From Candidatus Omnitrophota bacterium (GTDB lineage Bacteria > Omnitrophota > Gorgyraeia > Pluralincolimonadales > Pluralincolimonadaceae): DNA of 64,000 nucleotides. A program made the position numbers and the translations under genes. Within the stretch, counting starts at the first letter, position 1; every line of letters begins with the position of its first letter. Positions 1 to 64,000 of the stretch are shown one piece after another. Where the stretch lies: contig PLNR01000008.1 in NCBI GenBank assembly GCA_003141835.1, forward strand, positions 61,564 to 125,563. Reading direction: 5' to 3'. The notes under the pieces were generated by a model that saw only the letters and a program-made list of their open reading frames with translations, was not told where the DNA came from and did not search any database.

Positions 1-581
1 TCAAGGAACTTTCAGCCCGCGATTTTGCCTCAGGCATGGCCGAGGTCATCAAATATGCCGTCATAAAAGACAAGGAGCTATTTAATTATATAGAACGCAA
101 CAGGCAGAAGATATTAAGGCGGGACGCCGGCACGCTACTCGAGATAGTTAAGAGGTGCGCGAAGATAAAAGCCGGGATAGTGTCGAAGGACGAGAGGGAG
201 AAGCGTTCGATAAGGACTGTATTGAATTACGGCCATACTATAGGCCACGCGATCGAAGCTGCCCACGGATACTCCAACGCGTATTCGCACGGCGAAGCGG
301 TAGGATTGGGAATGATAGCCGCGGCGCGCATCTCGCAGCGATTAGGGAGATTCCCGTCCGGAAGCGTATCAAGGATAGAAAAACTGGTCCACGATTTCGG
401 CCTCCCGGTGAAGATGAAAAAGGCCGATACCGGGAAGATCATGGTATCATTGTCGCGCGACAAGAAATTCATCCGGGGAGTGAACAGGTTCGTCCTTCCG
501 GTAAGGATAGGCAAGGTCGAGGTAAGGGAATCCGTCCCTGAAACGCTGATACGCGAAGAGATAAAGAAATTATACTGTTGA
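1..581 (+). CDS. aroB: 3-dehydroquinate synthase, C-terminal part (5' end lies outside the window)
   Basis: The frame is open from base 3. LAEVIKYAVI and NYGHTIGHAIE motifs are typical of DHQ synthase. Confidence 0.8.
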   Translation, partial: KELSARDFASGMAEVIKYAVIKDKELFNYIERNRQKILRRDAGTLLEIVKRCAKIKAGIVSKDEREKRSIRTVLNYGHTIGHAIEAAHGYSNAYSHGEAVGLGMIAAARISQRLGRFPSGSVSRIEKLVHDFGLPVKMKKADTGKIMVSLSRDKKFIRGVNRFVLPVRIGKVEVRESVPETLIREEIKKLYC

Positions 582-590
582 AACCCCACC

Positions 591-1322
591 ATGACAGACA
601 GATCAAGAGCATCCGAACTTAAAAAATTTGAAAAACGCATCAAATGCGCCTTCAGGAACAAGCGGCTCCTGGCGCAGGCGCTCGTCCACCGTTCTTACGC
701 CTATGAGCAGGCCGGGGGTAAGGGGTACGACAACGAGAGGCTTGAGTTCCTCGGCGATGCGGTCCTCGGGCTTGTGATAAGCGGCTCCATCTTCAGGCGA
801 TTCCCGGATTTCCTTGAAGGCGAGATGACGCGGATACGATCGGCGCTCGTAAGCCGCTCGACGCTGGAAGGCCTGGCCAGGAAGCTCGGCCTCGGCGGTT
901 TGATCCTGTTAGGCAAGGGTGAAGCGGCAAGCGGCGGCGCAGACCAATCGAGGAACCTTGTGGGCGCGTATGAATCCGTGATAGGGGCGATATATGTGGA
1001 CGGCGGGTTCAAAAAAGCGGAAAAATTCATAGAGGCGCAGTTCAAGGCTGAATTGAAGGGCATCTCGGAAGGCGGCACCTCGAAAGATTATAAGTCTGTG
1101 CTCCAGGAATATACTTCGAAGTTCTACAAGGCCACGCCTAAATATACGGTCGTGTCCGAGGAAGGCCCGGAGCACAGGAAGCATTTTGAGGTCGCGGTCC
1201 TCTTCGGCGGGACGGTGCGCGGGAGGGGGGAAGGGAAGAATAAAAAATCGGCGGAACAAGACGCCGCCTATAAAGCGCTTTTTAACGAAGGGCTGCTTGA
1301 CAAAACGTCACAGGAGAAGTAA
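591..1322 (+). CDS. rnc: ribonuclease III
   Basis: ERLEFLGDAVL RNase III signature plus a C-terminal dsRBD; 243 aa. Confidence 0.9.
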   Translation: MTDRSRASELKKFEKRIKCAFRNKRLLAQALVHRSYAYEQAGGKGYDNERLEFLGDAVLGLVISGSIFRRFPDFLEGEMTRIRSALVSRSTLEGLARKLGLGGLILLGKGEAASGGADQSRNLVGAYESVIGAIYVDGGFKKAEKFIEAQFKAELKGISEGGTSKDYKSVLQEYTSKFYKATPKYTVVSEEGPEHRKHFEVAVLFGGTVRGRGEGKNKKSAEQDAAYKALFNEGLLDKTSQEK

Positions 1323-1333
1323 AATCACCTAAC

Positions 1334-1789
1334 ATGCAGATAAGACCTATCCAATCCAAGGACCAGAAGAAGGTAAAAGAACTGATAAGCGGCATATTGT
1401 CCAAAGAGTTCGAGTTCGGGCATAAGGCCTATCCTTACGGCGACCTCGATTCGTTAGATAAAGTCTACGGCGGTAAGAGGGAGCAATTTTTCGTCATCGA
1501 GGATAAGGGCGCGATAGCCGGGACCGTCGGGATCAAGGAGGAATCTAAAAAGACCGCCATCATAAGGCGCCTCTTTGTCAGCTCCTCATCCAGGAAGATG
1601 GGGTACGGCGGCCTCCTGCTGGACAGGGCCCTGGATTTCTGTAAGGAACAGGGTTATCACGAAGCGGTCTTCCACTGCGCGACGACCATGAACAGCGCGA
1701 TTAAATTGTGCAAGAGCAGGGGTTTCAAGGAGCATGATAAGATCATCTCCGGCGGCATAGATATAATTAAATTCATAGTCACTTTCTGA
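1334..1789 (+). CDS. GNAT family N-acetyltransferase
   Basis: 151 aa with an acetyl-CoA-binding-like R/Q-x-x-G-x-G/A segment (RKMGYGGLLL). Confidence 0.6.
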   Translation: MQIRPIQSKDQKKVKELISGILSKEFEFGHKAYPYGDLDSLDKVYGGKREQFFVIEDKGAIAGTVGIKEESKKTAIIRRLFVSSSSRKMGYGGLLLDRALDFCKEQGYHEAVFHCATTMNSAIKLCKSRGFKEHDKIISGGIDIIKFIVTF

Positions 1790-1796
1790 GGCCAAA

Positions 1797-2312
1797 TTGT
1801 TCTGGAAAAAAACCGATAAAATAGATAAGAGCGTAAAGAACCTCTCCGAGAAAGACATACAAAAACAGCTTTACGGGGGTTATCTCGGCAGGGTAGAGGT
1901 CATGGACTCCTCGTTCCTCGTAAAAGAAAAGGAAGAAGTGCGGATAGAGGAAAAACTTGATGTGAAATTGAAGAAAGAGCTTAACGCCGAGCTGGAACAA
2001 TTAAAAGGCGAGTTCAAGCGCCTTCAGGGGGAGGTCGGCAGGCTCAAGAAAGACAAGGAATCGCTTGAGCATTCCGAGATATGGTTCAAGCCGCCTTTCC
2101 TTAAGACCGGGCAGCTTGTAATAATCGGTTCCCTGGTAGTCCTTATTTTGGCGGTCTCAGGTTCGTTCTTCGCCGTTAAATTCTTCATATCTAAGGTCAG
2201 CCACAAGGAACCGGTCCTTGCCGAAACTACGGTCTCGAAGAAAGAGACCGTCCCTTCCAAAAACACCGCAGTGAAGAAATCGGTCAAAAAAACGGGCGGG
2301 AAGAAGCTTTAA
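1797..2312 (+). CDS. hypothetical coiled-coil protein with one TM helix
   Basis: Charged K/E heptad region, then a hydrophobic helix (LVIIGSLVVLILAVSGSFFAV). Confidence 0.5.
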   Translation: MFWKKTDKIDKSVKNLSEKDIQKQLYGGYLGRVEVMDSSFLVKEKEEVRIEEKLDVKLKKELNAELEQLKGEFKRLQGEVGRLKKDKESLEHSEIWFKPPFLKTGQLVIIGSLVVLILAVSGSFFAVKFFISKVSHKEPVLAETTVSKKETVPSKNTAVKKSVKKTGGKKL

Positions 2313-2325
2313 CCCGGAACCCGGG

Positions 2326-2832
2326 TCAATCCAATTTCAGGACGAAACCCTGGCCTGTCACCTCATCCAGCATTTCGACGCTGTTATTATGGATCTTTAC
2401 TATCCTGGCTCCTTTTACCGAGGCGCCTTCCTCGAGGATCTTGTTCTCTATTATAGCCGCGGGTTTGCCTGAACCGTAGACTATCCCGCTTAGGGTCAGC
2501 CGGGGATTGGATAGTTTTGTTATGAAACTGCTGATCGAGGTAGGCTCCTGCTTGGGGGCGGCCGGGAGCGTGGCAGTAGAGTATCCTTCAGCGACGACAG
2601 CTTTGTTCCCTCCGGCGGCCGTATTCTGCGTCCCGTTCTGCTGCGATGTCAAGATCGCCACAAGGCCGACTATCACGATTGTCCCTGCGCCCATGAACAT
2701 CGTCCGTGAAAAGTTGAAATCCCGGTCATGAACCTCATTATTTTTCGGGCCCGGGACCGAGGCCGCAGCGCTTTCAGCCACGGGAGCTTTTTTCGCGGAG
2801 GCTTTATTCAAGGCTTCAAGTATTATGCTCAT
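2326..2832 (-). CDS. GspB-like (general secretion pathway protein B family) membrane protein
   Basis: N-terminal MSIILEALNKA resembles the GspB MSYILDAL motif; single TM; directly downstream of the ExeA-like ATPase. Confidence 0.55.
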   Translation of the reverse strand: MSIILEALNKASAKKAPVAESAAASVPGPKNNEVHDRDFNFSRTMFMGAGTIVIVGLVAILTSQQNGTQNTAAGGNKAVVAEGYSTATLPAAPKQEPTSISSFITKLSNPRLTLSGIVYGSGKPAAIIENKILEEGASVKGARIVKIHNNSVEMLDEVTGQGFVLKLD

Positions 2833-3740
2833 ATTTTTACGTATCCCTCGATCTCTTCAACGGAACGTTTAATCATGTCCAGCGTCATTGTTTTAGTCTC
2901 CATGGCAAAACCAAGAAGTAATGCCCTGTCGCAGATAAGGTTTATCAGCCTCGGTACACCCGAGGAATATTCATAGATCTCTGCCAAGGCATCCGGCTCA
3001 AAAGTTATGCCCCCGTCGGTACGGTCGCCTCCGGCGCGGTCGCCTCCGGCGCGGTCGCCTCCGGCGCGGTCGCCTCCGGCGCCCGCAACACGGAGGCGGT
3101 GGTAAATATAATCTCCTACTTCGGTATTGTCGAGGGGAAGGATATGGTACCTTACGGCGATCCTCTGCCTGAGCTGTTCCAGTTCAGGGGAATCAAGTTT
3201 TTCCTTAAGCTGCGGCTGGCCGACCAAAACTATCTGGATCAGTTTTTCCTTGTCGGTCTCAAGGTTGGAAAGGAGCCGGATCTGTTCCAGCTGCGCCGCT
3301 TTCAGGTTTTGAGCCTCATCGATTATAAGGACCACGTTGGAACCGGCCTTAAGTTCCGCGATGAGGAACCTGTTGAGTTCGGTAAGGAGGCTTATTTTTG
3401 TTTTTGGCTTGACTGTGAGGCCAAGGTCGGTGACTATGGCCAGTAAGAGCTGCATCTCCGGGAGGTTTGAGTTCAGGATGAAAGCGGTCTTAGTTTTTTC
3501 ATCCAGCTGGCCCAAAAGGGCGCGGCAAAGGGTCGTCTTTCCCGTGCCTATTTCGCCGGTGATCTCGAGGAATCCCTTTCTTTCCTTTATGCCGTAAATG
3601 AGATGGTCGAAGGCTTCGCGGTGTTTTTTGCTGAAAAAAAGGAAATTAGGGTCGGCGGTTACGTTGAAAGGCCTTTCTTTAAGTCCAAAGAAGCTTTTAT
3701 ACACGATTTTTATTTTATCATCATAGCATATGCTTGTCAA
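2829..3740 (-). CDS. ExeA/GspA/MshM-like AAA ATPase
   Basis: Walker A GEIGTGKTT. The encoded (AGGDR)4 tract comes from the 15-bp x4 tandem repeat. Confidence 0.7.
   Translation of the reverse strand: MTSICYDDKIKIVYKSFFGLKERPFNVTADPNFLFFSKKHREAFDHLIYGIKERKGFLEITGEIGTGKTTLCRALLGQLDEKTKTAFILNSNLPEMQLLLAIVTDLGLTVKPKTKISLLTELNRFLIAELKAGSNVVLIIDEAQNLKAAQLEQIRLLSNLETDKEKLIQIVLVGQPQLKEKLDSPELEQLRQRIAVRYHILPLDNTEVGDYIYHRLRVAGAGGDRAGGDRAGGDRAGGDRTDGGITFEPDALAEIYEYSSGVPRLINLICDRALLLGFAMETKTMTLDMIKRSVEEIEGYVKI
3022..3081. repeat. perfect 15-bp tandem repeat x4 (cggtcgcctccggcg) inside the exeA-like CDS
   Basis: Four perfect units at 3022-3081 with partial flanking copies; encodes a GGDRA pentapeptide repeat on the minus strand. 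Confidence 0.9.
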
Positions 3741-3797
3741 AACAAAAAAATCCTGTTGTAATGCCGGGTATTGGGGGTATAATACCGTTGTGAGGGG

Positions 3798-4166
3798 ATG
3801 AAAATGGGTTGGGGCGGAATCGATACCAGGAAAGGCGTACGAGTCGCCTTTGAATGCGTTGTCATAGTAAAAAAAAGAGGGACTACCCTTGTCTTTAAGA
3901 CCCAGACCGAGAACATCTCTGTAGGCGGGATCTGCGTCATCCTCGAAAAAGGTTTGTTAAGGAACACCCCGGTAGAAGTCGAACTTTCCCTCTCCGATAA
4001 CCCTATCCCGGTGATATGCGGCGGCAAGGTCGCGTGGTCGGTCCGGCGCGCCGAATACGCAAAGAAAAAAGCGTCGCAGTTCGACACCGGCATAGAATTT
4101 AGCGAATGTACCGACGAGGATAAGGCGCGAATTAAGCGGATAATAGAGGAATTACTGGAATATTAG
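3798..4166 (+). CDS. PilZ domain protein (c-di-GMP receptor family)
   Basis: ISVGGICV D/NxSxGG-type motif; 122 aa stand-alone. Confidence 0.6.
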   Translation: MKMGWGGIDTRKGVRVAFECVVIVKKRGTTLVFKTQTENISVGGICVILEKGLLRNTPVEVELSLSDNPIPVICGGKVAWSVRRAEYAKKKASQFDTGIEFSECTDEDKARIKRIIEELLEY

Positions 4167-4248
4167 CTTGACTTTTATTATTGAGGGGTAGATAATAACA
4201 ACAACGAAAAAGGAGGACAAGGACGAGCCTTTAAAAATAAGATGGGGG

Positions 4249-4638
4249 GTGAGGGGGATGAGTGAGAAACGGAAATTTATGCGTTTTGATGTTGCCGTTG
4301 AAGTGGAGTATATGGTTCCCGGAAATGGCGCCCCGATCGAAGGCATCTCCGTTACGCGCAACCTGAGCCGCGAGGGTATGCAGGTCACCGTAAATAGCAA
4401 ACTTGTTCCGGGCACGGAGTTAGAGATCAAGTTGAGGATCCCCGAGGATATGGCACCGGTGTATGCGAAAGGCGATCTTGTCTGGGTAGAGAAATCTGAA
4501 ATAAAGATGGAATCTTCTGCCGGAGTGAAGTTCACCCAAATGTCACCTTTTGACAGGAACAGGATACTTGACCATGTCTACAAGGAATGGGTGGACGAAC
4601 AGATCGGCCAAAACGCAGCGCAACCGCGGAATAAGTAA
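4249..4638 (+). CDS. PilZ domain protein
   Basis: RKFMRFD (RxxxR) plus NLSREGMQV (DxSxxG) motifs. Confidence 0.7.
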   Translation: MRGMSEKRKFMRFDVAVEVEYMVPGNGAPIEGISVTRNLSREGMQVTVNSKLVPGTELEIKLRIPEDMAPVYAKGDLVWVEKSEIKMESSAGVKFTQMSPFDRNRILDHVYKEWVDEQIGQNAAQPRNK

Positions 4639-4649
4639 CAAGATAAACT

Positions 4650-5030
4650 ATGCCAAGGCCTAAATCCGAAAGAAGAAAGCATCCTCGCGTCGAAGAGAAG
4701 GTGCCTCTAAAGATAAAGGACGAGGGCTTCGACACGATCAGCGTGACAAAAAATATAAGCTGTTCAGGCGTTTTTTGCCAGGTCGACGGTTATTTTCCCC
4801 TCCTATCGAAAGTCAAGATCGTGCTTCTGCTCCCGTCAGAAGAGAAATCAAAAGCGCATCCCATCCATATCGAAGGCGTTGTAGTCCGCTCCGAACCGGT
4901 CAAATCCCCGTCTAACCCCAACTGCAGGAACATCGGCGTATTCTTCAGCAGGATCAAAAAGCAGGACATGGCGAAGATAACCGGCTATATCAATTCCATC
5001 CTGGCCAAGAGGATGGTAATAATCAATTGA
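4650..5030 (+). CDS. PilZ domain protein
   Basis: RRKHPRVE plus TKNISCSGVF motifs; third tandem PilZ gene. Confidence 0.65.
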   Translation: MPRPKSERRKHPRVEEKVPLKIKDEGFDTISVTKNISCSGVFCQVDGYFPLLSKVKIVLLLPSEEKSKAHPIHIEGVVVRSEPVKSPSNPNCRNIGVFFSRIKKQDMAKITGYINSILAKRMVIIN

Positions 5031-5062
5031 AGCTTTGTCCCACAGGGACACCATAGAAAAAG

Positions 5063-5647
5063 GTGCCGTACCGCATCCTGCGTTTTATAGGATTCTTGAT
5101 CTGCAAGATATTTTTCCGCATAAAAGTCAAAGGTTTAGAGAATATCCCCGCAAGAGGTAATTTCATAATAACCGCCAACCACTCAAGCTACCTGGATCCC
5201 GTCGCGATCGGGGTCGCTGTCCCCAGGCGGATAAAATGGATAGTCAGGAAAGACGTCTATGATGTCCGGTGGTTGAAACCTTTGCTCGAGTCGTTGGGGA
5301 TGATAAGGGAGAACGGTTCTGTAGGCAAGGCCTTGGACCTGCTGATCAAAGGCGAGTCTGTGGGAGTATTCCCGGAGGGGGCCAGGAGCCCTGACGGGAA
5401 GCTTGGAGAGGGTAAGAAGGGCGTGGCGATCATGGCATTGAGATCAGGGGTGCCGGTCGTCCCGTGCGCAGTCGGGGGAGCTTTCAAAGCTTATCCGCGC
5501 GGGGTTGTATTTCCGAGGCCTTATCCGGTGGAAATAATAATAGGAAAAGCGATCAAGCCCGGTAAGTCGGATGCGCCGGATGAAAAGACCATAGATTCGA
5601 CTTTAGCCGAGATAATGACAGCGATAGGGTCGCTGATGGAGCAATAG
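5063..5647 (+). CDS. plsC: 1-acyl-sn-glycerol-3-phosphate acyltransferase
   Basis: HxxxxD motif (NHSSYLDP) and FPEGARS motif. Confidence 0.8.
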   Translation: MPYRILRFIGFLICKIFFRIKVKGLENIPARGNFIITANHSSYLDPVAIGVAVPRRIKWIVRKDVYDVRWLKPLLESLGMIRENGSVGKALDLLIKGESVGVFPEGARSPDGKLGEGKKGVAIMALRSGVPVVPCAVGGAFKAYPRGVVFPRPYPVEIIIGKAIKPGKSDAPDEKTIDSTLAEIMTAIGSLMEQ

Positions 5648-6253
5648 ATGAAGCTGCCGATAAGGCCGGTAAAGCCGACCAAGATCATATGCGTGGGGAC
5701 AAACTACCGCGACCACGCCAAAGAACTGGATATGAAGATACCGGAAGAGCCGCTGATCTTCCTTAAGCCGCCTTCCTCATTGATATATGATTCGCAGGAG
5801 ATAATCTATCCTCGCGGGGTAGAAAGGTTGGACTACGAGGCTGAATTGGCGGTCGTCATCGGGGATGTTCCGGGGCATATCCTCGGCTATACCTGTTTGA
5901 ATGACGTCACCGCGCGTGACCTGCAGAAGAAGGACGGCCAATGGACCAGGTCCAAATCATTCGATACCTTCTGCCCGGTCGGCCCGGTGATAGAGACTGA
6001 TATCGACCCGGCGGACATAAAGGTCGAATCTTATTTGAACGGCGTGTTGAAACAGTCTTCAAGCACGCGCAACCTCATATTCGGCGTCCCCGCGCTGCTT
6101 TCTTTTATATCGGGGATAATGACTCTCATGCCAGGGGATATAATTTCGACCGGCACGCCTTACGGCGTCGGCCCTATGCAGCCAGGCGATGAGATCGAGG
6201 TAAGGATAGAGGGCGTCGGCAGTTTAAAAAATAAGGTCGTGAAGGCGGGGTAG
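5648..6253 (+). CDS. fumarylacetoacetate hydrolase (FAH) family protein
   Basis: 201 aa FAH-fold signature segments (ICVGTNYRDHA, AELAVVIG). Confidence 0.7.
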   Translation: MKLPIRPVKPTKIICVGTNYRDHAKELDMKIPEEPLIFLKPPSSLIYDSQEIIYPRGVERLDYEAELAVVIGDVPGHILGYTCLNDVTARDLQKKDGQWTRSKSFDTFCPVGPVIETDIDPADIKVESYLNGVLKQSSSTRNLIFGVPALLSFISGIMTLMPGDIISTGTPYGVGPMQPGDEIEVRIEGVGSLKNKVVKAG

Positions 6254-6269
6254 TATAGAAGGAGTTTAA

Positions 6270-7052
6270 ATGAGGATCACCAAGGAGAAGGTCTACTTCC
6301 ACGTGCCTTACAGGATACTTTTAAACAGCCTCGACTGGATAGGGCAGACAGGCGTGAATTGCGAAATATACGCCAACGGCGAGGCCCTGGACAACCATAC
6401 CGCCGACGAGGTAGACAGGATAAACGACCTCTTTGAAAGCCGCGGGATAAAAAAGATAATACACGGCCCGTTCCTTGACCTTAACCCAGGCAGCATGGAT
6501 TCCAAGATAAGGGACCTGACGTATGAACGTTTCATATCGGCGTTCGACCTTTGCGAGAAACTCAAGACGGACCACATCGTATTGCACAGCGGCCTGGACC
6601 CGATCTTTTATAAGAATGCCTCGCGCCTCTTCCTCGACCTGAGCATCCCGGTCTGGAAGGAGGCGGTCAAAGCCGCGCAAGCGAGGAATATAACCATCGC
6701 CATAGAAAATTCCATAGACCCGAATCCCGAGGTTGTCGTCGGGCTGTTGAAGGAACTTAACTCCCCGTCCGTCGAGGCGTGCTTCGATGCCGGGCATTAT
6801 TACGCGTTCGGGAAGATGTCGCCGTTCGACGCCTTGAAATGGTATCCGGACGGGTCGATAGGCGAATTGCATCTTTCCGACAATAAAGGCGATTTTGACA
6901 ACCACTTGCCGCTCGGCGACGGCGATATAGATTTCAAACGGCTGCTCACCGAGGCCTGGAAGAAGGGGAGGGAGCCCATCATAACTTCCGAGCCTCATTG
7001 CAAGGAACATATAGAAAGAAACCTTAAATACCTGCTCGCGCTGGGCCTCTAG
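6270..7052 (+). CDS. sugar phosphate isomerase/epimerase (xylose isomerase-like TIM barrel)
   Basis: 260 aa with TIM-barrel AP-endonuclease 2-like motifs (HLSDNKG). Confidence 0.6.
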   Translation: MRITKEKVYFHVPYRILLNSLDWIGQTGVNCEIYANGEALDNHTADEVDRINDLFESRGIKKIIHGPFLDLNPGSMDSKIRDLTYERFISAFDLCEKLKTDHIVLHSGLDPIFYKNASRLFLDLSIPVWKEAVKAAQARNITIAIENSIDPNPEVVVGLLKELNSPSVEACFDAGHYYAFGKMSPFDALKWYPDGSIGELHLSDNKGDFDNHLPLGDGDIDFKRLLTEAWKKGREPIITSEPHCKEHIERNLKYLLALGL

Positions 7053-7099
7053 AAGCTTGGCCTTTTAAACACCGGTATGCTATAATAAAAAATGGAGGG

Positions 7100-7663
7100 A
7101 TGGAAATGGCTAAAAAAGAGATCAAGGGGGATGTCGCTCTCTTTCCGCTGCCGGTCGTCCTCGTGACCTGCGTCGACAAAAAAGGCAAACCGAATATAAT
7201 AACTTTGGCATGGGCCGGCGTGGTCTGCTCGGAACCGCCGATGGTCTCTATTTCCATAAGGCCGCCCCGCTACTCATACTCCCTTATAAAAGAATCACGG
7301 GAATTTACCGTGAATATCCCCACCTCCGATATAATGAAAGAGACCGATATCTGCGGCACGGTCTCGGGCCGTGACACGGACAAGTTCGCGCTGACAAAGC
7401 TTACCGCGGAACCGGCCGCGCACGTCAAGTCCCCGCTCATAAAAGAGTGCCCTGTAAGCCTCGAATGCAAAGTGAAGAGCACTATGCTTCTCGGGACGCA
7501 CGAGATGTTCCTGGCCGAGGTCGTCGCCGTCCATATAGATGAATCGGTGATGACGGCAACCGGCAGGATCGATTACGCCAAAGCAAAACCTTTCTCGTAT
7601 AATTGGGGCGAATACTGGAGCATTAAAGAGAAGATAGGCCACTACGGATGCTCGAAAAAATAA
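7100..7663 (+). CDS. flavin reductase-like domain protein
   Basis: 187 aa flavoredoxin-like (LFPLPVVLVT...ITLAWAG). Confidence 0.65.
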   Translation: MEMAKKEIKGDVALFPLPVVLVTCVDKKGKPNIITLAWAGVVCSEPPMVSISIRPPRYSYSLIKESREFTVNIPTSDIMKETDICGTVSGRDTDKFALTKLTAEPAAHVKSPLIKECPVSLECKVKSTMLLGTHEMFLAEVVAVHIDESVMTATGRIDYAKAKPFSYNWGEYWSIKEKIGHYGCSKK

Positions 7664-8517
7664 TTTTCCAGTTCGACAGGATCTCCGAAAGGTTCAGCGC
7701 GGTCTTTGATTTTTTCGGCTCGCGGATAAAAAACCTCTTCTTCGGCCATTTCGGGATCAGGCTTACGTACAGGCGCGAGCTGGTAGTCACGCTCATGGGC
7801 TTGGCGGCCGTCATTATCTTTTTTTCTCCCTGGGCCTGGCTCATCTGGATAGGGATAGCGGCGATGATGGCCGGCATGTTCCTATGGCTCATTATCATCT
7901 TCTCCTGGACCCTCGACCCGTTGATAGATTACAAGATTCGCATCAGTAAGATAAAAAAGTGGGGGGAGAGGCTGCTTAAATACCTGAGCGGCGAATTCAA
8001 GGACCTGGAGAACAGGCACCATCTGGAGGCATACGCCTGGGGCAAGCTCGCTTACTTCGAGGAGCTAAAGAACGAGGTTGCAAATTTCTCGAAGACAAAC
8101 CTGCTCCAGAAATTCCTGGGCAGGTTCTTTTCAACCTTTATGTTCCTGATACTCGGCTACGCCTTCATATACTACGGACTGCATAAGATAATAGGTTTAA
8201 GTTTCGTCTCGGCCGGGGAACTGGCCGGGTTCGGGCGTTTCGGCTCGATATGGGACTTCGTATATTACAGCGCGATAACTATGGCCACGGTCGGTTACGG
8301 GGACATCTATCCGGTCCATATCCTGGCAAAGTTCTTTGTCCTTACTGAAGTACTTTACGGCGCGCTCCTGGTTATCTTCCTCATATCTTCTTTTACCGCC
8401 ATAGCCATTCCGCTTACCGCGGAAAGGCAGAAGGCGCTGCTGGGCGAGATCGAGAAGGAGATAAAGAACATCGAAAAGGTCTTTGCGGAGATCAAACAAT
8501 TAAAAGGTGGCGCATGA
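7648..8517 (+). CDS. potassium channel (two-TM pore, TVGYGD selectivity filter)
   Basis: TMATVGYGDIYP selectivity-filter signature with flanking TM helices. Confidence 0.8.
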   Translation: MLEKIIFQFDRISERFSAVFDFFGSRIKNLFFGHFGIRLTYRRELVVTLMGLAAVIIFFSPWAWLIWIGIAAMMAGMFLWLIIIFSWTLDPLIDYKIRISKIKKWGERLLKYLSGEFKDLENRHHLEAYAWGKLAYFEELKNEVANFSKTNLLQKFLGRFFSTFMFLILGYAFIYYGLHKIIGLSFVSAGELAGFGRFGSIWDFVYYSAITMATVGYGDIYPVHILAKFFVLTEVLYGALLVIFLISSFTAIAIPLTAERQKALLGEIEKEIKNIEKVFAEIKQLKGGA

Positions 8518-9044
8518 CGGGGCATTTCTTTAATAAAATTCTTGCGATCATCGCGATCTCTTTCTTCGTCGCCATCCCGTTCTCCGGAAATGCCGAAGGG
8601 GAGGGGACGCCCGAAAAAGAACTGGGGCTGGAAAATGTGGTCTTGACCCATTATGCCCTGGGCGGCGACACAACCGGCCTAAAGCCCGGCGGGGAAGCCG
8701 TATACCTGGCAAAAGGCACGCCGAAAGACGCCCTTATCACCCTGAAGCAGATCGTGCTTGAAGGAAGAAGGCCTGTCTGGTCATTTAAGATGAAGGACCA
8801 GGTCAATATCATCGTTTTCAGGGGTGTTTTTTTGAAATTTAACAAGATCAGCATAAAGAAAGTGCTCTTGAAAGATTCAAGCGTAGAGATATATGCGGAA
8901 TATAAAGATTTCCCCGGTTCAGATATCCCCTCCCAGCCCGCGGCAATAATACCCGTAGGAAAGCTCCTGCCAGGTAAGTATACTGCTATTCTGTTTGTTG
9001 ATAATAACTTACAAAAAAAAGCAGACTTCAAGGTCTCCCGGTAG
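8514..9044 (+). CDS. hypothetical secreted protein
   Basis: N-terminal signal peptide; no recognisable domain. Confidence 0.5.
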   Translation: MTGHFFNKILAIIAISFFVAIPFSGNAEGEGTPEKELGLENVVLTHYALGGDTTGLKPGGEAVYLAKGTPKDALITLKQIVLEGRRPVWSFKMKDQVNIIVFRGVFLKFNKISIKKVLLKDSSVEIYAEYKDFPGSDIPSQPAAIIPVGKLLPGKYTAILFVDNNLQKKADFKVSR

Positions 9045-9221
9045 CCCTAACCTAAAGATTTGACTTTTAGCATTATTGATGGCATAATTATATAGATTTA
9101 AAAACATGGGAGAAAAAGCATCCAGGACCAATTTTTCGATATTATTGAATTTCTTCCGGACGCAACCTTCGTTATAGACATCGACGGGAAAGTCATCGCC
9201 TGGAACAAGGCTATAGAGGAG

Positions 9222-10739
9222 ATGACCGGGGTTGCAAAGAGCGAACTCATCGGCAAGGGTGATCACGCTTACTCTGTTCCTTTTTACGGGGAAAAAAGGC
9301 GTGTCCTGATCGACCTTGTCTTCAAATACAGCCGTGAGATCGAAAGTAAATACGATTACGTGAAGCGGGAAGGTAAAGTGTTCTACGGCGAAGTCTTTTT
9401 GCCGTTGCTGAACCACGGCAAAGGGATCTTTGTCTGGTCCAAGGCCTCGCCGCTTTACGACAGCTCCGGCAAACTTACCGGCGCCATAGAATCTATCCGG
9501 GATATAACCGAACAAAAACTCGCCAAAGAGAACCTCGGGAAACTCAACGAGGAGCTTACCAAATCCAACAGGATCTTCAAGCAGCTCGCCCTCAAGGATT
9601 CGCACACCGGCCTTTATAACCATCGTTATTTAGGCGAAGTCATCGAGGCCGAGTTCTTCCGCGCCAAGAGGTACGCCCACCCGCTCTCGGCGATACTTGC
9701 GGACATAGACTACTTTAAATCCATAAACGACGTTTATGGCCACCAGTTCGGCGACCTCATCCTGAAGCAGTTCGCGCGGCAGCTCAAGATGGCGGTCCGC
9801 CAGTATGACATAGTGGTGCGCACGGGAGGAGAGGAGTTCGTGGTATTATCGCCGGCTACTAACAGGTCGGACACCGTGGCCCTGGCTGAAAGGATCCTGG
9901 AGATAATAAGCCTCTACGATTTCGGGGATGAGTCGCATAAAGTAAAACTCAAGATAAGCATCGCGGTGGCGTCGTACCCCGAAGACAAGATAATGAAAGG
10001 GATGGACCTCATAGACATGGCCGACCGCATCCTGGTCAAGGTCAAGGAGTTCGGGGGTAACAGGGTATATTCGTCGGCGGACCTGAAGAGCCAGGATAAA
10101 CCTGCCGAGGAGACCGAAAAGACGCCCGACGTAAAACTATTGAAGAAGGAATTGGAGAAGTTGACCAGGCAGGCGAACCAGGGCCTGATAGAATCGATAT
10201 TCGCTTTCGCAAAGACGATCGAGCTCAAGGACCACTATACCGGTGAGCATGTCGAGAAGACCGTCCATTATGCCACCGAGGTGGCGCGCGAGCTCGGACT
10301 CCCGAATGATGAAGTGGACAAGATAAGGAAAGCCTCTATTTTACACGACCTCGGCAAGATAGGCATAAGCGAAAACATCCTCCTTAAAAAAGGGAAGTTG
10401 ACTACCGAGGAATTCGACGAGATCAAGAAGCATCCTCAGATAGCGGTGGACATTTTAAGGCCCATCCAATCGCTGCAGGGCGTCATCCCCATGATATACT
10501 ATCATCACGAGAGATGGGACGGAGGGGGATACTTGAACGGGTTGAAGGGCGATGAGATACCTATAGGGGCCAGGATAATCGCGGTCTCCGACGTCTATGA
10601 GGCGCTGACCTCTGACCGCCCCTACCGCAAGGCTTTTTCTAGGGATGAAGCTATAAATATGGTCAAGGATAGTTCCGGTACCCAGTTCGACCCGAAGGTG
10701 GTGGACGCTTTCTTAAAGGTCCTCCAACAGGAAAAATAG
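9222..10739 (+). CDS. PAS-GGDEF-HD-GYP signalling protein (diguanylate cyclase plus HD-GYP phosphodiesterase); N-terminus probably extends to about 9102
   Basis: RTGGEEFVVL GGDEF active site. HD-GYP motifs HDLGK and HHERWDGGGY. PAS-like sequence continues in-frame upstream of the first ATG. Confidence 0.85.
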   Translation: MTGVAKSELIGKGDHAYSVPFYGEKRRVLIDLVFKYSREIESKYDYVKREGKVFYGEVFLPLLNHGKGIFVWSKASPLYDSSGKLTGAIESIRDITEQKLAKENLGKLNEELTKSNRIFKQLALKDSHTGLYNHRYLGEVIEAEFFRAKRYAHPLSAILADIDYFKSINDVYGHQFGDLILKQFARQLKMAVRQYDIVVRTGGEEFVVLSPATNRSDTVALAERILEIISLYDFGDESHKVKLKISIAVASYPEDKIMKGMDLIDMADRILVKVKEFGGNRVYSSADLKSQDKPAEETEKTPDVKLLKKELEKLTRQANQGLIESIFAFAKTIELKDHYTGEHVEKTVHYATEVARELGLPNDEVDKIRKASILHDLGKIGISENILLKKGKLTTEEFDEIKKHPQIAVDILRPIQSLQGVIPMIYYHHERWDGGGYLNGLKGDEIPIGARIIAVSDVYEALTSDRPYRKAFSRDEAINMVKDSSGTQFDPKVVDAFLKVLQQEK

Positions 10740-10743
10740 GCCG

Positions 10744-11955
10744 TTGGACAGAATAAAGAAGATACTTATCATTTCGTCGGACAAGAGCCTCAGGGAAGTC
10801 CTGAGTTTCTGTTTCGACGGCTGGGGTTATGAAGTATACCCGCACGAATCCCATCTCCGCGACATCAACCCGATAAAAAAGATATCTCCCGACGTCATAG
10901 TGGTGGACGTCCATTCCGCCAGCAAGGCGGACCTGGAGATCTGCCGCCTGTTAAAAGACGATTTCGTAACCGCTTTTATCCCGGTCATAACCCTCATCAA
11001 CAAGCGCCAGCTCAGGACGCAGCTTTTGAACCTGAAACAAGGCGTCGACGATTACCTGATCAAGCCGCCGGACCCGCTCGACCTGCGCGTCAGGGTCGAG
11101 ATGGCCATGCGGAGGGCGCAGTACGGTTTTTATGCCAGCCCGCTTACAGGCCTGCCCGGAGGGCGGATAATCGAAGAGGCGGTGCAGGAGAGATTGAAGA
11201 AGGACATCTCTTTTTCCTTCGGGTACCTGGACATAGACAGTTTCAAATATTTCAACGACGTCTACGGATACCTGAAAGGCGACAGGGCGATAATGCAGAC
11301 CGCCTATGTCCTTTACACGACTATCAAAAAATACGGCAACCCCGGTGATTTCATCGGCCACATAGGAGGGGATGATTTCATGTTCATAACCTCCATAGAT
11401 AAGTACAAGGAAGTCTGCCATAACATGATCCTCGCTTTCGACAGGATAATACCTTTCCACTATTCACTGGAAGACAGGAAGCAGGGGTTCATCTACGCGA
11501 AGGACAGGACGCGCAAGATGGTAAAGGTGGACCTGATGAGCATATCGCTTGCCGTCGTCAACAGGGAGAGCCACTCGGAATTGCACAGCATAATCCAGAT
11601 AAACGAGAGGTTGGCCGAGATCAAGAGTTTCCTTAAGGAGATAGCCGGGAGCAAGTTCATGGAGGACAGGAGGAGCAGCAAGACCGGGGAATTCGTAGGG
11701 CCGCAGTTATATAAGAAGCCGGATGTCTCTTTGGACCCTTATGTGCCGCTCGGGACGATCCTGCTGGAGAAGAAGATGCTTACCCCGGACCAGCTTGACG
11801 AGGCGCTTAACATCCACTGGAGGAGGGGCATCCTCTTCGGCGAGGTGCTCAAAGAGCTCGGATTTATCAAGGAAGAAGAGCTGCGTGAAGCCCTAAGGGA
11901 ACAGTATTCATCGAAACACCATCCGGCACATCCAAAAATTATTCTTGACAAATAA
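10744..11955 (+). CDS. response-regulator receiver + degenerate GGDEF (GGDDF) + C-terminal MshEN/T2SS-E N-terminal-like domain
   Basis: N-terminal CheY-like region; HIGGDDFMF degenerate GGDEF; C-terminal LDEALNIHWRRGILFGEVLKELGFIKEEELREAL resembles the GspE/MshE N-domain. Confidence 0.65.
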   Translation: MDRIKKILIISSDKSLREVLSFCFDGWGYEVYPHESHLRDINPIKKISPDVIVVDVHSASKADLEICRLLKDDFVTAFIPVITLINKRQLRTQLLNLKQGVDDYLIKPPDPLDLRVRVEMAMRRAQYGFYASPLTGLPGGRIIEEAVQERLKKDISFSFGYLDIDSFKYFNDVYGYLKGDRAIMQTAYVLYTTIKKYGNPGDFIGHIGGDDFMFITSIDKYKEVCHNMILAFDRIIPFHYSLEDRKQGFIYAKDRTRKMVKVDLMSISLAVVNRESHSELHSIIQINERLAEIKSFLKEIAGSKFMEDRRSSKTGEFVGPQLYKKPDVSLDPYVPLGTILLEKKMLTPDQLDEALNIHWRRGILFGEVLKELGFIKEEELREALREQYSSKHHPAHPKIILDK

Positions 11956-12032
11956 ATTAACGATGGTATAATTTGGGCAATTGAAGAAAGCGGTAATTTG
12001 AGGCGTATTGCTCCGCTTTATAAATGTGCTAA

Positions 12033-13430
<1,398 letters not shown>

Positions 13431-13437
13431 GGATAAA

Positions 13438-14571
13438 ATGACAGTTGAGAACAGCGTAGGCACAGTAAAGACGAAGTATTTCACTTTCGCGGAACCTCCG
13501 CGAGAGTTGAAGCTGGAGTCCGGCCAGTCGCTGGGCCCGATCACTTTGGCTTACGAGACCTACGGCACCCTGAACAGCCAGAAGAGCAACGCGATACTGA
13601 TAGAGCACGCGCTGTCAGGGGACGCGCACGCGGCCGGCTTCCACGAGGGCGAGAAGGATCCGGGCTGGTGGGATTCGATGATAGGCCCGGGAAAAGCGTT
13701 CGACACGTCGAAATATTTCGTGATCTGTTCCAATGTCATCGGCGGATGCAAGGGGAGCACCGGCCCTTCCTCGGTCAACCCGAAGACGGGGAAGCCCTAT
13801 GCGCTGGAATTCCCGCTGATAACGATATCCGATATGGTCCATGCCCAGAGCCATTTGATAAACCATCTCGGCATAGACAAGCTGCTTTGCGTGGTAGGCG
13901 GCTCGATGGGCGGGATGCAGACACTCCAATGGGTAGCGTCTTACCCTGACAGGGTGCGTTCTGCCATACCCATTGCTACGGCGCTGAAACATTCTCCGCA
14001 GCAGATAGCTTTTAACGAGGTCGGAAGGCAGGCTGTAATGGCTGACCTGGAGTGGAGAGAAGGGGACTATTACGAGCACGGCCAACCCGAGAGGGGCCTG
14101 GCGGTCGCGCGCATGGTCGGCCACATAACTTATATGAGCGACCAGTCGATGGAGGAGAAGTTCTCGCGCCGGCTTAAAGAAAAGAATTACAGCTTTACGT
14201 TCAAGACAGATTTCGAGGTAGAGGGTTATTTGAGATACAAGGGTGACGCTTTTGTGAAGCGCTTTGACGCCAATTCGTATCTCTATATAACCAAGGCGCT
14301 CGATTATTTCGATCTTTCCGACGGGAAGCTTATACGCCAGGGGAAGGCCGTGGATACCCGCTTCCTGGTCATCGCTTTCAAGTCGGACTGGCTCTATCCT
14401 TCTTACCAGCTGCAGGATATCGTGCGCCAGCTTAAGACCAGGCATGTCGACGCCACGTATTGCGAGGTCAAGTCGACTTACGGGCACGACGCGTTCCTGC
14501 TCGAGGTGGAGGAGGAGACGCACCTGGTAAAGCACTTCCTCAAAAAAATATACAAGGAAGGTGAAAAATAA
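13438..14571 (+). CDS. metX: homoserine O-acetyltransferase
   Basis: Alpha/beta hydrolase GGSMGGMQ nucleophile elbow; adjacent to metW. Confidence 0.85.
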
Positions 14572-15165
14572 ATGGCGGAAGAGATAGCGAGGCTGGACCA
14601 TAAAGTAATATACGGGATAATCGAACCCGGCTCGGGGGTCTTGGACCTCGGCTGCGGCGAAGGGGACTTGCTTTACCTTCTCTCGAAGGGGAAGGGGATA
14701 AAGGCGCAGGGGATAGAACTGAGCGAAGAAGCGATCTATAAATGCGTGGAGAAGGGATTGAGCGTATTCCACGGGGATATAGACAGCGGCCTGACCGAAT
14801 ATCCCGACAAATCTTTCGATTACGTCATACTTAACCAGAGCATGCAGGAGGTCAGGAAGGTAGACTTCGTAATAGACGAGGCGCTCAGGGTGGGCAGGAA
14901 CGTAATCGTCGGCTTCCCTAATTTCGCCTACTGGCGCGCGAGGCTCAGGCTTGTCGTAAAAGGCAAGACGCCGGTCACCTATTCGCTCCCGTACAGGTGG
15001 TATAATACCCCTAACCTGCATTTCCTGAGCATAAGCGACTTCAAGGAGTTCTGCGCGGAAAAGGGGATCTCCATCATCAGCGAGCATTACCTGGGGAAGA
15101 ACAAGTCCGCCGGCATCCTGCCAAACCTTTTCGCCTTGAACGCCGTGTTCGTAATAACCAAGTAG
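14572..15165 (+). CDS. metW: methionine biosynthesis protein MetW
   Basis: SAM-MTase-like LDLGCGEGDLL motif, 197 aa, canonical metX-metW pairing. Confidence 0.8.
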   Translation: MAEEIARLDHKVIYGIIEPGSGVLDLGCGEGDLLYLLSKGKGIKAQGIELSEEAIYKCVEKGLSVFHGDIDSGLTEYPDKSFDYVILNQSMQEVRKVDFVIDEALRVGRNVIVGFPNFAYWRARLRLVVKGKTPVTYSLPYRWYNTPNLHFLSISDFKEFCAEKGISIISEHYLGKNKSAGILPNLFALNAVFVITK

Positions 15166-15185
15166 AAAAAAGAAAGGAGGATGGT

Positions 15186-15944
15186 ATGAAAAAGGTGCTT
15201 ATCGTAATTGCCGTAGTCCTCGTCGCTTTATTCCTCGCCAAAGACTTTATTGCCAGCTCGTTTTTAACAATAGCGGTGAGGTCCTTTACCGACCTTTCAG
15301 CGAGTTTACAAAGCGTCAGCATAAACGTTTTCAAGAGCACGGTCGATGTCAAAGGGTTCAAATTATACAACCCTTCGAGGCTTTTCAAGGACAAGGTCAT
15401 GGTGGATATGCCGGAGGTTTATATCAGTTATTATCCCGGCTCATTCCTGATGGGTACCAAACATCTCAAAGAAGTAAAACTCAATATCAGGGAGTTTGTG
15501 GTCGTAAAGAACGTGGACGGCAAGCTGAATCTCGATTACTTAAAGCCTGTACAGCAGCATATGGACCAAAAGAAAGACGCCAAAAAGCAGGATTACAAGT
15601 TTATGATCGACACCCTGGAGTTAAAGATAGACAAGGTCGCATATAAGGATTATTCGGGGTCAGGCGAGCCGATGGTGAAAGAGTACAATATAGGGGTTAA
15701 TGAGCGTTACACCAATATAACCAACCCGTATTCTTTCGCTGCCCTGGTTGTCTTCAAGGCCCTGGTCAATACCAGTATCGCGTCGCTTGCCCATTTTGAC
15801 CTCAGTCCGCTGAAGGTCTCCGCCTCAGACGTGATTTCCGCTGTGAACAGCGTTACGAGCGCAGGCGGCGATGTAGCTAATGATGCCGTAAAAGCAGTAA
15901 AAAACTTACTGCCATTCGGAAAGCAGGGAGCAGTAAAGAAGTAA
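15186..15944 (+). CDS. hypothetical membrane-anchored protein
   Basis: N-terminal TM/signal anchor; no recognisable domain. Confidence 0.5.
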   Translation: MKKVLIVIAVVLVALFLAKDFIASSFLTIAVRSFTDLSASLQSVSINVFKSTVDVKGFKLYNPSRLFKDKVMVDMPEVYISYYPGSFLMGTKHLKEVKLNIREFVVVKNVDGKLNLDYLKPVQQHMDQKKDAKKQDYKFMIDTLELKIDKVAYKDYSGSGEPMVKEYNIGVNERYTNITNPYSFAALVVFKALVNTSIASLAHFDLSPLKVSASDVISAVNSVTSAGGDVANDAVKAVKNLLPFGKQGAVKK

Positions 15945-15961
15945 TCGCAAAGTATTATGTT

Positions 15962-15990
15962 TTGACACTTGATTTGTAAAGAGTTATAAT
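15962..15990 (+). promoter_or_regulatory. consensus sigma-70 promoter (TTGACA-17-TATAAT) about 9 nt upstream of the ATG at 16000; implies a leaderless or near-leaderless mRNA
   Basis: Perfect hexamers with a 17-nt spacer; no SD before the ATG. Confidence 0.6.
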
Positions 15991-15999
15991 AAGTTCATC

Positions 16000-16737
16000 A
16001 TGAGATTCAAGCATACCCCTACTTACGTCTTGCTCCTTTTTGTTTTCTGCCAGCCTGTTTTTGCGCAGGACGGTGATATGCTATTGTGGGACGGCCTTGA
16101 AAATAGCAGCAACTGGAGTTTAAATGCCCCGGGTAATTTAGCCGTTAGCTCTGACCACAAGACGGAAGGGAATAGCAGTTTGGCGGTGAATGTTAACGGC
16201 CAAGTACCCTCGACCGGCGTCGTCATCAGGAAAGCGAACACCAGTCTCGACGTCTCTTTAGCGAATAAGGTGGTCCTGGATATCTATAACAGTGGCGCAC
16301 CGTGCAAGATGGCGCTCGGTTTCGAGACGGATAGTTACCACGAAAGCGTCCCCAAGACCCTCAATAGCGGCATGAACAGTAACGTCACGTTTGAGATCTC
16401 CTCAAAGGATTTCAAGGCCCCGTTCGATTATTCCAGCACGGCAAAGAACGTGATGTTTGTAGTCTATCCGTCCGGCAATTCGATAGATTCGGTTTATTTA
16501 GACAATATCCGCGTAAAAAAATATGGCGGGCTTAAATCAACCCCGCCGGGGATCTCGCCGGCAGCGCAGATCTTGGCGGAAGAACCGGTGACTCCGGAAG
16601 TGACCCCGGAATACACAGGGTCTTACGGCGTAGCCGGCTTTGCACCCAGGGAGGATCATACGGTGCCGGAACATAAGACTGCCGTCATATTCGGGCTGGG
16701 CCTCGTCGGACTCCTTTTTTACCGGAAAAAATCCTAA
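16000..16737 (+). CDS. secreted protein with PEP-CTERM-like C-terminal sorting signal
   Basis: Signal peptide; C-terminal VPEH, then a hydrophobic helix, then YRKKS. Confidence 0.6.
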   Translation: MRFKHTPTYVLLLFVFCQPVFAQDGDMLLWDGLENSSNWSLNAPGNLAVSSDHKTEGNSSLAVNVNGQVPSTGVVIRKANTSLDVSLANKVVLDIYNSGAPCKMALGFETDSYHESVPKTLNSGMNSNVTFEISSKDFKAPFDYSSTAKNVMFVVYPSGNSIDSVYLDNIRVKKYGGLKSTPPGISPAAQILAEEPVTPEVTPEYTGSYGVAGFAPREDHTVPEHKTAVIFGLGLVGLLFYRKKS

Positions 16738-16766
16738 AAACTCCCCATTTAAGGTATAATATCCCC

Positions 16767-17456
16767 ATGCGTAAATTATTCTTTATAGCATCCACGTTGT
16801 TTTTTATATTTAATTTTCTACGTGTTTATGCGTCTCCTGCGTATGGAACCGACACCCCGGACAAAGGCAAGATCTCGATAGGGTACCAGGCAAACCTCGT
16901 ATTCAGGCAGCCGTTAAGCAGCTCGCACGGCAATGTCAGGAGCTACCAGCATTTTGTAGACCTCTCTTACGGCGCGTTGGACTGGTTCACCTTCGACGGC
17001 AAGCTTGGCGTAGGCGACATCAGGCAGAGCGGGGGGAACAGGCCGGAGATAAATTTCGGGACAGGCTTCGCGGGAGGATACGGATTCAGGATCCTCCTCT
17101 GGAACAAGCCAACGGATAAGACCAGGGTAACCGTCGGGTTCCATCATATAAGCGTCCATCCCAATGACGAAAATGTTGGCGGGAACCTGTATGAGACTTT
17201 CCTTGACGATTGGCAGGTCGATCTCCTCGCGTCCAAGAAATTCGGTAAATTCGAACCGTTTGCCGGAGGGATGGCCTCAATATTCGACCAGGGCTATCGC
17301 ATAAACCACGGTGACAGGACAAGGATGCATTCGAAATATTACGGCGGCGTGATAGCCGGCTGCGGGTTCGACATCCGCAAGGACGTGAAGCTTAAGGTGG
17401 AAGGCCATTTCATAGACGAGGATTCGCTGAGCGCGGGGTTATATTATTCATACTGA
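16767..17456 (+). CDS. putative outer-membrane beta-barrel protein
   Basis: Signal peptide, alternating beta-strand pattern, C-terminal aromatic residue (YSY). Confidence 0.5.
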   Translation: MRKLFFIASTLFFIFNFLRVYASPAYGTDTPDKGKISIGYQANLVFRQPLSSSHGNVRSYQHFVDLSYGALDWFTFDGKLGVGDIRQSGGNRPEINFGTGFAGGYGFRILLWNKPTDKTRVTVGFHHISVHPNDENVGGNLYETFLDDWQVDLLASKKFGKFEPFAGGMASIFDQGYRINHGDRTRMHSKYYGGVIAGCGFDIRKDVKLKVEGHFIDEDSLSAGLYYSY

Positions 17457-17463
17457 GGATACC

Positions 17464-17763
17464 ATGGAAGACAGGCAATATCTGGAGTGCCAGGAGAAAC
17501 AAGAAGCGGAATATGAGGCGTTATGCAAGCGGTGCGGAGCCTGCTGCGGCATAAAGGACGGTGATCCCTGCGTGGAGCTTATTGCCGAACCGGACGGAGT
17601 GCATTATCGCTGCCGCATTTATGAGTCCCGCCTTGGCAAAAGGAAGACCGTAAGCGGTAAAGAGTTTACCTGTGTCGAGTTGCGCGATATATTGGGTAAG
17701 TCGTGGGAAGGGCACCCCGAATGCGCTTATGTGCAGGCAATGAACGGCAAGACAGGAGGCTGA
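17464..17763 (+). CDS. YkgJ-family cysteine-cluster protein (CxxCxxCC)
   Basis: CKRCGACCG motif. Confidence 0.6.
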   Translation: MEDRQYLECQEKQEAEYEALCKRCGACCGIKDGDPCVELIAEPDGVHYRCRIYESRLGKRKTVSGKEFTCVELRDILGKSWEGHPECAYVQAMNGKTGG

Positions 17764-17764
17764 A

Positions 17765-18259
17765 ATGGACACGTCGGAAATTTTTAAGTCCCGGATAAGC
17801 GTCCGGGAATACAGCGACAAACCCGTAGAAAAAGAAAAATTAGAAAAGATGGTAGATGCCGGACACCTGGCGCCGACCGCAAGGGGCGAACAGCCGTGGG
17901 AATTTGTGATCGTGACCAACAAGGCAAAGGTAGCAGAACTCGCGGAAATAACCGACCACGGCAAGTTCATGGCAGGCGCCGCGGCTTCGATCGTGGTTTT
18001 TTGCATGGATACGAAATATTATCTCGAGGACGGTTGCGCTGCCACGGAAAACATCCTACTGGCTGCGGCAGCCCAGGGAGTAGCGTCTTGCTGGATAGCC
18101 GGGGATAAGAAGGAATACGGCGTCAGGATCGCGAAGGCGCTCGGCGTCCCGGAAACTTACAAATTGATCAGCATAATTTCGCTCGGTTATCCGAAAGCCA
18201 AACCCGAGCCGCACCTGAAGCGGCATTTGAAAGAAGTTATCCACTGGGAGAAATTTTAA
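17765..18259 (+). CDS. nitroreductase family protein
   Basis: 164 aa nitroreductase fold (RISVREYSDKPV, GEQPWEFVIV). Confidence 0.7.
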   Translation: MDTSEIFKSRISVREYSDKPVEKEKLEKMVDAGHLAPTARGEQPWEFVIVTNKAKVAELAEITDHGKFMAGAAASIVVFCMDTKYYLEDGCAATENILLAAAAQGVASCWIAGDKKEYGVRIAKALGVPETYKLISIISLGYPKAKPEPHLKRHLKEVIHWEKF

Positions 18260-18492
18260 TGAAAAACGTCAAAATTTACAGCACGCCTACCTGCCCGTAT
18301 TGCATCAGGGCAAAAAAGTTCCTCGAAGAAAATAATATCCCGTTCGAGAATTTCGACGTTTCAGCCGACCAGCAGAAATCCGAGGAGATGGTCAAACTCT
18401 CCGGCCAGATGGGAGTCCCGGTTTTAGACATCGAGGGCAAGATAATAGTCGGCTTCGATAAAGATGAGATAAAAAAGGCATTAGAGATCTGA
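18259..18492 (+). CDS. glutaredoxin/NrdH-like redoxin
   Basis: CPYC active site at TCPYC; 77 aa. Confidence 0.8.
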   Translation: MKNVKIYSTPTCPYCIRAKKFLEENNIPFENFDVSADQQKSEEMVKLSGQMGVPVLDIEGKIIVGFDKDEIKKALEI

Positions 18493-19394
18493 TGGTTTAT
18501 GACCTTATCATCATAGGCGCCGGTCCCGCAGGCATCACAGCAGCCGTTTACGCGGCGCGCAAAAAGATGAGCATACTCGTCATAAGCCCTGATATCGGCG
18601 GCCAGGCCGCCTGGAGCGGCGATATCGAGAATTATACCGGCTACCAGTTCATAAGCGGGCCTGACCTTGCCGCGAAGTTCGAAGAGCATCTGAAAAAGTA
18701 TAACATCGAGCTTAAAGAAGGCGAGATGGCCATTGACCTTAAAAAACTGGTCGATACGGCGCTGGTAAAGACCAATAAGGGCGAGTACCGGGCAAAGGCC
18801 GTGATAGTCGCTTCCGGCAAAAGGTCCCGCGAACTCGGGGCGCCGGGGGAGAAGGAGTTCAAGAACAAAGGGGTAACATATTGCGCCACCTGCGACGGGC
18901 CGTTATTTTCCGGGAAGGATGTGGCGATCATAGGAGGCGGCAACTCAGCCCTTGACGCCGCCTTACAGATGGTAAGAATAGCGAAAAAGGTATACATCAT
19001 AAATAATGCGCAGAGGCTCAGGTGTGACCCCGTGATGCGCGATAAGGTCGAAAGCAACCCTATAGTCACGGTCCTGAACGAGAGCCGCGTCACCGCTGTT
19101 TTAGGCGATAAATTTGTAAATGCCATAAAGGTAGCCGCCAACGGCGAGGAACGCACCATAAATGTCCAGGGAATTTTTATCGAGATAGGCCTGATCCCGA
19201 ACTCTGATTTTGCCAAAGACCTGGCCAAAAACGAGATCGGCGAGATCAAGGTCAACAGCCGCAACGAGACCAGTATCCCCGGCATCTTCGCGGCCGGAGA
19301 CGTCACCGACGTCCCGGAGAAGCAGATAATCATCGCGGCAGGAGAGGGCTCAAAGGCCTGCCTGAGCGCGTTCAGATATCTATCGCAACAGTAA
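18492..19394 (+). CDS. trxB: thioredoxin-disulfide reductase-like FAD/NAD(P) oxidoreductase
   Basis: GAGPAG FAD motif, CATC redox-active disulfide, GGGNSA NADPH motif. Confidence 0.75.
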   Translation: MVYDLIIIGAGPAGITAAVYAARKKMSILVISPDIGGQAAWSGDIENYTGYQFISGPDLAAKFEEHLKKYNIELKEGEMAIDLKKLVDTALVKTNKGEYRAKAVIVASGKRSRELGAPGEKEFKNKGVTYCATCDGPLFSGKDVAIIGGGNSALDAALQMVRIAKKVYIINNAQRLRCDPVMRDKVESNPIVTVLNESRVTAVLGDKFVNAIKVAANGEERTINVQGIFIEIGLIPNSDFAKDLAKNEIGEIKVNSRNETSIPGIFAAGDVTDVPEKQIIIAAGEGSKACLSAFRYLSQQ

Positions 19395-19410
19395 AAAGGA
19401 GAAATAAACC

Positions 19411-20022
19411 ATGAAAGCCATCACCTTATCCGTTCTTTTATTATGTTTGCTTATGGCGCCCGGCAGGGCAGTGTTTTCCGCAGACCTCATGATAGCAAGC
19501 TTTGAGAAGAGCGGCCGCAGCGACATCGGCACAGATATCGGTACGTGGAATTACAATACCGCCGACCCTAACCAGGGCTGCGCTATCGAGGTGGTTACTG
19601 TGAAGGACGAATTGGGCAAGATAGGGGTCGAGACCAATGTCCTGAAGATATCATACAGGGTGGCGTCGTCTATGCCGGCGTTTAACGGCATCTATATCAA
19701 ACTCGACAGCGCGGACCTGAGCCCCTACGACGAGATGAGCATGCTGATCAAAGGCGACCGCGAAAGGGGATATACGTCCAAATTCAAGATCGAGATGAAG
19801 AACGACAAGGGCGAGCGCGTGGTATACCTGGTCAAGGATATAACCGGCGACTGGCAAAAGCTCGTAATCCCGATGAAGGAACTCAAGGCGCTGGGTTCGA
19901 TATCCGATTGGACGAAGATGAAAGAGATCGTCTTCACGTTCGACGATATAACTGCGGATGTCAGGATGGGTACCATTTACGTTGACGATATAATGTTCTC
20001 GAAGAAAGAACTATCCCAATAG
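19411..20022 (+). CDS. secreted hypothetical protein (paralog of 20035..20724)
   Basis: Signal peptide; the shared C-terminal IYVDDIMF / VYLDDLEL motif suggests a carbohydrate-binding-like beta-sandwich. Confidence 0.5.
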   Translation: MKAITLSVLLLCLLMAPGRAVFSADLMIASFEKSGRSDIGTDIGTWNYNTADPNQGCAIEVVTVKDELGKIGVETNVLKISYRVASSMPAFNGIYIKLDSADLSPYDEMSMLIKGDRERGYTSKFKIEMKNDKGERVVYLVKDITGDWQKLVIPMKELKALGSISDWTKMKEIVFTFDDITADVRMGTIYVDDIMFSKKELSQ

Positions 20023-20034
20023 GGAGGGAGAAAA

Positions 20035-20724
20035 ATGAATTTGAAGACAGCGGTTATATTGCCGGTTTTGGCCGCGGGATTATTGATATCAAGATCCGTA
20101 TTTTGCGAGGAAGTGCCGGTCCAGGTCCTTAAAATAGACGATTTCGACGGCAAAACGATGTACAACCTCCTGGGCGGGAAGACGCAGGGCTATGAGGAAG
20201 CAGGGGTAAAGTGCATACCAACATTTACCGACGATCCCAAAGAAAGGTTCGGCGACACAGGCGCGTCGCTCAAGCTCGATTTTGACGTGACCAAAAACCG
20301 AAGTTTCGCCTTTTACTGGTCAATGCTGACCGTCAAGAAGAATACGGTGGTCGAAGGCAGGAAGATCGAGATCATGTCTTTTGCCGACCTGCGCGGCCAT
20401 GACGTCCTGGAATTCCAGCTCAAGGACCCGCAGGGAGGGGCCGACTTCACTATAGAGATACATGAGGATGTCGACGGCGACGGCGTGTATATGATGGGGA
20501 TAGACAGGTCGTCATCGGTGGATGTCAGCCCGTATATCGACAGGATGGCCACCGGAAAATGGCAGAAGATATCGATACCTCTTATCAAATTCGCGAGCAT
20601 CAAGGATTGGAGCCGTCTCCTCGAGATAGTCTTCGTCTTCAAGAGCGGATACGGGATACTCAAAGGAACGGTTTATTTGGACGACCTGGAATTGGTAAAA
20701 TATCCTCCGAGAGAAATTCCATAA
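20035..20724 (+). CDS. secreted hypothetical protein (paralog of 19411..20022)
   Basis: Signal peptide; shared motifs with the preceding gene. Confidence 0.5.
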   Translation: MNLKTAVILPVLAAGLLISRSVFCEEVPVQVLKIDDFDGKTMYNLLGGKTQGYEEAGVKCIPTFTDDPKERFGDTGASLKLDFDVTKNRSFAFYWSMLTVKKNTVVEGRKIEIMSFADLRGHDVLEFQLKDPQGGADFTIEIHEDVDGDGVYMMGIDRSSSVDVSPYIDRMATGKWQKISIPLIKFASIKDWSRLLEIVFVFKSGYGILKGTVYLDDLELVKYPPREIP

Positions 20725-20737
20725 CAGCTAAGGAGAA

Positions 20738-21265
20738 GTGATGAAAAAAATACTTTTCTTTTTTGTTTTAGCCATTGCCTTGTTTTCTTTGGCTGCTAGC
20801 AGCAGAGGAGAAGAGCAAAGGACTTACATAAGCCCTTATTTAAATTTCACGGTAAATTATCCCCCTTCCTGGCAAGTCAAGGAAATAAGCGGCATGGTAT
20901 TCTTTTTATCTCCGATCGAAGGTAAATCAGATGGTTTCTCAGAAAACGTCGGTGTGATCGTCGAAGACCTGAGTAAAAAACCGATGAGCCTAAATGAGTA
21001 TGAGAAACTTTCGCTTACGAGCGCTCCAAAGCTGATAAAGGATTTTAAATTGATGGCAAATAATAGCGTTAAAATGGACGGCGAGACGGCCTATTCTTTG
21101 ATCTATTCAGGTATGGATCAAAGCAGGAGCCTTAAATACAAGTCATACACATTTATCACGGATTCAAAGGCGTATACCTTAACTTATTCAGCCGAAGAGA
21201 AGAATTACGATAAATACCTGAATCAGGCTGAGCTCGTAATGAAGTCTATTAAAATAGCGCATTAA
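20738..21265 (+). CDS. secreted hypothetical protein
   Basis: Signal peptide. Confidence 0.45.
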   Translation: MMKKILFFFVLAIALFSLAASSRGEEQRTYISPYLNFTVNYPPSWQVKEISGMVFFLSPIEGKSDGFSENVGVIVEDLSKKPMSLNEYEKLSLTSAPKLIKDFKLMANNSVKMDGETAYSLIYSGMDQSRSLKYKSYTFITDSKAYTLTYSAEEKNYDKYLNQAELVMKSIKIAH

Positions 21266-21369
21266 TACCTGTCTGCAGGGCCTACCAAGAGCTTAAAAAT
21301 CAAGTAAAAAAGCAAATATTTCCTCTTGAAATAATCTCAATTAATGGTACATTAGAGTATCTTCGAAAC

Positions 21370-21951
21370 GTGATGAAAAATATGAAAAAATCAACTATAT
21401 TAATAATCGCAATTCTGCTAATGAGCCCTGCGGCGGCAAGCGCCAATCTGCTGGTCAACCCGGGATTTGAGACGGGTAATTTCAGCGGGTGGACTCGCTA
21501 CGCTTTTGGTTCTGAAAATGTTTCAAATGCAAACCCTCACGCGGGCCAGTATGAGGCAAGGATAACTAACTATGGATGGATAACCCAAACCGTCAATTTA
21601 ACGCCGAATGCCACCTACAAATTGTCTTCATACCTGTATATGCCGCAAGACGGCGGTGACGCGTCGATCTCCATAACATTTTATAACGCTGCCGGCACGA
21701 CTTCCTTCCAACAGGAACGTTCCTGGCAGCGGATCCCGGGAGACGCGCAATACGATAAGATAGAGACGGACTGGCTGGTTGCCCCCAGCTATACCGCTTA
21801 TGCCAAGGTACAGTGCTCTGTCGCTTCAGCCGGCAGTTATATAGACTTCGATGACGTCAGCCTCGACGTTATTCCCGAACCGAGCTCACTCCTACTGTTA
21901 CTCTCCGCCCTGACAGGATTATTTGGTTTCAAATTGACTGACCCTTCCTAA
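21370..21951 (+). CDS. PEP-CTERM domain secreted protein
   Basis: C-terminal IPEPSSLLLLLSALTGLFGF (PEP followed by a TM helix); signal peptide. Confidence 0.65.
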   Translation: MMKNMKKSTILIIAILLMSPAAASANLLVNPGFETGNFSGWTRYAFGSENVSNANPHAGQYEARITNYGWITQTVNLTPNATYKLSSYLYMPQDGGDASISITFYNAAGTTSFQQERSWQRIPGDAQYDKIETDWLVAPSYTAYAKVQCSVASAGSYIDFDDVSLDVIPEPSSLLLLLSALTGLFGFKLTDPS

Positions 21952-21985
21952 ATAATATCGTTCTCCTTGGATAACGGGAGAGTTT

Positions 21986-22024
21986 AATGGTTGTGATCGA
22001 TACATCGATCACAACCATTTTTAT
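21986..22024 (+). terminator. perfect 16-bp inverted repeat plus T-run after the PEP-CTERM gene
   Basis: AATGGTTGTGATCGAT-ac-ATCGATCACAACCATT followed by TTTTTA. Confidence 0.55.
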
Positions 22025-22123
22025 GTGTCGATGCGCCAAAGAACTAGGGCATTAAGTTTTAAATATAATTACATTTAATAAAACTTAAGTGATATAATAC
22101 CCTAAATATAAGGAGACGTCGGG

Positions 22124-24958
22124 ATGAAGAAATTTCTTTCAGCTATTGCAGCCTTATCAATGGTCTGCTTGCTTTCGGCGCCTGTATTCGCGGCAATTAT
22201 CATCAAAGCCGATACGAACAAGATGAACTTGGAAGTGGACTGGGGTGGCACCGCACCCAGTATTACCAACATCGGCACTTTTGATGCTACGATATCGGCT
22301 GGAAATGAAAATCCTGTGTATCTGGGCGCGCCCATTTCGCTCAAAGGGCTCGTATTTGCCGGTACTCTCCATGGCAATGTTCTTGTGGAAGCCGACGGCC
22401 ACACCCTGACGCTTGATTCCGCCGGCATAGACATGACTGCCGCTAATAAAGACGTAACCATCAACAGCGCAATAATATTGAATGCGGCTCAGGCTGACGA
22501 CGTCGCCGCCGGCCGAACCCTTACACTGATGAATATAATCAACGGAGGTAACACGCTGACGGTGCAAGGGGATGGCAATACCGCGATTAACGGCACCCTA
22601 GGTAACGGCGCGGGCGGCGTGATCAAGACCGGTAACGGAGCTCTTTCTTTGAACAATAGCAACACCTATTCCGGCACAACGACTCTTAACGCAGGCACTC
22701 TGCAAGTCGGAGCGGACAGCGTCGGAAGAGTGGGCGCGATCACGAGCAGCGCGGTCGGCACAGGAGTTTTGGCCCTCAGCGGAGGAAAGATATCATCCGA
22801 CGGCACAACGGCGCGCACGCTCTATAATCCCGTCACTATCGGCAACAGTTTTGTTACCTTGGGCGACGCCGTCAATAACGGCAAGCTGACCTTTAGCGCG
22901 GCTGTGAACCTGGGGCTCCTAGGAGGCACCGCCTTCCTGACGACCGCAAGCGACGTAGAGTTTGACGGCGCTATTTCAGGGTTCAACGGCCTGGCGAAAG
23001 ATGGCGCAGGCACCCTTACTTTAAAAGGCGCTAATACCTATACCGGCGAGACGCATCTCGAGGTAGGCACTCTGCAAGTCGGAGGGGACAGCGTAGGAGG
23101 AGTGGGCGCGATCACGAGCAGCGCGGTCGGCACGGGACTTTTACACCTCAGCGGAGGAAAGATATCATCCGACGGCACAACGGCGCGCACGCTCTTGAAT
23201 TCCGTCTCTTTCAGCGGCGATGTTACCTTTGGCGACGCCGTTAATAACGGCAAGCTGACCTTTAGCGCGGCTGCGAGCCTGGGCATAAGAGACCGCATCC
23301 TGACGACCGCAAGCGACGTAGAGTTTGACGGCGCTATTTCAGGGCTAGGGAGCGGCCTGACTAAACTTGGCGCAGGCACCCTTACTTTAACCGGCAACAA
23401 CACCTATACCGGGGCCACTGCGATAAACGCAGGAACAGTGGTTGCCGGCAATGCCAACGCCCTCGGCAACGGATCGGCTGTTACAGTCGGAGCCGGCGGT
23501 ACCCTTGATGTCGGCACTACCAATGTCACCGTTAATAATAACTATACCCAGAATGGAACTCTAAAGGTGACGGTTGCGAGCCCGTCATCTTCAGGTAAAA
23601 TAACATCCAACGCTCCTGCGGTCGTAGCCGCAACGAGCAGCGTAAATGTTACGGTCGCGAGCAGCTCGTTTATCCCAAATAAGACCACATATACAATAAT
23701 AGACGGCGCGGCAGGCGCCGGCGTAAACGTTCCCGGCACGATCACGTCAAGCGATCCGCGCCTGACTTTCTCAGGCTTAAGCTTAAACGGCGCCCTTATT
23801 TTAACTGTAGACCGTTCCGCAAGCGGTTTCTCCAGCTTATCCACGAATTCTAATGCGGCTGCCGTCGGTGCGGTCCTTGATAATATCACAAACCCGTCAA
23901 CAGACATGACGACCGTCTTAAATACACTCGAAGGACTGAGCAATTCCCAGACAGCCTCAGCCCTTGATACCGTCACACCAACTGTCGACAACGGCGTGAC
24001 CAATGTCAGCAACACCTCGATCATCCAGTTCATCGGGACATCTACCGACAGGTTAGAGGGGCTCTATGCCCAGGCTCATAGCGAAGAGACCGGTGTATCA
24101 ACCGGAAGCAAAGGACGTAACGGCTTTGAAGCATGGGGCAGGGGCTTCGGCGAATACGCCCACCAGGACCCGCGCGGCCTAAGTAACGGTTATCACGCCA
24201 CCATCTGGGGCACGGCCATCGGAGGAGACCTCCCGATCTTTAACGACAGGGCCCGCTTAGGTGTTAGCGGAGGCTATGCGGCATCCGACATAAACTCTAA
24301 GGATAACAGCGGCGCAACCGATATCAACAGCTATCAGTCGGCCTTCTACGGCGGCTACATCGACCCGGCAAAGCCCTACTACATAAACGGCGCATTCTCC
24401 TTTGCCTATAACACATACCGCGGCAAGAGAAATATCGATGTAGGCGCAATTAGAAGGATAGCCAACTCCAGCTATAGAGGCCAGCAGTATTCGGTCTTAC
24501 TCGACGGCGGGTATACTTTCAAGACCAAACAAGTCAATATAACCCCGCTAGCCTCGCTTCAATACATCCACCTGCACATTCAGAGCTACACAGAAACAGG
24601 CGCCGATGCGTTGAACTTAAGCGTGGCTAGCCAGGATTACGACATGCTCCAGTCCGGCCTTGGTGCAAAGTTCGACCGTCCATTCGAAGTTGCCTACGGA
24701 ACGATAATCCCGGAAGTCCACGCCAAATGGCTCTATGACTTCATAGCCGACAAACAGGCCACCACATCCACCTTCTCAGGCGGCGGCGGCTCATTTGCAA
24801 CAAACGGCTTTACTCCCGCCCGCAACGCCTTAGACGTCGGGGGAAGGCTGGCGTTGGTCACAAAAGGCAACTGGAGCTTCGACGCCAACTACGACTTCGA
24901 ATACAAACAGGACTTTACTTCCCATACGGGATGGGCTGATGTAAGGTATAGTTTCTAG
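22124..24958 (+). CDS. autotransporter with PATR (GTLTL...NTYTG) passenger repeats and C-terminal beta-barrel translocator
   Basis: Signal peptide; repeated GAGTLTLxGxNTYTGxTxxxAGTL units; the C-terminal ~300 aa have a beta-barrel pattern ending in F. Confidence 0.75.
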   Translation: MKKFLSAIAALSMVCLLSAPVFAAIIIKADTNKMNLEVDWGGTAPSITNIGTFDATISAGNENPVYLGAPISLKGLVFAGTLHGNVLVEADGHTLTLDSAGIDMTAANKDVTINSAIILNAAQADDVAAGRTLTLMNIINGGNTLTVQGDGNTAINGTLGNGAGGVIKTGNGALSLNNSNTYSGTTTLNAGTLQVGADSVGRVGAITSSAVGTGVLALSGGKISSDGTTARTLYNPVTIGNSFVTLGDAVNNGKLTFSAAVNLGLLGGTAFLTTASDVEFDGAISGFNGLAKDGAGTLTLKGANTYTGETHLEVGTLQVGGDSVGGVGAITSSAVGTGLLHLSGGKISSDGTTARTLLNSVSFSGDVTFGDAVNNGKLTFSAAASLGIRDRILTTASDVEFDGAISGLGSGLTKLGAGTLTLTGNNTYTGATAINAGTVVAGNANALGNGSAVTVGAGGTLDVGTTNVTVNNNYTQNGTLKVTVASPSSSGKITSNAPAVVAATSSVNVTVASSSFIPNKTTYTIIDGAAGAGVNVPGTITSSDPRLTFSGLSLNGALILTVDRSASGFSSLSTNSNAAAVGAVLDNITNPSTDMTTVLNTLEGLSNSQTASALDTVTPTVDNGVTNVSNTSIIQFIGTSTDRLEGLYAQAHSEETGVSTGSKGRNGFEAWGRGFGEYAHQDPRGLSNGYHATIWGTAIGGDLPIFNDRARLGVSGGYAASDINSKDNSGATDINSYQSAFYGGYIDPAKPYYINGAFSFAYNTYRGKRNIDVGAIRRIANSSYRGQQYSVLLDGGYTFKTKQVNITPLASLQYIHLHIQSYTETGADALNLSVASQDYDMLQSGLGAKFDRPFEVAYGTIIPEVHAKWLYDFIADKQATTSTFSGGGGSFATNGFTPARNALDVGGRLALVTKGNWSFDANYDFEYKQDFTSHTGWADVRYSF
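22695..23438 (+). repeat. internal ~372-bp tandem duplication within the first autotransporter
   Basis: ggcactctgcaagtcgga... unit recurs at 22695 and 23067 at near identity. Confidence 0.7.
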
Positions 24959-24978
24959 AAGGGAAGGGCAAGGCTGAT

Positions 24979-25203
24979 ATGTGGTTTTTGCTGTTAATGC
25001 CCCTGGTTATCATGATAGCCGGCTTAGTGATATTCATTAAGCCGGCTTTTTGCATCGAATTCCAGAAGAAGTTCTACGCCAAAATTAATTGGCGCATGGA
25101 ACCCATTAATATGGAAATGGAGATCAGGAATACGAAAATCATGGGCTTGTTCCTGATTGGTGCCGCGATAGCAACGATTATCTATTTCTTAGTTAAGGGA
25201 TGA
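24979..25203 (+). CDS. small 2-TM membrane protein; duplicated as the C-terminus of 33437..34072
   Basis: 74 aa; about 80% nucleotide identity to 33860-34075. Confidence 0.5.
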   Translation: MWFLLLMPLVIMIAGLVIFIKPAFCIEFQKKFYAKINWRMEPINMEMEIRNTKIMGLFLIGAAIATIIYFLVKG

Positions 25204-28200
25204 TAATGAAAAAGGTCATCACCTACGTAGCGCTTACATTCCTTTTTATCGCAATACTGTCTTGTAGTTCCCTATTGTGTTGCCGCGCCTATTGTGCCGA
25301 TACCTGGTCATTCGCTGTCATAGGAGACACACGGGACAATGACCCAACTACTACAGGCGTGAGCCAATATCTGCCCGCGATAGCTTCTGCAATGGCCAAT
25401 CCTTCTTCTGTTATCTCCGGCGCAATTACGCCATCCGCGGCCTTCGTTAACGGCGATCTCGTAAACGGCGATAGCGCATTTTACCTCGACTACTCAACCC
25501 AATTCGCGAATTGGAAGACTGCCATGGCGCCACTTGGCAGCATACCCATATACACAGTGCGCGGCAATCACGAAAATGAAGTAACCGATTTATTGCCTAC
25601 GAGCGAAACCTTAAAGACGGCGTATTATAATGCCTTTGGGCCAACCGTTCCCCAGAACGGCCCGAATAACGGCCCAAATGATGACGAGGTGGGATTTACC
25701 TGGAACCTTTCCAGCCTTGACAGCCATATTAACCAAAAATATGTCCGCGTGATCGGGGTGGACCAATACTTTTATTATAATTCAACCGCGCAAGGCACTA
25801 GTCACTATTATCAGATAGACCAGGCGTGGCTGGATCAACAACTTATTCATTCGCCGCCCACGCGGTATACTTTCGTTATGGCTCATGAACCGTCATATTA
25901 TCTGGATAGCGGGGGCGACAATCCTGAGGGCGACTTTTATGGCACTACAAATCCGGATGGTAGTGCAAATCCGGCAGGGGTAGCTGCTCGCGGTGCATTC
26001 TGGAATTCCCTCGGCTCTAACGGCGTAAAGATGTATTTGTGTTGTCATGTGCACAATCTGCAGGTCGGCTATGCTTATGACAGCAATGGAAATAAAATTT
26101 ACCAGAACATGGCAGGTAATGGCGGCGCGCCGTTTGCATCGGCGGGCGCGACGGATCCAAACTTAACAGTCGCCTTTCAGGATTTTTCAGATTATGGATT
26201 TGCCCTTTATACGGTAACCAAAGATAACATCACTATTAACTATTACCTATACAATCCCACTTCGCTTACGTGGAGTATTTCTCCTTATTCCATTACCTTA
26301 GCGGCTGATCCCGTTAATACATGGAATACGACTTCAGGGAACTTTTCCACCGGTACCAATTGGGATATCGGCACTGCGCCGGGTGCAGGGGATACAGCGG
26401 TTTTCAACAACGGCGGCAGCGCGCCATCATCAGTTACTTTTGCGGACGGCAGCGCCACCACTAACAACAAATTGTTTGTAGCCAGCGGCGCGGTTACCTT
26501 CAACCTGGGAAACAACTCTTCATACACAGCAACTACCAGCGCAGCCATAGACGGCAGCTCGGATCCCACCTATCAGCCAAGCCTTGAGATAAAGGGAACC
26601 AATGGTTCAAGTTTTAATACGCCTTTACTGACGATGGACGGGGTTTCATCGTTTAAAGTGGATCCGGGAGCCTCTGCTACTTGCACTACAATTGATATTC
26701 AAGGCGGGACTGCCACTGTTGGAGGGGGAGGAGGTAATATAACGGTGACCAATCTTGTTGTTGACGGCGGCACCTTAGATATCCAATCGTTCGATCAGGC
26801 CGCCAACAATGTCCAGATGACCGGCGGCGCTATCACCGGTACAACTGGAATACTAACCAGCCTGAGTGCGTTCGATATGCAGGCAGGTACAGCCTCCGCC
26901 GTTCTCGCTGGTACGCATGGCCTGAATAAGACTACGGCCGGGACGGTGACGCTCTCCGGGGCCAACACATATTCAGGATTAACGACGATCTCCTCCGGCG
27001 CGTTATCCATTGCCGGCACGAATTCCTTGCCGGGTTGGAACACCAATGGCAGCTATAGTGTTGCCAATGGCGCGACTCTGGCGGTAGGGGATGGCGTGAG
27101 CGAAGCCAATGTTGGCGCCATTGGTACCCCACTCACCATACTAAACACTTCCAACTTCGCAGCCGGAGCGAACATAGGTTTAGATACCTCGGCAGGCAAC
27201 AGGAATTATGCTTCCGTTATCGGGAACACTTCGAACGGCGCGCTGGGTTTAACCAAGATAGGTACCAATACACTTACCCTTTCAGCCACTAACACCTACA
27301 CCGGCGCGACCACGCTGACGGCCGGCACGCTGAGCGCCGGCGCGACCGGAAACCTCGGCGCGGCGGCTTCCAACCTCGTCTTCAACGGCGGTACGCTGCA
27401 GATCACCGGTACGACTTTGACCAATATCTCGGGAATCGGACACACCGTCATAACCAATCCGGGTGAAACCGTCGGGCTGGATATCAACAATGCGGCCAAC
27501 ACATTCACATTCGATCAAGTCCTAAACCAGACGACCGGAGGCCTGACTAAATTGGGCGCGGGCACCTTGGTACTCAATAAAGCCAACACCTACACAGGAG
27601 CCACGACAGTCAGCGCAGGAACGTTACAAGCCGGAGTAGCCGCCCAGGCCTTTGGTAATAACTCGGTCGTGACTTTGAACAATACAGACGGAGGCGGCCT
27701 TAACCTTAATAACTTTAATAATACTATAGGTCCACTCAATGGTGTCGCAACCAGCACCGTCGTCCTCGGTTCAGGGACCCTTATGATCAGCGTCAACGCC
27801 GACACCGACAGAAGCGGTAACTATGTCGGTGTGATTTCAGGAACAGGCGGGCTGACTGTGGCAGGCACATACCCCGGCACACAAGTTTTAACGGGCGCCA
27901 ATTTGTATTCAGGCGTAACCACTATATCCGGCACAAGCACTCTCCAGATCGGTAACGCCGGGACAACAGGCACTCTAGGAACAGGTGCTGTAACAAACAA
28001 TGCTGGGTTGAAGTATAACCGGACTGATGTCGTACCGGCCATAACTAATGTTATCTCAGGAACAGGTACATTTGAACAAGCTGGGACCGGTACCGTAACT
28101 TTAAGAGGCAACAACACCTACACAGGAGCCACGATAGTCAGCGCCGGAACGCTGCAAGCGGATAATGATACTTACTTTGACTCTGTCAAAGGTGTTGGTT

Positions 28201-30011
28201 ATGGGGCTTTTGGTAATCTTTCGGCCGTGACGGTTGCAGTCGGAGCAACGCTGGATGGAAATGGTTATTACCATAATATAGGTTCACTTTCGGGGAGTGG
28301 TAAAGTGACTGAGAGCGATCCGGGCTTCCAATCATCTTTTGTTGTGGGCTGGGACAATTCTTCTACGACCTTTTCTGGAATTATAGAGGATGGCAATGGC
28401 CTAATCGACCTTACTAAAGATGGAAGCGGGACTTTTACTCTTACCGGTGCCAACACATATACCGGAGCTACCGCGATAAACGCAGGAACAGTGGTTGCCG
28501 GTAATGCCAATGCCCTCGGCAACGGATCGGCTGTTACTGTCGGGGCCGGCGGTACTCTCGACGTTGGCACCACCAATGTCACCGTTAATAATACCTATAC
28601 TCAGAACGGGACTCTAAAGGTGACCGTTGCGAGCCCGTCATCTTCCGGTAAGATAACATCCAACGCCAATGCATTTGTAGCCGCAACTAGCAGCGTCAAT
28701 GTCACTGTTGCAAACAGCACCTTCATCCCGAACAACACCACATACACGGTAGTAGACAGTTCAGGCGGAAACAACGTAAACGTCCCCGGCACGATCACAT
28801 CAAGCGATTCGCGTTTGACGTTCTCAGGCATAAGCTCAAACGGAGACCTCATTTTAACAGCTAGCCGCGCCGCAAACGGCTTCTCAAGCTTAGGCACGAA
28901 TTCTAACTCCTCTGCCGTTGGCGCTGTTTTAGATAACATCTCAGCCCCGTCCGGTGATATGTTAACCGTCTTAAATACGCTCGAAGGACTGAGCAATTCG
29001 CAGACAGAGTCAGCCCTTGCCACCTTAGTTCCTGTAGTCGACAGCGGAGTGACCAATGTCAGTAATACCGCCATCAACCAGTTCATGGGGACATCTACCG
29101 ACAGGCTAGGTGGCCTCTTCGCCCAGGCGCATAGCGAAGAGACCGGCGTCTCAACCGGAAGCAAGGGGAGCAGCGGTTTTGAGGCATGGGGCAGGGGATT
29201 CGGTGAATACGCCCACCAGGATCCCAGAGGGCTAAGCAACGGCTATCACGCCACTATCTGGGGCACGGCAATAGGAGCCGATATCCCAATCTTTAACGAC
29301 AAGGCCCGCATAGGCGCCGATGGCGGTTACGCCAGCAGCGGCGTAAATTCAAAAGATAACAGCGGTAAGACCTATATCGACAGCTACCAGTCAACCTTCT
29401 ATGGCGGCTTCACGGATCCCGAGAAACCCTACTACATAAACGGCGCCTTCTCCTTCGCCTATAACACATACAAGGGAAGAAGGAACATAGCCGTAGGCAC
29501 TATCACCAGGACCGCCAACGCAAACTATAAGGGCCAGCAATACTCCGTCTTATTCGACGGCGGATATATCTTTAAGACCAAACAAGTCAATATAACCCCC
29601 ATAGCCTCTATCCAGTACCTGCGCCTAAACCTCCATAGCTACACCGAGACGGGCGCAGATGCTCTCGATTTAAGTGTCAAAGGCCAGGGCTACAACCTAT
29701 TGGAATCCGGCCTGGGCGCAAAGTTCGACCGTCCATTTGAGGTCTCCTACGGCACTATAGCACCCGAGGTCCACGTCCGCTGGTTTTACGATATAATAAC
29801 CGATAAACAATCCACCACGTCTACCTTCGCAGGCGGCGGCGGTTCATTCGCCACCAACGGATTCAATCCCGCGCGCAACGCCTTAAATGTCGGGGGAAAA
29901 ATAGCCCTTCTCACAAAAGGCAACTGGAGCTTTGACGCCAATTACGACTTCGAATACAAACAGGACTTCACTTCCCATACGGGATGGGCGGATATCGCAT
30001 ATAAGTTTTAG
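25200..30011 (+). CDS. giant autotransporter: N-terminal calcineurin-like metallophosphoesterase domain, PATR repeats, C-terminal beta-barrel
   Basis: VRGNHEN and GDxVNGD metallophosphatase motifs; PATR units; C-terminal 520 aa ~87% identical to the preceding autotransporter. Confidence 0.75.
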   Translation: MIMKKVITYVALTFLFIAILSCSSLLCCRAYCADTWSFAVIGDTRDNDPTTTGVSQYLPAIASAMANPSSVISGAITPSAAFVNGDLVNGDSAFYLDYSTQFANWKTAMAPLGSIPIYTVRGNHENEVTDLLPTSETLKTAYYNAFGPTVPQNGPNNGPNDDEVGFTWNLSSLDSHINQKYVRVIGVDQYFYYNSTAQGTSHYYQIDQAWLDQQLIHSPPTRYTFVMAHEPSYYLDSGGDNPEGDFYGTTNPDGSANPAGVAARGAFWNSLGSNGVKMYLCCHVHNLQVGYAYDSNGNKIYQNMAGNGGAPFASAGATDPNLTVAFQDFSDYGFALYTVTKDNITINYYLYNPTSLTWSISPYSITLAADPVNTWNTTSGNFSTGTNWDIGTAPGAGDTAVFNNGGSAPSSVTFADGSATTNNKLFVASGAVTFNLGNNSSYTATTSAAIDGSSDPTYQPSLEIKGTNGSSFNTPLLTMDGVSSFKVDPGASATCTTIDIQGGTATVGGGGGNITVTNLVVDGGTLDIQSFDQAANNVQMTGGAITGTTGILTSLSAFDMQAGTASAVLAGTHGLNKTTAGTVTLSGANTYSGLTTISSGALSIAGTNSLPGWNTNGSYSVANGATLAVGDGVSEANVGAIGTPLTILNTSNFAAGANIGLDTSAGNRNYASVIGNTSNGALGLTKIGTNTLTLSATNTYTGATTLTAGTLSAGATGNLGAAASNLVFNGGTLQITGTTLTNISGIGHTVITNPGETVGLDINNAANTFTFDQVLNQTTGGLTKLGAGTLVLNKANTYTGATTVSAGTLQAGVAAQAFGNNSVVTLNNTDGGGLNLNNFNNTIGPLNGVATSTVVLGSGTLMISVNADTDRSGNYVGVISGTGGLTVAGTYPGTQVLTGANLYSGVTTISGTSTLQIGNAGTTGTLGTGAVTNNAGLKYNRTDVVPAITNVISGTGTFEQAGTGTVTLRGNNTYTGATIVSAGTLQADNDTYFDSVKGVGYGAFGNLSAVTVAVGATLDGNGYYHNIGSLSGSGKVTESDPGFQSSFVVGWDNSSTTFSGIIEDGNGLIDLTKDGSGTFTLTGANTYTGATAINAGTVVAGNANALGNGSAVTVGAGGTLDVGTTNVTVNNTYTQNGTLKVTVASPSSSGKITSNANAFVAATSSVNVTVANSTFIPNNTTYTVVDSSGGNNVNVPGTITSSDSRLTFSGISSNGDLILTASRAANGFSSLGTNSNSSAVGAVLDNISAPSGDMLTVLNTLEGLSNSQTESALATLVPVVDSGVTNVSNTAINQFMGTSTDRLGGLFAQAHSEETGVSTGSKGSSGFEAWGRGFGEYAHQDPRGLSNGYHATIWGTAIGADIPIFNDKARIGADGGYASSGVNSKDNSGKTYIDSYQSTFYGGFTDPEKPYYINGAFSFAYNTYKGRRNIAVGTITRTANANYKGQQYSVLFDGGYIFKTKQVNITPIASIQYLRLNLHSYTETGADALDLSVKGQGYNLLESGLGAKFDRPFEVSYGTIAPEVHVRWFYDIITDKQSTTSTFAGGGGSFATNGFNPARNALNVGGKIALLTKGNWSFDANYDFEYKQDFTSHTGWADIAYKF
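28440..30011 (+). repeat. ~1.57 kb repeat, copy 2 of the autotransporter C-terminal region (copy 1 at 23389..24958)
   Basis: Long colinear near-identical DNA, about 87-90% identity. Confidence 0.85.
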
Positions 30012-30034
30012 TATATAAAAGGTGAGTTGATAGC

Positions 30035-30364
30035 ATGAGGATCTGGGATATAGCGCCCGGAAGGTTATGCCGCAACCATCTCTTGGGCGAGCACAGGGAA
30101 CTCCACGCCATCTGGTCTGTCCTGACGCGCAACAAGAAGGGGTATTCCCGCCATCCCGAGACCTTAAGGTGGAAGGGCAGGTTAAAGGCGCTGTATTCAA
30201 GGCACACGAAGCTCGTCAACGAACTTAAACGGCGTGGCTACCTCCACCACAGCCCTCTTGATTCCCGGCTGGCGAAAGGGAAGGGGAGGCAGACGCGGTT
30301 CGTCAATTCAGTCGGCGAACAGATCAAGATTTTGAGCAGGAAAAACTGCGGCTGTAAGATTTAA
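30035..30364 (+). CDS. pyrimidine-dimer DNA glycosylase (T4 endonuclease V-like) family protein, putative
   Basis: N-terminal MRIWDIAPGRLCRNHLLGEHRELHAIW resembles T4 DenV MTRINLTLV...HLMAEYRELPRV. Confidence 0.5.
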   Translation: MRIWDIAPGRLCRNHLLGEHRELHAIWSVLTRNKKGYSRHPETLRWKGRLKALYSRHTKLVNELKRRGYLHHSPLDSRLAKGKGRQTRFVNSVGEQIKILSRKNCGCKI

Positions 30365-30377
30365 TAGGTAAGGCCAT

Positions 30378-30465
30378 TAAAATAATCATAACCCTCTGCG
30401 ATTATAACTGTTGCAGGGGATTTTTATTAAGAGTAGAATTAATCCTAACGAGGCGTTCCAAAGTT
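30378..30465 (+). repeat. direct repeat A (~85 bp, includes a terminator hairpin) after the glycosylase-like gene
   Basis: taaaataatcataaccctctgcgattataactgttgcaggggatttttattaagagtagaattaatcctaacgagg; about 92% identical to repeat B. Confidence 0.8.
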
Positions 30466-30520
30466 ACTCGCTCCAAGAATTAATTTCATTGGTTACGGAG
30501 AAGAGGAGATTTAGAAAATT

Positions 30521-31057
30521 ATGAAATACGTGACCGCTATGTTCGATTGGATAATGAGAAATAAGGAATGGATCTTTAGCGGTGTTGGAGTCGTGCTCAT
30601 AGGGTGGTTGGTCTTGGCGGTGCGCAGGTTTTTATTCATGCGACGAACTTCAAGTTCGTTGATTGAAGGGGCGACTCTTAGAGAAATAATCGAGAGTCCT
30701 GCGGTTGTGTCATCATCCGACATCGCCAACTTAACTTCTTCTCTTACCCCGAAGCAAATCATTGAAAATATAAAGGCTCTTCCGCTCCTCCAACAGCAGG
30801 ATGCCGGCAAACACTATATTGGTCTTGCTGTGAAATGGGATGGAGAGCTTGCCGATGCGAGGAAAATAGCTGAGAATTCGGTACAACTTTATATCTTACA
30901 CGGCTCAAGCAGTACAGGCTTTTTTTTAAAGGTTAACCCAAGCGACTATCCTGGGCTTAGTCTTCTAAAGAAAGGGGCTCATGTTGAGGTAGATGGCCTG
31001 ATTGAGGAAGCAGGAGCAATGTGGGTGACGCTTAATAACGCGCACATTCGCTTTTAG
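30521..31057 (+). CDS. hypothetical protein with N-terminal TM anchor
   Basis: 178 aa, low GC, one TM helix, then a soluble domain. Confidence 0.5.
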   Translation: MKYVTAMFDWIMRNKEWIFSGVGVVLIGWLVLAVRRFLFMRRTSSSLIEGATLREIIESPAVVSSSDIANLTSSLTPKQIIENIKALPLLQQQDAGKHYIGLAVKWDGELADARKIAENSVQLYILHGSSSTGFFLKVNPSDYPGLSLLKKGAHVEVDGLIEEAGAMWVTLNNAHIRF

Positions 31058-31087
31058 TATTTACTCAGCACATTATTTATGTAGGGC

Positions 31088-31150
31088 AATAAGGGACGTG
31101 TCAAAAAGGGACAGGTCGCATAAACAGAGTGTCCCAAAGTGACACGTCTC
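31088..31150 (+). promoter_or_regulatory. nested-palindrome leader element, copy 1
   Basis: GGACGTGTCA-aaaa-GGGACAG-N15-TGTCCC-aaag-TGACACGTC, preceded by TAATAAGG; ends about 35 nt before the RBS of 31187. Confidence 0.6.
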
Positions 31151-31186
31151 CGAAAAACCCATACCTTGGCATAAAGGAGGTGCTTA

Positions 31187-31591
31187 ATGAATATTCCGGA
31201 AAAAGAACAGTATAAATACCTTACTCACCATCTTGAATATCTTAATGATAAGATTCTAGGATCGTTTGAATTATTCATTAAACTCGCTACGGCAATTATC
31301 GGTGGTGTATTTCTTCTTCATTGGAAACTTGCAGAGAACCATAATAATGGAGATTCACTTGTTTTGATGTCTGATATGCTGTTTTGCATTGTCGGCGTAA
31401 GTATCATAGCCCTTATATGGATTAATCTTTGTGCTTGGCGATCATATCGAAAAACTCTCTCTAAAGAATATCCAGCTATTAAGCTTTCGAATCCTTTCTT
31501 ATGGTGGATAGGTGAAGCCATAATGAGTTTACTTATAATTATAACGTGTATATTATTTTGTCTCTTAAATCCTCTGAATAGTTTTTGTTAG
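31187..31591 (+). CDS. hypothetical multi-TM membrane protein
   Basis: 134 aa with 3 predicted TM helices. Confidence 0.5.
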   Translation: MNIPEKEQYKYLTHHLEYLNDKILGSFELFIKLATAIIGGVFLLHWKLAENHNNGDSLVLMSDMLFCIVGVSIIALIWINLCAWRSYRKTLSKEYPAIKLSNPFLWWIGEAIMSLLIIITCILFCLLNPLNSFC

Positions 31592-31595
31592 AGTA

Positions 31596-31658
31596 ATAAG
31601 GGGACGCGTCAAAAAGGGACAGGTTGCATAAGCAGAGTGTCCCAAAGTGACACGTCCC
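31596..31658 (+). promoter_or_regulatory. nested-palindrome leader element, copy 2
   Basis: One substitution relative to copy 1; precedes the RBS of 31694. Confidence 0.6.
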
Positions 31659-31693
31659 CAAACGCATAAAATCGCGCAAAAAGGGAGGTTGGA

Positions 31694-32287
31694 ATGAAAA
31701 GGGCGATAGTAATTTTTTTGGTAGCGTCATGTTTTCTTGAAGGTTGTGCATCTTATCATGCGGGGCTTTTGCCATCAAAAGATGTAATGAATTATGATAA
31801 TAAGCAAGTTCAAAATAACGTTTATGTCGTAGCAAAATTTTTGAATGCAAGAGAAACAAAACAAGTCTTTCAATTTGATCTAGAAAATAAGGGTATCCAG
31901 CCCACTTTTATTGTTATGGATAACAGAAGTCCTAAAACCTACGATTTCAAAAAATCAGACATAAATAAACAGATAATGTCTTCGCAAGAGGTAGCTGATA
32001 AATGCAAATTTAGTACTGTCGGACGAGCAACAACTTATGGAGTAGTGGGATTATTCATTTGGCCATTCTTAATTCCAGCAGTAGTCGATGGCGTAGGATC
32101 ATCGGAGGCGAACAGAAAAATTGAAGACGATTATGCTTATAAAGAATTGCAGGATGGAAGATTAATGCCAAATGCTCTCATGAACGGAGTTGTTTTCGTG
32201 TCTAAAATGAAAGAAGGAGAGGATTTTACCATAAGATTAAAAGATGTTGATACAAATGAAATTCTAAGATTTAGTTTTCAGAAGTGA
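31694..32287 (+). CDS. hypothetical lipoprotein
   Basis: Signal peptide with an FLEGC lipobox. Confidence 0.5.
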   Translation: MKRAIVIFLVASCFLEGCASYHAGLLPSKDVMNYDNKQVQNNVYVVAKFLNARETKQVFQFDLENKGIQPTFIVMDNRSPKTYDFKKSDINKQIMSSQEVADKCKFSTVGRATTYGVVGLFIWPFLIPAVVDGVGSSEANRKIEDDYAYKELQDGRLMPNALMNGVVFVSKMKEGEDFTIRLKDVDTNEILRFSFQK

Positions 32288-32335
32288 GTCACATTAGGTC
32301 GCATAAGCAGAGCGTCCTAAAGTGACACGTCCTCA
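32287..32335 (+). promoter_or_regulatory. nested-palindrome leader element, copy 3 (5' arm truncated)
   Basis: ggtcgcataagcagagcgtcctaaagtgacacgtcc matches the 3' half of copies 1 and 2. Confidence 0.5.
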
Positions 32336-32377
32336 AAATTAACCACGAAGAAACGCTATAATTAAAAGGTGTGAGAT

Positions 32378-33316
32378 ATGACTTTAATAATGTCAGCTAT
32401 TACCTCCTCGGGTATCGTTCTAACTGCCGATAGTAGACAGTCCTATAAAAATGGAGCAGGGGCAATTCGCATTGGTTCTGATAATGCATTGAAGCTTTTT
32501 AAGCTTTCCGATTATATTGGAGTTTCTATTTCAGGTAAAGCCTTTCTTAATGGGGAAAACCAATCGGTCAAAGACGTCGGATATTTTATTAATAAATTTA
32601 AACAAACAGAGGATCTAAAAGAACTAACAATCCGAGATGTTGCTAATAAACTAAATAAATATCTCGGTGACCTTTTTGTTGAGAAAGAAAGAGTATCTTT
32701 GAAAAAGCTTATTGAGGAACAAGTTACAAAGCTTGGTGGTAAAGATTTAGTTTTTCTTCCAATGGACGATTCTTTGGTTCCATATTCATATAAAGATAAG
32801 GACGGCAAGGTGATTTCAAATACAGCAATGATTGAGACAATTAATATGATTGTGGCAGGCATTGATAAGGACAAGGTAGGAAGAGCTTACTCAGTTTGGG
32901 TTCCTAAAGGGATAACGCTGGAAAAAGATACTCAGCTGTGCGGTGCTTTGTGGTGCGGTCAGAATGATGTTATCATTCGAATTGTCAAAGGATTTACACT
33001 GGAGATAGAAAAACTTAATTTTATAAAAGAGGCTCTAGCAAAAGATAACGCCTCAACTATCAGCCAGCTAAATAAAATGGAGTACATTATTAATTGGGGA
33101 ACAATGACCATCCAAGATGCGATAGATTTTTGCGTATTAATGACCCGTACTACCGAAAGCATACAGAGGTTTTCTGATGGTACCTTTTTACAACCTGGTG
33201 GTATTCCCGGCGTTGGTGGGGAGATTGATATAGCTGTTATTACACCTGAAAAAGGATTCCGTTGGCTTAAAAAGAAAAAATTGGAATCTGAGGGGGAAGA
33301 GCTTTCTTTAGAGTAA
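32378..33316 (+). CDS. proteasome-beta/HslV-like Ntn-hydrolase family protein with a C-terminal extension
   Basis: Thr directly after the initiator Met. GIVLTAD with Asp at position 17 of the Met-processed protein. KLFKLSDYIGVSISGKA parallels proteasome-beta KKIFKIDDHIGVAFAG. Confidence 0.5.
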   Translation: MTLIMSAITSSGIVLTADSRQSYKNGAGAIRIGSDNALKLFKLSDYIGVSISGKAFLNGENQSVKDVGYFINKFKQTEDLKELTIRDVANKLNKYLGDLFVEKERVSLKKLIEEQVTKLGGKDLVFLPMDDSLVPYSYKDKDGKVISNTAMIETINMIVAGIDKDKVGRAYSVWVPKGITLEKDTQLCGALWCGQNDVIIRIVKGFTLEIEKLNFIKEALAKDNASTISQLNKMEYIINWGTMTIQDAIDFCVLMTRTTESIQRFSDGTFLQPGGIPGVGGEIDIAVITPEKGFRWLKKKKLESEGEELSLE

Positions 33317-33363
33317 GAATGGAATATCAGCAAAATAGAATATAATAAGGAACGTGGGCGATA

Positions 33364-33430
33364 GGGGACGTGTCAAAAGGGCAAGGTCCCTTCGCAAAGG
33401 GAGACAGGTTATAAAAATGACACATGACAG
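33364..33430 (+). promoter_or_regulatory. nested-palindrome leader element, copy 4 (diverged)
   Basis: GGGGACGTGTCAAAAGGG ... TGACACATGACA, preceded by TATAATAAGG. Confidence 0.5.
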
Positions 33431-33436
33431 ATCTAA

Positions 33437-34072
33437 ATGAGTAAACCTGAAGAGGAATCAAGCGAAGTAAAAAATAGCAGCCGGAATATTCTTATACTTG
33501 ACGTATTGGGCATGGCTGTTATATTTATTCTTTTTATGATTGTTCGTGACAAATTTGGGCAAATTTTTAAAGAAATGGACGTGCCTGCAACGTTATCTTA
33601 TAGAATATTAATCGAACCCCACCCTGTCGTGCTTATTGTCGAATTCATTATAATCATAGCCATTCTCATTCTTAAAGAGAGAGTAATAAGGAATAAAAGC
33701 ATAACGTATTATATTAATAGCATAATTTTAGTAGTATTAGTTTTATCTATTCTCTTTTTCGGATATTCTGCTTTTTTCTTGCCCTTGATTCCTCTAATTA
33801 CGGAACTACAATCAAGGTCCAGTTTTTTCGATAAGTTCGGGTATCTTTTTAGTTATAATATAGTTGTTCCGTTAGTCATCTTAATAGCCGGCTTAATAAT
33901 ATTTATTAAGCCGGTTTCTTGTATCGAGCTCCAAAAAAAGTTTTACGAAAAGATCAACTGGCGCATGGAGCCGATCAATATGGAAATGGAGATCAGAAAT
34001 ACAAAAATCATGGGCTTATTTTTAGTCGGCGCATCCCTAGCAACAATTGTCTATTTTTTGATTAAAGGATAA
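33437..34072 (+). CDS. hypothetical multi-TM membrane protein; C-terminal 70 aa duplicate the 24979..25203 product
   Basis: 211 aa; C-terminal ...IFIKPVSCIELQKKFYEKINWRMEPINMEMEIRNTKIMGLF... Confidence 0.55.
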   Translation: MSKPEEESSEVKNSSRNILILDVLGMAVIFILFMIVRDKFGQIFKEMDVPATLSYRILIEPHPVVLIVEFIIIIAILILKERVIRNKSITYYINSIILVVLVLSILFFGYSAFFLPLIPLITELQSRSSFFDKFGYLFSYNIVVPLVILIAGLIIFIKPVSCIELQKKFYEKINWRMEPINMEMEIRNTKIMGLFLVGASLATIVYFLIKG

Positions 34073-34074
34073 TA

Positions 34075-34395
34075 ATGGAAAAAATTATTGGACAAGCGGG
34101 TAATCTAAACGATTTGGTAGCTTATCAGGAAGGCTCAATCGTAAGCAAAGAGATAATAAAAAAGGACATAGGCACGGTAACCCTTTTTGCCTTTGACAAG
34201 GGGCAGGGGTTGAGCGAACACACCGCGCCGTTTGATGCCCTGGTTTATATCTTTGACGGCGAAGCGGAAATAATGATTTCCGGCCTGCCACATCATTTAA
34301 AGGCAGGCGAGATCATCATAATGCCTGCGAATAAGCCGCACGCCTTAAAAGCGATAGAACGTTTCAAGATGATGCTGGTTATGATTAGGTCTTAA
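34075..34395 (+). CDS. cupin domain protein
   Basis: 106 aa small-barrel cupin pattern (G...H.H....E...V..G). Confidence 0.55.
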   Translation: MEKIIGQAGNLNDLVAYQEGSIVSKEIIKKDIGTVTLFAFDKGQGLSEHTAPFDALVYIFDGEAEIMISGLPHHLKAGEIIIMPANKPHALKAIERFKMMLVMIRS

Positions 34396-34407
34396 AGAGA
34401 AAAGTCT

Positions 34408-34495
34408 TAAAAATAATCATAACCCTCTGCAATTATAACTGTTGCAGAGGGTTTTTGTTAAGAGTAGAATAAATCCCAACGAGGTCTTACAAAGT
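34408..34495 (+). repeat. direct repeat B (~85 bp) with a perfect 10-bp-stem terminator hairpin
   Basis: CCCTCTGCAA-ttataact-gTTGCAGAGGG plus TTTTT, then ttaagagtagaataaatcccaacgagg. Confidence 0.8.
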
Positions 34496-34525
34496 GGCGC
34501 ATATTCAAAACCATAAGCGTGCTTA

Positions 34526-35248
34526 ATGTTGAGAGTGCCCCGATTTTTAAATAGACTTGCAATTGGTTTTAATAGTGATAGAATCAAAGAAAAAGGAGCA
34601 CAGATGGGCGTCAAGAAGAATTTATGGTTGTTTGTATTTAATGTTGTCTGCCTAGTTATTGCTATTGTTTTGTGTAGTGGGTTTATGTATTATTTTTGCG
34701 TAGCGAACCCATCTAACATTGTTTATGCAAAAGAAGATAGTTCCGCGGAGAAGGTTGAATTAAATAAACAGGAAATTAGTAAATTACAGAAGGATGATTT
34801 AAGTAATCAGGACTCTAAACAATCGGCAGTTGTTGAGGAGAAAACCGATAAGACTACGGTTTCCCTCGTTTTAAATAAAGAGAATGAAGCAATTATAAAA
34901 AATATGGAACGACGTAATAGTTTTCTCGAATTTTATATAGGGCAGATTATAAGCTTTTATCAACAAGTTATTACTTATTTATTAGGAGTAATTGGTGTTT
35001 TATTAGTCATCAGCTTTATGTATATACGTTTTACGTCTAAGCAACAAACTGAGGAGATGGCAAATGAAGCATTGAACTCAAAATCCTTCCAGATAATTCT
35101 ACAAAATCTGGTTAAGAAAGAATATGCTGAAGCGTTAAAATCAGGTGATTTTGTGGAAATGTCTAGTAAAATACCTGATTTAGCTGATAGGGTAACTGAG
35201 CTTGAGAAGATAATGAACGCAAAAGATGATGATGAAATTCAGGAATAG
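34526..35248 (+). CDS. hypothetical membrane protein with coiled-coil segments
   Basis: Two TM helices and K/E-rich regions. Confidence 0.45.
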   Translation: MLRVPRFLNRLAIGFNSDRIKEKGAQMGVKKNLWLFVFNVVCLVIAIVLCSGFMYYFCVANPSNIVYAKEDSSAEKVELNKQEISKLQKDDLSNQDSKQSAVVEEKTDKTTVSLVLNKENEAIIKNMERRNSFLEFYIGQIISFYQQVITYLLGVIGVLLVISFMYIRFTSKQQTEEMANEALNSKSFQIILQNLVKKEYAEALKSGDFVEMSSKIPDLADRVTELEKIMNAKDDDEIQE

Positions 35249-35257
35249 GGGTGAAAA

Positions 35258-35812
35258 ATGGGAATAATTAGAGAGAAATGTTTTGCTCCTGACTGTTCTA
35301 TCGCATCTAGCAATATTGATTTATATGATACTCCGGAGAAATTATTTGCTTTTGCAAGTTCTCAAGGCATTCCTACTGTGCCTTTAGACGTAGAGAAATT
35401 AGCCAATAAAATGGGTATCAAAATAGAATACGCTGATTTTCCAAATGATTTATCGGGGGAACTTATCAAGGATCCGGCAACTAATCATTGGGTTATCTAT
35501 GTGAATAAAAATCATCATATTAATAGGCAAAGATATACTATCGCACATGAAATAGCTCATTTTTGTCAGCACAGGCACTTGAAATATAGATTTGAAGACG
35601 AAATATTTTTTAGGGGTGGTGAATCATACGACAAGGAAGAAACGGAAGCAAATAATTTCGCTAGTTCTATACTTATGCCAGAACAAGAATTTAAAACTAA
35701 AGTTCGTTCGGGAATTAGGAAAATAGAAGAATTAGCTGGGATATTTAAGGTCTCAACCTTAGCCCTAAGAATAAGGGCAAAAAATCTCGGCATGTCAGGA
35801 CACGGGTTATGA
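35258..35812 (+). CDS. ImmA/IrrE family metallo-endopeptidase
   Basis: HEXXH at IAHEIAHF with the downstream Glu typical of COG2856; ATGA overlap with the next gene. Confidence 0.75.
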   Translation: MGIIREKCFAPDCSIASSNIDLYDTPEKLFAFASSQGIPTVPLDVEKLANKMGIKIEYADFPNDLSGELIKDPATNHWVIYVNKNHHINRQRYTIAHEIAHFCQHRHLKYRFEDEIFFRGGESYDKEETEANNFASSILMPEQEFKTKVRSGIRKIEELAGIFKVSTLALRIRAKNLGMSGHGL

Positions 35813-36894
35813 AGAATATATCATATGCTCCGATAATAAAAACTAGTGATGCGGAAATCAGGGGGATTGAAAACCTTGATGATGACGATAAGGATGGAAT
35901 TACTCCAATTTTTGAATTGACAAAATCAAGAAAATCAAAATATCTTCCTCAGGGTGATATATATAGAAGGCTAGAAAAGCTTAAAGATGTATTTGGTGCT
36001 AGGCGTTTCATATTAGATTTAACAAGTGATCGTAATTCTATAAATGAACAAATTGAAGAATTGCAAGATAATCATGGCGGATATAAAAATTGGATTGATT
36101 TCCTAATTTTGCAAAAGAATGATTTTCCTGAATTAATACCAACAATACAGATTACTGATAAGGGAGTTAAGACTGAAGAAGAATTGTATAATAGAGTTAA
36201 GGTACAGGTTGAAGCGTTAAACAGGAATTTTGCCGAAGTTGCTTACAGGTTTCCTTTGGAATATGAAGATTTTACGACCGACCTCAAGCATATAATTGAT
36301 AATATCTCTAAAGATAAAATTATTTGTATCGTTGATGCTGGATTCATTACGCAAGGGAAATCAGGAATCTATATAACAAAAGCAAGGAGTGTTATTGCAG
36401 AAGTAAAAAAATTTGGGATTAAAAATATAATATTATCAGCTACTTCCTTTCCAAGGAATCCGACTCAATACGGCGGTGAGGAGACAGGAGAGTGCCAATT
36501 AGAAGAGTGTTTATTTTATAATGGCGCAAGAGAAGAAAAATCTAATATCAGTTTTATCTATGGAGATTATGCCACGATTAATCCGATAAGAAGCGATCAA
36601 GCAGGTGGCAATGGATGGGTTCCGAGAATAGATATGCCTACAGAAGATGAACTTTTTTATTATAGATCTAGAAAACGCAAGCAAGAATTGACATATGCTA
36701 ACGCTTATACAAGAGTCGCACACTCTGTGGCTAGCGACCAAAGATATAAAAATATAAAGAAAAAAATCAGGGATTGCTGGGGAATTGAGCAGATTGAATT
36801 AGCCGCAAAAGGCACCCCAGAAGGATTATCACCATCCTTCTGGATCTCAGTTAGAATGAACATCCACATAACAATAAAAAATAAAATGCATTAA
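35809..36894 (+). CDS. Beta family protein (T4 beta-protein-like; sce7725-like)
   Basis: N-terminal YAPIIKTSDAEIRGIENL...ITPIFELTKSR and RRFILDL fit my recollection of the Beta_protein N-terminal pattern; 361 aa. Confidence 0.55.
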   Translation: MKNISYAPIIKTSDAEIRGIENLDDDDKDGITPIFELTKSRKSKYLPQGDIYRRLEKLKDVFGARRFILDLTSDRNSINEQIEELQDNHGGYKNWIDFLILQKNDFPELIPTIQITDKGVKTEEELYNRVKVQVEALNRNFAEVAYRFPLEYEDFTTDLKHIIDNISKDKIICIVDAGFITQGKSGIYITKARSVIAEVKKFGIKNIILSATSFPRNPTQYGGEETGECQLEECLFYNGAREEKSNISFIYGDYATINPIRSDQAGGNGWVPRIDMPTEDELFYYRSRKRKQELTYANAYTRVAHSVASDQRYKNIKKKIRDCWGIEQIELAAKGTPEGLSPSFWISVRMNIHITIKNKMH

Positions 36895-37523
36895 ACATAT
36901 AACTTATCAATTATTCCGCATAAACCTCGTAAATCATCCCATACGATTTTTCCTTCGGTATCCCTCAAGAGAAGCCTAAAAAGTTTATAGTAACGTTTCT
37001 TAAGATATGAATAAGCAGCTGTGCGGATTTTACTTGTGGTCAGCTGGTGGCTAAGCTTTTCCCGTATTTCATCTGTAGATAGCTTTCGGATATTTCTTGA
37101 GGTGCATAGGCTGAGCAGTTCAATCTTAGGCAAGAATATCAAAAGAGAACGCTTATCCAATTTTTTATTTAATCTCGCTATTTTTATAACCTTAAATTTA
37201 TCGTTATTAAATAGAATTAGTCCGGTGTTTTGAGTAATAATATTTTTAATCTTGTTAACATTCTTTATAGTGGTTATTACAGATACTTTGTCAAATGTAT
37301 TATGATAATCGTTTAGCTGCATTTTAAGTTTTCTTGGATCGTCAGAATCACTTTTTATTTCAAGGGTATGTGTTTTGTTTGAAATAATTAATAAGTCGGC
37401 TTTTCGCCTATTAGCAGAAAACAAAACTTCAGTAGCAATAGCATCCTTCGACTTATTAAAATTAAGATTGCCCCTTAATAACCATCTTATTGCTTTTGTT
37501 TTTATTAGTTCTGCTTTATCCAT
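36891..37523 (-). CDS. sce7726-like putative PD-(D/E)xK nuclease-fold protein
   Basis: RKADLLIIS...LEIKSDSD D-(x)n-E-x-K pattern; convergent with the Beta gene, stops overlapping by 4 bp. Confidence 0.5.
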   Translation of the reverse strand: MDKAELIKTKAIRWLLRGNLNFNKSKDAIATEVLFSANRRKADLLIISNKTHTLEIKSDSDDPRKLKMQLNDYHNTFDKVSVITTIKNVNKIKNIITQNTGLILFNNDKFKVIKIARLNKKLDKRSLLIFLPKIELLSLCTSRNIRKLSTDEIREKLSHQLTTSKIRTAAYSYLKKRYYKLFRLLLRDTEGKIVWDDLRGLCGIIDKLYV

Positions 37524-38134
37524 AGTTAAATGTTATCTCGCAATAATATAAAAATAATACGATCGAATATCCTTGTTGTATTTTTTGTTTTTTTAGTAAC
37601 CGATATTATACTTTAATTTAATAAAATATTCACTACAAGAGGTAATTGTGATGGTAGGCTACCTGCAATGTGTTAGTCCCAAAGGTCAAATGCATAATCT
37701 TGTGAGAATAAAGTTGTTTAAGAACAGGGCGCCGATAGTAAGAGCTAAGTTACCTTATGCCTTCACAAAGAAGTGAAAGCACTTGGCGTTCTTAGGGTAG
37801 ATTACTCTACCGTTCCGCCGAATGTATCGGCAGTACACCTCAACGCCAGGAGTTAATCCCGAACCGCGGTTATCCCGCTTTTCAGCATTAAACCTTCGTT
37901 GCATACTTTTGTCTCCTTTCCGGGGGCTAATTTTTACCTTACGCAACCCCTCAAAAAGAAGAAAATAAGATTAAGAAAATGATTTCAGGAGGGGGGTAAG
38001 TAGGAAATTAGCCTAGAAAAGAAGACATCGTAGCCCCGGAGATTTTGCTCCTTAGTTTGTCCTACCGGCACCCAAAGAACAAGTTTCTATGCTATAAATA
38101 CTACAAATTAGTCGTAAAGTCAATCTAAAAATTC

Positions 38135-38163
38135 TTGACACCCACACAAATGTGTGGTATACT
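38135..38163 (+). promoter_or_regulatory. lexA promoter TTGACA-17-TATACT with a CCACACA-aa-TGTGTGG palindrome in the spacer (candidate SOS box)
   Basis: Consensus -35, perfect 7-bp inverted repeat at 38142-38157, -10 ending 7 nt before the ATG at 38171. Confidence 0.55.
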
Positions 38164-38170
38164 CCTGCCT

Positions 38171-38719
38171 ATGAAACCCCAAGTAGAATTAACCGCCAAG
38201 CAAGAGAAGGTCCTGAAATTTATCCGCGAAAGAGTGGGGGAGAACCTGCCTCCGACCATAAGGGAGATAGCAGGGGAGATGGGCTTTGCTTCCACAGGAA
38301 CGGTTAGGGATTATCTTGCGGCGCTTCAAAGAAAGGGTTACCTCAAACGCGAAAATAACAAATCCCGGGGCATAGCGTTAATAGGAAGTATTGCGGCCGG
38401 GGAGCCGAAATTGGCCTATGAAGATATCGAGGGCTATGTCGAGATCGCCCGGGAGAATACCTTTGCCTTGAAGGTCAAAGGCGAAAGCATGATAGACGCC
38501 GGCATTATGGACGGCGACATAGCGGTCATCAGGAAACAGAAGACGGCCGATAACGGCGATATCATCGCCGCGTTACTGGACAATAACGAAGTCACCTTAA
38601 AAAGACTCAAGACCGGCGGCGGCAAGCCATTCCTGGAAGCAGCGAACAAGAAATATCCCCCGATACATAAAGAATTCAGCATCATAGGCAAACTTGTCAA
38701 TATAGTAAGAAAATATTAA
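38171..38719 (+). CDS. lexA: LexA repressor
   Basis: N-terminal wHTH (MKPQVELTAKQEKVLKFIRE), S24 peptidase GESM Ser and downstream Lys; start moved to a typical LexA Met. Confidence 0.85.
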   Translation: MKPQVELTAKQEKVLKFIRERVGENLPPTIREIAGEMGFASTGTVRDYLAALQRKGYLKRENNKSRGIALIGSIAAGEPKLAYEDIEGYVEIARENTFALKVKGESMIDAGIMDGDIAVIRKQKTADNGDIIAALLDNNEVTLKRLKTGGGKPFLEAANKKYPPIHKEFSIIGKLVNIVRKY

Positions 38720-38722
38720 GCG

Positions 38723-39055
38723 ATGGCGATATCAGGCTTCAACCCAAAGGCGCGCTGGGACCGACACCCTCTTGGCAGAGGGCAAGCTATCCCCGAGACC
38801 GAAGACAGTGTCGACCCCGGGATACTGGACGAAAAGATAGAAGTCCTGGCATATTTCAAGGGCTCAGCGATATTTCCCCGCGCGTTCATCCGCAATAACA
38901 AGGTCCACAGGATAAAAAAGATCACCTATAACTGGCAGGAACGCCGCGGCCGGGAGGTCCTGAACCTGTTTTCGGTGGACACCGGGACCTGCCTCTACCA
39001 GATATCATTTAATAACACGACCTACCGCTGGCAGATCGACAAGATAATAGCATGA
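38723..39055 (+). CDS. hypothetical 110-aa protein between lexA and dinB (possible polymerase accessory factor)
   Basis: Operon position only; no recognisable motif. Confidence 0.45.
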   Translation: MAISGFNPKARWDRHPLGRGQAIPETEDSVDPGILDEKIEVLAYFKGSAIFPRAFIRNNKVHRIKKITYNWQERRGREVLNLFSVDTGTCLYQISFNNTTYRWQIDKIIA

Positions 39056-40227
39056 TCCTGCACATAGACATGGACGCTTTTTTCGCGTCCGTTGAACAGG
39101 CCATCAACCCGCGGCTTAAAGGCAAGCCCCTGATAGTGGGCACGCGCGAAAGGAAGCTCCACACGGTCGTTTGCGCGGCCAGTTATGAAGCCAAGGCCTT
39201 AGGGATAGGCTCAGGGATGTCTTCTGAGGAGGCCTTTAAAATATGCCCGGACCTCAATTTTGTCCCGGCAGAACAAAGCAAGTATATATGGACCTCGGGC
39301 CGGATATTGGAGCTCATCAAGGGATACGGGTTCGAGACCGTATATGTTTCGATAGATGAGTTCCAAATTGATGTAGGGGATCAGGGACAGTCCCCAAATG
39401 GGGGCTGTCCCTCTTACGCCGTGGCTTTGGCCGAAGATATCCGCAGCAAAATACACAAAAACTTCAACATCACAGCTTCCGTAGGCATAGCGAAAAATTG
39501 CCTCCTTGCCAAACTCGCCTCAAAGTTAAACAAGCCAAACGGTGTAGCTGTTTTGACCGAAGCCAATTTAGCCGAAATTTTGGCCAAAACACCGGTCGAA
39601 AAATTATGCGGGGTGGGGGAAAAGACAGCCGAAATCTTCCATGATTTGGGCATCAAAACCTGCCTGGACCTGTACGCCAAAACGCCCAAATTCCTGGAGC
39701 GGAATTTAGGCAAGAACGGGCTCAATCTTTACGCGTCTTTGCATTCCGAAGAGTCGCTTGAGCCGGCTGATGATGACCCGGATCCAAAATCCGTAGGCCA
39801 TTCATATACCTTGCCGAGATCCACAGAAAATCCCGGGTTTATCCGCGCCTGGATACGCCTTTTGGCCGATATGGTCGGTGAGCGCCTAAGGCAGCAAGGC
39901 CTGGCAGCAGCGACAACACACCTATGGCTGAACGGGCCAAAAATAGGCAATTTTGGGGCCCAAAAGACATTCCCGGAAGCCACTAATGACGGCTGTGAGA
40001 TATTCCGGAGAGTACTTGTTAATATGTCCAAATTAGGGCCGCAAACGCCCAAAACAAGAGCTTTAGGCGTAACCTGCAGTAGTTTCACACATACCAGGTA
40101 TTTGCCTTTATTTGACCAACAGAAGAGCCGGGAATCGCTCCTGGAGGCGGTAGACAGGATCAATGACCGCTACGGAGACGGCTCGATTTATCCCGCCGCG
40201 ATCACTTTAACCAGGGAAATGCCTTAA
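39052..40227 (+). CDS. dinB: Y-family DNA polymerase IV
   Basis: MILHIDMDAFFASVEQ with catalytic Asp pair; SIDE catalytic Glu. Confidence 0.8.
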   Translation: MILHIDMDAFFASVEQAINPRLKGKPLIVGTRERKLHTVVCAASYEAKALGIGSGMSSEEAFKICPDLNFVPAEQSKYIWTSGRILELIKGYGFETVYVSIDEFQIDVGDQGQSPNGGCPSYAVALAEDIRSKIHKNFNITASVGIAKNCLLAKLASKLNKPNGVAVLTEANLAEILAKTPVEKLCGVGEKTAEIFHDLGIKTCLDLYAKTPKFLERNLGKNGLNLYASLHSEESLEPADDDPDPKSVGHSYTLPRSTENPGFIRAWIRLLADMVGERLRQQGLAAATTHLWLNGPKIGNFGAQKTFPEATNDGCEIFRRVLVNMSKLGPQTPKTRALGVTCSSFTHTRYLPLFDQQKSRESLLEAVDRINDRYGDGSIYPAAITLTREMP

Positions 40228-40295
40228 GCATAATCAAAAATAGTTGAAAGTTTTTTCCCTCTTTTAGCGTCTATAGAATTAAAGGAGGGTTTTTC

Positions 40296-40814
40296 ATGGG
40301 TAAGTTGATTATACATAAGGTAATAGAACAGAAGATATTCGTAATAAGGGGAAAGAAAGTAATCGTTGATAGGGACCTGGCTGAGCTTTACGGAGTAGAA
40401 ACAAAGCACTTAAATAGACAGGTAAGGAGAAATATCGACCGTTTTCCAGAAGAGTTCATGTTTCAACTTACCGAGAACGAGAAAAAGGAACTGGTGACAA
40501 ATTGGCACCAGTTTAAGCCATTAAAGCATTCATACGTGCTGCCATATGCTTTTACGGAACATGGAGTAACTATGGCGGCTATGGTATTAAACAGCGACAC
40601 GGCCATAAGGGTAAGTGTTTTTATAGTAAAGACTTTTATCAAACTCCGCGAGATTATCGCCACTCAGAAGGAATTAATGACTAAGTTCGGCGAGCTTGAG
40701 CTAAGGGTAGATAAGCATGACAAAGATATCTTAAATCTGATCAGAGTCATCAAAGAGTTATTAGAGCCGAAATTCGAGGAAAAGCCGAGGCGGAAGATAG
40801 GGTTTTATCCCTAA
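40296..40814 (+). CDS. ORF6N (KilA-N-like) domain DNA-binding protein
   Basis: IRGKKVIVDRDLAELYGVETKHLNRQVRRNIDRFPEEFMFQLT and LPYAFTEHGVTMAA match the ORF6N consensus. Confidence 0.75.
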   Translation: MGKLIIHKVIEQKIFVIRGKKVIVDRDLAELYGVETKHLNRQVRRNIDRFPEEFMFQLTENEKKELVTNWHQFKPLKHSYVLPYAFTEHGVTMAAMVLNSDTAIRVSVFIVKTFIKLREIIATQKELMTKFGELELRVDKHDKDILNLIRVIKELLEPKFEEKPRRKIGFYP

Positions 40815-40833
40815 AGGACGGATTTTTCATGGC

Positions 40834-40870
40834 TTGACATAATGTATCAAATATGATACATTTGTTATAG
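40834..40870 (+). promoter_or_regulatory. promoter region with a 9-bp inverted-repeat operator (AATGTATCA-aata-TGATACATT) upstream of the XRE regulator
   Basis: TTGACA at 40834 and the palindrome at 40842-40863. Confidence 0.45.
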
Positions 40871-40892
40871 GCATGAAAGGAGGTGCATTAAC

Positions 40893-41162
40893 ATGAAAAA
40901 ATCAATATTCGACAAAGAAATGGAGAATCCAAGGTTCAAAGCTATATACGATGAAATAGCTACTGAGCTGAACATAGGAGAGCAGATAGCCCGGCTAAGG
41001 CATGAAGCGAGACTAAGTCAATCGGAATTAGCCAAGAAAGTGTGTACTAGCAGAACTGCTATAGCGCGATATGAAAGCGGAGATTACGACAGATATAATG
41101 TAAGCACTTTAATGAAAATTGGAAGAGCGCTGCATAAGAAATTAAAAATATCTTATATATAA
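40893..41162 (+). CDS. XRE-family HTH transcriptional regulator
   Basis: 89 aa; QSELAKKVCTSRTAIARYESG HTH. Confidence 0.75.
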   Translation: MKKSIFDKEMENPRFKAIYDEIATELNIGEQIARLRHEARLSQSELAKKVCTSRTAIARYESGDYDRYNVSTLMKIGRALHKKLKISYI

Positions 41163-41204
41163 AGGCTTGACAGGCTAGAGAGGGTGTGATATAGTTCTAT
41201 CACT

Positions 41205-41546
41205 ATGGAACAATCGAACTATTCAAAGATATTCAAGGCACTCTCAAGCGAGCAGCGGCTCAAGATCTTTTTGATGATCTATAAGCAGTGCTGCAATCCG
41301 AAGGACCAGCAGGGGGGAGCCGAATTTAAGGCAGAAGAAGGGAAGTCGTGCTGCCCCGGGACAAGGATCATAGAGAAGGCCTTTACGCATGTCTGTGATT
41401 GCATGAAATTGTCCAGGTCTACGATTTCGCACCATTTTAAGGAGCTCCAGAACGCAGGGCTTATTACGTGTGAACGCGATGGCCGGAACTACCGCTGCAA
41501 GGTCAACGAACAGGCGGTCAAGGCCATAAGGGATTTCCTTAAGTAA
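41205..41546 (+). CDS. ArsR/SmtB family metalloregulator
   Basis: wHTH ISHHFKELQNAGLITCERDGRNYRCKV; N-terminal Cys pairs. Confidence 0.7.
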   Translation: MEQSNYSKIFKALSSEQRLKIFLMIYKQCCNPKDQQGGAEFKAEEGKSCCPGTRIIEKAFTHVCDCMKLSRSTISHHFKELQNAGLITCERDGRNYRCKVNEQAVKAIRDFLK

Positions 41547-41609
41547 TTTTTTTTGACCAATAAGTTCGATGGCCATCGAATAATTAGGTCAAGAAAGGAG
41601 GTGAAATAA

Positions 41610-41783
41610 ATGAAAGGATGCTGCTCATTCGATCCGGAGTTCATTCATGACCAGTTTGATTGCACCTGCAAAGAGACGGAAAAAGGTCTCCAGCTTGACA
41701 TCAAACCTAAGGACCCGGCAAAGGCGGATTCCTTGAAGGCGCTGGCAAAGGCCTGCAAGGACTTCTGCAGCTGCTGCAAGTAA
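41610..41783 (+). CDS. Cys-rich 57-aa small protein (metallothionein-like), absent from the ORF track
   Basis: Strong SD AAGGAGG 8 nt upstream; MKGCCSFDPEF...CTCKE...CKDFCSCCK has 9 Cys; a terminator hairpin follows. Confidence 0.55.
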   Translation: MKGCCSFDPEFIHDQFDCTCKETEKGLQLDIKPKDPAKADSLKALAKACKDFCSCCK

Positions 41784-41800
41784 GAGGTAATTTGGTAAAG

Positions 41801-41848
41801 AATGCCCGGAATAGGGCCGTACAGGCGCAAATTCCGGGCATTTCTTAT
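41801..41848 (+). terminator. rho-independent terminator (12-bp stem)
   Basis: AATGCCCGGAAT-N18-ATTCCGGGCATT followed by TCTTAT. Confidence 0.6.
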
Positions 41849-42053
41849 GCCATAACCAGCCGGAAACCGCCATACAAACCATCCCATAGAGGCGATCTCA
41901 GCGTGAAGGGAAAGACTTATCCACAGCTTATTCCGCGTGCTCACGTACTTAACATAAGATATATTATAGGACGTTAGCCTTGCATGAGAAAGAGTGGTAT
42001 TTGGCATAAATGAAAGCGTTGAAAATGACAAAACTTAGAATTAAGATTGAATT

Positions 42054-42722
42054 TCATAGTCTCTTGCGGCTGAGGATGACAGACATTTGCCGGTGGATCT
42101 TTCGGTTTGTAGCCAGTATTTCCTTTAAATAATGATTGTAGGGCTTACCGGAAAACGTCGTCACCTCTCCCCCGGCTTCCTTGACTATGAGCCAGGCTGC
42201 GGCCGTATCCCAGGGATTAAGCTCTAATTCCCAGAAGCCGTCAAGCCTGCCGCAGGCTACATAGCACATATCAAGGCTTGCCGCGCCAGCCCGCCTTACT
42301 GCCTGTGAGGATACGAGGAAATTCCTGAAATGCCTTAAATTTGACTCCATGGTCTTGCCTAATTTATAGGAAAACCCGGTCATTAAAAGGCTCTTTTTTA
42401 GGTCTTTTTGGGAGCTTACTTTTATGCGTTTGCCGTTAAGGAAGGCGCCCTTGCCGCGTTCCGCGCAAAAAAGCTCACCGCGGACAGGGTCATACACTAT
42501 GCCAAGCAAGGGTTTTTTGTCTTTCTCCAGGGCTACGGAAATAGCGTAAAAAGGAAAGCCGTGGGCGAAATTAGTGGTCCCGTCAATGGGGTCTATTACC
42601 CATTTAAGGTCCGAGCCTGCCCTTATCTCCCCGATCTCTTCAGACAAAAATCCTATATCCGGGAAAGCCTTGCGTAAAGACTTTATAAGCACGCCTTCAA
42701 CCTCGTGGTCTACGTTCGTCAC
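42054..42722 (-). CDS. suhB: inositol monophosphatase family protein; the true N-terminus probably reaches an ATG at 42918 through a frame disruption in a T6 run
   Basis: DPIDGTTNF and WDTAAG motifs. IMPase-like sequence continues upstream in another frame from an ATG with a strong AAGGAGG SD. Confidence 0.7.
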   Translation of the reverse strand: MTNVDHEVEGVLIKSLRKAFPDIGFLSEEIGEIRAGSDLKWVIDPIDGTTNFAHGFPFYAISVALEKDKKPLLGIVYDPVRGELFCAERGKGAFLNGKRIKVSSQKDLKKSLLMTGFSYKLGKTMESNLRHFRNFLVSSQAVRRAGAASLDMCYVACGRLDGFWELELNPWDTAAAWLIVKEAGGEVTTFSGKPYNHYLKEILATNRKIHRQMSVILSRKRL

Positions 42723-42921
42723 GAGGTTTATCGAACCCTTGAAAGCGATGCTCTTGATCTTTTTGCTGTGTTCTTTTAGGTATTTCCCGGCTTTAAGGAC
42801 GATCCGGCAGGCTTCGTTTTTAATAGCTATTTTTTCGGGCCCCTATGGGCTTTACCTGACATGCGTTTCTTCCTTCTTTTGTTCCTGAGTCCTTTTGGTA
42901 TCGACATCGTTGCCTCCTTTT

Positions 42922-43416
42922 TTATTTTTTAAGGTGTTTATCAATGTATTCCATCAGTGTATCCTGGTGCTTCTTATCGCCTTCCAGGAACTCAATGCCG
43001 ATCAGGAACGTCCGCTTGCCGTCTTTGTCGAGCCGCTCGGCGCCCTCACAGCCCTCGCACCAGGCGACTTTACCCCTTAACCTCAGGGTTTCTTTAGAGT
43101 TCGGCACCGAGATCTCCATATCTATCAGCGCGTCTTTCGGCAGTATCTCGTACACGAGGATGGAAATACCCGTCTTGCTTATGTTTTTCGTGTTAGTCGA
43201 AAACTCGGCTTTCGTGGGCGGGATAAGGTTGTATTTAAGGTCGAGTTCGGTATCGAAACGTTCGCATCTTCTTCTGTCTTTTTCGCCGGCGCAATATTCC
43301 TCAACCTTCCCGCGAGTAGCGAATTTCTCGCTTACTTTTCTATCTTCTTTGGATGTGAGGAGATAAACCAAGAAAAGGCCTATCGCGATAAAAACCAAAA
43401 TGATTATGATGTTCAT
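42922..43416 (-). CDS. PilZ domain protein with N-terminal TM anchor
   Basis: RRRCERFD and NISKTGIS motifs; N-terminal hydrophobic helix. Confidence 0.6.
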   Translation of the reverse strand: MNIIIILVFIAIGLFLVYLLTSKEDRKVSEKFATRGKVEEYCAGEKDRRRCERFDTELDLKYNLIPPTKAEFSTNTKNISKTGISILVYEILPKDALIDMEISVPNSKETLRLRGKVAWCEGCEGAERLDKDGKRTFLIGIEFLEGDKKHQDTLMEYIDKHLKK

Positions 43417-43538
43417 TTGATTAAAAGTATATACGTTATTTCATTGCCTGTCAATGGGTTGTGTCTCATGCGGTCCATGCCTGCTCCGCAAATAACCCCC
43501 CCGGGATTAAAACCCCGGGGGTTTTTGCCTGACTGATG

Positions 43539-45131
43539 TTAAAAGGTTACTTTCACGCCGCCAGTCACGATAACAGCGGGATCCGTGCTCTTGGTTGATG
43601 AATTACTGTTCCTGTTGTAGAACGTTTCCGGGACGAATACGCCGCCGGTCAAATCGAACTGGACATCTTCGGTGTAATCATACAGGATGGTCGTATCGAC
43701 CTCATCGCCGAGGTTGTAGCCTCTGTCATTGCCGCCGGTCATCCCGATGCTGCCGCTTTTCTCTGTCCAGAAGTGCAACCATCTTGTCTTGAGCGAGAGA
43801 TCATCCATCGGCCTCAACCCGCCATCGACATACAGCGTTATCGCGTCTGTCGAACCGGACGGATCGTTCGGGTCCAAGGTCGTGTAGATGTTACCGCCGA
43901 TGCCGGTCAACGCAGCCTGCTGGCCACCCATGTAACCGCGTATGAGCGAAAGCGAGTTGCCCCTGAACATCGGGTCCCATGCGGTCCACTTGCCGGTATT
44001 TGATTTATTCTGGCCGGAAAGTAACTCGAACCCTAATCCTAAATTGGGCTTGTAGGCAACTTCTTTCCATATGTAGTTACCGTAAGCATTGATTGCCCAT
44101 GCTAACTTACCTCTCTTGAGCGAGGAGCCATCGGTGCCCGGTACGTACGGTCCCATGGTGTCTTCTAGGTTGCCCCACTGTACCGCACCTTCACCGTTAA
44201 GCACGAGGTTCTCGATAGGAGAGATATCGCCTCTCATGCCGAATACATGCGTCTGTTCCCTGTTGTATATCCTACCGCCTACGCCGGGAACGGTGCGATC
44301 AAGAAAGTCGATGCCGTTTTCAAACAGGTCAACGGCATTAATCGTGCCCATAGAGCTGTCGAGCGTAGGATTATCCTTGAAGAAGTAGTAGGCTTCTGCT
44401 TTCGCGTTGTACTGATCGAACTTGTACGCGACGTTGATACCGGCCAGGTTCTCATCAAGGGATGATGTAAAGTTCTCGTTGATCTTCGAATAGATAGCAT
44501 CGACCGTCCACGGGTCGAGGTCCAAGGTAGCGCGTATAGCGTCATAATATGTAGCATCGCTATACTGCAACCCTGCCGGGCCTGAGAACGGATAACCGGG
44601 AACATTAGTCCGCGTGATGCTGTTGACAGCTGTCATCGTCGGCCACTCAAAGACGTTCTGAGGATCCCTGTAGATACCGGGCCCGATTATGAAACCGTTC
44701 CCGAATCTCAGGTCCTGACGACCGATCTTCACTGTCAACGGCTGGTAGAAGAACTCCTTCAATGTTACGAAGGCTTTGTTGACCTGTACGCCGTCTACGC
44801 CAATCCAGTTGTTGCCCCATTTGGTCTGGTTCGATAAGACGATCGAGGCCGATACGTTATCGGTCAGGTCGGAATCTACCCCGACCTTGATCGTCGAAAG
44901 GATGAAGGACGTCTGGTCATCGCGTATCGAGGCGCCCGAACCCAACGCTGTACCTGTACCAAAACGGACAGCCGTGCTTTCTTCAGACTTGTTTTTCAAG
45001 TCAAAGTTGTTCATATAGATAGCCTGTTCCTCTATGGAACCGCTAACTTTGATGTTCTGTACCGCAGCGAACGAAGGAGCCGCTATCGCGACTAGCATCG
45101 CGACTACGAAGAGAACATTCAATAACTTCAT
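43539..45131 (-). CDS. outer-membrane beta-barrel (porin-like) protein, paralog 1
   Basis: Signal peptide, C-terminal F, amphipathic strand pattern; very similar to 47548..49167 at the protein and DNA level. Confidence 0.6.
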   Translation of the reverse strand: MKLLNVLFVVAMLVAIAAPSFAAVQNIKVSGSIEEQAIYMNNFDLKNKSEESTAVRFGTGTALGSGASIRDDQTSFILSTIKVGVDSDLTDNVSASIVLSNQTKWGNNWIGVDGVQVNKAFVTLKEFFYQPLTVKIGRQDLRFGNGFIIGPGIYRDPQNVFEWPTMTAVNSITRTNVPGYPFSGPAGLQYSDATYYDAIRATLDLDPWTVDAIYSKINENFTSSLDENLAGINVAYKFDQYNAKAEAYYFFKDNPTLDSSMGTINAVDLFENGIDFLDRTVPGVGGRIYNREQTHVFGMRGDISPIENLVLNGEGAVQWGNLEDTMGPYVPGTDGSSLKRGKLAWAINAYGNYIWKEVAYKPNLGLGFELLSGQNKSNTGKWTAWDPMFRGNSLSLIRGYMGGQQAALTGIGGNIYTTLDPNDPSGSTDAITLYVDGGLRPMDDLSLKTRWLHFWTEKSGSIGMTGGNDRGYNLGDEVDTTILYDYTEDVQFDLTGGVFVPETFYNRNSNSSTKSTDPAVIVTGGVKVTF

Positions 45132-45213
45132 TGTGGATCTCCTTGGTTAAGTAATATTATGAATGATTTTAGCAGCTTCCGGCGTTTTAAGTTCATCACC
45201 CTCCTTTCTTATC

Positions 45214-47394
45214 TTATACGGTCCAGGTCTGGGATTCGTAATCCGGCCCCGGAAGGATTATCTCTATCGCCCCGTACTCCGGGCAGCGTTCTATCACGGC
45301 GCCTGCGGTCTCTATTGTGGCGCTCAATTTTACCACCTCTCCCCCCTGCCCTTTGAAATCCTTGAACTTTATGGCCAATTCCAGTATCTTATCGTAGGCA
45401 ACGGCGCCGTCCTTCCCTGCCTCTACCCATACCTCGTCTTCTTTCTCATGAAAAATAGTACATTGGCCGTTCCCTCCGTTGCGTTTGAGCGGCACGGATA
45501 TCTTTACTTTCTTTTCCAGGAACAGGACGTTAAGGCTTAATTCTTCTTTTTGGCCGCCATCCTGGTTCCCCGGAATGTCAAACCGGAGATAAAGGGTTTC
45601 AGCGTCGAAACCGAAATAGATCTGTTTTATCAGGGTCTCCGACTGGTACATGGTGCCGCCGCGCTTGCTGGCGTCGATCAGGCCCGCGTTTATCCATTCG
45701 AAGTAGTTCGTGTCCCTTCCATCTATCGTAGGCTTTATAAAACCGTAGGGCTCCCTTACGATCTTTGCCTTTTTTGTCTTTATGGGCATTGACAGGTATT
45801 CGGGAGGTTTTTTCCCTATAACCGTGTAGACATTCGAGAGGTGTGACCTGAATAACCGGTCAAATTCCTCATCGTTGGCCGAGGAGTTGTCATCGCCGTA
45901 CCACCAGTTCCAGTCGCTTCCTTCGGCTATGTATATTTCTTTCCAAGCCTTCGCGAGTAACTCTGGGGCGGGCTGCTGCTTTTCGTAATCCTTGAGGACG
46001 CTCCTGGTCTCGGAGAGGTATTCCCACGCTTTGTTCTTTTCCTCGTGGCCTATCCATATATTGAAATTCGCGTTTATCCATGAGCCCGGGTGGAGCCTAG
46101 TGAGCTTCTCCTGCGGCGGGAACTGGTCCAGGTATTCCGAGATCGTCACGAATTTTAAGGCAGGGTCTTTCGTGGCTTGCCCATAAAAATTATTGAGGAA
46201 ATCCCTGCCGTCATTGGGATAGAATTCCCACGCGTTCTCACCGTCCAGGATTATCGCGACGAGATATGGGGTCCTGGACTTCGGCAGCTTCTCCCTGAGC
46301 GCGTGCAGCCGGTTAATAAGGTCGCCTCCGGCGCTGTCCGCATTCCAACTCTGGTATATAAAACCGATCGAATCCGACAAGGACCTGTCCCTGAATATTA
46401 GGGATAATTCGCCCTGTTTTCTTTCAAAGAGATACGGCTTGTAAAGCGTCTCCTGGGTCTTTTGCCTGCCGATCGACCTGAAGAGTATCTCTTCATCCGT
46501 TGCAACCCACTTAAGCCCGGCCTCTATTATTAGGTCGACCGCCTGTTCGCTTACCGAACCCTCCGAAGGCCACATCCCGCGCGGCGGCCTCCCGAATTTC
46601 CCGGTATATAACTTGACTGCCATTTCTAGTTGTGTTTTTGCGTCTTCCGGGTGGCGGAAATTTATGTTGGGAAGCCTGGTCTCCGGATATGATATCTTTG
46701 CCACGTCGGAATCGCACAGCAAGGGCAGTATCGGATGGAAGAACGGCGAAACGGATACCTCGATCTTGCCCTTCTCCTGCATATCCTTATATGTGGGTAT
46801 TATCTCCCGCATGATCTCTATCTGCTTTGCCATGACCAGCTTTTTGTCTTCTTCGGAAAAGTATTTTCCTTTTTTGGACAATTCCTTAAGCTGGGCGTCT
46901 TTTTCCCTGAATACGGGGTCTATCCACGCCAGGTTGTAGAGGAGCTGGAGGTCTGTGAGATCCTGCGCGGTGAAACGCTTGGCCGCGGATGAAGCCTCTT
47001 CCGGGGAAAAATGCCGGCCTCTTTTTATGAGCAGGTCGTAAAATCTCGGGAAGGGCCTTATCATCATATCCCAATTCGCCATGAAAAAGTTGCGCAGGAT
47101 GAAAAGCTTCTCCTGCTCGGTCAGGTCTGCGGCTTTCTTCAGGGTAAGTTCGTAGGGCTTGTCTTTTTTAGAGTCAGGATCGAGCGTATCTTCTATCTGT
47201 TCAATAAGGGACGGGACCAGGTTGAACGTCTGGTGGATATCCGGGAAATCCTGCAGGATCTTGGCCATGTCCAGGTAGTCCTTGACGGCATGGAGGCGCA
47301 CCCACGGCATCACCGTCTCCCCTGTTATGAGGTTCTTGTAGAACGGTTGGTGCATGTGCCAGACAAAAGCTATATATAGAGGTTGTTCGGACAT
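45214..47394 (-). CDS. glycoside hydrolase family 57 protein (alpha-glucan-active)
   Basis: N-terminal YIAFVWHMHQPFY GH57 motif; 726 aa. Confidence 0.8.
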   Translation of the reverse strand: MSEQPLYIAFVWHMHQPFYKNLITGETVMPWVRLHAVKDYLDMAKILQDFPDIHQTFNLVPSLIEQIEDTLDPDSKKDKPYELTLKKAADLTEQEKLFILRNFFMANWDMMIRPFPRFYDLLIKRGRHFSPEEASSAAKRFTAQDLTDLQLLYNLAWIDPVFREKDAQLKELSKKGKYFSEEDKKLVMAKQIEIMREIIPTYKDMQEKGKIEVSVSPFFHPILPLLCDSDVAKISYPETRLPNINFRHPEDAKTQLEMAVKLYTGKFGRPPRGMWPSEGSVSEQAVDLIIEAGLKWVATDEEILFRSIGRQKTQETLYKPYLFERKQGELSLIFRDRSLSDSIGFIYQSWNADSAGGDLINRLHALREKLPKSRTPYLVAIILDGENAWEFYPNDGRDFLNNFYGQATKDPALKFVTISEYLDQFPPQEKLTRLHPGSWINANFNIWIGHEEKNKAWEYLSETRSVLKDYEKQQPAPELLAKAWKEIYIAEGSDWNWWYGDDNSSANDEEFDRLFRSHLSNVYTVIGKKPPEYLSMPIKTKKAKIVREPYGFIKPTIDGRDTNYFEWINAGLIDASKRGGTMYQSETLIKQIYFGFDAETLYLRFDIPGNQDGGQKEELSLNVLFLEKKVKISVPLKRNGGNGQCTIFHEKEDEVWVEAGKDGAVAYDKILELAIKFKDFKGQGGEVVKLSATIETAGAVIERCPEYGAIEIILPGPDYESQTWTV

Positions 47395-47547
47395 GGTGAT
47401 CTTTTGAGATCCTTTAAGTTATCCCTGCTTGCTGTGTACGGTGAAATTATTGAAGATAATTTCACCGCGCTCGTAGGGATTATCCGCTTCGCGGATAAAA
47501 AAACCCCCCGGGGTTTGCGCCCCAGGGGGTTTTCCATCTAACTGATG

Positions 47548-49167
47548 TTAGAAGGTTACTTTCACACCGGTGGTCACGATCACAGCAGGGGTCGTGCTCT
47601 TGGTGTAGGAATCGCTGTTCCTTGTGTAGAATGTTTCCGGTATGAATACGCCGCCAGTCAAATCGAACTGGACATCTTCGGTGTAATCATACAGGATCGT
47701 TGTATCGACCTCATCACCGAGGTTGTAGCCTCTGTCATTGCCGCCGGTGGCGCCGATGCTGCCACTGCGCTCTGTCCAGAAGTGCAACCATCTTGTCTTG
47801 AGTGAGAGATCATCCATCGGTTTCAATCCGCCATCGACATACAGCGTTATCGCGTCTGTCGAACCGGACGGATCGTTCGGATCTAACGTCTGGTAGATGT
47901 TACCGCCGATGCCGTTCAACGCGGCCTGCTGGCCACCCATGTAACCGCGTATGAGTGAAAGCGAGTTGCCTCTGAACATCGGGTCCCATGCCGTCCACGT
48001 GCCGGTGTTGGCTTTGGACTGGCCGGAAAGTAACTCGAAACCTAAGCCTAAATTAGGCTTGTAGGCAACTTCTTTCCATGTGTAGTTACCATAGCCATTG
48101 ATGGCCCATGCCAACTTGCTTCTCTTGAGGTCTGAATTGTTGGTGGTCCTGTTGTACAGTCCCATGGTGTCTTCAATGTTGCCCCACTGTAACGCACCTT
48201 CGCCGTTAAGCACGAGGTTCTCGATAGGAGAGATATCGCCTCTCATACCGAATACATGCGTCTGTTCCCTGTTGTATACCCTGGTTCCTACGCCGGCGAC
48301 TGTCAAGTCGTTATAAGCAAGAAAGCCCGGGTTAGTTCCAACGAGGTCAAAATCAACGGGATCAATCAATCCCATGTCGCTGTTGAGCGTAGGATTGTCC
48401 TTGAAGAAGTAATAGGCTTCGGCCTTCGCGTTGTACTGATCGAACTTGTACGCGACGTTGATACCGGCCAGGTTCTCATCAAGGGATGATGTAAAGTTCT
48501 CGTTGATCTTCGAATAGATAGCATCGACCGTCCACGGGTCGAGGTCCAAGGTAGCGCGTATAGCGTCATAATATGTAGCATCGCTATACTGCAACCCTGC
48601 CGGGCCTGAGAACGGATAACCCTGATTGTTAGACGCAGCGCCCGGCACGAGGAACCTGTCCGTAGCTGTCATTTGCGGCTGAGCGAAGATACCCTGAGGA
48701 TCCCTGTAGATACCGGGTCCGATTATGAAACCGTTCCCGAATCTCAGGTCCTGACGACCGATCTTCAATGTCAATGGCTGATAGAAGAACTCCTTCAATG
48801 TGACGAAGGCTTTGTTCACCTGTACGCCGTCTCCACCAAATTGGCCGTTGCCCCATTTGGTCTGGTTCGATAAGACTATCGAGGCCGATACGTTATCGGT
48901 CAGGTCGGAATCTACTCCAACCTTGATCGTTGAAAGAACGAAGCTGGTCTGATCATCGTTTATCGAGGCGCCTGAACCGGCAGCCGAACCAATTCCAAAA
49001 CGGACAGCCGTGCTTTCCAATGACTTGTTTTTCAAGTCAAAGTTGTTCTGATAGATAGCCTGTTCCTCTATGGAACCGCTAACTTTAATGTTCTGTACCG
49101 CAGCAAACGAAGGAGCCGCTATCGCGACTACTATCGCAGCTACGAAGAGAACTTTCAATAACCTCAT
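47548..49167 (-). CDS. outer-membrane beta-barrel (porin-like) protein, paralog 2
   Basis: Paralog of 43539..45131; both followed by similar CCCCGGGG-type bidirectional terminators. Confidence 0.6.
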   Translation of the reverse strand: MRLLKVLFVAAIVVAIAAPSFAAVQNIKVSGSIEEQAIYQNNFDLKNKSLESTAVRFGIGSAAGSGASINDDQTSFVLSTIKVGVDSDLTDNVSASIVLSNQTKWGNGQFGGDGVQVNKAFVTLKEFFYQPLTLKIGRQDLRFGNGFIIGPGIYRDPQGIFAQPQMTATDRFLVPGAASNNQGYPFSGPAGLQYSDATYYDAIRATLDLDPWTVDAIYSKINENFTSSLDENLAGINVAYKFDQYNAKAEAYYFFKDNPTLNSDMGLIDPVDFDLVGTNPGFLAYNDLTVAGVGTRVYNREQTHVFGMRGDISPIENLVLNGEGALQWGNIEDTMGLYNRTTNNSDLKRSKLAWAINGYGNYTWKEVAYKPNLGLGFELLSGQSKANTGTWTAWDPMFRGNSLSLIRGYMGGQQAALNGIGGNIYQTLDPNDPSGSTDAITLYVDGGLKPMDDLSLKTRWLHFWTERSGSIGATGGNDRGYNLGDEVDTTILYDYTEDVQFDLTGGVFIPETFYTRNSDSYTKSTTPAVIVTTGVKVTF

Positions 49168-49441
49168 TGTGGATCTCCTTGGTTAAGTTATATTACGAAA
49201 CAGGTTTAAAAAACAAACCCACGTATTTTCCATTTATATTGCTTATCATCATGATTTTGATAGCTTCCGGCGTTTTAAGTTCATCCCTCCTCTCTCGCCA
49301 TGCTTGAAACCATCCATGATGTTAGAGCCTAACTTTGTGCTTAAATTAACATAACAGGGGGGGTTTGTCAAGCATTTTTTGCTGTTTTTTGGGTATTTTT
49401 TAATGACCCGCCGACGAGCCATGAATTCGGCATTTAAACGT

Positions 49442-50368
49442 TTATTTCCTTTCCAGCTGCACGGAGCGCTGGACCAATATCTTGAGTTTAGTCGATTCGG
49501 CGCCGCCTATGACGGCTGCCGCGTCGTCGACTGACATCCCGGATACGGATTTCCCGTCTATCGAGATGACCCTATCCTTTGCTTTCAGCCCGGCGAGGTC
49601 GGCCGGCCCGCCCGTTATGACACTGTTGATCAGGAGGTCCTTGCCCGCGGCATCCAGGAATATTCCCACCCCGACGAAGGAATTTTTCTGGTAGTCGATC
49701 TTCTTCCTTGTCAGTTCGCATTCCCTCTGCAGGAGGAAAGCGAAAGTGGTATTATCGCTCTTCGTGAGATAGCCGATTATCTCATCAAGGGATCTTCCGG
49801 CGCAGGCCATGTCGTTTATCTGGATCATCTCATCTTTTGGTTTTAATCCCACGGCTTCCGCATCCCCGCCCGCGGTGATGCCTATCAATACAGTCCGCCC
49901 TTCGGCAGAGTCGAGAATGAACCCGAAACCGTTTTTGACCTTGTCTCTTTTTTCGGCCGCTTCCCTTTCCTTCTGCTCTATCTCTTTCTTTTTCTTCGCC
50001 TCGGCATCAGCCTTGATCTTTTCCACTTTTGCCAGCGCGTCTTTCGCGGGCTGGAAGCCGGCATTCAACCGGAGGGCTTTTTTATACTGTTCAACGGCTG
50101 CCTCGAAATTATTTGAAACGAGGAACTGGTTCCCAAGGTTGACGAGGTTCTCCTCCGCGGATAATTTTTTTATTTCCGAAACCATATCCTTGTTGACCTT
50201 CATCGTACCGATCTTGATCTTCACGTTGTAAAAGTCATTTCCCTCATCGGTAATGACCCCCTCGATCTTCCTGCCGTCTTTCAAGGTGATAGTATCGGCC
50301 CTGGCCGCGGGCCCAAGGCAGGCCCCCAAGGCGCAAACGGTAAATAGTAAGATAAAAATACCCCGCAT
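49442..50368 (-). CDS. periplasmic protein with TPR-like and two PDZ domains
   Basis: Signal peptide starting at MMRGIFILLF with an AGGAGG SD; GLKPKDEMI and GLKAKDRVISIDG PDZ motifs. Confidence 0.6.
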   Translation of the reverse strand: MRGIFILLFTVCALGACLGPAARADTITLKDGRKIEGVITDEGNDFYNVKIKIGTMKVNKDMVSEIKKLSAEENLVNLGNQFLVSNNFEAAVEQYKKALRLNAGFQPAKDALAKVEKIKADAEAKKKKEIEQKEREAAEKRDKVKNGFGFILDSAEGRTVLIGITAGGDAEAVGLKPKDEMIQINDMACAGRSLDEIIGYLTKSDNTTFAFLLQRECELTRKKIDYQKNSFVGVGIFLDAAGKDLLINSVITGGPADLAGLKAKDRVISIDGKSVSGMSVDDAAAVIGGAESTKLKILVQRSVQLERK

Positions 50369-50538
50369 CATAGCCTCCTTTCTATTGAATCTTATTATAG
50401 GGATATCATGCGGAATCTGCAACCATTTTTCGGGGATATTTTTTTTAGGGGGGATTGTTTCACATAGTAAGAGAGGGACAGAATTTCTTCCATCCCTCTA
50501 TTTATTATAATGTCCTATAGGAACTGTATTAACTGATG

Positions 50539-50889
50539 TTATTTCGTCGGCTGTCCGATGAATTCTGGGTTCAACCAGGTTTTTTCATACGGAGGAATCG
50601 GGAACGTTACGGTGTCAAAAAGACCAGAAGCCGTCCTGACTATACCCTTGACCGTTCCTTTAATGCCACCGACGATGACGCCAAACACCGGGTTGCTCTC
50701 CTTTATCGACTTATCCATCGCTATAGGGATCTCAACCCAACCTGTCGCAAAGTTAGCTAAACCTCTGCGCAGTTTGCTTCCGGCGTTAGCGGCATAGCTC
50801 GGTACTGCCATTCCGATCAACAATGATATAACAAAGAGTACTAAGACCGTTTTCCATACGTTGTTCTTAAACATGACTTTTTGTGTCAC
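50539..50889 (-). CDS. hypothetical exported protein
   Basis: Signal peptide; 116 aa. Confidence 0.45.
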   Translation of the reverse strand: MTQKVMFKNNVWKTVLVLFVISLLIGMAVPSYAANAGSKLRRGLANFATGWVEIPIAMDKSIKESNPVFGVIVGGIKGTVKGIVRTASGLFDTVTFPIPPYEKTWLNPEFIGQPTK

Positions 50890-50953
50890 CTCCTCTCGAT
50901 TAACATCATTGACGAAAATATAACATAGTAGTAATATTTTGTCAACAAAAAAA

Positions 50954-51595
50954 TTATAAATTTGCTAAAAGCGCCGAAGAATTGACAAAAGCCGCCTTTA
51001 CCTGCCCGGCCGAAAGCCCGCACCCCGCGAGGATCATAGCCGCTTTATCCTTTGTTATAAGGTCTCCCGGGCTATGGGAATCGGTATTTATGACGAGCCC
51101 GGCTTTCGCTTGCGCCGCGATGCGCGCGACGTGCCCGTTCGTGAGCGAATGGCCGTTCTTGGCGGTTATCTCAAGGTATATCCCTCGTTTTGCGGCGGTC
51201 CTGGCGTCTTTTAGCGTTATCAGCCCGGGATGGGCAAGTATATTTATATCGCATTCGAGCGCCTCAGCGTTAGTACCGGGTATTACAGGCTCGACTATCG
51301 TCTCGCCGTGGACCAGGACCAGTTTTATCCCGTTGGCCCGCGCGTAAGTCACAAGGCCGCGCAGGTCTTTAGGAGGCACATGGGTCAGCTCTATCCCCGG
51401 AACTACTTTTATTTTGGATGAAGTAAGGACCTTTGCCGCCTTGACTATCCTCGGGACGAGGAAATCGATATTGGAGGCGTCGGCGTGGTCTGCCAGGCCT
51501 ATCCCCTTATAGCCGATAACGTAAGCTCTTCTCACCAATTCCGAAGGCAGGAGCGCCCCGTCGCTTAATAACGTATGGGTATGGAAGTCTATCAT
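50954..51595 (-). CDS. PHP-domain phosphoesterase (histidinol-phosphatase family)
   Basis: N-terminal MIDFHTHTLLSDG. Confidence 0.75.
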   Translation of the reverse strand: MIDFHTHTLLSDGALLPSELVRRAYVIGYKGIGLADHADASNIDFLVPRIVKAAKVLTSSKIKVVPGIELTHVPPKDLRGLVTYARANGIKLVLVHGETIVEPVIPGTNAEALECDINILAHPGLITLKDARTAAKRGIYLEITAKNGHSLTNGHVARIAAQAKAGLVINTDSHSPGDLITKDKAAMILAGCGLSAGQVKAAFVNSSALLANL

Positions 51596-51629
51596 AAAAG
51601 GGACCTTTCGTTGTCGTCCTTATTATATC

Positions 51630-51706
51630 TGGTGGGCCTGAGAGGACTCGAACCTCCCGCACGCGGTTTAGGAAACCGCTGCTCTATCCAGATGAGCTAC
51701 AGGCCC
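51630..51706 (-). tRNA. tRNA-Arg (anticodon CCT) with encoded CCA
   Basis: The reverse complement gives GGGCCTGTAGCTCATCTGGATAGAGCAGCGGTTTCCTAAACCGC...GGTTCGAGTCC...CAGGCCCACCA; anticodon loop UUCCUAA. Confidence 0.85.
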
Positions 51707-51739
51707 ATTGAAGACCTTCCCCATTCCAACTTAGGAAGG

Positions 51740-52273
51740 TCAAAATTCTATCAGCGAGAAGACCTGCCGGCCCTTAAGGCGTTCGCGGCCTTTAAGGAAA
51801 GTCAATTCGATCAGGAAAGCGACCTCGACTATCTTTCCCCCCATCTTTTCAATGAGGCCTGATACCGCGCTCATCGTGCCGCCTGTAGCCAGCAAGTCAT
51901 CGACCAGCAATACCTTGTCGCCGGGACTTATCGCATCTTTGTGTATCTCGAGAGTATCGGTCCCGTATTCCAATTGGTACTCGACCCTGTGCGTCTCATG
52001 GGGCAATTTGCCTTTCTTGCGGACAGGGACAAGGCCGGCGCCGAGCTTGTAAGCTAAGGCGCTGCCGAATATAAAACCCCTCGCCTCTATCGAGACGACC
52101 TTGTCTATCGTCTTTCCATTATATCTTTCAACGAGGCAGTCTATCGCCCCCTGGAATTTTTTGCCGTCCTTGAGGAGCGTGGTGATATCCTTGAATATGA
52201 TGCCCTTTTTCGGGAAGTCGGGAATATCGCGGATCGAATTTTTCAGCTCTTCAACGATCTTGATATCGGCCAT
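51740..52273 (-). CDS. apt: adenine phosphoribosyltransferase
   Basis: [16 protein letters not shown]-binding motif; 177 aa. Confidence 0.85.
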
Positions 52274-53124
52274 TATTGCATCTCCTGGGTCGTCATGTTC
52301 TTCCTGAGTTTCCTTAACGATGCCTCTTCTATCTGCCTTACCCTCTCCCTCGTTATCTTGAATTTGTCCGCGACCTCTTCGAGGGTGTGGGGAACGTCGT
52401 CCTTTAGGCCGAACCTCATGTTGAGTATCTCCTGTTCCCTCTTGTTCATCTTCTTGAAAAGGTCGGTGATCTTCTCCTGGCGGAGGAAATTGGACAGCTC
52501 ATCGCTGGCCGAGGACGCCTTCGTGTCCTCTATAAGGTCCATCATCGTCCCGCTGTCGTCCTCGCCTACCGGTGATTCAAGCGAAGTAGGCTGCGTCATG
52601 ACGGTCTCGAGTTCATGGGCTTTCTTTATCGGTATCCTCATTGCCTTGGCGATCTCGGCGGTCGAGGGTTTCCTCCCGAGTTTCTGGGAAAGTTTTTCGA
52701 TAACCTTCTTCCACCTTGAAGTGAGCTCCATCATATAAACAGGGATCCTGACCGTTTTTCCCTGGTTGGCCACGGCGCGCAGGACGTACTGTTTTATCCA
52801 CCACGCGGCATATGTTGAGAAACGGAACCCTTTCTTGGGGTTGAATTTCTTGACGGCCTTCATCAGGCCGAGGTTCCCTTCTTCTATCAGGTCGAGGAGA
52901 GGTACTCCGAAGTAGCTGTATTTCTTCGCGATGCTGACGACAAGGCGGAGGTTCGATTGTATCATCTTCTTCTCCGCCTTGACGTCGCCTTTTTTGGCCA
53001 GGTTGGTTAATTCGACCTCTTCCTGGGCGGTCAGAAGCGGTATCTTCTCTATATCCTTAAGATACGCCTTGATCGGTTCCATAGAGTTATTATTTCTCCT
53101 TAAGTACCGCTTGCGCCGCGGCAA
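52273..53124 (-). CDS. sigma-70 family RNA polymerase sigma factor (start possibly at internal Met 53082)
   Basis: Region 2 [10 protein letters not shown]; region 4 [22 protein letters not shown]. Confidence 0.75.
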
Positions 53125-55837
53125 GCCTTGCTATAGGCACGCGGAACGGCGAGCAGCTCACATAATTCATCCCGACCTTGTTGCAGAATTCCACGGAACG
53201 CGGGTCTCCGCCGTGTTCGCCGCAGATGCCGACTTCGAGGTCCTTACGGCCTTTCCTGCCGCGCTCTATGCCTATCTTGATTATCTCTCCGATGCCTTCC
53301 TGGTCGATTGTCTGGAACGGGTCGTCCGGGAGTATGCCCTTCCTAAGATAATCCGGGAGGAACCCGCCGATATCGTCGCGCGAGAAACCGAAGCCCATCT
53401 GCGTCATGTCGTTGGTCCCGAACGAGAAGAACTGCGCGACCTTTGCGAGTTTGTCGGCCACTATTGCCGCTCTCGGTATTTCTATCATCGTGCCGAACAT
53501 GTGCTTGATCGACTTTAAGTTGTACTTCTCAAGTACTTCGGCATATACTCTCTTCGCTATCACGAGCTGGTCATCGAGCTCTTTCACGTCGCAGACGACC
53601 GGCACCATTATCTCGGGATAAGGCTTCTTTCCTTCCTTGATAAGCTCGGCGGCAGACTCGAATATTGCGCGTATCTGCATCTCACTTACTTCGGGATAGG
53701 TCACTCCTAAACGCACGCCGCGATGCCCCATCATCGGGTTCGATTCATGGAGGGCTTCGGCGCGTTTCGCGAGCTCATCCATGGATATGTTGAGGTCCTT
53801 GGCGAGCTGTTCGAGTTTTTCCTTTTCACGCGGCACGAACTCGTGCAGCGGAGGGTCGAGCAGCCTGATGACGACCGGATAACCGTCCATCGCCTCGATG
53901 GTCCCCTTGATGTCTTTCTTTACGTAAGGGTAGAGCTCGTTTATCGCCTTCTTCCTCTCTTCCAGGGTATTCGAGACGATCATCTTCCTTAATATGAAGA
54001 GCGGCTCGTCCGAACCCTTACCGTAGAACATATGCTCCGTCCTGAAGAGGCCGATGCCTTTGGCGCCGAATTGGCGCGCCCTTGTGGCGTCTTCCGGAGT
54101 GTCGGCATTCGTCCTTACTCCAAGTTTCTTTATAGTGTCGCAGACCTTGAGGAAATCGTTGAGCAATTGGTTCTCAGAGGAAGCGTCCATCATCGGCAGT
54201 TTGCCTTCGTAGACATTTCCTTTGGTACCGTTTAAGGTTATCCAATCGCCTTCCTTTAACGTTATGCCGTCCGCTTTCGCCTCTTTTCTATCGTGATCGA
54301 CATGCAGAGCGCCGCAGCCTACGACGCAGCATTTTCCCCAGCCGCGCGCGACTAACGCCGCGTGCGAGGTCATGCCGCCGCGTGCCGTAAGGATGGCTTC
54401 CGCCGCCCTCATGCCTTCGACATCCTCGGGATTGGTCTCCTCGCGGACGAGGATGACTCTCTTGCCCTGCTTCCTCCATTCGACCGCGTCATTCGCGGAA
54501 AACACTATCTGGCCGCACGCGCCGCCGGGCCCGGCCGGAAGGCCTTTTGCCATGGGCTTGTGCGCCAATTCGACTTTCGGGTCGATTATGGGGTGTAAAA
54601 GCTCATCGAGCTGCGCCGGCGTTACACGCATCACGGCGGTATTTTTGTCTATCAATTTTTCCTTGAGCATGTCGACAGCCATGCGGACGGCAGCCGGGCC
54701 GTTGCGTTTCCCGGATCGGCACTGGAGCATGAATAACCTGTCCTTCTCTATCGTGAACTCGATATCCTGCATGTCATGGTAATGTTTTTCCAGGCGCTTG
54801 CGGAAATCTACCAGTTCCTTGTAGATCTTTGGCATCACCTCTTCAAGCGTCTTTAAGGATTTGTTATGATCCGATTTCGAATAGCCGTTTATAGGCCCGG
54901 GCGTGCGGATACCCGCGACGACATCTTCTCCCTGGGCGTTAATAAGGTATTCCCCGTAAAAACCGTTCTCGCCGTTGCCGGGATTGCGGGTGAACGCGAC
55001 GCCTGTAGCCGAATCCTCGCCCATGTTCCCGAATACCATCGTCTGGACGTTTACAGCCGTGCCCCATTCATCAGGGATCCCCTCGATGCGGCGGTAGCTT
55101 ATGGCGCGCTTGCCGTTCCACGACGCGAATACCGCGCCGACCCCGCCCCACATCTGTTCCATCGGTTCATCCGGAAATTCCTTTTTCAGGACTTCCTTTA
55201 TCTTTGCCTTGTACTGGTTGCAGATCAACTTGAGGTCGTCTGCGGTCATATCCGTGTCGCTGGAATATCCTTTTTCCTTCTTTAATTTATCCATTATCCT
55301 TTCCAGCTGCTTGCGGATACCCATATCGTCCGCAGGCTCGATCCCGGCGGCTTTTTCCATGACGACGTCCGAATACATAGTTATCAACCTGCGGTACGCG
55401 TCGTATACAAAACGGGTGTTCCCGCCGCTCTGTTTGATGAGGCCGGGGATCGTCTTCTCGGTGAGGCCGACGTTCAATACCGTCTCCATCATTCCGGGCA
55501 TCGATTTGCGCGCGCCGGAACGGACCGATACCAACAGCGGGTTGGCCGGATCGCCGAATTTCCTGCCCATCAATTTCTCGACCTGCGCAAGCGCCTTATT
55601 CAATTGTTCCTTTAGCGCCGCGGGGTATCTCCTCTTATTCTCGTAATAATATGTGCATACTTCGGTGGTTATGGTAAACCCCGGAGGAACGGGCAGTTTT
55701 AAGTCCTTGTGGCCCGCCATCTCTGCGAGATTGGCGCCTTTGCCACCCAGGAGATTTTTCATGCTTTCGTTGCCGTCAGCCTTGCCGCCACCGAAAGAGT
55801 AAACGTATTTTTTGCTGCCCTTTGACTTTGTTGCCAT
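53090..55837 (-). CDS. ppdK: pyruvate, phosphate dikinase
   Basis: N-terminal FGGGKADGN...LLGGKGANLAEM; phospho-His motif GGMTSHAALVARGWGK; 915 aa. Confidence 0.9.
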   Translation of the reverse strand: MATKSKGSKKYVYSFGGGKADGNESMKNLLGGKGANLAEMAGHKDLKLPVPPGFTITTEVCTYYYENKRRYPAALKEQLNKALAQVEKLMGRKFGDPANPLLVSVRSGARKSMPGMMETVLNVGLTEKTIPGLIKQSGGNTRFVYDAYRRLITMYSDVVMEKAAGIEPADDMGIRKQLERIMDKLKKEKGYSSDTDMTADDLKLICNQYKAKIKEVLKKEFPDEPMEQMWGGVGAVFASWNGKRAISYRRIEGIPDEWGTAVNVQTMVFGNMGEDSATGVAFTRNPGNGENGFYGEYLINAQGEDVVAGIRTPGPINGYSKSDHNKSLKTLEEVMPKIYKELVDFRKRLEKHYHDMQDIEFTIEKDRLFMLQCRSGKRNGPAAVRMAVDMLKEKLIDKNTAVMRVTPAQLDELLHPIIDPKVELAHKPMAKGLPAGPGGACGQIVFSANDAVEWRKQGKRVILVREETNPEDVEGMRAAEAILTARGGMTSHAALVARGWGKCCVVGCGALHVDHDRKEAKADGITLKEGDWITLNGTKGNVYEGKLPMMDASSENQLLNDFLKVCDTIKKLGVRTNADTPEDATRARQFGAKGIGLFRTEHMFYGKGSDEPLFILRKMIVSNTLEERKKAINELYPYVKKDIKGTIEAMDGYPVVIRLLDPPLHEFVPREKEKLEQLAKDLNISMDELAKRAEALHESNPMMGHRGVRLGVTYPEVSEMQIRAIFESAAELIKEGKKPYPEIMVPVVCDVKELDDQLVIAKRVYAEVLEKYNLKSIKHMFGTMIEIPRAAIVADKLAKVAQFFSFGTNDMTQMGFGFSRDDIGGFLPDYLRKGILPDDPFQTIDQEGIGEIIKIGIERGRKGRKDLEVGICGEHGGDPRSVEFCNKVGMNYVSCSPFRVPIARLAAAQAVLKEK

Positions 55838-55865
55838 TGCTTTACAACCCCCTTTTCTTAGTTGC

Positions 55866-57170
55866 CTACCTTAGCTTTTCTTCCAAATAGTTCTTTAAAT
55901 TATCGACGGGAACCCGTTCCTGCTGCATCGTATCCCTTTGGCGCACCGTCACCTGTTTATCTTCCAGCGATTGCACGTCCACGGTTACGCAGTAAAGCGT
56001 GCCCACTTCGTCCTGCCGGCGGTAAAGCTTGCCGATCGCGCCTGTATCGTCGTATACCGTGACCATGCTCTTCTTGAGATCTTTCGTGATACTTTTTGCC
56101 AGCTCTACTATTTCCGGGCGGTTCCTTAAAAGCGGCAGTACCGCAACCTTTACAGGAGCCAGATCTTTATTAAGTTTTAAGACTACCCGCATATCATCTT
56201 TGACCTTCTCTTCGTTATAGGCATCCACCAGTAACGCCAGGACGCTCCTGTCCACTCCGCCGGAAGGTTCAATGATATAGGGATAGAATTTTTCTTTTGT
56301 CGCAGCGTCAAAATATTGGAGCTCCTGGCCGCTTGCCTTACTGTGCTGCTTCAGGTCGAAATCCGTGCGGTTAGCAATGCCCTCCAGTTCGCTCCAGCCG
56401 AAAGGAAAATTATATTCTATATCGGTGCAGGCCTTGGCGTAATGAGCCAGCTCTTCCTTGCCGTGGGGACGCAGGCGTAAATTGTCTTTCTTGATGCCTA
56501 AACCGAGGTACCAGTTAAAGCGCGTTTCGACCCATTCGTCCAGCTTTTTATCCGCTTCTTCGGGGCGGACAAAATATTCTATCTCCATCTGTTCGAACTC
56601 GCGCGTGCGGAAAGTGAAGTTGCCGGGCGTTATCTCGTTGCGGAACGCCTTGCCGATCTGTGCCAGTCCGAAAGGCAGCTTCGGATGCCTCGTGTCCAGG
56701 ATATTCATGAAATTCACGAACATCCCCTGCGCTGTCTCGGGCCGGAGATATATAGCGCTCGTCGAGTCTTCCACCACGCCCTGGTACGTTTTGAACATCA
56801 GGTTGAACGGCCGCGCCTCGGTCAATTCGCCGCCGCATTCCGGGCATTTTCTGCTCCCTTTAAGGTCCTCGGCCTTAAACCTTTTCTTGCACGACTTACA
56901 GTCGCTCTTCAGGTCAAAGAAATTCTCTACGTGGCCTGAAGCCTGCCAAACCCTGGGATTCATGAGGATCGCCGCGTCCATTCCGTATACGTCATCCCGC
57001 CCGTGAACGACGGACTTCCACCAGGAGCGCTTAAGGTTGTTCTTCAGCTCGGCGCCGTAGGGACCGTAGTCCCAGGTATTGCTCAAGCCGCCGTAGATCC
57101 CGGATGATTGAAAGATGAAACCCCGGCGCTTGCATAGTGAAACGACTTTGTCCATCAGGTTTTCGTTCAT
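55866..57170 (-). CDS. glyQS: glycine--tRNA ligase (dimeric type)
   Basis: N-terminal RRGFIFQSSGIYGGLSNTWDYGPYG. Confidence 0.85.
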   Translation of the reverse strand: MNENLMDKVVSLCKRRGFIFQSSGIYGGLSNTWDYGPYGAELKNNLKRSWWKSVVHGRDDVYGMDAAILMNPRVWQASGHVENFFDLKSDCKSCKKRFKAEDLKGSRKCPECGGELTEARPFNLMFKTYQGVVEDSTSAIYLRPETAQGMFVNFMNILDTRHPKLPFGLAQIGKAFRNEITPGNFTFRTREFEQMEIEYFVRPEEADKKLDEWVETRFNWYLGLGIKKDNLRLRPHGKEELAHYAKACTDIEYNFPFGWSELEGIANRTDFDLKQHSKASGQELQYFDAATKEKFYPYIIEPSGGVDRSVLALLVDAYNEEKVKDDMRVVLKLNKDLAPVKVAVLPLLRNRPEIVELAKSITKDLKKSMVTVYDDTGAIGKLYRRQDEVGTLYCVTVDVQSLEDKQVTVRQRDTMQQERVPVDNLKNYLEEKLR

Positions 57171-57242
57171 AGTTTTTTCAATTTAAGCATAGGTCAAATA
57201 AAATATCACAGATTGGATAAAATATCAAGTTGTTCCTGGCCT

Positions 57243-57923
57243 TTACTCCCGTTTATTCAGCCTCTTTATCTCGTTAAGGAATTTTTTCGATCTCAACGGC
57301 CTGTCGAGGTGCGATGCCAGGAGTTTGTCGACAACCGAACCGAGCTCCTGCTCTATCGACTTCGATATCCTGAATTTCAACAGGGAATCCCACGCGGCGT
57401 TCTTGAGCCGGTTGAATGTCTGGGCCGTCCCCAAGGATACCTTGACCCCTCCGACGCTGCTGCCTTCGGCTGTCGGGCCGAAACCCAGCAGTGTCAAAAG
57501 GCGGATCTCGAATATCCGGGTTATCTTCGTCGGTTCCGATCCCTTGGCCAGGAGTTTCAGTGAGTTAAGGAGGAGGCCGTATATCTCCTCGTTCTTCTCC
57601 GCCGGCTCGGTCAACTCGTCGACCAGCTCGACCAGGTACGTCGCGTACGCGATCGCGCCCAGGCTCTTGCGTATGCCGAAGAACCCGTCTTCCAAATCGC
57701 ACTGCGTTATATTCTGGAAGTCGCTCTTCGCTTTTTCATAGAACACTATCTTGTTAAGCCCGAACAATTCCGCGGGACTCCCGTATTTCGACCTGTCGCC
57801 GCGGATCCCTTTTAGGACCCCTTTTATCTTGCCGAAATCCTTGGAATAAAAAGTCGCTAGCATGCTTGTTTCCCTGAGGTCCCGCCTGTTAAGGACGACG
57901 GCCTCAGTTGTCTGTATCGCCAT
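57243..57923 (-). CDS. recO: DNA repair protein RecO
   Basis: 226 aa; RecO N-terminal OB-fold pattern (TEAVVLNRRDLRETS...GKIKGVLKGIR). Confidence 0.7.
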   Translation of the reverse strand: MAIQTTEAVVLNRRDLRETSMLATFYSKDFGKIKGVLKGIRGDRSKYGSPAELFGLNKIVFYEKAKSDFQNITQCDLEDGFFGIRKSLGAIAYATYLVELVDELTEPAEKNEEIYGLLLNSLKLLAKGSEPTKITRIFEIRLLTLLGFGPTAEGSSVGGVKVSLGTAQTFNRLKNAAWDSLLKFRISKSIEQELGSVVDKLLASHLDRPLRSKKFLNEIKRLNKRE

Positions 57924-58551
57924 CCTTCTTCTTTATTTTGACCCTTTCGGGCAGCGGGACGATCCCTCCCGAGATGACCAGCTTAAGCCCCTCATCGATC
58001 GTCATGTCGACGCTTATTACCTCTTCTTCGGGAATTAAAAGAAGGAAACCTGTCGCGGGATTTGGGGTGCTTGGCACGTAAACGTTCAACAATTTGCCGC
58101 GTCCGCTTTCATATTTATTTTCCGCGGTGATGAAAGCTACGGCATAGGAGCCCTTGCGCGGGAACTCCACAAGGACGACTCTTGTAAAGGTGCTCTTGGA
58201 TCGGCCGAAAAGAAGATGGCTTATCTCCCTGATAGTACCGTAAATCTTGCCTAGCATGGGGAATTGGACGAATTTCATTTCCAGGAATAAGAAGAATTCC
58301 TTCAGGAAGATAAGCCTCGTCCCAAAGCCGATGAAGGCAATAGCCAGCACAGTAAAGATAAGTATGAGGACTTTGGCAATGTATTCCAGTATCGTGCTGT
58401 CCAAAATAAAAGGCCTGAGAAATTGGACAAGCGGCTCCAGTAGGAGCATGTTCGCCCTGCCTATTACAAACTTCACGAGCCAGATCGTTAAGAGCGCCGG
58501 AAGCAGGACCGCGAAACCGGTAATGAAGTTCCTTCTCAGGCTTTTCAGCAT
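57904..58551 (-). CDS. DUF502 membrane protein
   Basis: MLKSLRRNFITGFAVLLPALLTIWLV is a typical DUF502 N-terminus. Confidence 0.65.
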   Translation of the reverse strand: MLKSLRRNFITGFAVLLPALLTIWLVKFVIGRANMLLLEPLVQFLRPFILDSTILEYIAKVLILIFTVLAIAFIGFGTRLIFLKEFFLFLEMKFVQFPMLGKIYGTIREISHLLFGRSKSTFTRVVLVEFPRKGSYAVAFITAENKYESGRGKLLNVYVPSTPNPATGFLLLIPEEEVISVDMTIDEGLKLVISGGIVPLPERVKIKKKDGDTDN

Positions 58552-58558
58552 AATTTTC

Positions 58559-59266
58559 CTATCCCTTGTATAAAAGTTTGAATATCAGGAGCGTGGCGAG
58601 TATGCCGATCACGGAGCCAGCTATCGCCTCCCACACCGTATGCAGCCCTCTCCTTACCCTGGATATTGCCAGCAACATCGCCATCAGGAACGCCAGCGCC
58701 GAGACCACGCCGTTGCGGGTTAGTATTGTTATCACGGTAAAGACCGAGAAGCCAAGCGCCGAATGCCCGCTGGGCCAGCCGCCCCTGAGCGGCGTCCCCT
58801 TCCTTAAAAGTATCTTGATGATTATAACCAGGAAAATTACGGAGACGAGGGAGATAAAGGTGATATGCCAGGGCGATTGCCTGATGCGGGATACTCCCTC
58901 AGAGAGGTCTATTAATTTTACCGTCCTGAAGAAGATCAGGTACCCGACTATGACGGCGTAAACCGACGTGACGAATACGCAGCCGGCCGCGATGTCCTTT
59001 GCCAGCTTGGCCATATGGTGGAATTCCTTGGTGAACATGTCTACTGCCAACTCCAGGGCCGTATTAAACATCTCGGCCACGATCACCAGCGTGACCGCGC
59101 TCAAAAGCAGGATGAATTCAACCGGCGACAGGCCCGCGATCAGGCCGAGTATTATGACCGCCGCGCCTATCACAAAATGGATGCGCATGTTCCGCTGGGT
59201 CTTGAGCGTATGCTTAAGCCCCTCTATCGCGTAATTGAAAGAATCCGTAAGCCCGCGTTTTTTCAT
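58559..59266 (-). CDS. dgkA: diacylglycerol kinase (DgkA) fused to a PAP2-family phosphatase domain
   Basis: N-terminal prokaryotic DAGK motifs (NYAIEGLKH, MRIHF), C-terminal PAP2 SGHS motif. Confidence 0.65.
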   Translation of the reverse strand: MKKRGLTDSFNYAIEGLKHTLKTQRNMRIHFVIGAAVIILGLIAGLSPVEFILLLSAVTLVIVAEMFNTALELAVDMFTKEFHHMAKLAKDIAAGCVFVTSVYAVIVGYLIFFRTVKLIDLSEGVSRIRQSPWHITFISLVSVIFLVIIIKILLRKGTPLRGGWPSGHSALGFSVFTVITILTRNGVVSALAFLMAMLLAISRVRRGLHTVWEAIAGSVIGILATLLIFKLLYKG

Positions 59267-59664
59267 AGTTTTGGAAGGATCCTTCTTTCCATCTTCCTCA
59301 TCTCTTTCTTTTTTGACGGGGAGGTGTCGTCGTATCCGGAGAGATGGAGTATCCCGTGTATCATGTATAATTTCAGTTCTTCGTCCGGCGTGGACCCGAA
59401 TCGCCTTGAATTTTTTTCGGCCGTCTCCGCGGATATGGCGATATCCCCGGTCTCGAATGCCAGCACGTCTGTGGCTTTATTCTTTTTCCTGTATTTTTTG
59501 TTCAGCCGTTTTATTCCGGCGTCGTCGACAAAAAGTATGCAGACAGCACTTTTCTTATACCTGACAATGGACAATATCTTCTCGGCGTACTTTATGGCCC
59601 TCTTTTCCGGGAACGGCAGCTTTACGCCTTCCGCCAGCACCGCGGCACGTACCGTTTTGGGCAC
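59263..59664 (-). CDS. ybeY: rRNA maturation endoribonuclease YbeY
   Basis: HGILHLSGYDD metal-binding His motif; 133 aa. Confidence 0.85.
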   Translation of the reverse strand: MPKTVRAAVLAEGVKLPFPEKRAIKYAEKILSIVRYKKSAVCILFVDDAGIKRLNKKYRKKNKATDVLAFETGDIAISAETAEKNSRRFGSTPDEELKLYMIHGILHLSGYDDTSPSKKKEMRKMERRILPKL

Positions 59665-59668
59665 CGCG

Positions 59669-61849
59669 CTATTCCTTGTCGTTGGGGTACTGGACCCTCG
59701 TATGGTATACGCCTGTCAGGACCTTGGTGAAAGTCGCAGCTATTATATTGAGGTCCTTAAGGGTGAGGTCGCACTCGTCCAGCTGGCCGTCGATGAATTT
59801 ATTGTTTATTATCCGGCGGACAAGTTCCTCCAGGTTCCCCGGTGTCGGGTTCGGCAGGGTCCGCGATGCTGCCTCGACCGAGTCTGCCAGGTGGACTATC
59901 GCCGTCTCCTTGGTTTGGGGTTTCGGGCCGGGATAACGGAACCCCTCCTCTTCAAGCTTATTGAGGTCCTCGACCGATTCCAACGCCCTCTGGTAAAAAT
60001 AATATATGAGCCCTGTCCCGTGATGCTGCTCGATGAAATCTATAAGCGCGCTGTTCAGGCCGGCCTTCTTCGCTTTTTCGAGGCCGTCTTTCACGTGGTT
60101 TATTATTATGAGGCTCGACATCGTAGGCGCGAGCTTATCATGCTGGCTTTCGGTTATGGGCTGGTTCTCGGCGAAATATTCGGACTTTTCCACCTTGCCG
60201 ATATCGTGGTAGTAGGATCCCACCCTCGCCAGGAGCCCGTTCGCGCCTATCGCGTCGCAGGCCGCCTCCGCGAGGTTGCCCACTATCAGGCTGTGATGGT
60301 ATGTGCCCGGCGCCTTCAGTATCAATTCCTTGAGCAGCGGATTGTTCGGGTCGGCCAGTTCGAGCAGCGAGATATTCGTAGTTATCCCGAAGAGCGATTC
60401 GAATATATGGAGCGTCCCAACGATGATTATGCCGACCGCGATGCCGTTCATGAGGAAAAAAGATGCGTCCTTGAATATGACGCTGCTTTCAAGGTTATTG
60501 AGTATCCCCAGCCCTATTATGCAGACCGCGTTCGAGATGCCGACGACCATGCCGGCCTTGAAGAGTTCGGACCTTTTCCTTACGGCCCTCACCGTGTAAA
60601 TGCCGATCACGCTCCCGGCGATGAACGTCAATGTCGAATCGAACCTTTCACCTGCCACTAAGCCGGCGAGGATGCTCAATACCACCGCGATGATTATGGC
60701 CGGCCTCACGCCCAGCAAAAGCCCGATCAGTATAGGCACTATCGCGACCGGCACGAAATACGCCGGGCCGTTCGAAAGGGAGATCGCCTTGCCTATCGCG
60801 GTGATCACGACGGCCATTAGGGCTATGAGGATGAGGTGCCTGTTGTTCGAGTAGAGCGCAGGTTCGTAATATTTAAAGTATAGGCCGGCTATGATGACGA
60901 GTAGGGCCACTACGAAAAAGATGCCCAGCATCGACAGCGCGAATTTCTGCTCGGATACGGAAGCGGCGCGCAGGGCCTCGAATTTCGCGACCACTTCGCC
61001 GGTCACACGTTCTCCCCTCTTGATTATCAGCTCATCCTTCACGACATCTATAAGTTTCTCCTGTGCCGGGACCGAGGAGATAGCCTCTTCACGCCTGCGG
61101 GAGGTCTCGACTACATTCGATTTCAAATTGGCGGATATGGCGGCGCTGAAGATATCCTTCATCACGCCCTTAAGCTTGTTGTCTGCTATGGCTGAGCCGT
61201 CAAACGCCGCCTGCACGAGGTTCTGGATATCGGCCGAGGTCTTCAGCCCTTTCACGTCAATGTCATATTCGATCTTTGCGGCGGAATTCCTGATCTTTAT
61301 CTCGGCCTTGCCCTGTTTTTTTAAATTATCTTTCTCGTCGGCAGATATAATGCCCTGGGAGAATACCGACTCAAGCTGGCTGAGGACCGCCGGTTCGATC
61401 TTTTCGGATTCCGGGGAAGAGAGCAGGATTTTTAGGTCGTTATCGGAGAGTCCAAGCTTATTGGCCGGCTTGATCTTCGCCAGCCTCTCGTCGAGCCCGA
61501 GATTTCCCGCGGCTTTTGCCTCTTTGAGCGCGTTGAATACGGCCTTGACGTTCAATGCGGCATTTTCGGATATTGCCGGGTCGATATCATAGATATCTTT
61601 TATCGAGAGGGCGGCGTCTTTTTTGAATTGCTCGGTCTTTTCCGTGTCCACGCCGGCGTTGAACGAGAAATTAACAGGGGCATAGATATCCCTGTCCGCG
61701 ACCTTGCCTACCTGCGGCTGGCCGCCGTAAGGGGTCTTGCCTATATATATGACCGATACGAGGGCCACGCAGGTCGCGGCGGCTATAAGCCACCTCGTCG
61801 TTATCTCCCGCGGCATAGGTTTAGGTCTTTTGAACATATCCATGCTCAC
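59669..61849 (-). CDS. pgpH: 7TM-HD (PgpH-like, HDIG domain) membrane phosphohydrolase
   Basis: Seven TM helices plus HD domain HHSLIVG...YHDIGK; canonical phoH-pgpH-ybeY order. Confidence 0.8.
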   Translation of the reverse strand: MSMDMFKRPKPMPREITTRWLIAAATCVALVSVIYIGKTPYGGQPQVGKVADRDIYAPVNFSFNAGVDTEKTEQFKKDAALSIKDIYDIDPAISENAALNVKAVFNALKEAKAAGNLGLDERLAKIKPANKLGLSDNDLKILLSSPESEKIEPAVLSQLESVFSQGIISADEKDNLKKQGKAEIKIRNSAAKIEYDIDVKGLKTSADIQNLVQAAFDGSAIADNKLKGVMKDIFSAAISANLKSNVVETSRRREEAISSVPAQEKLIDVVKDELIIKRGERVTGEVVAKFEALRAASVSEQKFALSMLGIFFVVALLVIIAGLYFKYYEPALYSNNRHLILIALMAVVITAIGKAISLSNGPAYFVPVAIVPILIGLLLGVRPAIIIAVVLSILAGLVAGERFDSTLTFIAGSVIGIYTVRAVRKRSELFKAGMVVGISNAVCIIGLGILNNLESSVIFKDASFFLMNGIAVGIIIVGTLHIFESLFGITTNISLLELADPNNPLLKELILKAPGTYHHSLIVGNLAEAACDAIGANGLLARVGSYYHDIGKVEKSEYFAENQPITESQHDKLAPTMSSLIIINHVKDGLEKAKKAGLNSALIDFIEQHHGTGLIYYFYQRALESVEDLNKLEEEGFRYPGPKPQTKETAIVHLADSVEAASRTLPNPTPGNLEELVRRIINNKFIDGQLDECDLTLKDLNIIAATFTKVLTGVYHTRVQYPNDKE

Positions 61850-61850
61850 C

Positions 61851-62801
<951 letters not shown>

Positions 62802-62807
62802 GTACCC

Positions 62808-63350
62808 TTATTTCGTGTATTCGTTCCCCTTTGTCTCAGCCGGAGTGTTCGCCTTTGGGACCTTGATCGTCATGCCCGGGCGTAACTTATCCGGAGATTT
62901 AAGGAGATCCTTGTTGATATTATAAAGTTTCTTCCACTTCTTTGTAGTACCGTAGAGCTTCTGCGATATCTTCTGCAGCGTCTCGCCCTTCTGGACCTTA
63001 TAATCGGTCAATTCTTCTTTTGTCACCGATCCAGGCGCGGGCTGCCCGGCAGGCTCGGACCCGAAGTTCGTTACCGGAGCGGGAGCCGCCTCGGCTGTTT
63101 CATCCGCTTTTTTCTGCACCCTGTTCTCTTTCTCCATCGACGGTGCCTCTACCTGGACTTCTATATAAGTCTTTGTGGGTTTCCTTTCGCCGACAGCCGG
63201 CGCGTTCCCCATCAGATATCCCTGGTTACCCGATGATTTTGTCAGGTCCTGGTCGACCCTCTCCCTGGTCACCATCTTTGTCGTGACCGAGCATCCGGTC
63301 AAGGCCGTGATCATGACCGCCAAAACCAAAAACACAAATAACTTCTTCAT
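62808..63350 (-). CDS. LysM domain lipoprotein
   Basis: LTGC lipobox; C-terminal LysM (YKVQKGETLQKISQKLYG). Confidence 0.7.
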   Translation of the reverse strand: MKKLFVFLVLAVMITALTGCSVTTKMVTRERVDQDLTKSSGNQGYLMGNAPAVGERKPTKTYIEVQVEAPSMEKENRVQKKADETAEAAPAPVTNFGSEPAGQPAPGSVTKEELTDYKVQKGETLQKISQKLYGTTKKWKKLYNINKDLLKSPDKLRPGMTIKVPKANTPAETKGNEYTK

Positions 63351-63363
63351 TCCCTTCCTCCTT

Positions 63364-64000
63364 TTATTTTTTTAGGTTTAGCCCCAGTTCTTTTAATTGT
63401 TTATCCGATACGTCCGACGGCGCGCCGGTCATGAAACAGACCGCCTTCTGCGTCTTCGGGAACGCTATCACATCCCTTATGCTCTCCGAGCCAGTCATCA
63501 TGGCTATAAGCCTGTCAAGTCCCGGCGCTATCCCGCCATGCGGCGGGGCACCGTACGAAAAGGCCTCAAGAAGGAATCCGAACCTGGCTTTAACCTCTTC
63601 ATCGCTCAGGCCTATCGCCTTGAATATCTTCGCCTGCGTATCCCTGCTGTGGATCCTTATCGAGCCGGAACTGATCTCGGTGCCGTTCAATACCAGGTCG
63701 TATGCCTTCGCCCTGACTTTTTCCGGGTTCGTTTCGATGAGTTTTATGTCTTCATCATACGGCGCGGTGAAAGGATGGTGTTCGGCTTCCCAGCGTTTTT
63801 CCTCGTCGTTGTACTTGAACCACGGGAATTCGACTACCCACAGGAAATTGAACTTATTTTTATCTATCAGGTTGTACTTTTCCGCAAGCGCCGTCCTCAG
63901 GCGGGCCAGGACGTCGTTTACCGTCCCCTTCTTGTCGGCGACCGCGAGGATCATATCGCCTTTCACGGCGTCCATCTTTTTAAGTATTGCCTTCACGCGG
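63364..64000 (-). CDS. aspS: aspartate--tRNA ligase, C-terminal part (N-terminus beyond the window end)
   Basis: Class II motif 3 GGIAPGLDRLIAMM; open through the window end. Confidence 0.8.
   Translation of the reverse strand, partial: RVKAILKKMDAVKGDMILAVADKKGTVNDVLARLRTALAEKYNLIDKNKFNFLWVVEFPWFKYNDEEKRWEAEHHPFTAPYDEDIKLIETNPEKVRAKAYDLVLNGTEISSGSIRIHSRDTQAKIFKAIGLSDEEVKARFGFLLEAFSYGAPPHGGIAPGLDRLIAMMTGSESIRDVIAFPKTQKAVCFMTGAPSDVSDKQLKELGLNLKK

Follow-up and report, generated by a model that had tools for sequence, protein, structure and literature searches.

A composite AT-rich segment upstream of an Omnitrophota lexA operon contains a predicted defence cassette related to gop-beta-cII and PD-lambda-2

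An AT-rich segment of ten genes precedes lexA

Within the window, a 64,000-nucleotide stretch of an Omnitrophota genome, we analysed an AT-rich segment of about 7 kb that comprises ten ORFs and two families of repeats (Table 1). Its left neighbour is a gene encoding a Pyr_excise glycosylase, and its right neighbours are lexA, a gene encoding a 110-aa protein (p110) and dinB. All but one of the ten genes share a strand, with short spacers between them.

Table 1. Features of the AT-rich segment, in window coordinates
Feature	Start	End	Strand	Description
D2 copy 1	30379	30453	+	terminator-like in scan; directly 3′ of the Pyr_excise stop codon
p178	30521	31057	+	N-terminal TM anchor and soluble C-terminal domain; GC 0.456, intermediate
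D1 copy a	31084	31160	+	p178/p134 spacer; MFE -32.5 kcal/mol, z = -6.9
p134	31187	31591	+	multi-TM protein; GC3 0.27
D1 copy b	31592	31668	+	p134/lipo197 spacer; MFE -36.4 kcal/mol, z = -8.1
lipo197	31694	32287	+	lipoprotein; signal peptide and Cys18
D1 copy c	32296	32337	+	3′ half only; lipo197/ntn312 spacer
ntn312	32378	33316	+	proteasome-beta/Anbu-fold N-terminal-Thr hydrolase; conserved Thr2, Asp18, Lys39
D1 copy d	33356	33389	+	5′ half and divergent inner hairpin; ntn312/tm211 spacer
tm211	33437	34072	+	multi-TM protein
cupin	34075	34395	+	single-domain, 106 aa; Cupin_2, E 3e-9
D2 copy 2	34410	34484	+	strong intrinsic terminator 34421-34453; z = -4.2
TM214	34604	35248	+	2-TM protein, 214 aa; C-terminal helical, coiled-coil-like tail; cassette gene 1
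M78	35258	35812	+	M78 (ImmA/IrrE, CapP-like) zinc metallopeptidase, 184 aa; Peptidase_M78 E 1e-21
Beta	35809	36894	+	PF14350, sce7725 type; Beta_protein E 6e-53; PADLOC 'beta' E 3e-49
cII	36891	37523	-	cII/sce7726 family; NCBIfam sce7726 E 5e-30; PADLOC 'cll' E 1e-26
gene-free gap	37524	38134		611 nt, between the cassette and the host lexA promoter

The original prediction, made from the letters and ORFs alone, had described a segment of lower GC than its flanks, with ten genes and two repeat families, that finishes in a protease/nuclease-like module. Our analysis bears out this description: the recalculated composition is not uniform, the genes and both repeat families are present, and the module at the end of the segment is of a defence type. 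Mean GC is 0.355 (sd 0.027) in the thirteen 500-nt windows of 31000-37500 and 0.509 (sd 0.038) in the 111 windows outside 30000-38200 (z = -4.0, Mann-Whitney p = 4e-9). Similarly, GC3 is 0.27-0.37 in the genes of the segment versus 0.55-0.74 in flanking genes (those encoding the autotransporter, Pyr_excise, LexA, p110 and DinB), with intermediate values for p178 (0.475) and the cupin gene (0.514). The AT-rich stretch is real and foreign. The earlier gene identities (proteasome-like, cupin, ImmA/IrrE, Beta and PD-(D/E)xK) were also correct.

The first copy of the D2 repeat marks the left edge of the segment. The right edge is somewhere within 37524-38134; homology to locus L103, another carrier of the 3′-most genes, stops at 37539, and conservation among relatives restarts at 38135. 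Within this gap, the stretch 37640-37960 is unusually structured on the minus strand (fold z -4.9, versus -1.1 on the plus strand), and an Rfam search of it gave no match. As was previously noted, there is no integrase, transposase or tRNA gene near the edges. The sole tRNA of the window is at 51630-51706, no recombinase domains were detected in the ten larger ORFs scanned between 10.7 and 25 kb, and serine recombinases of homologous loci, used as tblastn queries, had no match anywhere in the window.

The upstream genes and their repeats

Six genes lie upstream of the second D2 copy. The first two have little similarity to known families: p178 has no match in Pfam, NCBIfam or PHROG and a weak PADLOC match (PDC-M43A, E 4.7e-4) that is limited to its TM helix, and searches of Pfam, NCBIfam, PADLOC and PHROG with p134 gave no match. 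The lipoprotein lipo197 has about 90 homologues, and all of those with a named organism are from Omnitrophota or a related MAG. The multi-TM protein tm211 appears, from its matches, to fuse members of two families of small proteins: residues 1-125 match one family and residues 140-211 another.

The hydrolase ntn312 differs in several respects from Anbu and proteasome beta subunits. At 312 aa, it carries both a long helical insertion and an extension at the C terminus. Most members of its family lack a Pfam Proteasome match, and neither the partners of the Anbu operon nor HslU are encoded nearby. In each of the five other distinct contexts that we examined, its gene stands alone and adjoins restriction-modification or mobile-element genes.

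Both repeat families, D1 and D2, were confirmed and are confined within the window to this segment. D1, which is found in four intergenic spacers, forms a hairpin of about 65 nt with outer and inner stems, an internal loop and a variable loop. D2 is a 75-nt element containing a terminator, and its two copies in the window are 92% identical. In the first, a conserved tail of some 35 nt comes after an intrinsic-terminator hairpin (30393-30419) and its T-run. The terminator of the second parts the upstream genes from the four genes that follow. A third D2 copy is located upstream of the lipoprotein gene in the relative L129.

A four-gene cassette travels as a unit

The remaining genes form a compact cassette at 34544-37539. 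Based on its ribosome-binding site and the alignment of homologues, TM214 most likely starts at 34604, and not at 34526. The M78 protein has the invariant residues H97-E98-x-x-H101, H105 and E128; its best single PADLOC match is capP (E 1e-34), and it also matches PD-Lambda-2_B (E 1.6e-7). No HTH domain was detected in this protein, nor was an HTH repressor substrate found in or beside the cassette. There is a 4-nt overlap between the start of Beta and the M78 stop codon. Beta, which additionally matches PD-Lambda-2_C in PADLOC (E 7e-21), is confidently predicted to be a TIM barrel, and its invariant residues R41, D70, R147, D176, S213 and D253 are located in or just after predicted strands. 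The cII gene is convergent with Beta, with a 4-nt overlap. The cII protein is putatively a PD-(D/E)xK nuclease: it has the invariant residues E32, D43 and E55-x-K57 expected of such an enzyme, and members of its family have weak matches to Hjc, HSDR_N_2, MmcB-like and NERD domains.

The cassette was found again with each of the close Beta relatives retrieved. All 11 metagenome loci with a relative of Beta (27-52% identity) have M78 upstream and cII downstream, and at least 9 of these 11 have a 2-TM ORF ahead of M78. Such an ORF, of 177-221 aa, precedes M78 in L092-L100, L102, L103-L108 and in viral loci, and the cassette is present in 11 of 16 IMG/VR loci. In L103-L108 the same four genes lie amid unrelated housekeeping genes. 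DNA homology to L103 spans exactly 34544-37539, at 76.6% nucleotide identity, and the four encoded proteins co-vary, at 56 (2-TM), 73, 76 and 80% identity. Large serine recombinases adjoin the cassette in L103 and in L092. Within the AT-rich segment, only 34544-37539 travels as a unit.

The segment is a mosaic

Comparison with relatives indicates separate histories for the other genes. In L129, homology opens at 31667, just 3′ of D1 copy b, includes lipo197 (91% nucleotide identity) and closes at the right arm of D1 copy c (32332). The slot after lipo197 holds non-homologous genes in the two strains, with a 213-aa protein in L129 that is unrelated to tm211, and the cupin gene again has 93% nucleotide identity over 98 nt. 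In another context, L130, the lipo197 gene follows two tRNA genes. The close relative ERZ1426817 has the gene order lipo197, a TM gene, a 106-aa cupin gene, a 253-aa gene and then lexA, and lacks the ntn312, M78, Beta and cII genes. Possibly this 253-aa gene is homologous to the TM gene of the cassette, in which case only three genes would have been inserted in the strain of the window. Relative to this genome ntn312 is a single-gene insertion, and it is a solitary mobile gene in others. The empty site that had been predicted, with lexA beside the glycosylase gene, was seen in no relative; in the genome collection, the DinB of the nearest relative is only 64% identical.

We conclude that the AT-rich segment was assembled from genes acquired separately, that it occupies a slot immediately before the lexA-p110-dinB SOS operon whose content varies between strains, and that the six upstream genes are unrelated cargo outside the defence system. 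Our overall explanation, namely a mosaic containing a four-gene defence cassette of the P4/PD-lambda-2 family for which abortive infection is inferred, has in our estimate a probability of about 75%.

The original prediction instead took the segment for one island and one system. In its full form, this would mean that the whole 7 kb arrived as an island in a single event and codes for a single undescribed system of ten genes, for conflict or defence, in which the membrane proteins and the proteasome-like hydrolase cooperate with the module of ImmA, Beta and nuclease. Although the uniformly low GC over 31-37.5 kb, the shared strand and short spacers of nine of the ten genes and the restriction of the repeat families to the segment could suggest this, only 34544-37539 is co-inherited elsewhere, and ntn312 travels alone. 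Moreover, the lipoprotein, TM and cupin genes occur in ERZ1426817 without the ntn312, M78, Beta and cII genes, strains differ in the gene that follows lipo197, the segment is divided by an intrinsic terminator and the GC of p178 and the cupin gene is intermediate. The view of a single acquisition and a single system is largely refuted, and we consider it very improbable. A mosaic could also have arisen as an integron-like array without an integrase (resembling a CALIN), with D1 hairpins as attC-like sites and each gene as a captured cassette. As in integron arrays, similar imperfect hairpins lie between co-oriented genes, here at four consecutive junctions and with the layout of stems and loops described above; the homology shared by the window and L129 is interrupted at D1 ends, and slot contents depend on the strain. 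The D1 repeats are specific to this locus and close relatives, and are absent from the ntn312 and lipo197 homologues of other genomes, much like the species-specific attC sites of chromosomal integrons. However, the core motifs RYYYAAC and GTTRRRY occur in none of the D1-containing spacers, no integrase was found among the window ORFs scanned, and two of the just four D1 copies are half-copies. The same pattern could be explained by intercistronic RNA hairpins or by homologous recombination at conserved spacers, and we regard an integron origin as improbable. Finally, horizontal transfer might be dispensed with entirely if low GC were a local compositional quirk resulting from membrane-protein bias or relaxed selection, as several genes do encode AT-rich hydrophobic proteins. 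Synteny and GC3 already contradict this scarcely credible explanation: GC3 is as low as 0.27-0.31 even in the soluble enzymes M78, Beta, cII and ntn312, genes of the segment are missing from relatives, and in the loci measured the homologous cassettes have a GC content below that of their flanks, or at most equal to it (for example, 0.36 versus 0.62 in L102).

Relation to known anti-phage systems

[quoted passage not shown] 2022, PMC9122126). A phage gene, orf184, triggers this system (bioRxiv 10.1101/2023.04.06.535777). Window Beta is 28% identical to P4 beta (E 3e-34) and window cII is 29% identical to P4 cII (E 1e-18). Both loci are compact, mobile and AT-rich, and share a layout in which the partner gene and beta are on one strand and cII is convergent; the first gene in each encodes a small protein with two TM segments and a helical tail. 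There are also several differences. No similarity to Gop was detected for the first gene of the window cassette, the M78 metallopeptidase gene is inserted between this first gene and Beta, and window cII is shorter (210 aa versus 264 aa), as the C-terminal extension of the P4 protein is absent. In addition, Beta and cII overlap by 4 nt in the window but are separated by a terminator in P4, and the host is a member of Omnitrophota rather than the enterobacterial host of a satellite.

PD-lambda-2 is a toxin-antitoxin-like system that defends by abortive infection; its HTH-M78 protein is toxic alone, and its Beta-like C protein is needed for defence (Vassallo et al. 2022, PMC9519451). An M78 (ImmA/IrrE) peptidase and a Beta-like protein are thus common to PD-lambda-2 and the window. 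However, the HigB-like A component is absent from the window, whose M78 protein lacks the fused Xre HTH domain (184 aa versus about 400 aa), whereas the membrane protein and the cII nuclease-like protein are not among the three components of PD-lambda-2. The toxic part of PD-lambda-2 is the M78 fusion and not a membrane protein, and window Beta scores higher against P4 beta (165 bits) than against PD-lambda-2 C (73 bits). With regard to the CapH/CapP and ImmR/ImmA (IrrE/DdrO) switches, each of a peptidase and a repressor, the window M78 protein retains the full HExxH + E set, in keeping with its capP match, but this match is to positions 11-152 of the 242-position model, and the equivalent of the model's C-terminal part is absent. 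No CapH- or ImmR-type HTH repressor gene is adjacent, and there is no CBASS or other regulated operon apart from the cassette itself.

By these similarities, the cassette is a member of the family of P4 gop-beta-cII and E. coli PD-lambda-2, in which Beta and cII form a conserved core and the genes ahead of the core vary among the loci compared: Gop in P4, HigB and HTH-M78 in PD-lambda-2, and the TM protein and M78 in the window. Since both known systems are experimentally validated in E. coli, we describe the cassette as a new architectural variant of a known family, and not as the undescribed defence system that had been proposed. The anti-phage function of the window cassette is predicted from 27-29% identity to the P4 proteins, and its mechanism is probably abortive infection. 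TM214 is a putative membrane effector and a positional and architectural analogue of P4 Gop; as no sequence or profile similarity to Gop was found, this role is assigned by analogy.

A possible mechanism and an alternative

We envisage the cassette as a toxin-antitoxin-like module for abortive infection. TM214, M78 and Beta would be co-transcribed, which fits their gene order, spacing and overlapping codons, as well as weak promoter-like sites after the D2 terminator. Beta might hold a toxic partner (the membrane protein, the protease or both) inactive, as P4 beta does with Gop, until a phage product upsets this balance, like orf184 in the E. coli system. The M78 peptidase and membrane protein could then arrest or kill the cell, while cII would supply a nuclease or DNA-sensing activity.

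Peptidases of the ImmA type normally derepress mobile elements. The cassette might not be anti-phage here, but instead an addiction or stabilisation (toxin-antitoxin) module, or the regulatory switch of a decayed mobile element, that persists selfishly. This would agree with the role of ImmA, IrrE and CapP peptidases as regulators that cleave repressors, with the serine recombinases and viral contigs noted above, and with the action of gop and beta as a toxin-antitoxin pair (PMC9122126). We nevertheless consider it unlikely and favour a defence cassette: both homologous systems that were tested protect against phages, a repressor with an HTH domain, the expected substrate, is absent in and beside the cassette, and in L105 the cassette is a bare four-gene unit between housekeeping genes.

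Composition and gene content of the island

The AT-rich segment upstream of lexA is clearly set apart from the remainder of the window. Its GC content averages 0.355 (sd 0.027; 13 windows of 500 nt, 31000-37500), against 0.509 outside 30000-38200 (sd 0.038; 111 windows of 500 nt; z = -4.0, Mann-Whitney p = 4e-9). GC3 is 0.27-0.37 in island genes, compared with 0.55-0.74 in the autotransporter, the glycosylase gene, lexA, p110 and dinB, and takes intermediate values in p178 (0.475) and the cupin gene (0.514). Both measures bear out the low-GC island of the original prediction, and its description of ten genes matches the ORF set recovered here (see table). Its remark that no integrase, transposase or tRNA lies at the island edges also stands: the window has a single tRNA gene, located elsewhere; recombinase domains were not found among the ORFs scanned, including ten ORFs between 10.7 and 25 kb searched with Pfam; and tblastn with four serine recombinases of homologous loci detected no remnant in the window. 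No known RNA family was found in 29900-38300, and the six cargo proteins encoded ahead of the last four genes gave nothing meaningful against PHROG. The start of TM214 was placed from its ribosome-binding site and the alignment of homologues.

The membrane protein tm211 looks like a fusion of two families: residues 1-125 match proteins mostly of ~120-140 aa, and the matches of residues 140-211 form a separate, far larger family of membrane proteins, most of them ~75-100 aa long. Immediately left of the island lies a tandem pair of genes for large autotransporters with PATR repeats, the second of which (1603 aa) also has an N-terminal metallophosphatase domain. A related autotransporter is found near the ntn312 homologue in L083, one of the homologous loci from other genomes.

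Features of the island and its surroundings (window coordinates, except for the D1 copies of homologous locus L129)
Feature	Coordinates	Description
Autotransporter 1	22124-24958	PATR repeats
Autotransporter 2	25200-30011	PATR repeats
p178		with TM anchor
p134		multi-TM
lipo197		lipoprotein, 197 aa
ntn312	32378-33316	proteasome-like, 312 aa
tm211	33437-34072	multi-TM
cupin		Cupin_2, 106 aa
TM214	start 34604	2-TM protein, 214 aa
M78		Peptidase_M78, 184 aa
Beta		Beta_protein PF14350, 361 aa
cII		sce7726-family, 210 aa, minus strand
D1 hairpin	31084-31160	spacer preceding p134
D1 hairpin	31592-31668	spacer preceding lipo197
D1 hairpin	32296-32337	spacer preceding ntn312
D1 hairpin	33356-33389	spacer preceding tm211
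D1 copies in L129	877-942, 1744-1781, 2449-2478	gene junctions
Structured stretch	37640-37960	between cII and lexA promoter
lexA promoter	38135-38163	palindromic box between -35 and -10
lexA-p110-dinB	38135-40227	SOS operon
Second low-GC patch	40296-41546	GC 0.40-0.45
tRNA gene	51630-51706	sole tRNA of the window

A variant of the P4 gop-beta-cII and PD-lambda-2 systems

Judged by its sequence relationships, the cassette formed by the last four genes of the island is a new architectural variant of a known, validated defence family, in which a TM protein and an M78 peptidase accompany a Beta-cII core. Beta matches PF14350 (E 6e-53) and the PADLOC model 'beta' (E 3e-49), and cII matches NCBIfam sce7726 (E 5e-30) and the PADLOC model 'cll' (E 1e-26). 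The names of the two PADLOC models derive from satellite phage P4. In BLASTP comparisons with the P4 proteins, Beta shares 28% identity with P4 beta (E 3e-34) and cII 29% with P4 cII (E 1e-18). The island had been put forward as the best candidate in the window for an undescribed conflict or defence system; since Beta and cII match PADLOC models and P4 proteins of validated systems, this novelty is not upheld. P4 itself (NC_001609) encodes gop (133 aa) and beta (355 aa) on the plus strand, with a convergent cII (264 aa). This layout equals that of the last three genes of the window, where cII is convergent to Beta with a 4-nt overlap.

The resemblance does not extend to the sequence of Gop. 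A PADLOC search with a 240-aa ORF form of the first cassette gene gave no match of any kind, and hence none to Gop; M78 has no similarity to Gop; and hhalign of the TM family against Gop returned a probability of 0.4%. With BLASTP, PADLOC and hhalign all negative, we rejected homology between TM214 and Gop, and the likeness is one of architecture only, consisting of two TM helices and then a helical tail. Of the elements of a P4-type system, the window thus has Beta and the convergent cII but not Gop.

In E. coli, gop-beta-cII protects from lambda and P1 (Rousset et al. 2022, PMC9122126), and the phage gene orf184 triggers the system (Silas et al., bioRxiv 10.1101/2023.04.06.535777). Toxicity of gop in the absence of beta is attributed to Ghisotti 1990 in the account of Rousset et al. 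2022 (PMC9122126), and it is for the P4 system of E. coli alone that phage resistance and this toxicity are established (PMC9122126). The second related system, PD-lambda-2, consists of a HigB-like component A, an Xre-HTH-M78 fusion B and a component C (Vassallo et al. 2022, PMC9519451); B is toxic alone, and C is 'related to a P4 phage antitoxin' and needed for defence (PMC9519451). A Beta-like C is common to PD-lambda-2 and the window (Beta matches PD-Lambda-2_C in PADLOC with E 7e-21 and 1e-19), whereas the other two components were not found in that form among the island proteins. None of the ten island proteins matches PD-Lambda-2_A in PADLOC at E <= 0.01. M78 matches PD-Lambda-2_B (E 1.6e-7) in the peptidase part only, profile positions 291-366 of 402, and Pfam finds no HTH domain in this 184-aa protein.

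The best PADLOC match of M78 is capP (E 1e-34). However, CapH/CapP and ImmR/ImmA pair an M78 protein with an adjacent HTH repressor, and there is no HTH gene in 34396-37523, so that neither a CapH-like nor an ImmR-type repressor stands beside M78. The conserved upstream partner of M78 in homologous loci is instead the 2-TM protein.

The cassette as a conserved unit with varying partners

In each of the 11 metagenome loci with a Beta relative (27-52% identity), M78 lies immediately upstream and a convergent cII downstream, and in at least 9 the ORF next ahead of M78 encodes a 2-TM protein of 185-212 aa. The same four genes lie amid unrelated housekeeping genes in three further contexts (L103/104, L105/106 and L107/108), and the cassette is carried by 11 of 16 IMG/VR loci. 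DNA homology between the window and L103, an Omnitrophota contig, spans exactly 34544-37539 (76.6% identity), which is the extent of the cassette, and the four proteins co-vary (56, 73, 76 and 80% identity). In the loci measured, cassette GC is below that of the flanks or at most equal to it (for example, 0.36 versus 0.62 in L102 and 0.29 versus 0.49 in L093). A large serine recombinase adjoins cII in L103 and L092, although not in the window. The form with TM protein and M78 is widespread, occurring in candidate phyla (Omnitrophota), human-gut metagenome contigs and viral contigs, and the window with its ~30 related loci offers a comparative handle to experimenters working on Beta-cII systems.

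The most distant Beta loci have no M78. In five IMG/VR loci (L120-L124), a cI-like HTH protein is encoded directly upstream of Beta, and in Pasteurella phage Pmp11 (L131, OR544128) the CI repressor gene is followed by a 131-aa gene, Beta and a convergent 260-aa gene. Because these distant Beta-cII pairs occur without M78, Beta and cII look like a conserved core whose partner genes vary between the loci compared. The partners found ahead of this core are Gop, TM protein plus M78, HigB plus HTH-M78, and a cI-like repressor. Within plasmid and phage collections, detectable Beta relatives were confined to P4, Pmp11 and three plasmids.

A mosaic of cargo genes upstream of lexA

The ten genes had been proposed to form one system. 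Synteny and the extent of DNA homology led us to reject a single coherent island: only the cassette matches L103, homology of the proteasome-like hydrolase ntn312 to other loci is limited to its ORF (32376-33328), and the related ENA assembly ERZ1426817 holds lipo197 and the cupin but not ntn312 or the M78, Beta and cII genes. The cassette sits within a mosaic whose cargo genes were acquired independently, and the lesson for annotation is that a compositional island should not be read as one system.

The window comes from a Candidatus Omnitrophota MAG. The host DinB has a best match of 64% identity in the genome collection, and most of its closest matches are labelled Omnitrophota. ERZ1426817, reached via the lipoprotein (92% identical), is a closer relative. 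Genes of 386, 224 and 278 aa come first there, followed by lipo197, a gene of 213 aa, a cupin gene of 106 aa and a gene of 253 aa; next are LexA, a gene of 103 aa and DinB, and then inositol phosphatase, PilZ, GH57 and an alginate-export-like protein. The assembly lacks the proteasome-like, M78, Beta and cII genes at this locus. From this order, the lipoprotein and the cupin are therefore long-standing occupants of the region upstream of lexA in that lineage. In another locus (L130), lipo197 has different surroundings and follows two tRNA genes. Three more distant loci labelled Omnitrophota (L006, L007 and L009) have homologues of the window genes at 36-10739 directly upstream of lexA; compared with these, ~27 kb (10.7-38.1 kb) are extra in the window, and not just the AT-rich 7 kb.

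The Anbu/proteasome-like Thr hydrolase ntn312 has 619 detectable homologues (50-90% identity), a family that mostly escapes Pfam. It has the fold of a proteasome-type (T1) Ntn hydrolase, with an N-terminal Thr nucleophile, and its Thr2, Asp18 and Lys39 align with the catalytic Thr1, Asp17 and Lys33 of the proteasome. The gene is always solitary and AT-richer than its flanks (L083-L091, L125-L128), and its neighbours differ everywhere: it is found in a restriction-modification cluster (L083-85), beside a methylase fragment (L086), among mobile-element genes (L088-91), beside an integrase-excisionase element (L125) and near a serine recombinase (L127). Viral contigs contained no relatives, either by single sequence or by profile. 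The hydrolase gene may be a stand-alone conflict gene.

The two repeat families noted in the original prediction are real, and within the 64 kb they are confined to the island. D1 folds into a stable hairpin (MFE -32 to -36 kcal/mol, z = -7 to -8) in which an internal loop joins the outer stem of 11 bp to an inner stem of 6 bp, followed by a variable loop; two of the four window copies are half-copies. D2 consists of an intrinsic terminator with a conserved tail, and follows the glycosylase gene and the cupin gene. Among the other loci compared, copies of D1 or D2 were found only in L129, where a third D2 lies upstream of lipo197. The DNA of L129 matches window positions 31667-32332 (91% identity), a stretch that begins shortly past one D1 hairpin and stops where the following one ends, and the 213-aa membrane protein of L129 in the slot after lipo197 is not homologous to tm211. 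Breaks in homology between the two strains thus coincide with the ends of D1 hairpins, and the genes between hairpins differ. The hairpins could be recombination sites, but could equally be conserved intercistronic RNA elements where homologous exchange resolves.

The D1 array resembles an integron cassette array or CALIN; on such a reading, the hairpins would bound slots that hold one gene each, exchanged from strain to strain. However, a motif scan found neither attC core (RYYYAAC or GTTRRRY) in any D1-containing spacer, and no IntI-type tyrosine recombinase was found among the ORFs scanned beside the array, whose neighbours are Pyr_excise, the autotransporters and lexA. Homologues of ntn312 in other genomes have no D1-like hairpins beside them. 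We consider it quite improbable that an integron-like capture array without an integrase lies upstream of lexA in Omnitrophota and that ntn312 is at the same time an undescribed stand-alone conflict or defence gene.

Predicted protein features and a possible mechanism

In the cII family, E32, D43, E55-x-K57 and Q69 are invariant in 12 sequences, and family members have weak matches to Hjc, HSDR_N_2, MmcB-like and NERD domains; the cII sequence has no match in the PDB. These residues and matches fit a putative PD-(D/E)xK nuclease. In the M78 family, H97-E98-x-x-H101, H105 and E128 are invariant, and the peptidase is a candidate trigger or switch. P4 beta is usually labelled 'antitoxin'. Beta, however, gives a confident TIM-barrel model in which the conserved residues resemble an enzyme active site, and going by this model P4 beta may be an enzyme.

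A literature search found no paper giving the mechanism of Beta-cII systems. On the model of P4 and PD-lambda-2, the cassette is most likely a toxin-antitoxin-like abortive-infection module. The membrane protein or the M78 peptidase would be toxic and held in check by Beta, a phage product would lift this restraint, and cII would supply a nuclease or DNA-sensing activity.

The lexA side of the island

The lexA-p110-dinB genes and their promoter-operator TTGACAnCCACACAAATGTGTGGTATA are kept in 12 relatives, and therefore host sequence resumes at 38135. The lexA promoter contains a palindromic box, CCACACAAATGTGTGG, probably the SOS box of the lineage. All 12 relatives, most of them labelled Omnitrophota, share it. 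As the box appears nowhere else in the 64 kb, we rejected SOS control of the island. Since the cassette is found in unrelated contexts elsewhere and the island has no LexA box, its adjacency to lexA-dinB is probably incidental. The 110-aa gene always lies between lexA and dinB, and is conserved.

Between cII and the lexA promoter is a gene-free gap of 611 nt, part of which is strongly structured on the minus strand (MFE -106.8 kcal/mol, z = -4.9 versus shuffled sequences; plus strand, z = -1.1). No Rfam match was found in 37524-38140, even at a relaxed threshold, and the structured stretch is absent beside cII in L103, the closest homologous cassette. Possible identities of this stretch are a structured leader of cII, an unknown ncRNA and leftover host sequence.

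On the far side of the SOS operon lies a second patch that is strain-specific and reduced in GC. It is absent in ERZ1426817, where dinB is directly followed by the inositol-phosphatase and PilZ genes. The patch encodes an Xre-type HTH protein (89 aa), an ArsR-like protein (113 aa) and an ORF6N-domain protein that matches the PADLOC candidate PDC-S05 (E 2.6e-56).

Follow-up and report, generated by a model that had tools for sequence, protein, structure and literature searches.

The window that we analysed, a 64,000-nucleotide stretch of a Candidatus Omnitrophota genome, contains two direct repeats of about 85 bp, A and B, and the question that they raise is what they bound. A preliminary description took them to bracket variable cargo in a cassette-like organisation. 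We consider another reading the best explanation, with a probability of roughly 0.5: A and B may be paralogous copies of an intergenic module of ~95 nt (here Y) that is specific to one Candidatus Omnitrophota clade, and the locus may be a defence hotspot flanked by core genes, with boundary modules that consist of Y and a palindrome (pal) and with cargo exchanged between conserved flanks. The two 85-bp repeats would then mark the left edge of two adjacent slots for anti-phage genes.

Comparison of the window with itself recovered the A/B pair and a second duplicated pair, the "5' module" discussed below. A repeat search aligned 30361-30464 with 34392-34495 at 84% identity over 104 nt, ungapped, and pairwise alignment of the core (30379-30465 and 34410-34496) gave 9 differences in ~87 nt, an identity of about 90% where 92% had been reported. 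The copies are spaced by 4031 bp and both are AT-rich, as is the island. The 19-mer TTAAGAGTAGAATNAATCC, with up to three mismatches, matches only A and B in the 64 kb (0.06 matches expected), and a Smith-Waterman search of both strands of the window identified no third copy. Folding and stem pairing agree with the terminator hairpins described earlier, perfect in B and slightly degenerate in A, apart from a shift of 1 nt in the coordinates of B. The B hairpin (34421-34453) has a perfect stem of 12-13 bp followed by TTTTTG (-21.1 kcal/mol as RNA, z = -6.4); the A hairpin (30393-30419) has a 10-bp stem that includes G-U pairs, followed by ATTTTTATT (-15.0 kcal/mol as RNA, z = -3.4).

Both copies lie on the plus strand. 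By alignment, folding and promoter scan, copy A extends over 30370..30474; it has TTGCAG (30411-30416) separated by 17 nt from TAGAAT (30434-30439), and a degenerate right half of pal in its 3' part (30455-30474). Copy B (34402..34498), which forms the native 3' flank of a cupin gene, has the same hexamers with the same spacing (34442-34447 and 34465-34470) and a weak pal right half; orthologous copies occur in the relatives L020 (10523-10600, 89%) and L021 (9823-9915). Y comprises an intrinsic-terminator hairpin with a conserved loop, promoter-like hexamers on both strands and a degenerate half of pal. Its putative promoter function is read from the consensus match: the plus-strand -35 element agrees at 3/6 consensus positions and the plus-strand site is not listed by the promoter scan, whose list includes a stronger, promoter-like minus-strand match (TTAACA-18-TATAAT). 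Y has no terminal inverted repeats.

Nine distinct copies of Y, from five lineages and at least four genomic contexts, could be aligned, with the invariant core AATCATAACCCT.T.CAATTATAA...TTGC.G..GG...G.GTA.AAT; in every context the similarity stops 10-35 nt past TAGAAT. A block of ~70 nt that includes the loop is 76-96% identical behind pdg (a pyrimidine-dimer DNA glycosylase gene), the cupin gene, a PEP-CTERM gene and a 57-aa ORF. Since it was copied behind unrelated genes, we conclude that Y is a repeat family rather than a set of convergent terminators, and its presence in related Omnitrophota contigs removes the possibility of a simple local duplication confined to this window. Y occurs 3' of both pdg and the cupin gene in the syntenic metagenome-assembled genome L021, and 3' of the cupin gene in two further lineages. 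Two more copies were found at a third locus, in L019, where a low-GC insert of 1.1 kb (Y-57 aa-Y-DUF4145-pal-like) lies 3' of the PEP-CTERM gene; Y is absent from this position in the window and in L021. Copy A is closer to copy B (91%) than to its own positional counterpart in L021 (76%), which indicates that copies within one genome exchange sequence.

Related contigs have a common backbone, pdg-[slot 1]-cupin-[slot 2]-lexA, located between DNA-repair genes, and the architecture of the clade is most likely pdg-Y-[slot 1]-(pal left half)-cupin-Y-[slot 2]-lexA. Each of the handful of relatives examined encodes a different low-GC, mostly anti-phage gene set. L021 has autotransporter-pdg-Y-[EcoRI methylase + GmrSD/HNH]-pal left half-cupin-Y-[178 aa + AbiC + UvrD-DarT-DarG]-lexA; L020/L024-33 have pal left half-cupin1-Y-[57 aa + PIN-TPR-GreABC]-pal left half-cupin2-169 aa-lexA; and the P0123 contig has cupin-[N6 methylase + SIR2 + GmrSD]-lexA. 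In the window, slot 1 holds ORF1-5 and slot 2 a PD-Lambda-2-like set and an sce7726-family gene. The GC content of cargo is mostly 0.30-0.40, compared to 0.44-0.55 for the backbone (window, L021 and L024). Low-GC cargo, mostly defence genes, lies directly right of every Y copy found in any contig, consistent with the earlier suggestion of variable content at a preferred site. As this cargo differs at every Y copy, A and B are, on sequence comparison, long-standing, conserved left boundaries of two adjacent variable slots, with a conserved cupin gene of near-backbone GC between them, rather than the two ends of one cassette. Neither are they boundaries of a fresh insertion: both Y positions are already occupied in L021 with other cargo, and thus the duplication is old and A and B are not attL and attR of a recent event. 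We did not identify an integrase, transposase or recombinase domain in the ORFs screened (all of those in 20.7-51.6 kb and most of those larger than ~175 aa elsewhere in the window).

The preliminary description had assigned an autotransporter and the glycosylase to one set of cargo and the cupin gene to another. However, autotransporter 1, pdg and the cupin gene have direct counterparts in L021, and we assign these genes, along with autotransporter 2, to the backbone on grounds of synteny and composition. Autotransporter 2 (25200..30011, plus strand; Pfam metallophosphatase, PATR and beta-barrel domains) has host-level GC (0.52) and is an extra paralogue of autotransporter 1 (22124-24958); L021 has a single autotransporter, with 81% identity to the first and 76% to the second. 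The pdg gene (30035..30364, plus strand; Pyr_excise, E = 1e-26), left of slot 1, has 87% nucleotide identity to L021 6568-6901. The cupin gene (34075..34395, plus strand; Cupin_2; GC 0.44, GC3 0.51) anchors the backbone between slots 1 and 2, and is 85-90% identical at the nucleotide level across relatives, the same level as lexA; the source names of its matches are Candidatus Omnitrophota. Right of slot 2, homology to relatives restarts at 38125, just before lexA (38135..38719, plus strand; promoter TTGACA-17-TATACT).

Slot 1 encodes five proteins on the plus strand: ORF1 (30521..31057; 178 aa, N-terminal transmembrane segment, GC 0.46), for which domain and family searches gave no match, ORF2 (31187..31591; a membrane protein of 134 aa, GC 0.33), ORF3 (31694..32287; 197 aa, lipoprotein-like, GC 0.35), ORF4 (32378..33316; 312 aa, proteasome-beta/Ntn-like) and ORF5 (33437..34072; a membrane protein of 211 aa). 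ORF4 has 619 homologues, and its nucleotide homology (81-89%) is confined to the ORF +/-20 nt in four unrelated defence-island contexts; judging from these boundaries, it behaves as a gene-sized mobile unit. Slot 2 begins with a set (34605..36894, plus strand) of a transmembrane coiled-coil protein, a CapP-like ImmA/IrrE peptidase (35258-35812) and a Beta_protein (35809-36894), which together resemble PD-Lambda-2. This is followed by the sce7726-family gene (36891..37523, minus strand; NCBIfam NF033832, E = 5e-30; PADLOC 'cll') and by a non-coding right end (37524..38124) that lacks similarity to any compared locus or to Rfam, and in which GC climbs from about 37640.

The 5' module had been proposed as a further conserved boundary. 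The copy itself, described as ~80% identical, is real: 25006-25213 and 33875-34082 are 79% identical over 208 nt, a match that spans nearly all of X, an ORF for a small membrane protein of 74 aa that precedes autotransporter 2 (24979..25203, plus strand; weak DUF6199 match), and the last ~70 codons of ORF5 (X'), which are thus paralogous. The codons of X and X' show 27 synonymous and 18 non-synonymous differences, and GC3 is 0.61 in X and 0.44 in X'. As the differences fall mostly at third codon positions, the duplication is old, with both copies under selection. The similarity runs ~10 nt beyond the stop codons (TAATGRAAAA), but in orthologues the cupin gene natively starts with this same stretch, which may therefore reflect microhomology and not the duplication itself. 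No homologue of ORF5 other than itself was found among 5.8 billion protein clusters, and the 5' module is absent from L021, L024 and L039 despite the same kind of slots. We infer that it is a paralogous small membrane-protein sequence specific to this genome, and not a general boundary.

Overlooked in the preliminary description is pal, a ~60-nt palindrome after each of the first four cargo ORFs (within 31.09-33.43 kb, plus strand). Its outer stem of 12 bp and inner stem of 6 bp are separated by a 4x4 internal loop, giving four GGGAC-type boxes. Copy 1 (31092..31151) has the form GGGACGTGTCA-AAAA-GGGACA...TGTCCC-AAAG-TGACACGTCTCC (-29.4 kcal/mol as RNA, z = -7.9), and copy 2 (31600..31659) is 92% identical to it (-36.4 kcal/mol, z = -9.0). 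In copy 3 (32288..32334) the right half is intact and the left half replaced, with a hairpin kept in shifted register (z = -4.1); copy 4 (33364..33425) has an intact left half and a degenerate right half. Beyond the cargo-ORF junctions, pal was not found in the 64-kb window. In relatives, pal halves bracket cupin+Y. The cargo of L021 and L024 closes with a pal left half at the end of its last gene, next to the cupin gene; in the window this place is taken by ORF5, which abuts the cupin start.

Under the hotspot reading, the native home of Y would be the 3' flank of the conserved small cupin gene. Its hairpin would terminate transcription of the upstream core gene, and Y probably also provides the transcription start for downstream genes, as sequence conservation ends at about the predicted +1. 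Cargo would most likely be swapped by homologous recombination between pdg/Y, pal-cupin-Y and the lexA promoter, with DNA arriving from relatives; recombination of Y with Y, or cupin with cupin, would yield duplications. Y and pal may occasionally travel with cargo to new sites, pal behaving like a REP/MITE-type hairpin. Exchange between flanks leaves two things unaccounted for: the arrival of Y and pal at the L019 locus, and the presence of pal after each of four successive cargo ORFs and at no other place in the 64-kb window.

An unlikely alternative is that Y and pal are selfish REP/MITE-type intergenic repeats with no role in cargo turnover, their position at slot edges being incidental. 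In its favour, there is presence/absence polymorphism: a 23-nt mini-pal 3' of the polymerase stop is present in L024 and absent from the window, and a ~55-nt double-hairpin insertion inside Y is present in L034 and absent from L035. An FGGY kinase ORF of L021 also contains an in-frame pal left half. The very stable hairpins between co-transcribed genes recall REP elements, a class grouped with MITEs in reviews of small intergenic repeats (PMC3184786, PMC10969869). However, Y and pal are restricted to the hotspot within the window, cargo adjoins each Y copy, no target-site duplications are evident around pal copies, and Y lacks terminal inverted repeats.

Rather more doubtful is an integron-like, site-specific platform, in which Y would be a promoter with the primary insertion site at its 3' end, pal an attC-like folded site at every cassette junction, each cassette a pal right half-leader-ORF-pal left half, and the recombinase encoded elsewhere in the genome. 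Five co-oriented ORFs follow copy A, the first four with a bipartite hairpin at their junction; Y ends in a degenerate pal right half, the last cargo gene of L021 and L024 ends in a left half, and the L019 insert runs from Y to a pal-like sequence. ORF4 is a single-gene unit in unrelated contexts, L017, where its closest homologue lies, has a palindrome of its own, GGGGACAGG...CTGTCCCC, after two successive ORFs, and pal copy 3 retains a hairpin despite a different left arm. Yet there is no tyrosine recombinase among the window ORFs screened and, as reported before, canonical attC cores (RYYYAAC / GTTRRRY) are absent. The pal does not travel with ORF4, whose homology ends 24-44 nt short of the pal copies, and no pal interrupts the multi-gene cargo of L021. 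Cupin+Y between pal halves, as in relatives, is not an arrangement that integron recombination at R' would produce, and the pal fragments in the kinase ORF and after the polymerase gene are more like a small mobile repeat.

The strict form of the preliminary model, a ~4-kb circle (ORF1-5 and cupin) inserted at a Y site with A and B as attL and attR, or X-cargo-Y units as alternative cassettes, is very unlikely. It would account for the spacing, direct orientation and AT-richness of A and B, for the shared order and orientation of X...A and X'...B, for the closeness of A to B, and for the tandem cupin genes on either side of cargo in L024 and L036, the outcome expected of a Campbell-type crossover. 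It is largely refuted by L021, where both Y positions carry different cargo; moreover, A and B have diverged at about 10% of their sites, the cupin gene is backbone by GC and conservation, X/X', an old duplication under selection, lacks homologues elsewhere and is absent from relatives, and the screened ORFs include no integrase. Chance similarity, or an artefact of assembly, is hardly credible: the sequence is probably a metagenome-assembled genome, in which repeats can be collapsed or chimeric, but the same repeats and synteny recur in independent NCBI, ENA and JGI assemblies, and the core motif is expected 0.06 times.

Among the closest known systems are defence hotspots flanked by core genes, such as cDHS1 and cDHS2 of Pseudomonas aeruginosa (PMC10250203) and the defence-island hotspots of E. 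coli (PMC10121019). As in these, a fixed site between conserved genes holds different anti-phage systems in each relative, the GC of the cargo is atypical, and mobile-element genes are not required. Unlike in these, the site is split into two neighbouring slots by a single small conserved cupin gene, both slots start with a copy of one ~95-nt terminator/promoter-like repeat, a palindromic repeat occurs at right edges and internal junctions, and a third locus, in another relative, also has cargo enclosed by these repeats. Integron cassettes can carry defence genes, and CALINs are clusters of attC sites without an integrase. Chromosomal integrons and CALINs share with this locus a promoter-proximal array of co-oriented, mostly single-gene units and ~60-nt imperfect palindromes with a bipartite stem and internal loop, homogeneous within the array; they differ in that no IntI was found here, the R''/R' consensus is absent, pal was not co-transferred with ORF4, the one traceable cassette-like gene, and in relatives the palindrome halves enclose a core gene and Y. 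REP/BIME elements and bacterial MITEs, including the Correia elements of Neisseria (PMC3184786, PMC10969869), resemble pal as short extragenic palindromes with presence/absence polymorphism that form strong RNA hairpins between co-transcribed genes; some have promoter or terminator activity, and in-frame insertions into genes occur. In contrast, we saw no target-site duplication, RAYT gene or transposase, and the repeats are confined to the hotspot within the window. Finally, Y resembles an ordinary intrinsic terminator and the next promoter, with a G+C-rich hairpin and T tract right after the stop codon and -35/-10-like hexamers next, but differs in that a ~70-nt block, loop included, has been copied behind unrelated genes.

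We consider it about an even chance (probability near 0.5) that core genes here enclose a defence hotspot, and that the boundaries of its cargo slots carry copies of a short terminator and promoter-like module. The window is chromosomal, contains housekeeping genes and has ~51% GC, with a trough of ~35% GC at 30.4-38.0 kb. Left of the trough are the genes of two PATR autotransporters and pdg, which encodes a pyrimidine-dimer glycosylase; right of it, lexA is followed by a small ORF and the gene of a Y-family polymerase. The trough ORFs, nearly all on the plus strand, are arranged as ORF1 to ORF5, cupin, a repeat copy (B), a PD-Lambda-2-like trio (membrane coiled-coil protein, CapP-like ImmA/IrrE peptidase and Beta protein) and sce7726, which is convergent on the minus strand; the trio and sce7726 span 34605-37523. 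We treat pdg, cupin and lexA as backbone, the site from pdg to cupin as slot 1 and that from cupin to lexA as slot 2. The cupin gene has near-backbone composition (GC 0.44, GC3 0.51), versus a GC of 0.33-0.37 for ORF2 to ORF5 and the slot 2 genes. A ~60-nt palindrome (pal), missed in the preliminary description, is present in four copies, one in each intergenic region after ORF1 to ORF4, and nowhere else in the 64-kb window.

The 600 nt between sce7726 and the lexA promoter (37524-38124), where GC rises from ~37640, are non-coding and resemble none of the retrieved loci and no Rfam family. Within this stretch is a 63-aa minus-strand ORF rich in basic residues (37755-37946). The lexA promoter (TTGACA-17-TATACT) has in its spacer a palindrome, CCACACAAATGTGTGG, that is conserved in relatives (window 38135-38163; contig L021, 15456-15484; contig L020, 6600-6630) and is a likely LexA operator for this lineage. 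Further right, a duplication (43490-45208 and 47499-49296, ~4-kb spacing, 83-94% identical) corresponds to a pair of minus-strand paralogues, encoding Alginate_exp-type porins of 530 and 539 aa, around a GH57 gene.

The boundary module, Y, is a ~95-nt repeat with window copies A (30370-30474) and B (34402-34498). These had been described as closely similar direct repeats that each open with a terminator hairpin, and both points were borne out. Self-comparison of the window aligns 30361-30464 with 34392-34495 at 84% identity over 104 nt, ungapped, and pairwise alignment of the ~87-nt core gives about 90%. The core 19-mer, with up to three mismatches, occurs in the window only at A and B (chance expectation 0.06); the 64 kb hold no third copy, and 37.4-38.2 kb no remnant. 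The hairpin of B is a perfect stem of 12-13 bp (RNA fold -21.1 kcal/mol) and that of A a 10-bp stem including G-U pairs (-15.0 kcal/mol). Each consists of a G+C-rich stem-loop and a T tract just past a stop codon and was recovered by a terminator scan; both are predicted intrinsic terminators.

Nine distinct copies of Y could be aligned. Each retains, without change, AATCATAA as its left flank, an ATTATAA loop, TTGC.G within the 3' stem and G.GTA.AAT. In every case similarity ends 10-35 nt past TAGAAT, where unrelated cargo begins, and the best-conserved copies (90-96%) are those linked to cupin genes. On the plus strand Y contains a promoter-like TTGCAG-17-TAGAAT that the promoter scan did not list; this reading is weak because the -35 fits at only 3/6 positions. 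The minus strand offers a closer fit to the consensus, at 34432-34461 in B (TTAACA-18-TATAAT) and 30401-30430 in A (TTAATA-18-TATAAT); both are near-consensus, and the -10 is the invariant hairpin loop. A promoter at this candidate site would yield an antisense transcript into cupin or pdg. Contigs L034 (686-835) and L035 (379-458) encode an identical cupin protein, and Y of L034 is interrupted by a ~55-nt insertion with two further hairpins that re-creates a TTGTAG hexamer 17 nt upstream of TAGAAT. Terminal inverted repeats are absent from Y. Rfam searches of Y, pal and the 37.5-38.1 kb spacer returned only a sub-threshold, terminator-driven match to BTnc005, and scans of viral contigs returned no match. 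A scan of representative genomes with TTAAGAGTAGAATNAATCC gave nine matches, all attributable to chance and agreeing with the repeat at 29-41 of 88 positions.

Relatives were found by scanning metagenomes with the hairpin half of Y, which retrieved two contigs, and through cupin homologues, which led to further contigs; source names of the cupin matches assign the lineage to Candidatus Omnitrophota. Cupins of this family are very numerous (~8000 matches at E <= 1e-20, many 75-92% identical). Contig L021 (GCA_023227985.1) is syntenic with the window, its backbone genes sharing 86-90% nucleotide identity. Its order is PEP-CTERM gene, autotransporter, 144-aa ORF, pdg, Y, EcoRI methylase with GmrSD/HNH, pal left half and cupin, followed by a second Y, a 178-aa ORF, AbiC, UvrD-DarT-DarG and lexA. 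Contigs L020 and L024-33, 87% identical in the lexA region, read pal left half, cupin1, Y, 57-aa ORF with PIN-TPR-GreABC, pal left half, cupin2, 169-aa ORF and lexA. In contig P0123, available as a gene table only, an N6 methylase, SIR2 and GmrSD separate lexA from a cupin gene whose protein is 88% identical. Thus pdg, cupin and lexA flank the cargo in the window and L021, and cupin and lexA do so in L024-33 and P0123; slot 2 holds four distinct cargo sets and slot 1 two. In L021 and L024 the cargo has a GC of 0.30-0.40 versus 0.46-0.55 for the backbone. ORFs of 178 aa that follow Y in the window and L021, and that neighbour an ORF4 homologue in contig L010, share only their length and are not homologous.

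Recognised defence families in the cargo include the PD-Lambda-2-like/CapP/Beta protein set, sce7726, EcoRI methylase, GmrSD, AbiC and DarTG, with SIR2, PIN-TPR-GreABC, DUF4145 and AbiE as further examples; ORF1 to ORF5 of the window have no assigned function. A separate locus is found in contig L019, where a PEP-CTERM gene (75% identical) is followed by a 1.1-kb low-GC insert and an OLD-like ATPase at host GC. The insert consists of Y, a 57-aa ORF, Y, a DUF4145 protein and a pal-like sequence, and its position in the window and L021 has no Y. In L036-38 and L039, with cupins 75-83% identical (nucleotide), Y and pal are absent and cargo still adjoins the cupins (Band7+HD between two cupins in L036; AbiE-cupin-pdg-cupin in L039), so both repeats are limited to a narrow clade. 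Tandem cupin paralogues bracket cargo in L024 (6550-10321, PIN-TPR-GreABC) and L036 (6290-8321, Band7+HD), and pdg lies between two cupins in L039 (10001-10982).

These comparisons uphold the part of the preliminary description that proposed a preferred site with variable cargo, since different cargo stands beside the repeats in relatives. They do not support A and B as the limits of one cassette: there are two slots, and the segment between the repeats contains the backbone gene cupin. Nor are the autotransporter with pdg, and the cupin, alternative cargoes, as had been suggested; none of them is cargo. Both Y positions are present in L021 with other cargo. Thus, A and B are old boundary elements of two slots, and we rejected the idea that they are fresh ends of one inserted element. 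Window A is 91% identical to B versus 76% to its positional counterpart in L021, a pattern that suggests either within-genome exchange between copies or a cupin-linked copy that served repeatedly as the source.

A second proposed boundary was a 5' module shared by X, the 74-aa ORF (24979-25203) before autotransporter 2, and X', which makes up the final ~70 codons of ORF5 (33437-34072). The likeness is real (25006-25213 versus 33875-34082, 79% over 208 nt in the self-comparison). The codon differences, 27 synonymous and 18 non-synonymous, fall mostly at third positions (GC3 0.61 in X versus 0.44 in X'); thus, X and X' are an old pair, either paralogous or xenologous, kept under purifying selection. 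A search of 5.8 billion protein clusters found no homologue of ORF5 but itself, X is likewise without homologues elsewhere, and neither X nor X' is present in L021, L024 or L039. We therefore conclude that X is not a general cassette boundary. The ~10 nt past both stop codons (TAATGRAAAA) equal the native start region of cupin orthologues; judged from sequence, this could be a microhomology that joined X' to cupin and replaced the pal left half. The region 22124-30011 comprises two tandem PATR autotransporters, with X between them and internal repeats 85-100% identical. At this position L021 has one autotransporter and the 144-aa ORF, which proved unrelated to X and ORF5.

The pal sequence is GGGGACGTGTCA-AAAA-GGGACA...TGTCCC-AAAG-TGACACGTCCCC, and each copy folds with a 4x4 internal loop between stems of 12 and 6 bp. 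Copies 1 and 2 share 92% identity and have folding z-scores of -5.0 and -6.9 as DNA and -7.9 and -9.0 as RNA. Copy 3 has a different left arm and retains the hairpin; the right arm of copy 4 is degenerate. One compensatory pair among the four copies is too thin a support to use as covariation. In the free copies of slot 1 a 14-nt loop connects the left half to the right half. Relatives have the left half immediately before the cupin start codon, and Y closes with a degenerate version of the right half (significant for window A and L020, weaker in the other copies), so the ancestral unit reads pal left half, cupin, Y and pal right half. A 30-nt left half also occurs in frame within an FGGY (glycerol-kinase-like) ORF of L021 (255-284, minus strand), encoding ...LSNLSLFDTSLCFGT..., with 25 nt identical to a window copy; either a small mobile element inserted into the coding region or a chimeric assembly could account for it. 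A 23-nt mini-palindrome, GGGGACGTGTCACTTGGGGACAC, lies just past the Y-family polymerase stop in the L024 lineage (L020 4554-4579; L024 12906-12931) and is absent at the corresponding window site (40227-40296). The closest ORF4 homologue that could be retrieved is on contig L017, where two consecutive ORFs are each followed by a ~75-nt repeat of that contig, AAAATAGGGGACAGG...CTGTCCCCAAAG (1747-1819 and 2590-2663), that resembles the inner part of pal.

ORF4 (32378-33316; 312 aa) is weakly proteasome-beta/Ntn-like and has 619 homologues; a PDB sequence search gave nothing meaningful. In L010, L016, L017 and L018 nucleotide identity of 81-89% is confined to the ORF +/- 20 nt. ORF4 recurs there as a unit of one gene in four unrelated settings, all of them defence islands: beside a Z1/DUF4420/Dcm-Vsr-HNH cluster, beside a caspase-helicase with an RM S subunit, beside AbiC, and beside a type I RM system with an OLD-type ATPase. 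ORF4 is a candidate new anti-phage gene.

As a core-gene-flanked hotspot, the locus might work as follows. Y would end pdg or cupin transcripts, and TTGCAG-17-TAGAAT would start transcription into the cargo, conservation stopping at about the predicted +1. Cargo is probably swapped by homologous recombination in the conserved flanks, and the duplications (cupin1/cupin2, A/B) would arise from unequal or Campbell-type crossovers. That Y and pal are instead selfish repeats without a part in turnover seems unlikely to us. pal resembles REP or MITE elements (PMC3184786, PMC10969869). It has 12-nt inverted ends, no flanking direct repeat was seen beside it, and the ORFs screened encode no Y1 transposase. 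Presence/absence polymorphism (the mini-palindrome of L024 only, the hairpin insertion in L034 and not L035, the pal half in the L021 FGGY gene) favours such a view.

We are more doubtful that the repeats serve a site-specific, integron-like system whose recombinase acts in trans. In its favour are the Y-ORF-pal-ORF-pal architecture and the insert of L019, which runs from Y to a pal-like sequence. However, attC cores are missing, pal is not carried along with ORF4, and Pfam detected no integrase, resolvase or transposase domains in any ORF of 20.7-51.6 kb or in most ORFs >~175 aa elsewhere. Comparably doubtful is the proposal that Y and pal are cis-acting sites of an undescribed Omnitrophota gene-capture system with its recombinase in trans. 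In this scheme Y would serve as a platform with a promoter, downstream of which single-gene or operon cassettes were inserted, each junction rebuilding a folded four-box palindrome (GGGGACG and GGGACAG boxes). If true, this would be an integron-like function without IntI or the attC consensus, dedicated to stocking anti-phage genes beside SOS regulon genes. A strict attL/attR element, or cassettes sharing a module, is highly improbable: A and B differ at ~10% of positions rather than having identical cores, they enclose a backbone gene, both sites already exist in L021, and the ORFs screened include no integrase. Artefact or chance we regard as negligible.

Hotspots of defence genes between core genes are known, and how cargo enters and leaves those without mobile-element genes is poorly understood. 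The present locus belongs to an uncultured phylum that has been little studied, and each of its cargo boundaries is marked by a short conserved sequence; an independent locus of another relative shows the same boundary pattern. These landmarks are concrete sites for probing recombination, termination and promoter activity. The cupin-Y pair is also a simple search handle for new defence genes in Omnitrophota metagenomes, one candidate being the recurrent proteasome-like ORF4.

In architecture the nearest known system is the chromosomal integron or CALIN, of which, like attC, no report from Omnitrophica was found in our literature search. Shared are the co-oriented ORFs (ORF1 to ORF4), each with a bipartite imperfect palindrome within the 57-141 nt range and an unpaired central spacer. 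Two defining features differ. In agreement with the preliminary description, R'' (RYYYAAC) and R' (GTTRRRY) cores are absent: pal has GGGGACGTGTCA and TGACACGTCCCC as its outer boxes, and the AAC...GTT pair is missing at the stem ends. In addition, the site does not travel with its cassette, as the ORF4 homologues of L010 and L016-18 share no pal with the window. The screened ORFs include no adjacent IntI, which a CALIN does not need. Conceptually, the locus comes nearest to core defence hotspots (PMC10250203, PMC10121019), in which the same conserved flanks enclose differing defence systems in related genomes, as they do here.

What the first reader, a model, noticed from the sequence alone, without database searches (positions are those of the whole stretch)
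32378..33316. Proteasome-beta/HslV-like Ntn-hydrolase encoded inside the island
The predicted protein starts Met-Thr. After Met removal the Thr-1, GIVLTAD (Asp at position 17) and KLFKLSDYIGVSISG segments align with the catalytic Thr1, Asp17 and Lys33 neighbourhoods of proteasome beta subunits, HslV and Anbu. A 110-aa C-terminal extension is not found in those families. A Thr-protease homolog sitting among membrane proteins with shared regulatory elements is unusual. It could be the effector or processing enzyme of the island.
Basis: inference. Interest (0 to 1): 0.7.

Follow-up and report, generated by a model that had tools for sequence, protein, structure and literature searches.

The report
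Solo proteasome-like threonine hydrolase gene
This gene encodes a real but uncharacterised bacterial relative of the proteasome's catalytic subunit with an intact active site; it moves between phyla as a single gene and lands in mobile and anti-phage "defence" islands, so it is probably not a partner of the membrane proteins next to it.

The parts
32378..33316 (+). Gene for a 312-aa proteasome-family (PMI-type) N-terminal-nucleophile hydrolase
   Evidence: ORF confirmed. Fold. Homologs. dN/dS 0.07-0.13.
32365..32371 (+). Shine-Dalgarno-like AAAGGTG, 6 nt upstream of the ATG
   Evidence: Read directly from the intergenic sequence. Function is inferred.
32381..32383 (+). Codon for Thr2, which becomes Thr1 (the nucleophile) after Met excision
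   Evidence: Ser or Thr in 280 of 281 aligned homologs, the other being a gap. Aligns with Thr1 of mature beta. That Met is removed before Thr rests on the known specificity of methionine aminopeptidase; it was not tested here.
32429..32431 (+). Codon for Asp18 (Asp17 equivalent)
   Evidence: 281/281 conserved. Correct spacing from Thr.
32492..32494 (+). Codon for Lys39 (Lys33 equivalent)
   Evidence: 280/281 conserved. Aligned to Lys33.
32534..32536 (+). Codon for Gly53 (Gly47 equivalent, oxyanion hole)
   Evidence: 279/281 conserved. Aligned.
32675..32833 (+). Insertion 1 (about aa 100-152): extended helix H2 plus a three-stranded beta-sheet at the 'pore-loop' site after H1/H2
   Evidence: DSSP of the models gives H85-118, E122-126, E133-139 and E145-151 at pLDDT above 90. 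The segment is absent from the 260-285-aa relatives.
32990..33106 (+). Insertion 2 (about aa 205-243): three short helices between H3 and H4
   Evidence: DSSP gives H208-212, H214-222 and H224-234. Fuchs et al. describe an insertion at this site for PMI-2 to PMI-6.
33212..33289 (+). Canonical C-terminal strands (aa 279-304, GVGGEIDIAVITPEKGFRWL)
   Evidence: Aligns to residues 169-194 of mature Thermoplasma beta. This is why there is no C-terminal extension.
31093..31154 (.). REP-like two-stem palindromic element, copy 1 (context, not part of the gene)
   Evidence: DNA fold z = -5.0.
31601..31662 (.). REP-like element, copy 2
   Evidence: DNA fold z = -6.8.
32276..32337 (.). REP-like element, degenerate copy 3, immediately upstream of the gene
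33356..33430 (.). REP-like element, degenerate copy 4, immediately downstream of the gene
30361..30464 (+). 104-nt repeat, copy A, containing an intrinsic terminator (30393-30419)
34392..34495 (+). 104-nt repeat, copy B (84% identical), containing an intrinsic terminator (34421-34453). Together with copy A it brackets the six-gene block 30521-34395.

Best explanation
The ORF encodes a cytoplasmic member of the proteasome-like (MEROPS T1-type, N-terminal-nucleophile) hydrolase family, of the 'multiple insertions' (PMI-3/PMI-4-like) architecture. It has no propeptide. Removal of the initiator Met should expose Thr1, which together with Asp17, Lys33 and Gly47 equivalents forms a complete proteasome-type catalytic centre. 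About 180 residues form the canonical alpha-beta-beta-alpha core. About 130 residues of internal insertions sit at the sites that, in the proteasome, line the pore (after H2) and make ring-to-ring contacts (between H3 and H4). They therefore probably gate substrate access or change the oligomeric assembly. The gene is a free-standing, horizontally mobile unit. In this Omnitrophota genome it is cargo of a low-GC variable island. In other genomes it sits in defence islands or integrative and conjugative elements, always with different neighbours and no dedicated unfoldase. Shown here: the gene is real and under selection, the fold, catalytic-residue conservation, where the insertions lie, mobility, and the lack of conserved partners. 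Inferred: peptide-bond hydrolysis as the chemistry, activation by assembly rather than by propeptide cleavage, and a role in host-parasite conflict (most likely a single-gene anti-phage or anti-MGE effector). I put about 0.95 on the identity of the protein and about 0.3-0.35 on the defence role.
Against: No biochemical data exist for this protein or any PMI-type homolog. This protein is below the Pfam and NCBIfam cutoffs. Membership of PMI-3 or PMI-4 could not be checked by sequence, because the published representatives (OGZ26396.1, HDY66466.1) could not be retrieved. The defence role rests on guilt by association in about 15 loci without a formal background comparison. PADLOC has no model that hits the protein, and many Patescibacteria loci show ordinary-looking neighbours. 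Ser129 and Ser169 of canonical beta subunits appear to be replaced (V279 aligns with Ser169), so the fine structure of the active site may differ. Oligomeric state is unknown.
Confidence: 0.8

Rival explanations
1. One reading: the protease is a dedicated processing or effector enzyme of a co-regulated operon. It would act on, or work with, the membrane and lipoproteins encoded beside it (30521-35248), the shared intergenic elements being their common regulatory sites.
For: Six co-directional genes (30521-34395) are bracketed by two copies of a 104-nt repeat, each with a strong terminator, so co-transcription is plausible. Related hairpin elements separate the genes.
Against: None of these neighbours has a detectable homolog next to any of about 45 homolog loci, including those at 77-89% identity. 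The protein has no signal peptide, and its function needs a free cytoplasmic N-terminal Thr. The hairpin element also occurs between housekeeping genes in another contig, so it is a dispersed REP-like element and not an island-specific operator.
Confidence: 0.06
2. It is a housekeeping, self-compartmentalising quality-control protease analogous to HslV, BPH or Anbu. It would degrade unfolded or damaged proteins without a dedicated ATPase, and be especially important in Patescibacteria, where the family is most common.
For: The full catalytic set and the closest structural neighbours (Anbu, beta subunits) support this. The family is abundant in Patescibacteria MAGs, often among ordinary genes. 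Fuchs et al. suggest ATP-independent roles for such homologs.
Against: The distribution is patchy and incongruent with phylogeny, with 50-70% identity across phyla and domains. The gene shows foreign GC content and lies in islands next to integrases or defence genes in the Thr clade. Insertions at the pore-loop and H3/H4 sites are predicted to hinder canonical stacked rings.
Confidence: 0.2
3. It is carried by mobile elements for their own benefit, as an anti-defence or establishment factor. For example, a protease that removes host immunity or repressor proteins, expressed alongside orphan methyltransferases.
For: N6/N4 or Dam-type DNA methyltransferases, including ParB-methylase and LexA-methylase fusions, lie within 3 genes in about 8 of 29 non-redundant loci. 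Integrases, excisionases, Rep and TrwB lie nearby in other loci. LexA-like repressor genes lie within 2 kb in four Patescibacteria loci.
Against: The family was not found in 50,697 phage genomes, 72,556 plasmids or IMG/VR. Only one phage protein is a good structural match, and it lacks the insertions. The closest relatives sit among chromosomal defence genes, not in recognisable leading regions.
Confidence: 0.12
4. The chemistry is not degradation but sequence-specific peptide ligation or transpeptidation, as in connectase, or hydrolysis of a non-protein amide as in other Ntn hydrolases.
Confidence: 0.1
5. It is a catalytically dead scaffold or a decaying pseudogene.
For: The protein scores below curated family thresholds.
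Against: The catalytic residues are invariant in 281 homologs. dN/dS is about 0.1. The ORF is full length, with start and stop conserved with homologs.
Confidence: 0.02

Closest known systems
PMI-3 / PMI-4 ('Proteasome homolog with Multiple Insertions') of Fuchs, Alva and Lupas 2021 (PMC8665760)
   Same: It has a proteasome-like core with Thr/Ser1-Asp17-Lys33-Gly47 and no propeptide. It has a long insertion after H1/H2 (the pore-loop site) plus an insertion between H3 and H4. It has no co-occurring AAA+ partner. Its distribution is patchy and shaped by horizontal transfer across bacteria, with occasional archaea.
   Different: Sequence-level membership could not be tested because the representatives could not be retrieved. 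The paper reports no informative genomic context, whereas this clade shows a defence-island and mobile-element context. PMI-4 is reported in phages, but this clade was not found in phage collections.
20S proteasome beta subunit (Pfam PF00227, MEROPS T1)
   Different: It has no propeptide, about 130 residues of insertions, and no alpha-subunit or ATPase partner. It scores below the Pfam cutoff (15.3 against 22.4 bits). Ser169 appears to be replaced by Val.
Anbu (ancestral beta subunit)
   Different: Anbu is about 240 aa with a long C-terminal H5 helix that forms a coiled coil. From my own knowledge of Valas and Bourne 2008 and Fuchs 2017, not verified here, it sits in a conserved operon with ATP-grasp, alpha-E and transglutaminase-like genes. 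Neither the long H5 nor any such neighbour is seen here.
HslV (ClpQ)
   Same: It starts Met-Thr and is a bacterial member of the proteasome family.
Connectase (DUF2121)
   Same: It is a proteasome-fold enzyme that probably does not form the classical barrel, and whose insertions modulate access to the active site.

Membership tests
Proteasome-like Ntn hydrolases (T1 peptidase superfamily) | Four-layer alpha-beta-beta-alpha Ntn fold with proteasome topology (S1-S10, H1-H4) | tested here: met
Proteasome-like Ntn hydrolases (T1 peptidase superfamily) | Nucleophile Thr/Ser as the first residue of the mature chain | tested here: met
   The protein starts Met-Thr. Ser or Thr occupies this column in 280 of 281 homologs, the other being a gap, and 260 of 280 start directly with MS or MT. 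Met removal itself was not tested.
Proteasome-like Ntn hydrolases (T1 peptidase superfamily) | Asp17, Lys33 and Gly47 equivalents | tested here: met
   D18 281/281, K39 280/281, G53 279/281. Register confirmed by HMMER alignment to beta subunits.
Proteasome-like Ntn hydrolases (T1 peptidase superfamily) | Score above the curated Pfam PF00227 / NCBIfam thresholds | tested here: not met
   15.3 bits against a cutoff of 22.4. TIGR03634: 20.3 against 224. However, 87 of 118 family members hit PF00227 at E<=0.01, so this reflects divergence, not exclusion.
Proteasome-like Ntn hydrolases (T1 peptidase superfamily) | Assembly into hexameric or heptameric rings that form a proteolytic chamber | not testable with these tools
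   Only monomer prediction was available. Fuchs et al. argue that insertions at these sites may prevent canonical rings.
PMI-3 / PMI-4 (Fuchs et al. 2021) | Long insertion after H1/H2 and an insertion between H3 and H4; no S3/S4 insertion; no propeptide | tested here: met
   DSSP of both models: H2 85-118 plus strands 122-151; helices 208-234 between H3 (197-203) and H4 (245-265); a tight S3/S4 hairpin at 40-53. Compared with the description.
PMI-3 / PMI-4 (Fuchs et al. 2021) | Sequence clustering with the published representatives (OGZ26396.1, HDY66466.1) | not testable with these tools
   The accessions could not be retrieved. Cluster look-ups returned other accessions: MCC7160513.1, HAX98499.1, RLB03480.1, MCD6491241.1.
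HslV | Adjacent hslU AAA+ partner and a compact subunit of about 175 aa | tested here: not met
Anbu | Long C-terminal H5 coiled-coil helix and a conserved ATP-grasp / alpha-E / transglutaminase operon | tested here: not met
   The model ends about 14 residues after S10, with only two short strands. None of those families is among the recurrent neighbours. The operon definition comes from my own knowledge of the Anbu literature.
Connectase | Two-helix insertion between S3 and S4; absence of H1/H2 | tested here: not met
   S3 (40-44) and S4 (47-53) form a tight hairpin, and H1 (67-77) and H2 (85-118) are present. Definition.
Integron gene cassette (considered for the island) | attC sites with R''/R' cores (RYYYAAC / GTTRRRY), and an IntI integrase or a cassette-only array | tested here: not met
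   The elements have a two-stem architecture but a GTGTCA/TGACAC core. No integrase is in the island. The same element lies between housekeeping genes in L083.
Known anti-phage defence systems (PADLOC-DB v2) | Match to a model of a known or candidate defence protein | tested here: not met
   No PADLOC hit for the protein at E<=1. Only its neighbours at 35258-36894 hit (capP, beta, PD-Lambda-2_B/C).

The most novel reading that the evidence does not exclude
This PMI-type proteasome homolog is a self-contained, single-gene immune (or counter-immune) effector. It would be a threonine protease, kept inactive as a monomer or by its insertion 'lids', that assembles or opens on sensing infection and degrades phage or host proteins. 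That would make it the first proteasome-family enzyme assigned to prokaryotic defence islands, and the first function for any of the 22 orphan proteasome homologs.
Probability: 0.3. Interest if true: 0.75.

Novelty: new member of a known kind. Interest (0 to 1): 0.45.

Why it matters
Proteasome-family enzymes are central to regulated proteolysis. Twenty-two bacterial and archaeal subfamilies were catalogued in 2021 with no function and, according to the authors, no informative genomic context. This gene belongs to one of the insertion-bearing subfamilies. Here it has a complete active site and a confident model. It also has a reproducible context signal: it travels as a solo gene, moves between phyla, and in its closest relatives sits between restriction-modification, OLD, STAND and caspase-helicase genes or beside integrases. 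That turns an orphan family into a testable hypothesis, namely a protease-based defence or conflict factor. It also offers a compact 312-aa, propeptide-free candidate for structural and biochemical work on how insertions re-shape proteasome assembly. If no such role exists, it is simply one more divergent proteasome homolog carried as island cargo.

Tried and rejected
1. The C-terminal-extension idea was rejected by the models and by alignment to Thermoplasma beta.
2. hhalign of the family against E. coli HslV found no significant match; a single-sequence template makes this uninformative.
3. phmmer of the single protein against the PDB gave only chance hits such as NapA and SiaP.
4. I tested whether the island is an integron-like cassette array, because of the hairpins after each ORF. 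I rejected it: the cores are non-canonical, there is no integrase, and the same element sits between housekeeping genes elsewhere.
5. Rfam has no family for the repeats.
6. I looked for LexA/SOS control of the gene. None of the LexA-box consensus patterns I tested (listed from my own knowledge) occurs upstream of the gene or of lexA in the window.
7. Phage or plasmid carriage: no match in INPHARED, PLSDB or IMG/VR.
8. I tried to tie the family to the published PMI representative accessions through cluster look-ups, without success.
9. An exact look-up of the window's own protein in the contig index found no record.
11. A conserved-partner search, by clustering neighbours across 38 loci and by sensitive BLAST among the closest relatives, found nothing shared except methyltransferases and LexA-like genes in a minority of loci.

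Full report
**1. The observation**

The ORF at 32378-33316 on the + strand exists. It encodes 312 residues and begins at the first possible start codon after the upstream stop. A Shine-Dalgarno-like AAAGGTG lies 6 nt upstream. The protein starts Met-Thr. Asp18 lies 16 residues after Thr2, exactly the Thr1-to-Asp17 spacing of proteasome beta subunits.

Pfam's Proteasome model matches residues 9-55 at E=0.016. That is 15.3 bits, below the 22.4-bit cutoff. NCBIfam's archaeal beta-subunit model matches residues 8-95 at E=3e-4, far below its cutoff. On its own this would be only suggestive.

**2. It is a real, selected gene in a large family**

A word-indexed search of 5.8 billion proteins found 619 relatives. 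The best 120 are full length at 51-100% identity, and JGI names several of them '20S proteasome alpha/beta subunit'.

- An exhaustive profile search of 1.84 billion cluster representatives found 1185 at E<=1e-3 and 472 at E<=1e-10.
- A sister clade of about 325-aa proteins has more than 1179 members, most of them reaching Pfam Proteasome.
- Pairwise dN/dS between this gene and its closest relatives is 0.07-0.13.

**3. Fold**

AlphaFold2 with 23 sequences gave pLDDT 75.5 and pTM 0.75. With 118 sequences from both clades it gave pLDDT 90.1 and pTM 0.89. All five models scored 85-90 and the topology was the same.

| Search | Result |
|---|---|
| Foldseek vs PDB | 414 chains at E<=1e-3; all listed top hits are 20S proteasome subunits |

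**4. Catalytic residues**

HMMER aligns the family profile to a mature plant beta subunit, with profile Thr2 on Thr1, D18 on Asp17, K39 on Lys33 and G53 on Gly47. I aligned 281 full-length homologs:

| Position | Residue in homologs |
|---|---|
| 2 | Ser 143, Thr 137 |
| D18 | 281/281 |
| K39 | 280/281 |
| G53 | 279/281 |
| R20 | 280/281 |

The clade containing this gene uses Thr and the sister clade uses Ser. Both are accepted nucleophiles in this family.

There is no propeptide. Exposure of Thr1 needs only Met excision, which is expected when Thr is the second residue. That expectation comes from the established specificity of methionine aminopeptidase and was not tested here.

**5. Where the extra length is**

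Profile positions 279-304 (vGGeIDvAVITpekGf) align with residues 169-194 of mature Thermoplasma beta (SGGMIDVAVITRKDGY), the canonical final strands.

Reading DSSP of the confident model against the S1-S10/H1-H4 scheme gives:

- S1 3-8 and S2 13-18
- an extra hairpin at 21-33
- S3 40-44 and S4 47-53
- H1 67-77
- a very long H2 at 85-118
- an inserted three-stranded sheet at 122-151
- the second core sheet at 155-194
- H3 197-203
- three inserted helices at 208-234
- H4 245-265
- a loop at 266-282
- S9 283-289 and S10 293-298
- about 14 further residues

The 260-285-aa relatives found by the exhaustive search lack most of the H2/sheet insertion but keep the QRFSDG...PG.xPGVGG.IDIAVIT motif.

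**6. Comparison with what is known**

Fuchs, Alva and Lupas (2021) catalogued 22 new proteasome homologs. [quoted passage not shown] They also report that propeptides are absent outside beta subunits and HslV, and that no AAA+ partner co-occurs.

The present protein fits the PMI-3/PMI-4 description feature by feature. I could not retrieve the representative accessions to confirm this by sequence.

The same paper states that no genomic context suggestive of function was found. I found no later paper that characterises a PMI protein or links proteasome homologs to defence islands.

**7. Genomic context in the window**

The host is a Candidatus Omnitrophota bacterium. Its pyruvate phosphate dikinase is 95-98% identical to those of Omnitrophica MAGs. 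The gene lies in a low-GC island at about 30.0-38 kb, with GC 0.34-0.41 against about 0.51 for the rest of the window.

| Coordinates | Gene product |
|---|---|
| 30035-30364 | pyrimidine-dimer glycosylase |
| 30521-31057, 31187-31591, 33437-34072, 34526-35248 | small predicted membrane proteins, no family assignment (membrane call from reading the sequences) |
| 31694-32287 | predicted lipoprotein (from its N-terminal sequence) |
| 32378-33316 | this gene |
| 34075-34395 | cupin |
| 35258-37523 | M78 peptidase (capP-like, E=1e-34), 'Beta protein' (PD-Lambda-2_C-like) and an sce7726-family protein: a defence-like module |
| 38135-40227 | lexA and dinB, in normal-GC DNA |

Two copies of a 104-nt repeat, each with a strong intrinsic terminator, bracket the six genes from 30521 to 34395. 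A 60-nt two-stem palindrome (GGGGACGTGTCA-AAAA-GGGACA...TGTCCC-AAAG-TGACACGTCCCC) separates several of those genes. Its DNA folding z-scores are -5 to -7, and it occurs nowhere else in the window.

I tested whether these elements are integron attC sites. The cores are not RYYYAAC/GTTRRRY and there is no integrase. The same element turns up as single copies in other metagenomic contigs, and in L083 it lies between two genes that, from their sequences, look like a 16S rRNA methyltransferase and an AmmeMemoRadiSam-family protein. They behave as REP-like extragenic palindromes of this lineage.

**8. Context across homologs**

I examined about 45 loci.

- After clustering all flanking ORFs, nothing is conserved next to the gene except DNA methyltransferases, in about 8 of 29 non-redundant loci, and LexA-like genes in a few.
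- Even the relatives at 77-89% identity share no neighbour with the window or with one another.

What those close relatives do share is the type of neighbourhood:

| Locus | Identity to window protein | Neighbours |
|---|---|---|
| L042 | 89% | type I R-M S subunit; caspase-DEAD-helicase fusion |
| L043 | 83% | helicase-nuclease with N6_Mtase/Eco57I; OLD-family nuclease |
| L044 | 77% | Mrr-nSTAND3 NTPase; DUF3800 |

More distant members lie 2-5 kb from integrase plus excisionase (L039, L041), or beside a serine recombinase, Rep_O and a TrwB coupling protein (L040).

In high-GC hosts the gene's GC is 6-23 points below that of the distant flanks. Identity of 50-70% between Omnitrophota, Patescibacteria, Verrucomicrobia, Bacteroidota and Acidobacteriota, and 65% between a Nealsonbacteria protein and a Korarchaeota MAG protein in the sister clade, also points to frequent horizontal transfer.

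The family was not detected in phage genomes, plasmids or IMG/VR. Only one phage protein is a good structural match, a 219-aa protein without the insertions.

**9. Mechanism**

Shown here: a complete proteasome-type catalytic centre at the N-terminus of a protein without a propeptide; insertions at the pore-loop and ring-contact sites; no dedicated unfoldase; solo mobility.

Inferred:

- The enzyme cleaves peptide bonds.
- Because Thr1 is exposed as soon as Met is removed, activity must be restrained some other way, by assembly state or by the insertions covering the active site. Isolated proteasome subunits are inactive until assembled.
- Its recurrent placement among defence genes and on integrative elements suggests a role in host-parasite conflict. 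A single-gene defence effector is the most likely form, and an element-borne counter-defence or establishment factor is an alternative.

A housekeeping ATP-independent protease role, especially in Patescibacteria, cannot be excluded. Nor can connectase-like ligase chemistry, although connectase's structural signature is absent.

**10. Verdict**

The gene is a new member of a known, bioinformatically described but experimentally orphan kind. The new element is the context signal. It is suggestive, not proven, and easy to test.

Noticed in passing
window 31093-31154, 31601-31662, 32276-32337, 33356-33430; also L081, L083, L085, L091, L095: A family of about 60-nt two-stem palindromes (GGGGACGTGTCA-AAAA-GGGACA...loop...TGTCCC-AAAG-TGACACGTCCCC) with conserved stems and variable loops. 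It occurs four times within 2.3 kb of the island and nowhere else in the 64-kb window. Single copies occur in other metagenomic contigs, including between housekeeping genes. The architecture resembles attC but the cores are non-canonical, so it is probably a lineage-specific REP-like element. It has no Rfam family.
   Followed up: partly
window 30361-30464 and 34392-34495: Two copies (84% identical) of a 104-nt sequence, each containing a strong intrinsic terminator followed by a conserved tail (TAGAATWAATCCYAACGAGG...CAAAGT). They bracket a 4-kb six-gene block that includes the proteasome homolog. They could be duplicated terminators or the ends of a mobile module.
   Followed up: partly
window 35258-37523: Three genes: an M78/ImmA-IrrE peptidase (PADLOC capP E=1e-34), a 'Beta protein' PF14350 (PADLOC beta E=3e-49; PD-Lambda-2_C E=7e-21), and a convergent sce7726-family protein (NCBIfam E=5e-30). 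This looks like a PD-Lambda-2-like or sce7725/7726 defence module, with no adjacent HTH partner gene.
   Followed up: partly
L008, L015, L017, L023 (Patescibacteria loci), within 2 kb of the homolog: LexA-like genes lie next to the proteasome homolog. Three are single ORFs fusing the LexA DNA-binding domain, an S24 peptidase and an N6/N4 DNA methyltransferase (491-632 aa), which seems an unusual architecture. LexA within 2 kb in 4 of about 18 Patescibacteria loci is far more than a single-copy gene should give by chance (rough estimate, not a formal test). The window's own lexA-dinB lies about 5 kb downstream of the gene, but I found no SOS box upstream of it.
   Followed up: partly
L013, L014, L022 (and L035 nearby): In the Ser-nucleophile sister clade, an ECF-type sigma factor (208-214 aa) and a conserved 80-aa protein lie directly upstream. 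The 80-aa ORF overlaps the start of the proteasome homolog, which suggests a three-gene operon and possibly a sigma/anti-sigma-like regulatory link.
   Followed up: partly
L009 7478-9376 (Verrucomicrobiae MAG): The AT-rich homolog gene sits, with gaps of 28 and 20 nt, between a truncated N6_N4 methyltransferase (only profile positions 1-82 of 221) and a 139-aa ORF whose sequence shows an Mrr-like PD-(D/E)XK motif (my reading, not scanned). It looks as if the gene inserted into a methylase-nuclease gene.
   Followed up: no
window 40296-41546: A second lower-GC patch (0.43) holds an ORF6N/Rha-type anti-repressor, an XRE-family HTH protein and an ArsR-family regulator. It is probably a remnant of another mobile element, next to lexA-dinB.
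   Followed up: no
window 22124-30011, and L001 13323-15455: Large PATR-repeat autotransporters (944 and 1603 aa) lie immediately upstream of the island. A related autotransporter lies 4.4 kb downstream of the 86%-identical homolog in L001, so the variable islands sit near similar surface-protein genes in related genomes.
   Followed up: no
P0164 (398 aa): One family member has a much larger H3/H4 insertion made of short repeats (FQNLN..VQKTEL.. motifs). This shows that the H3/H4 site tolerates large expansions.
   Followed up: no
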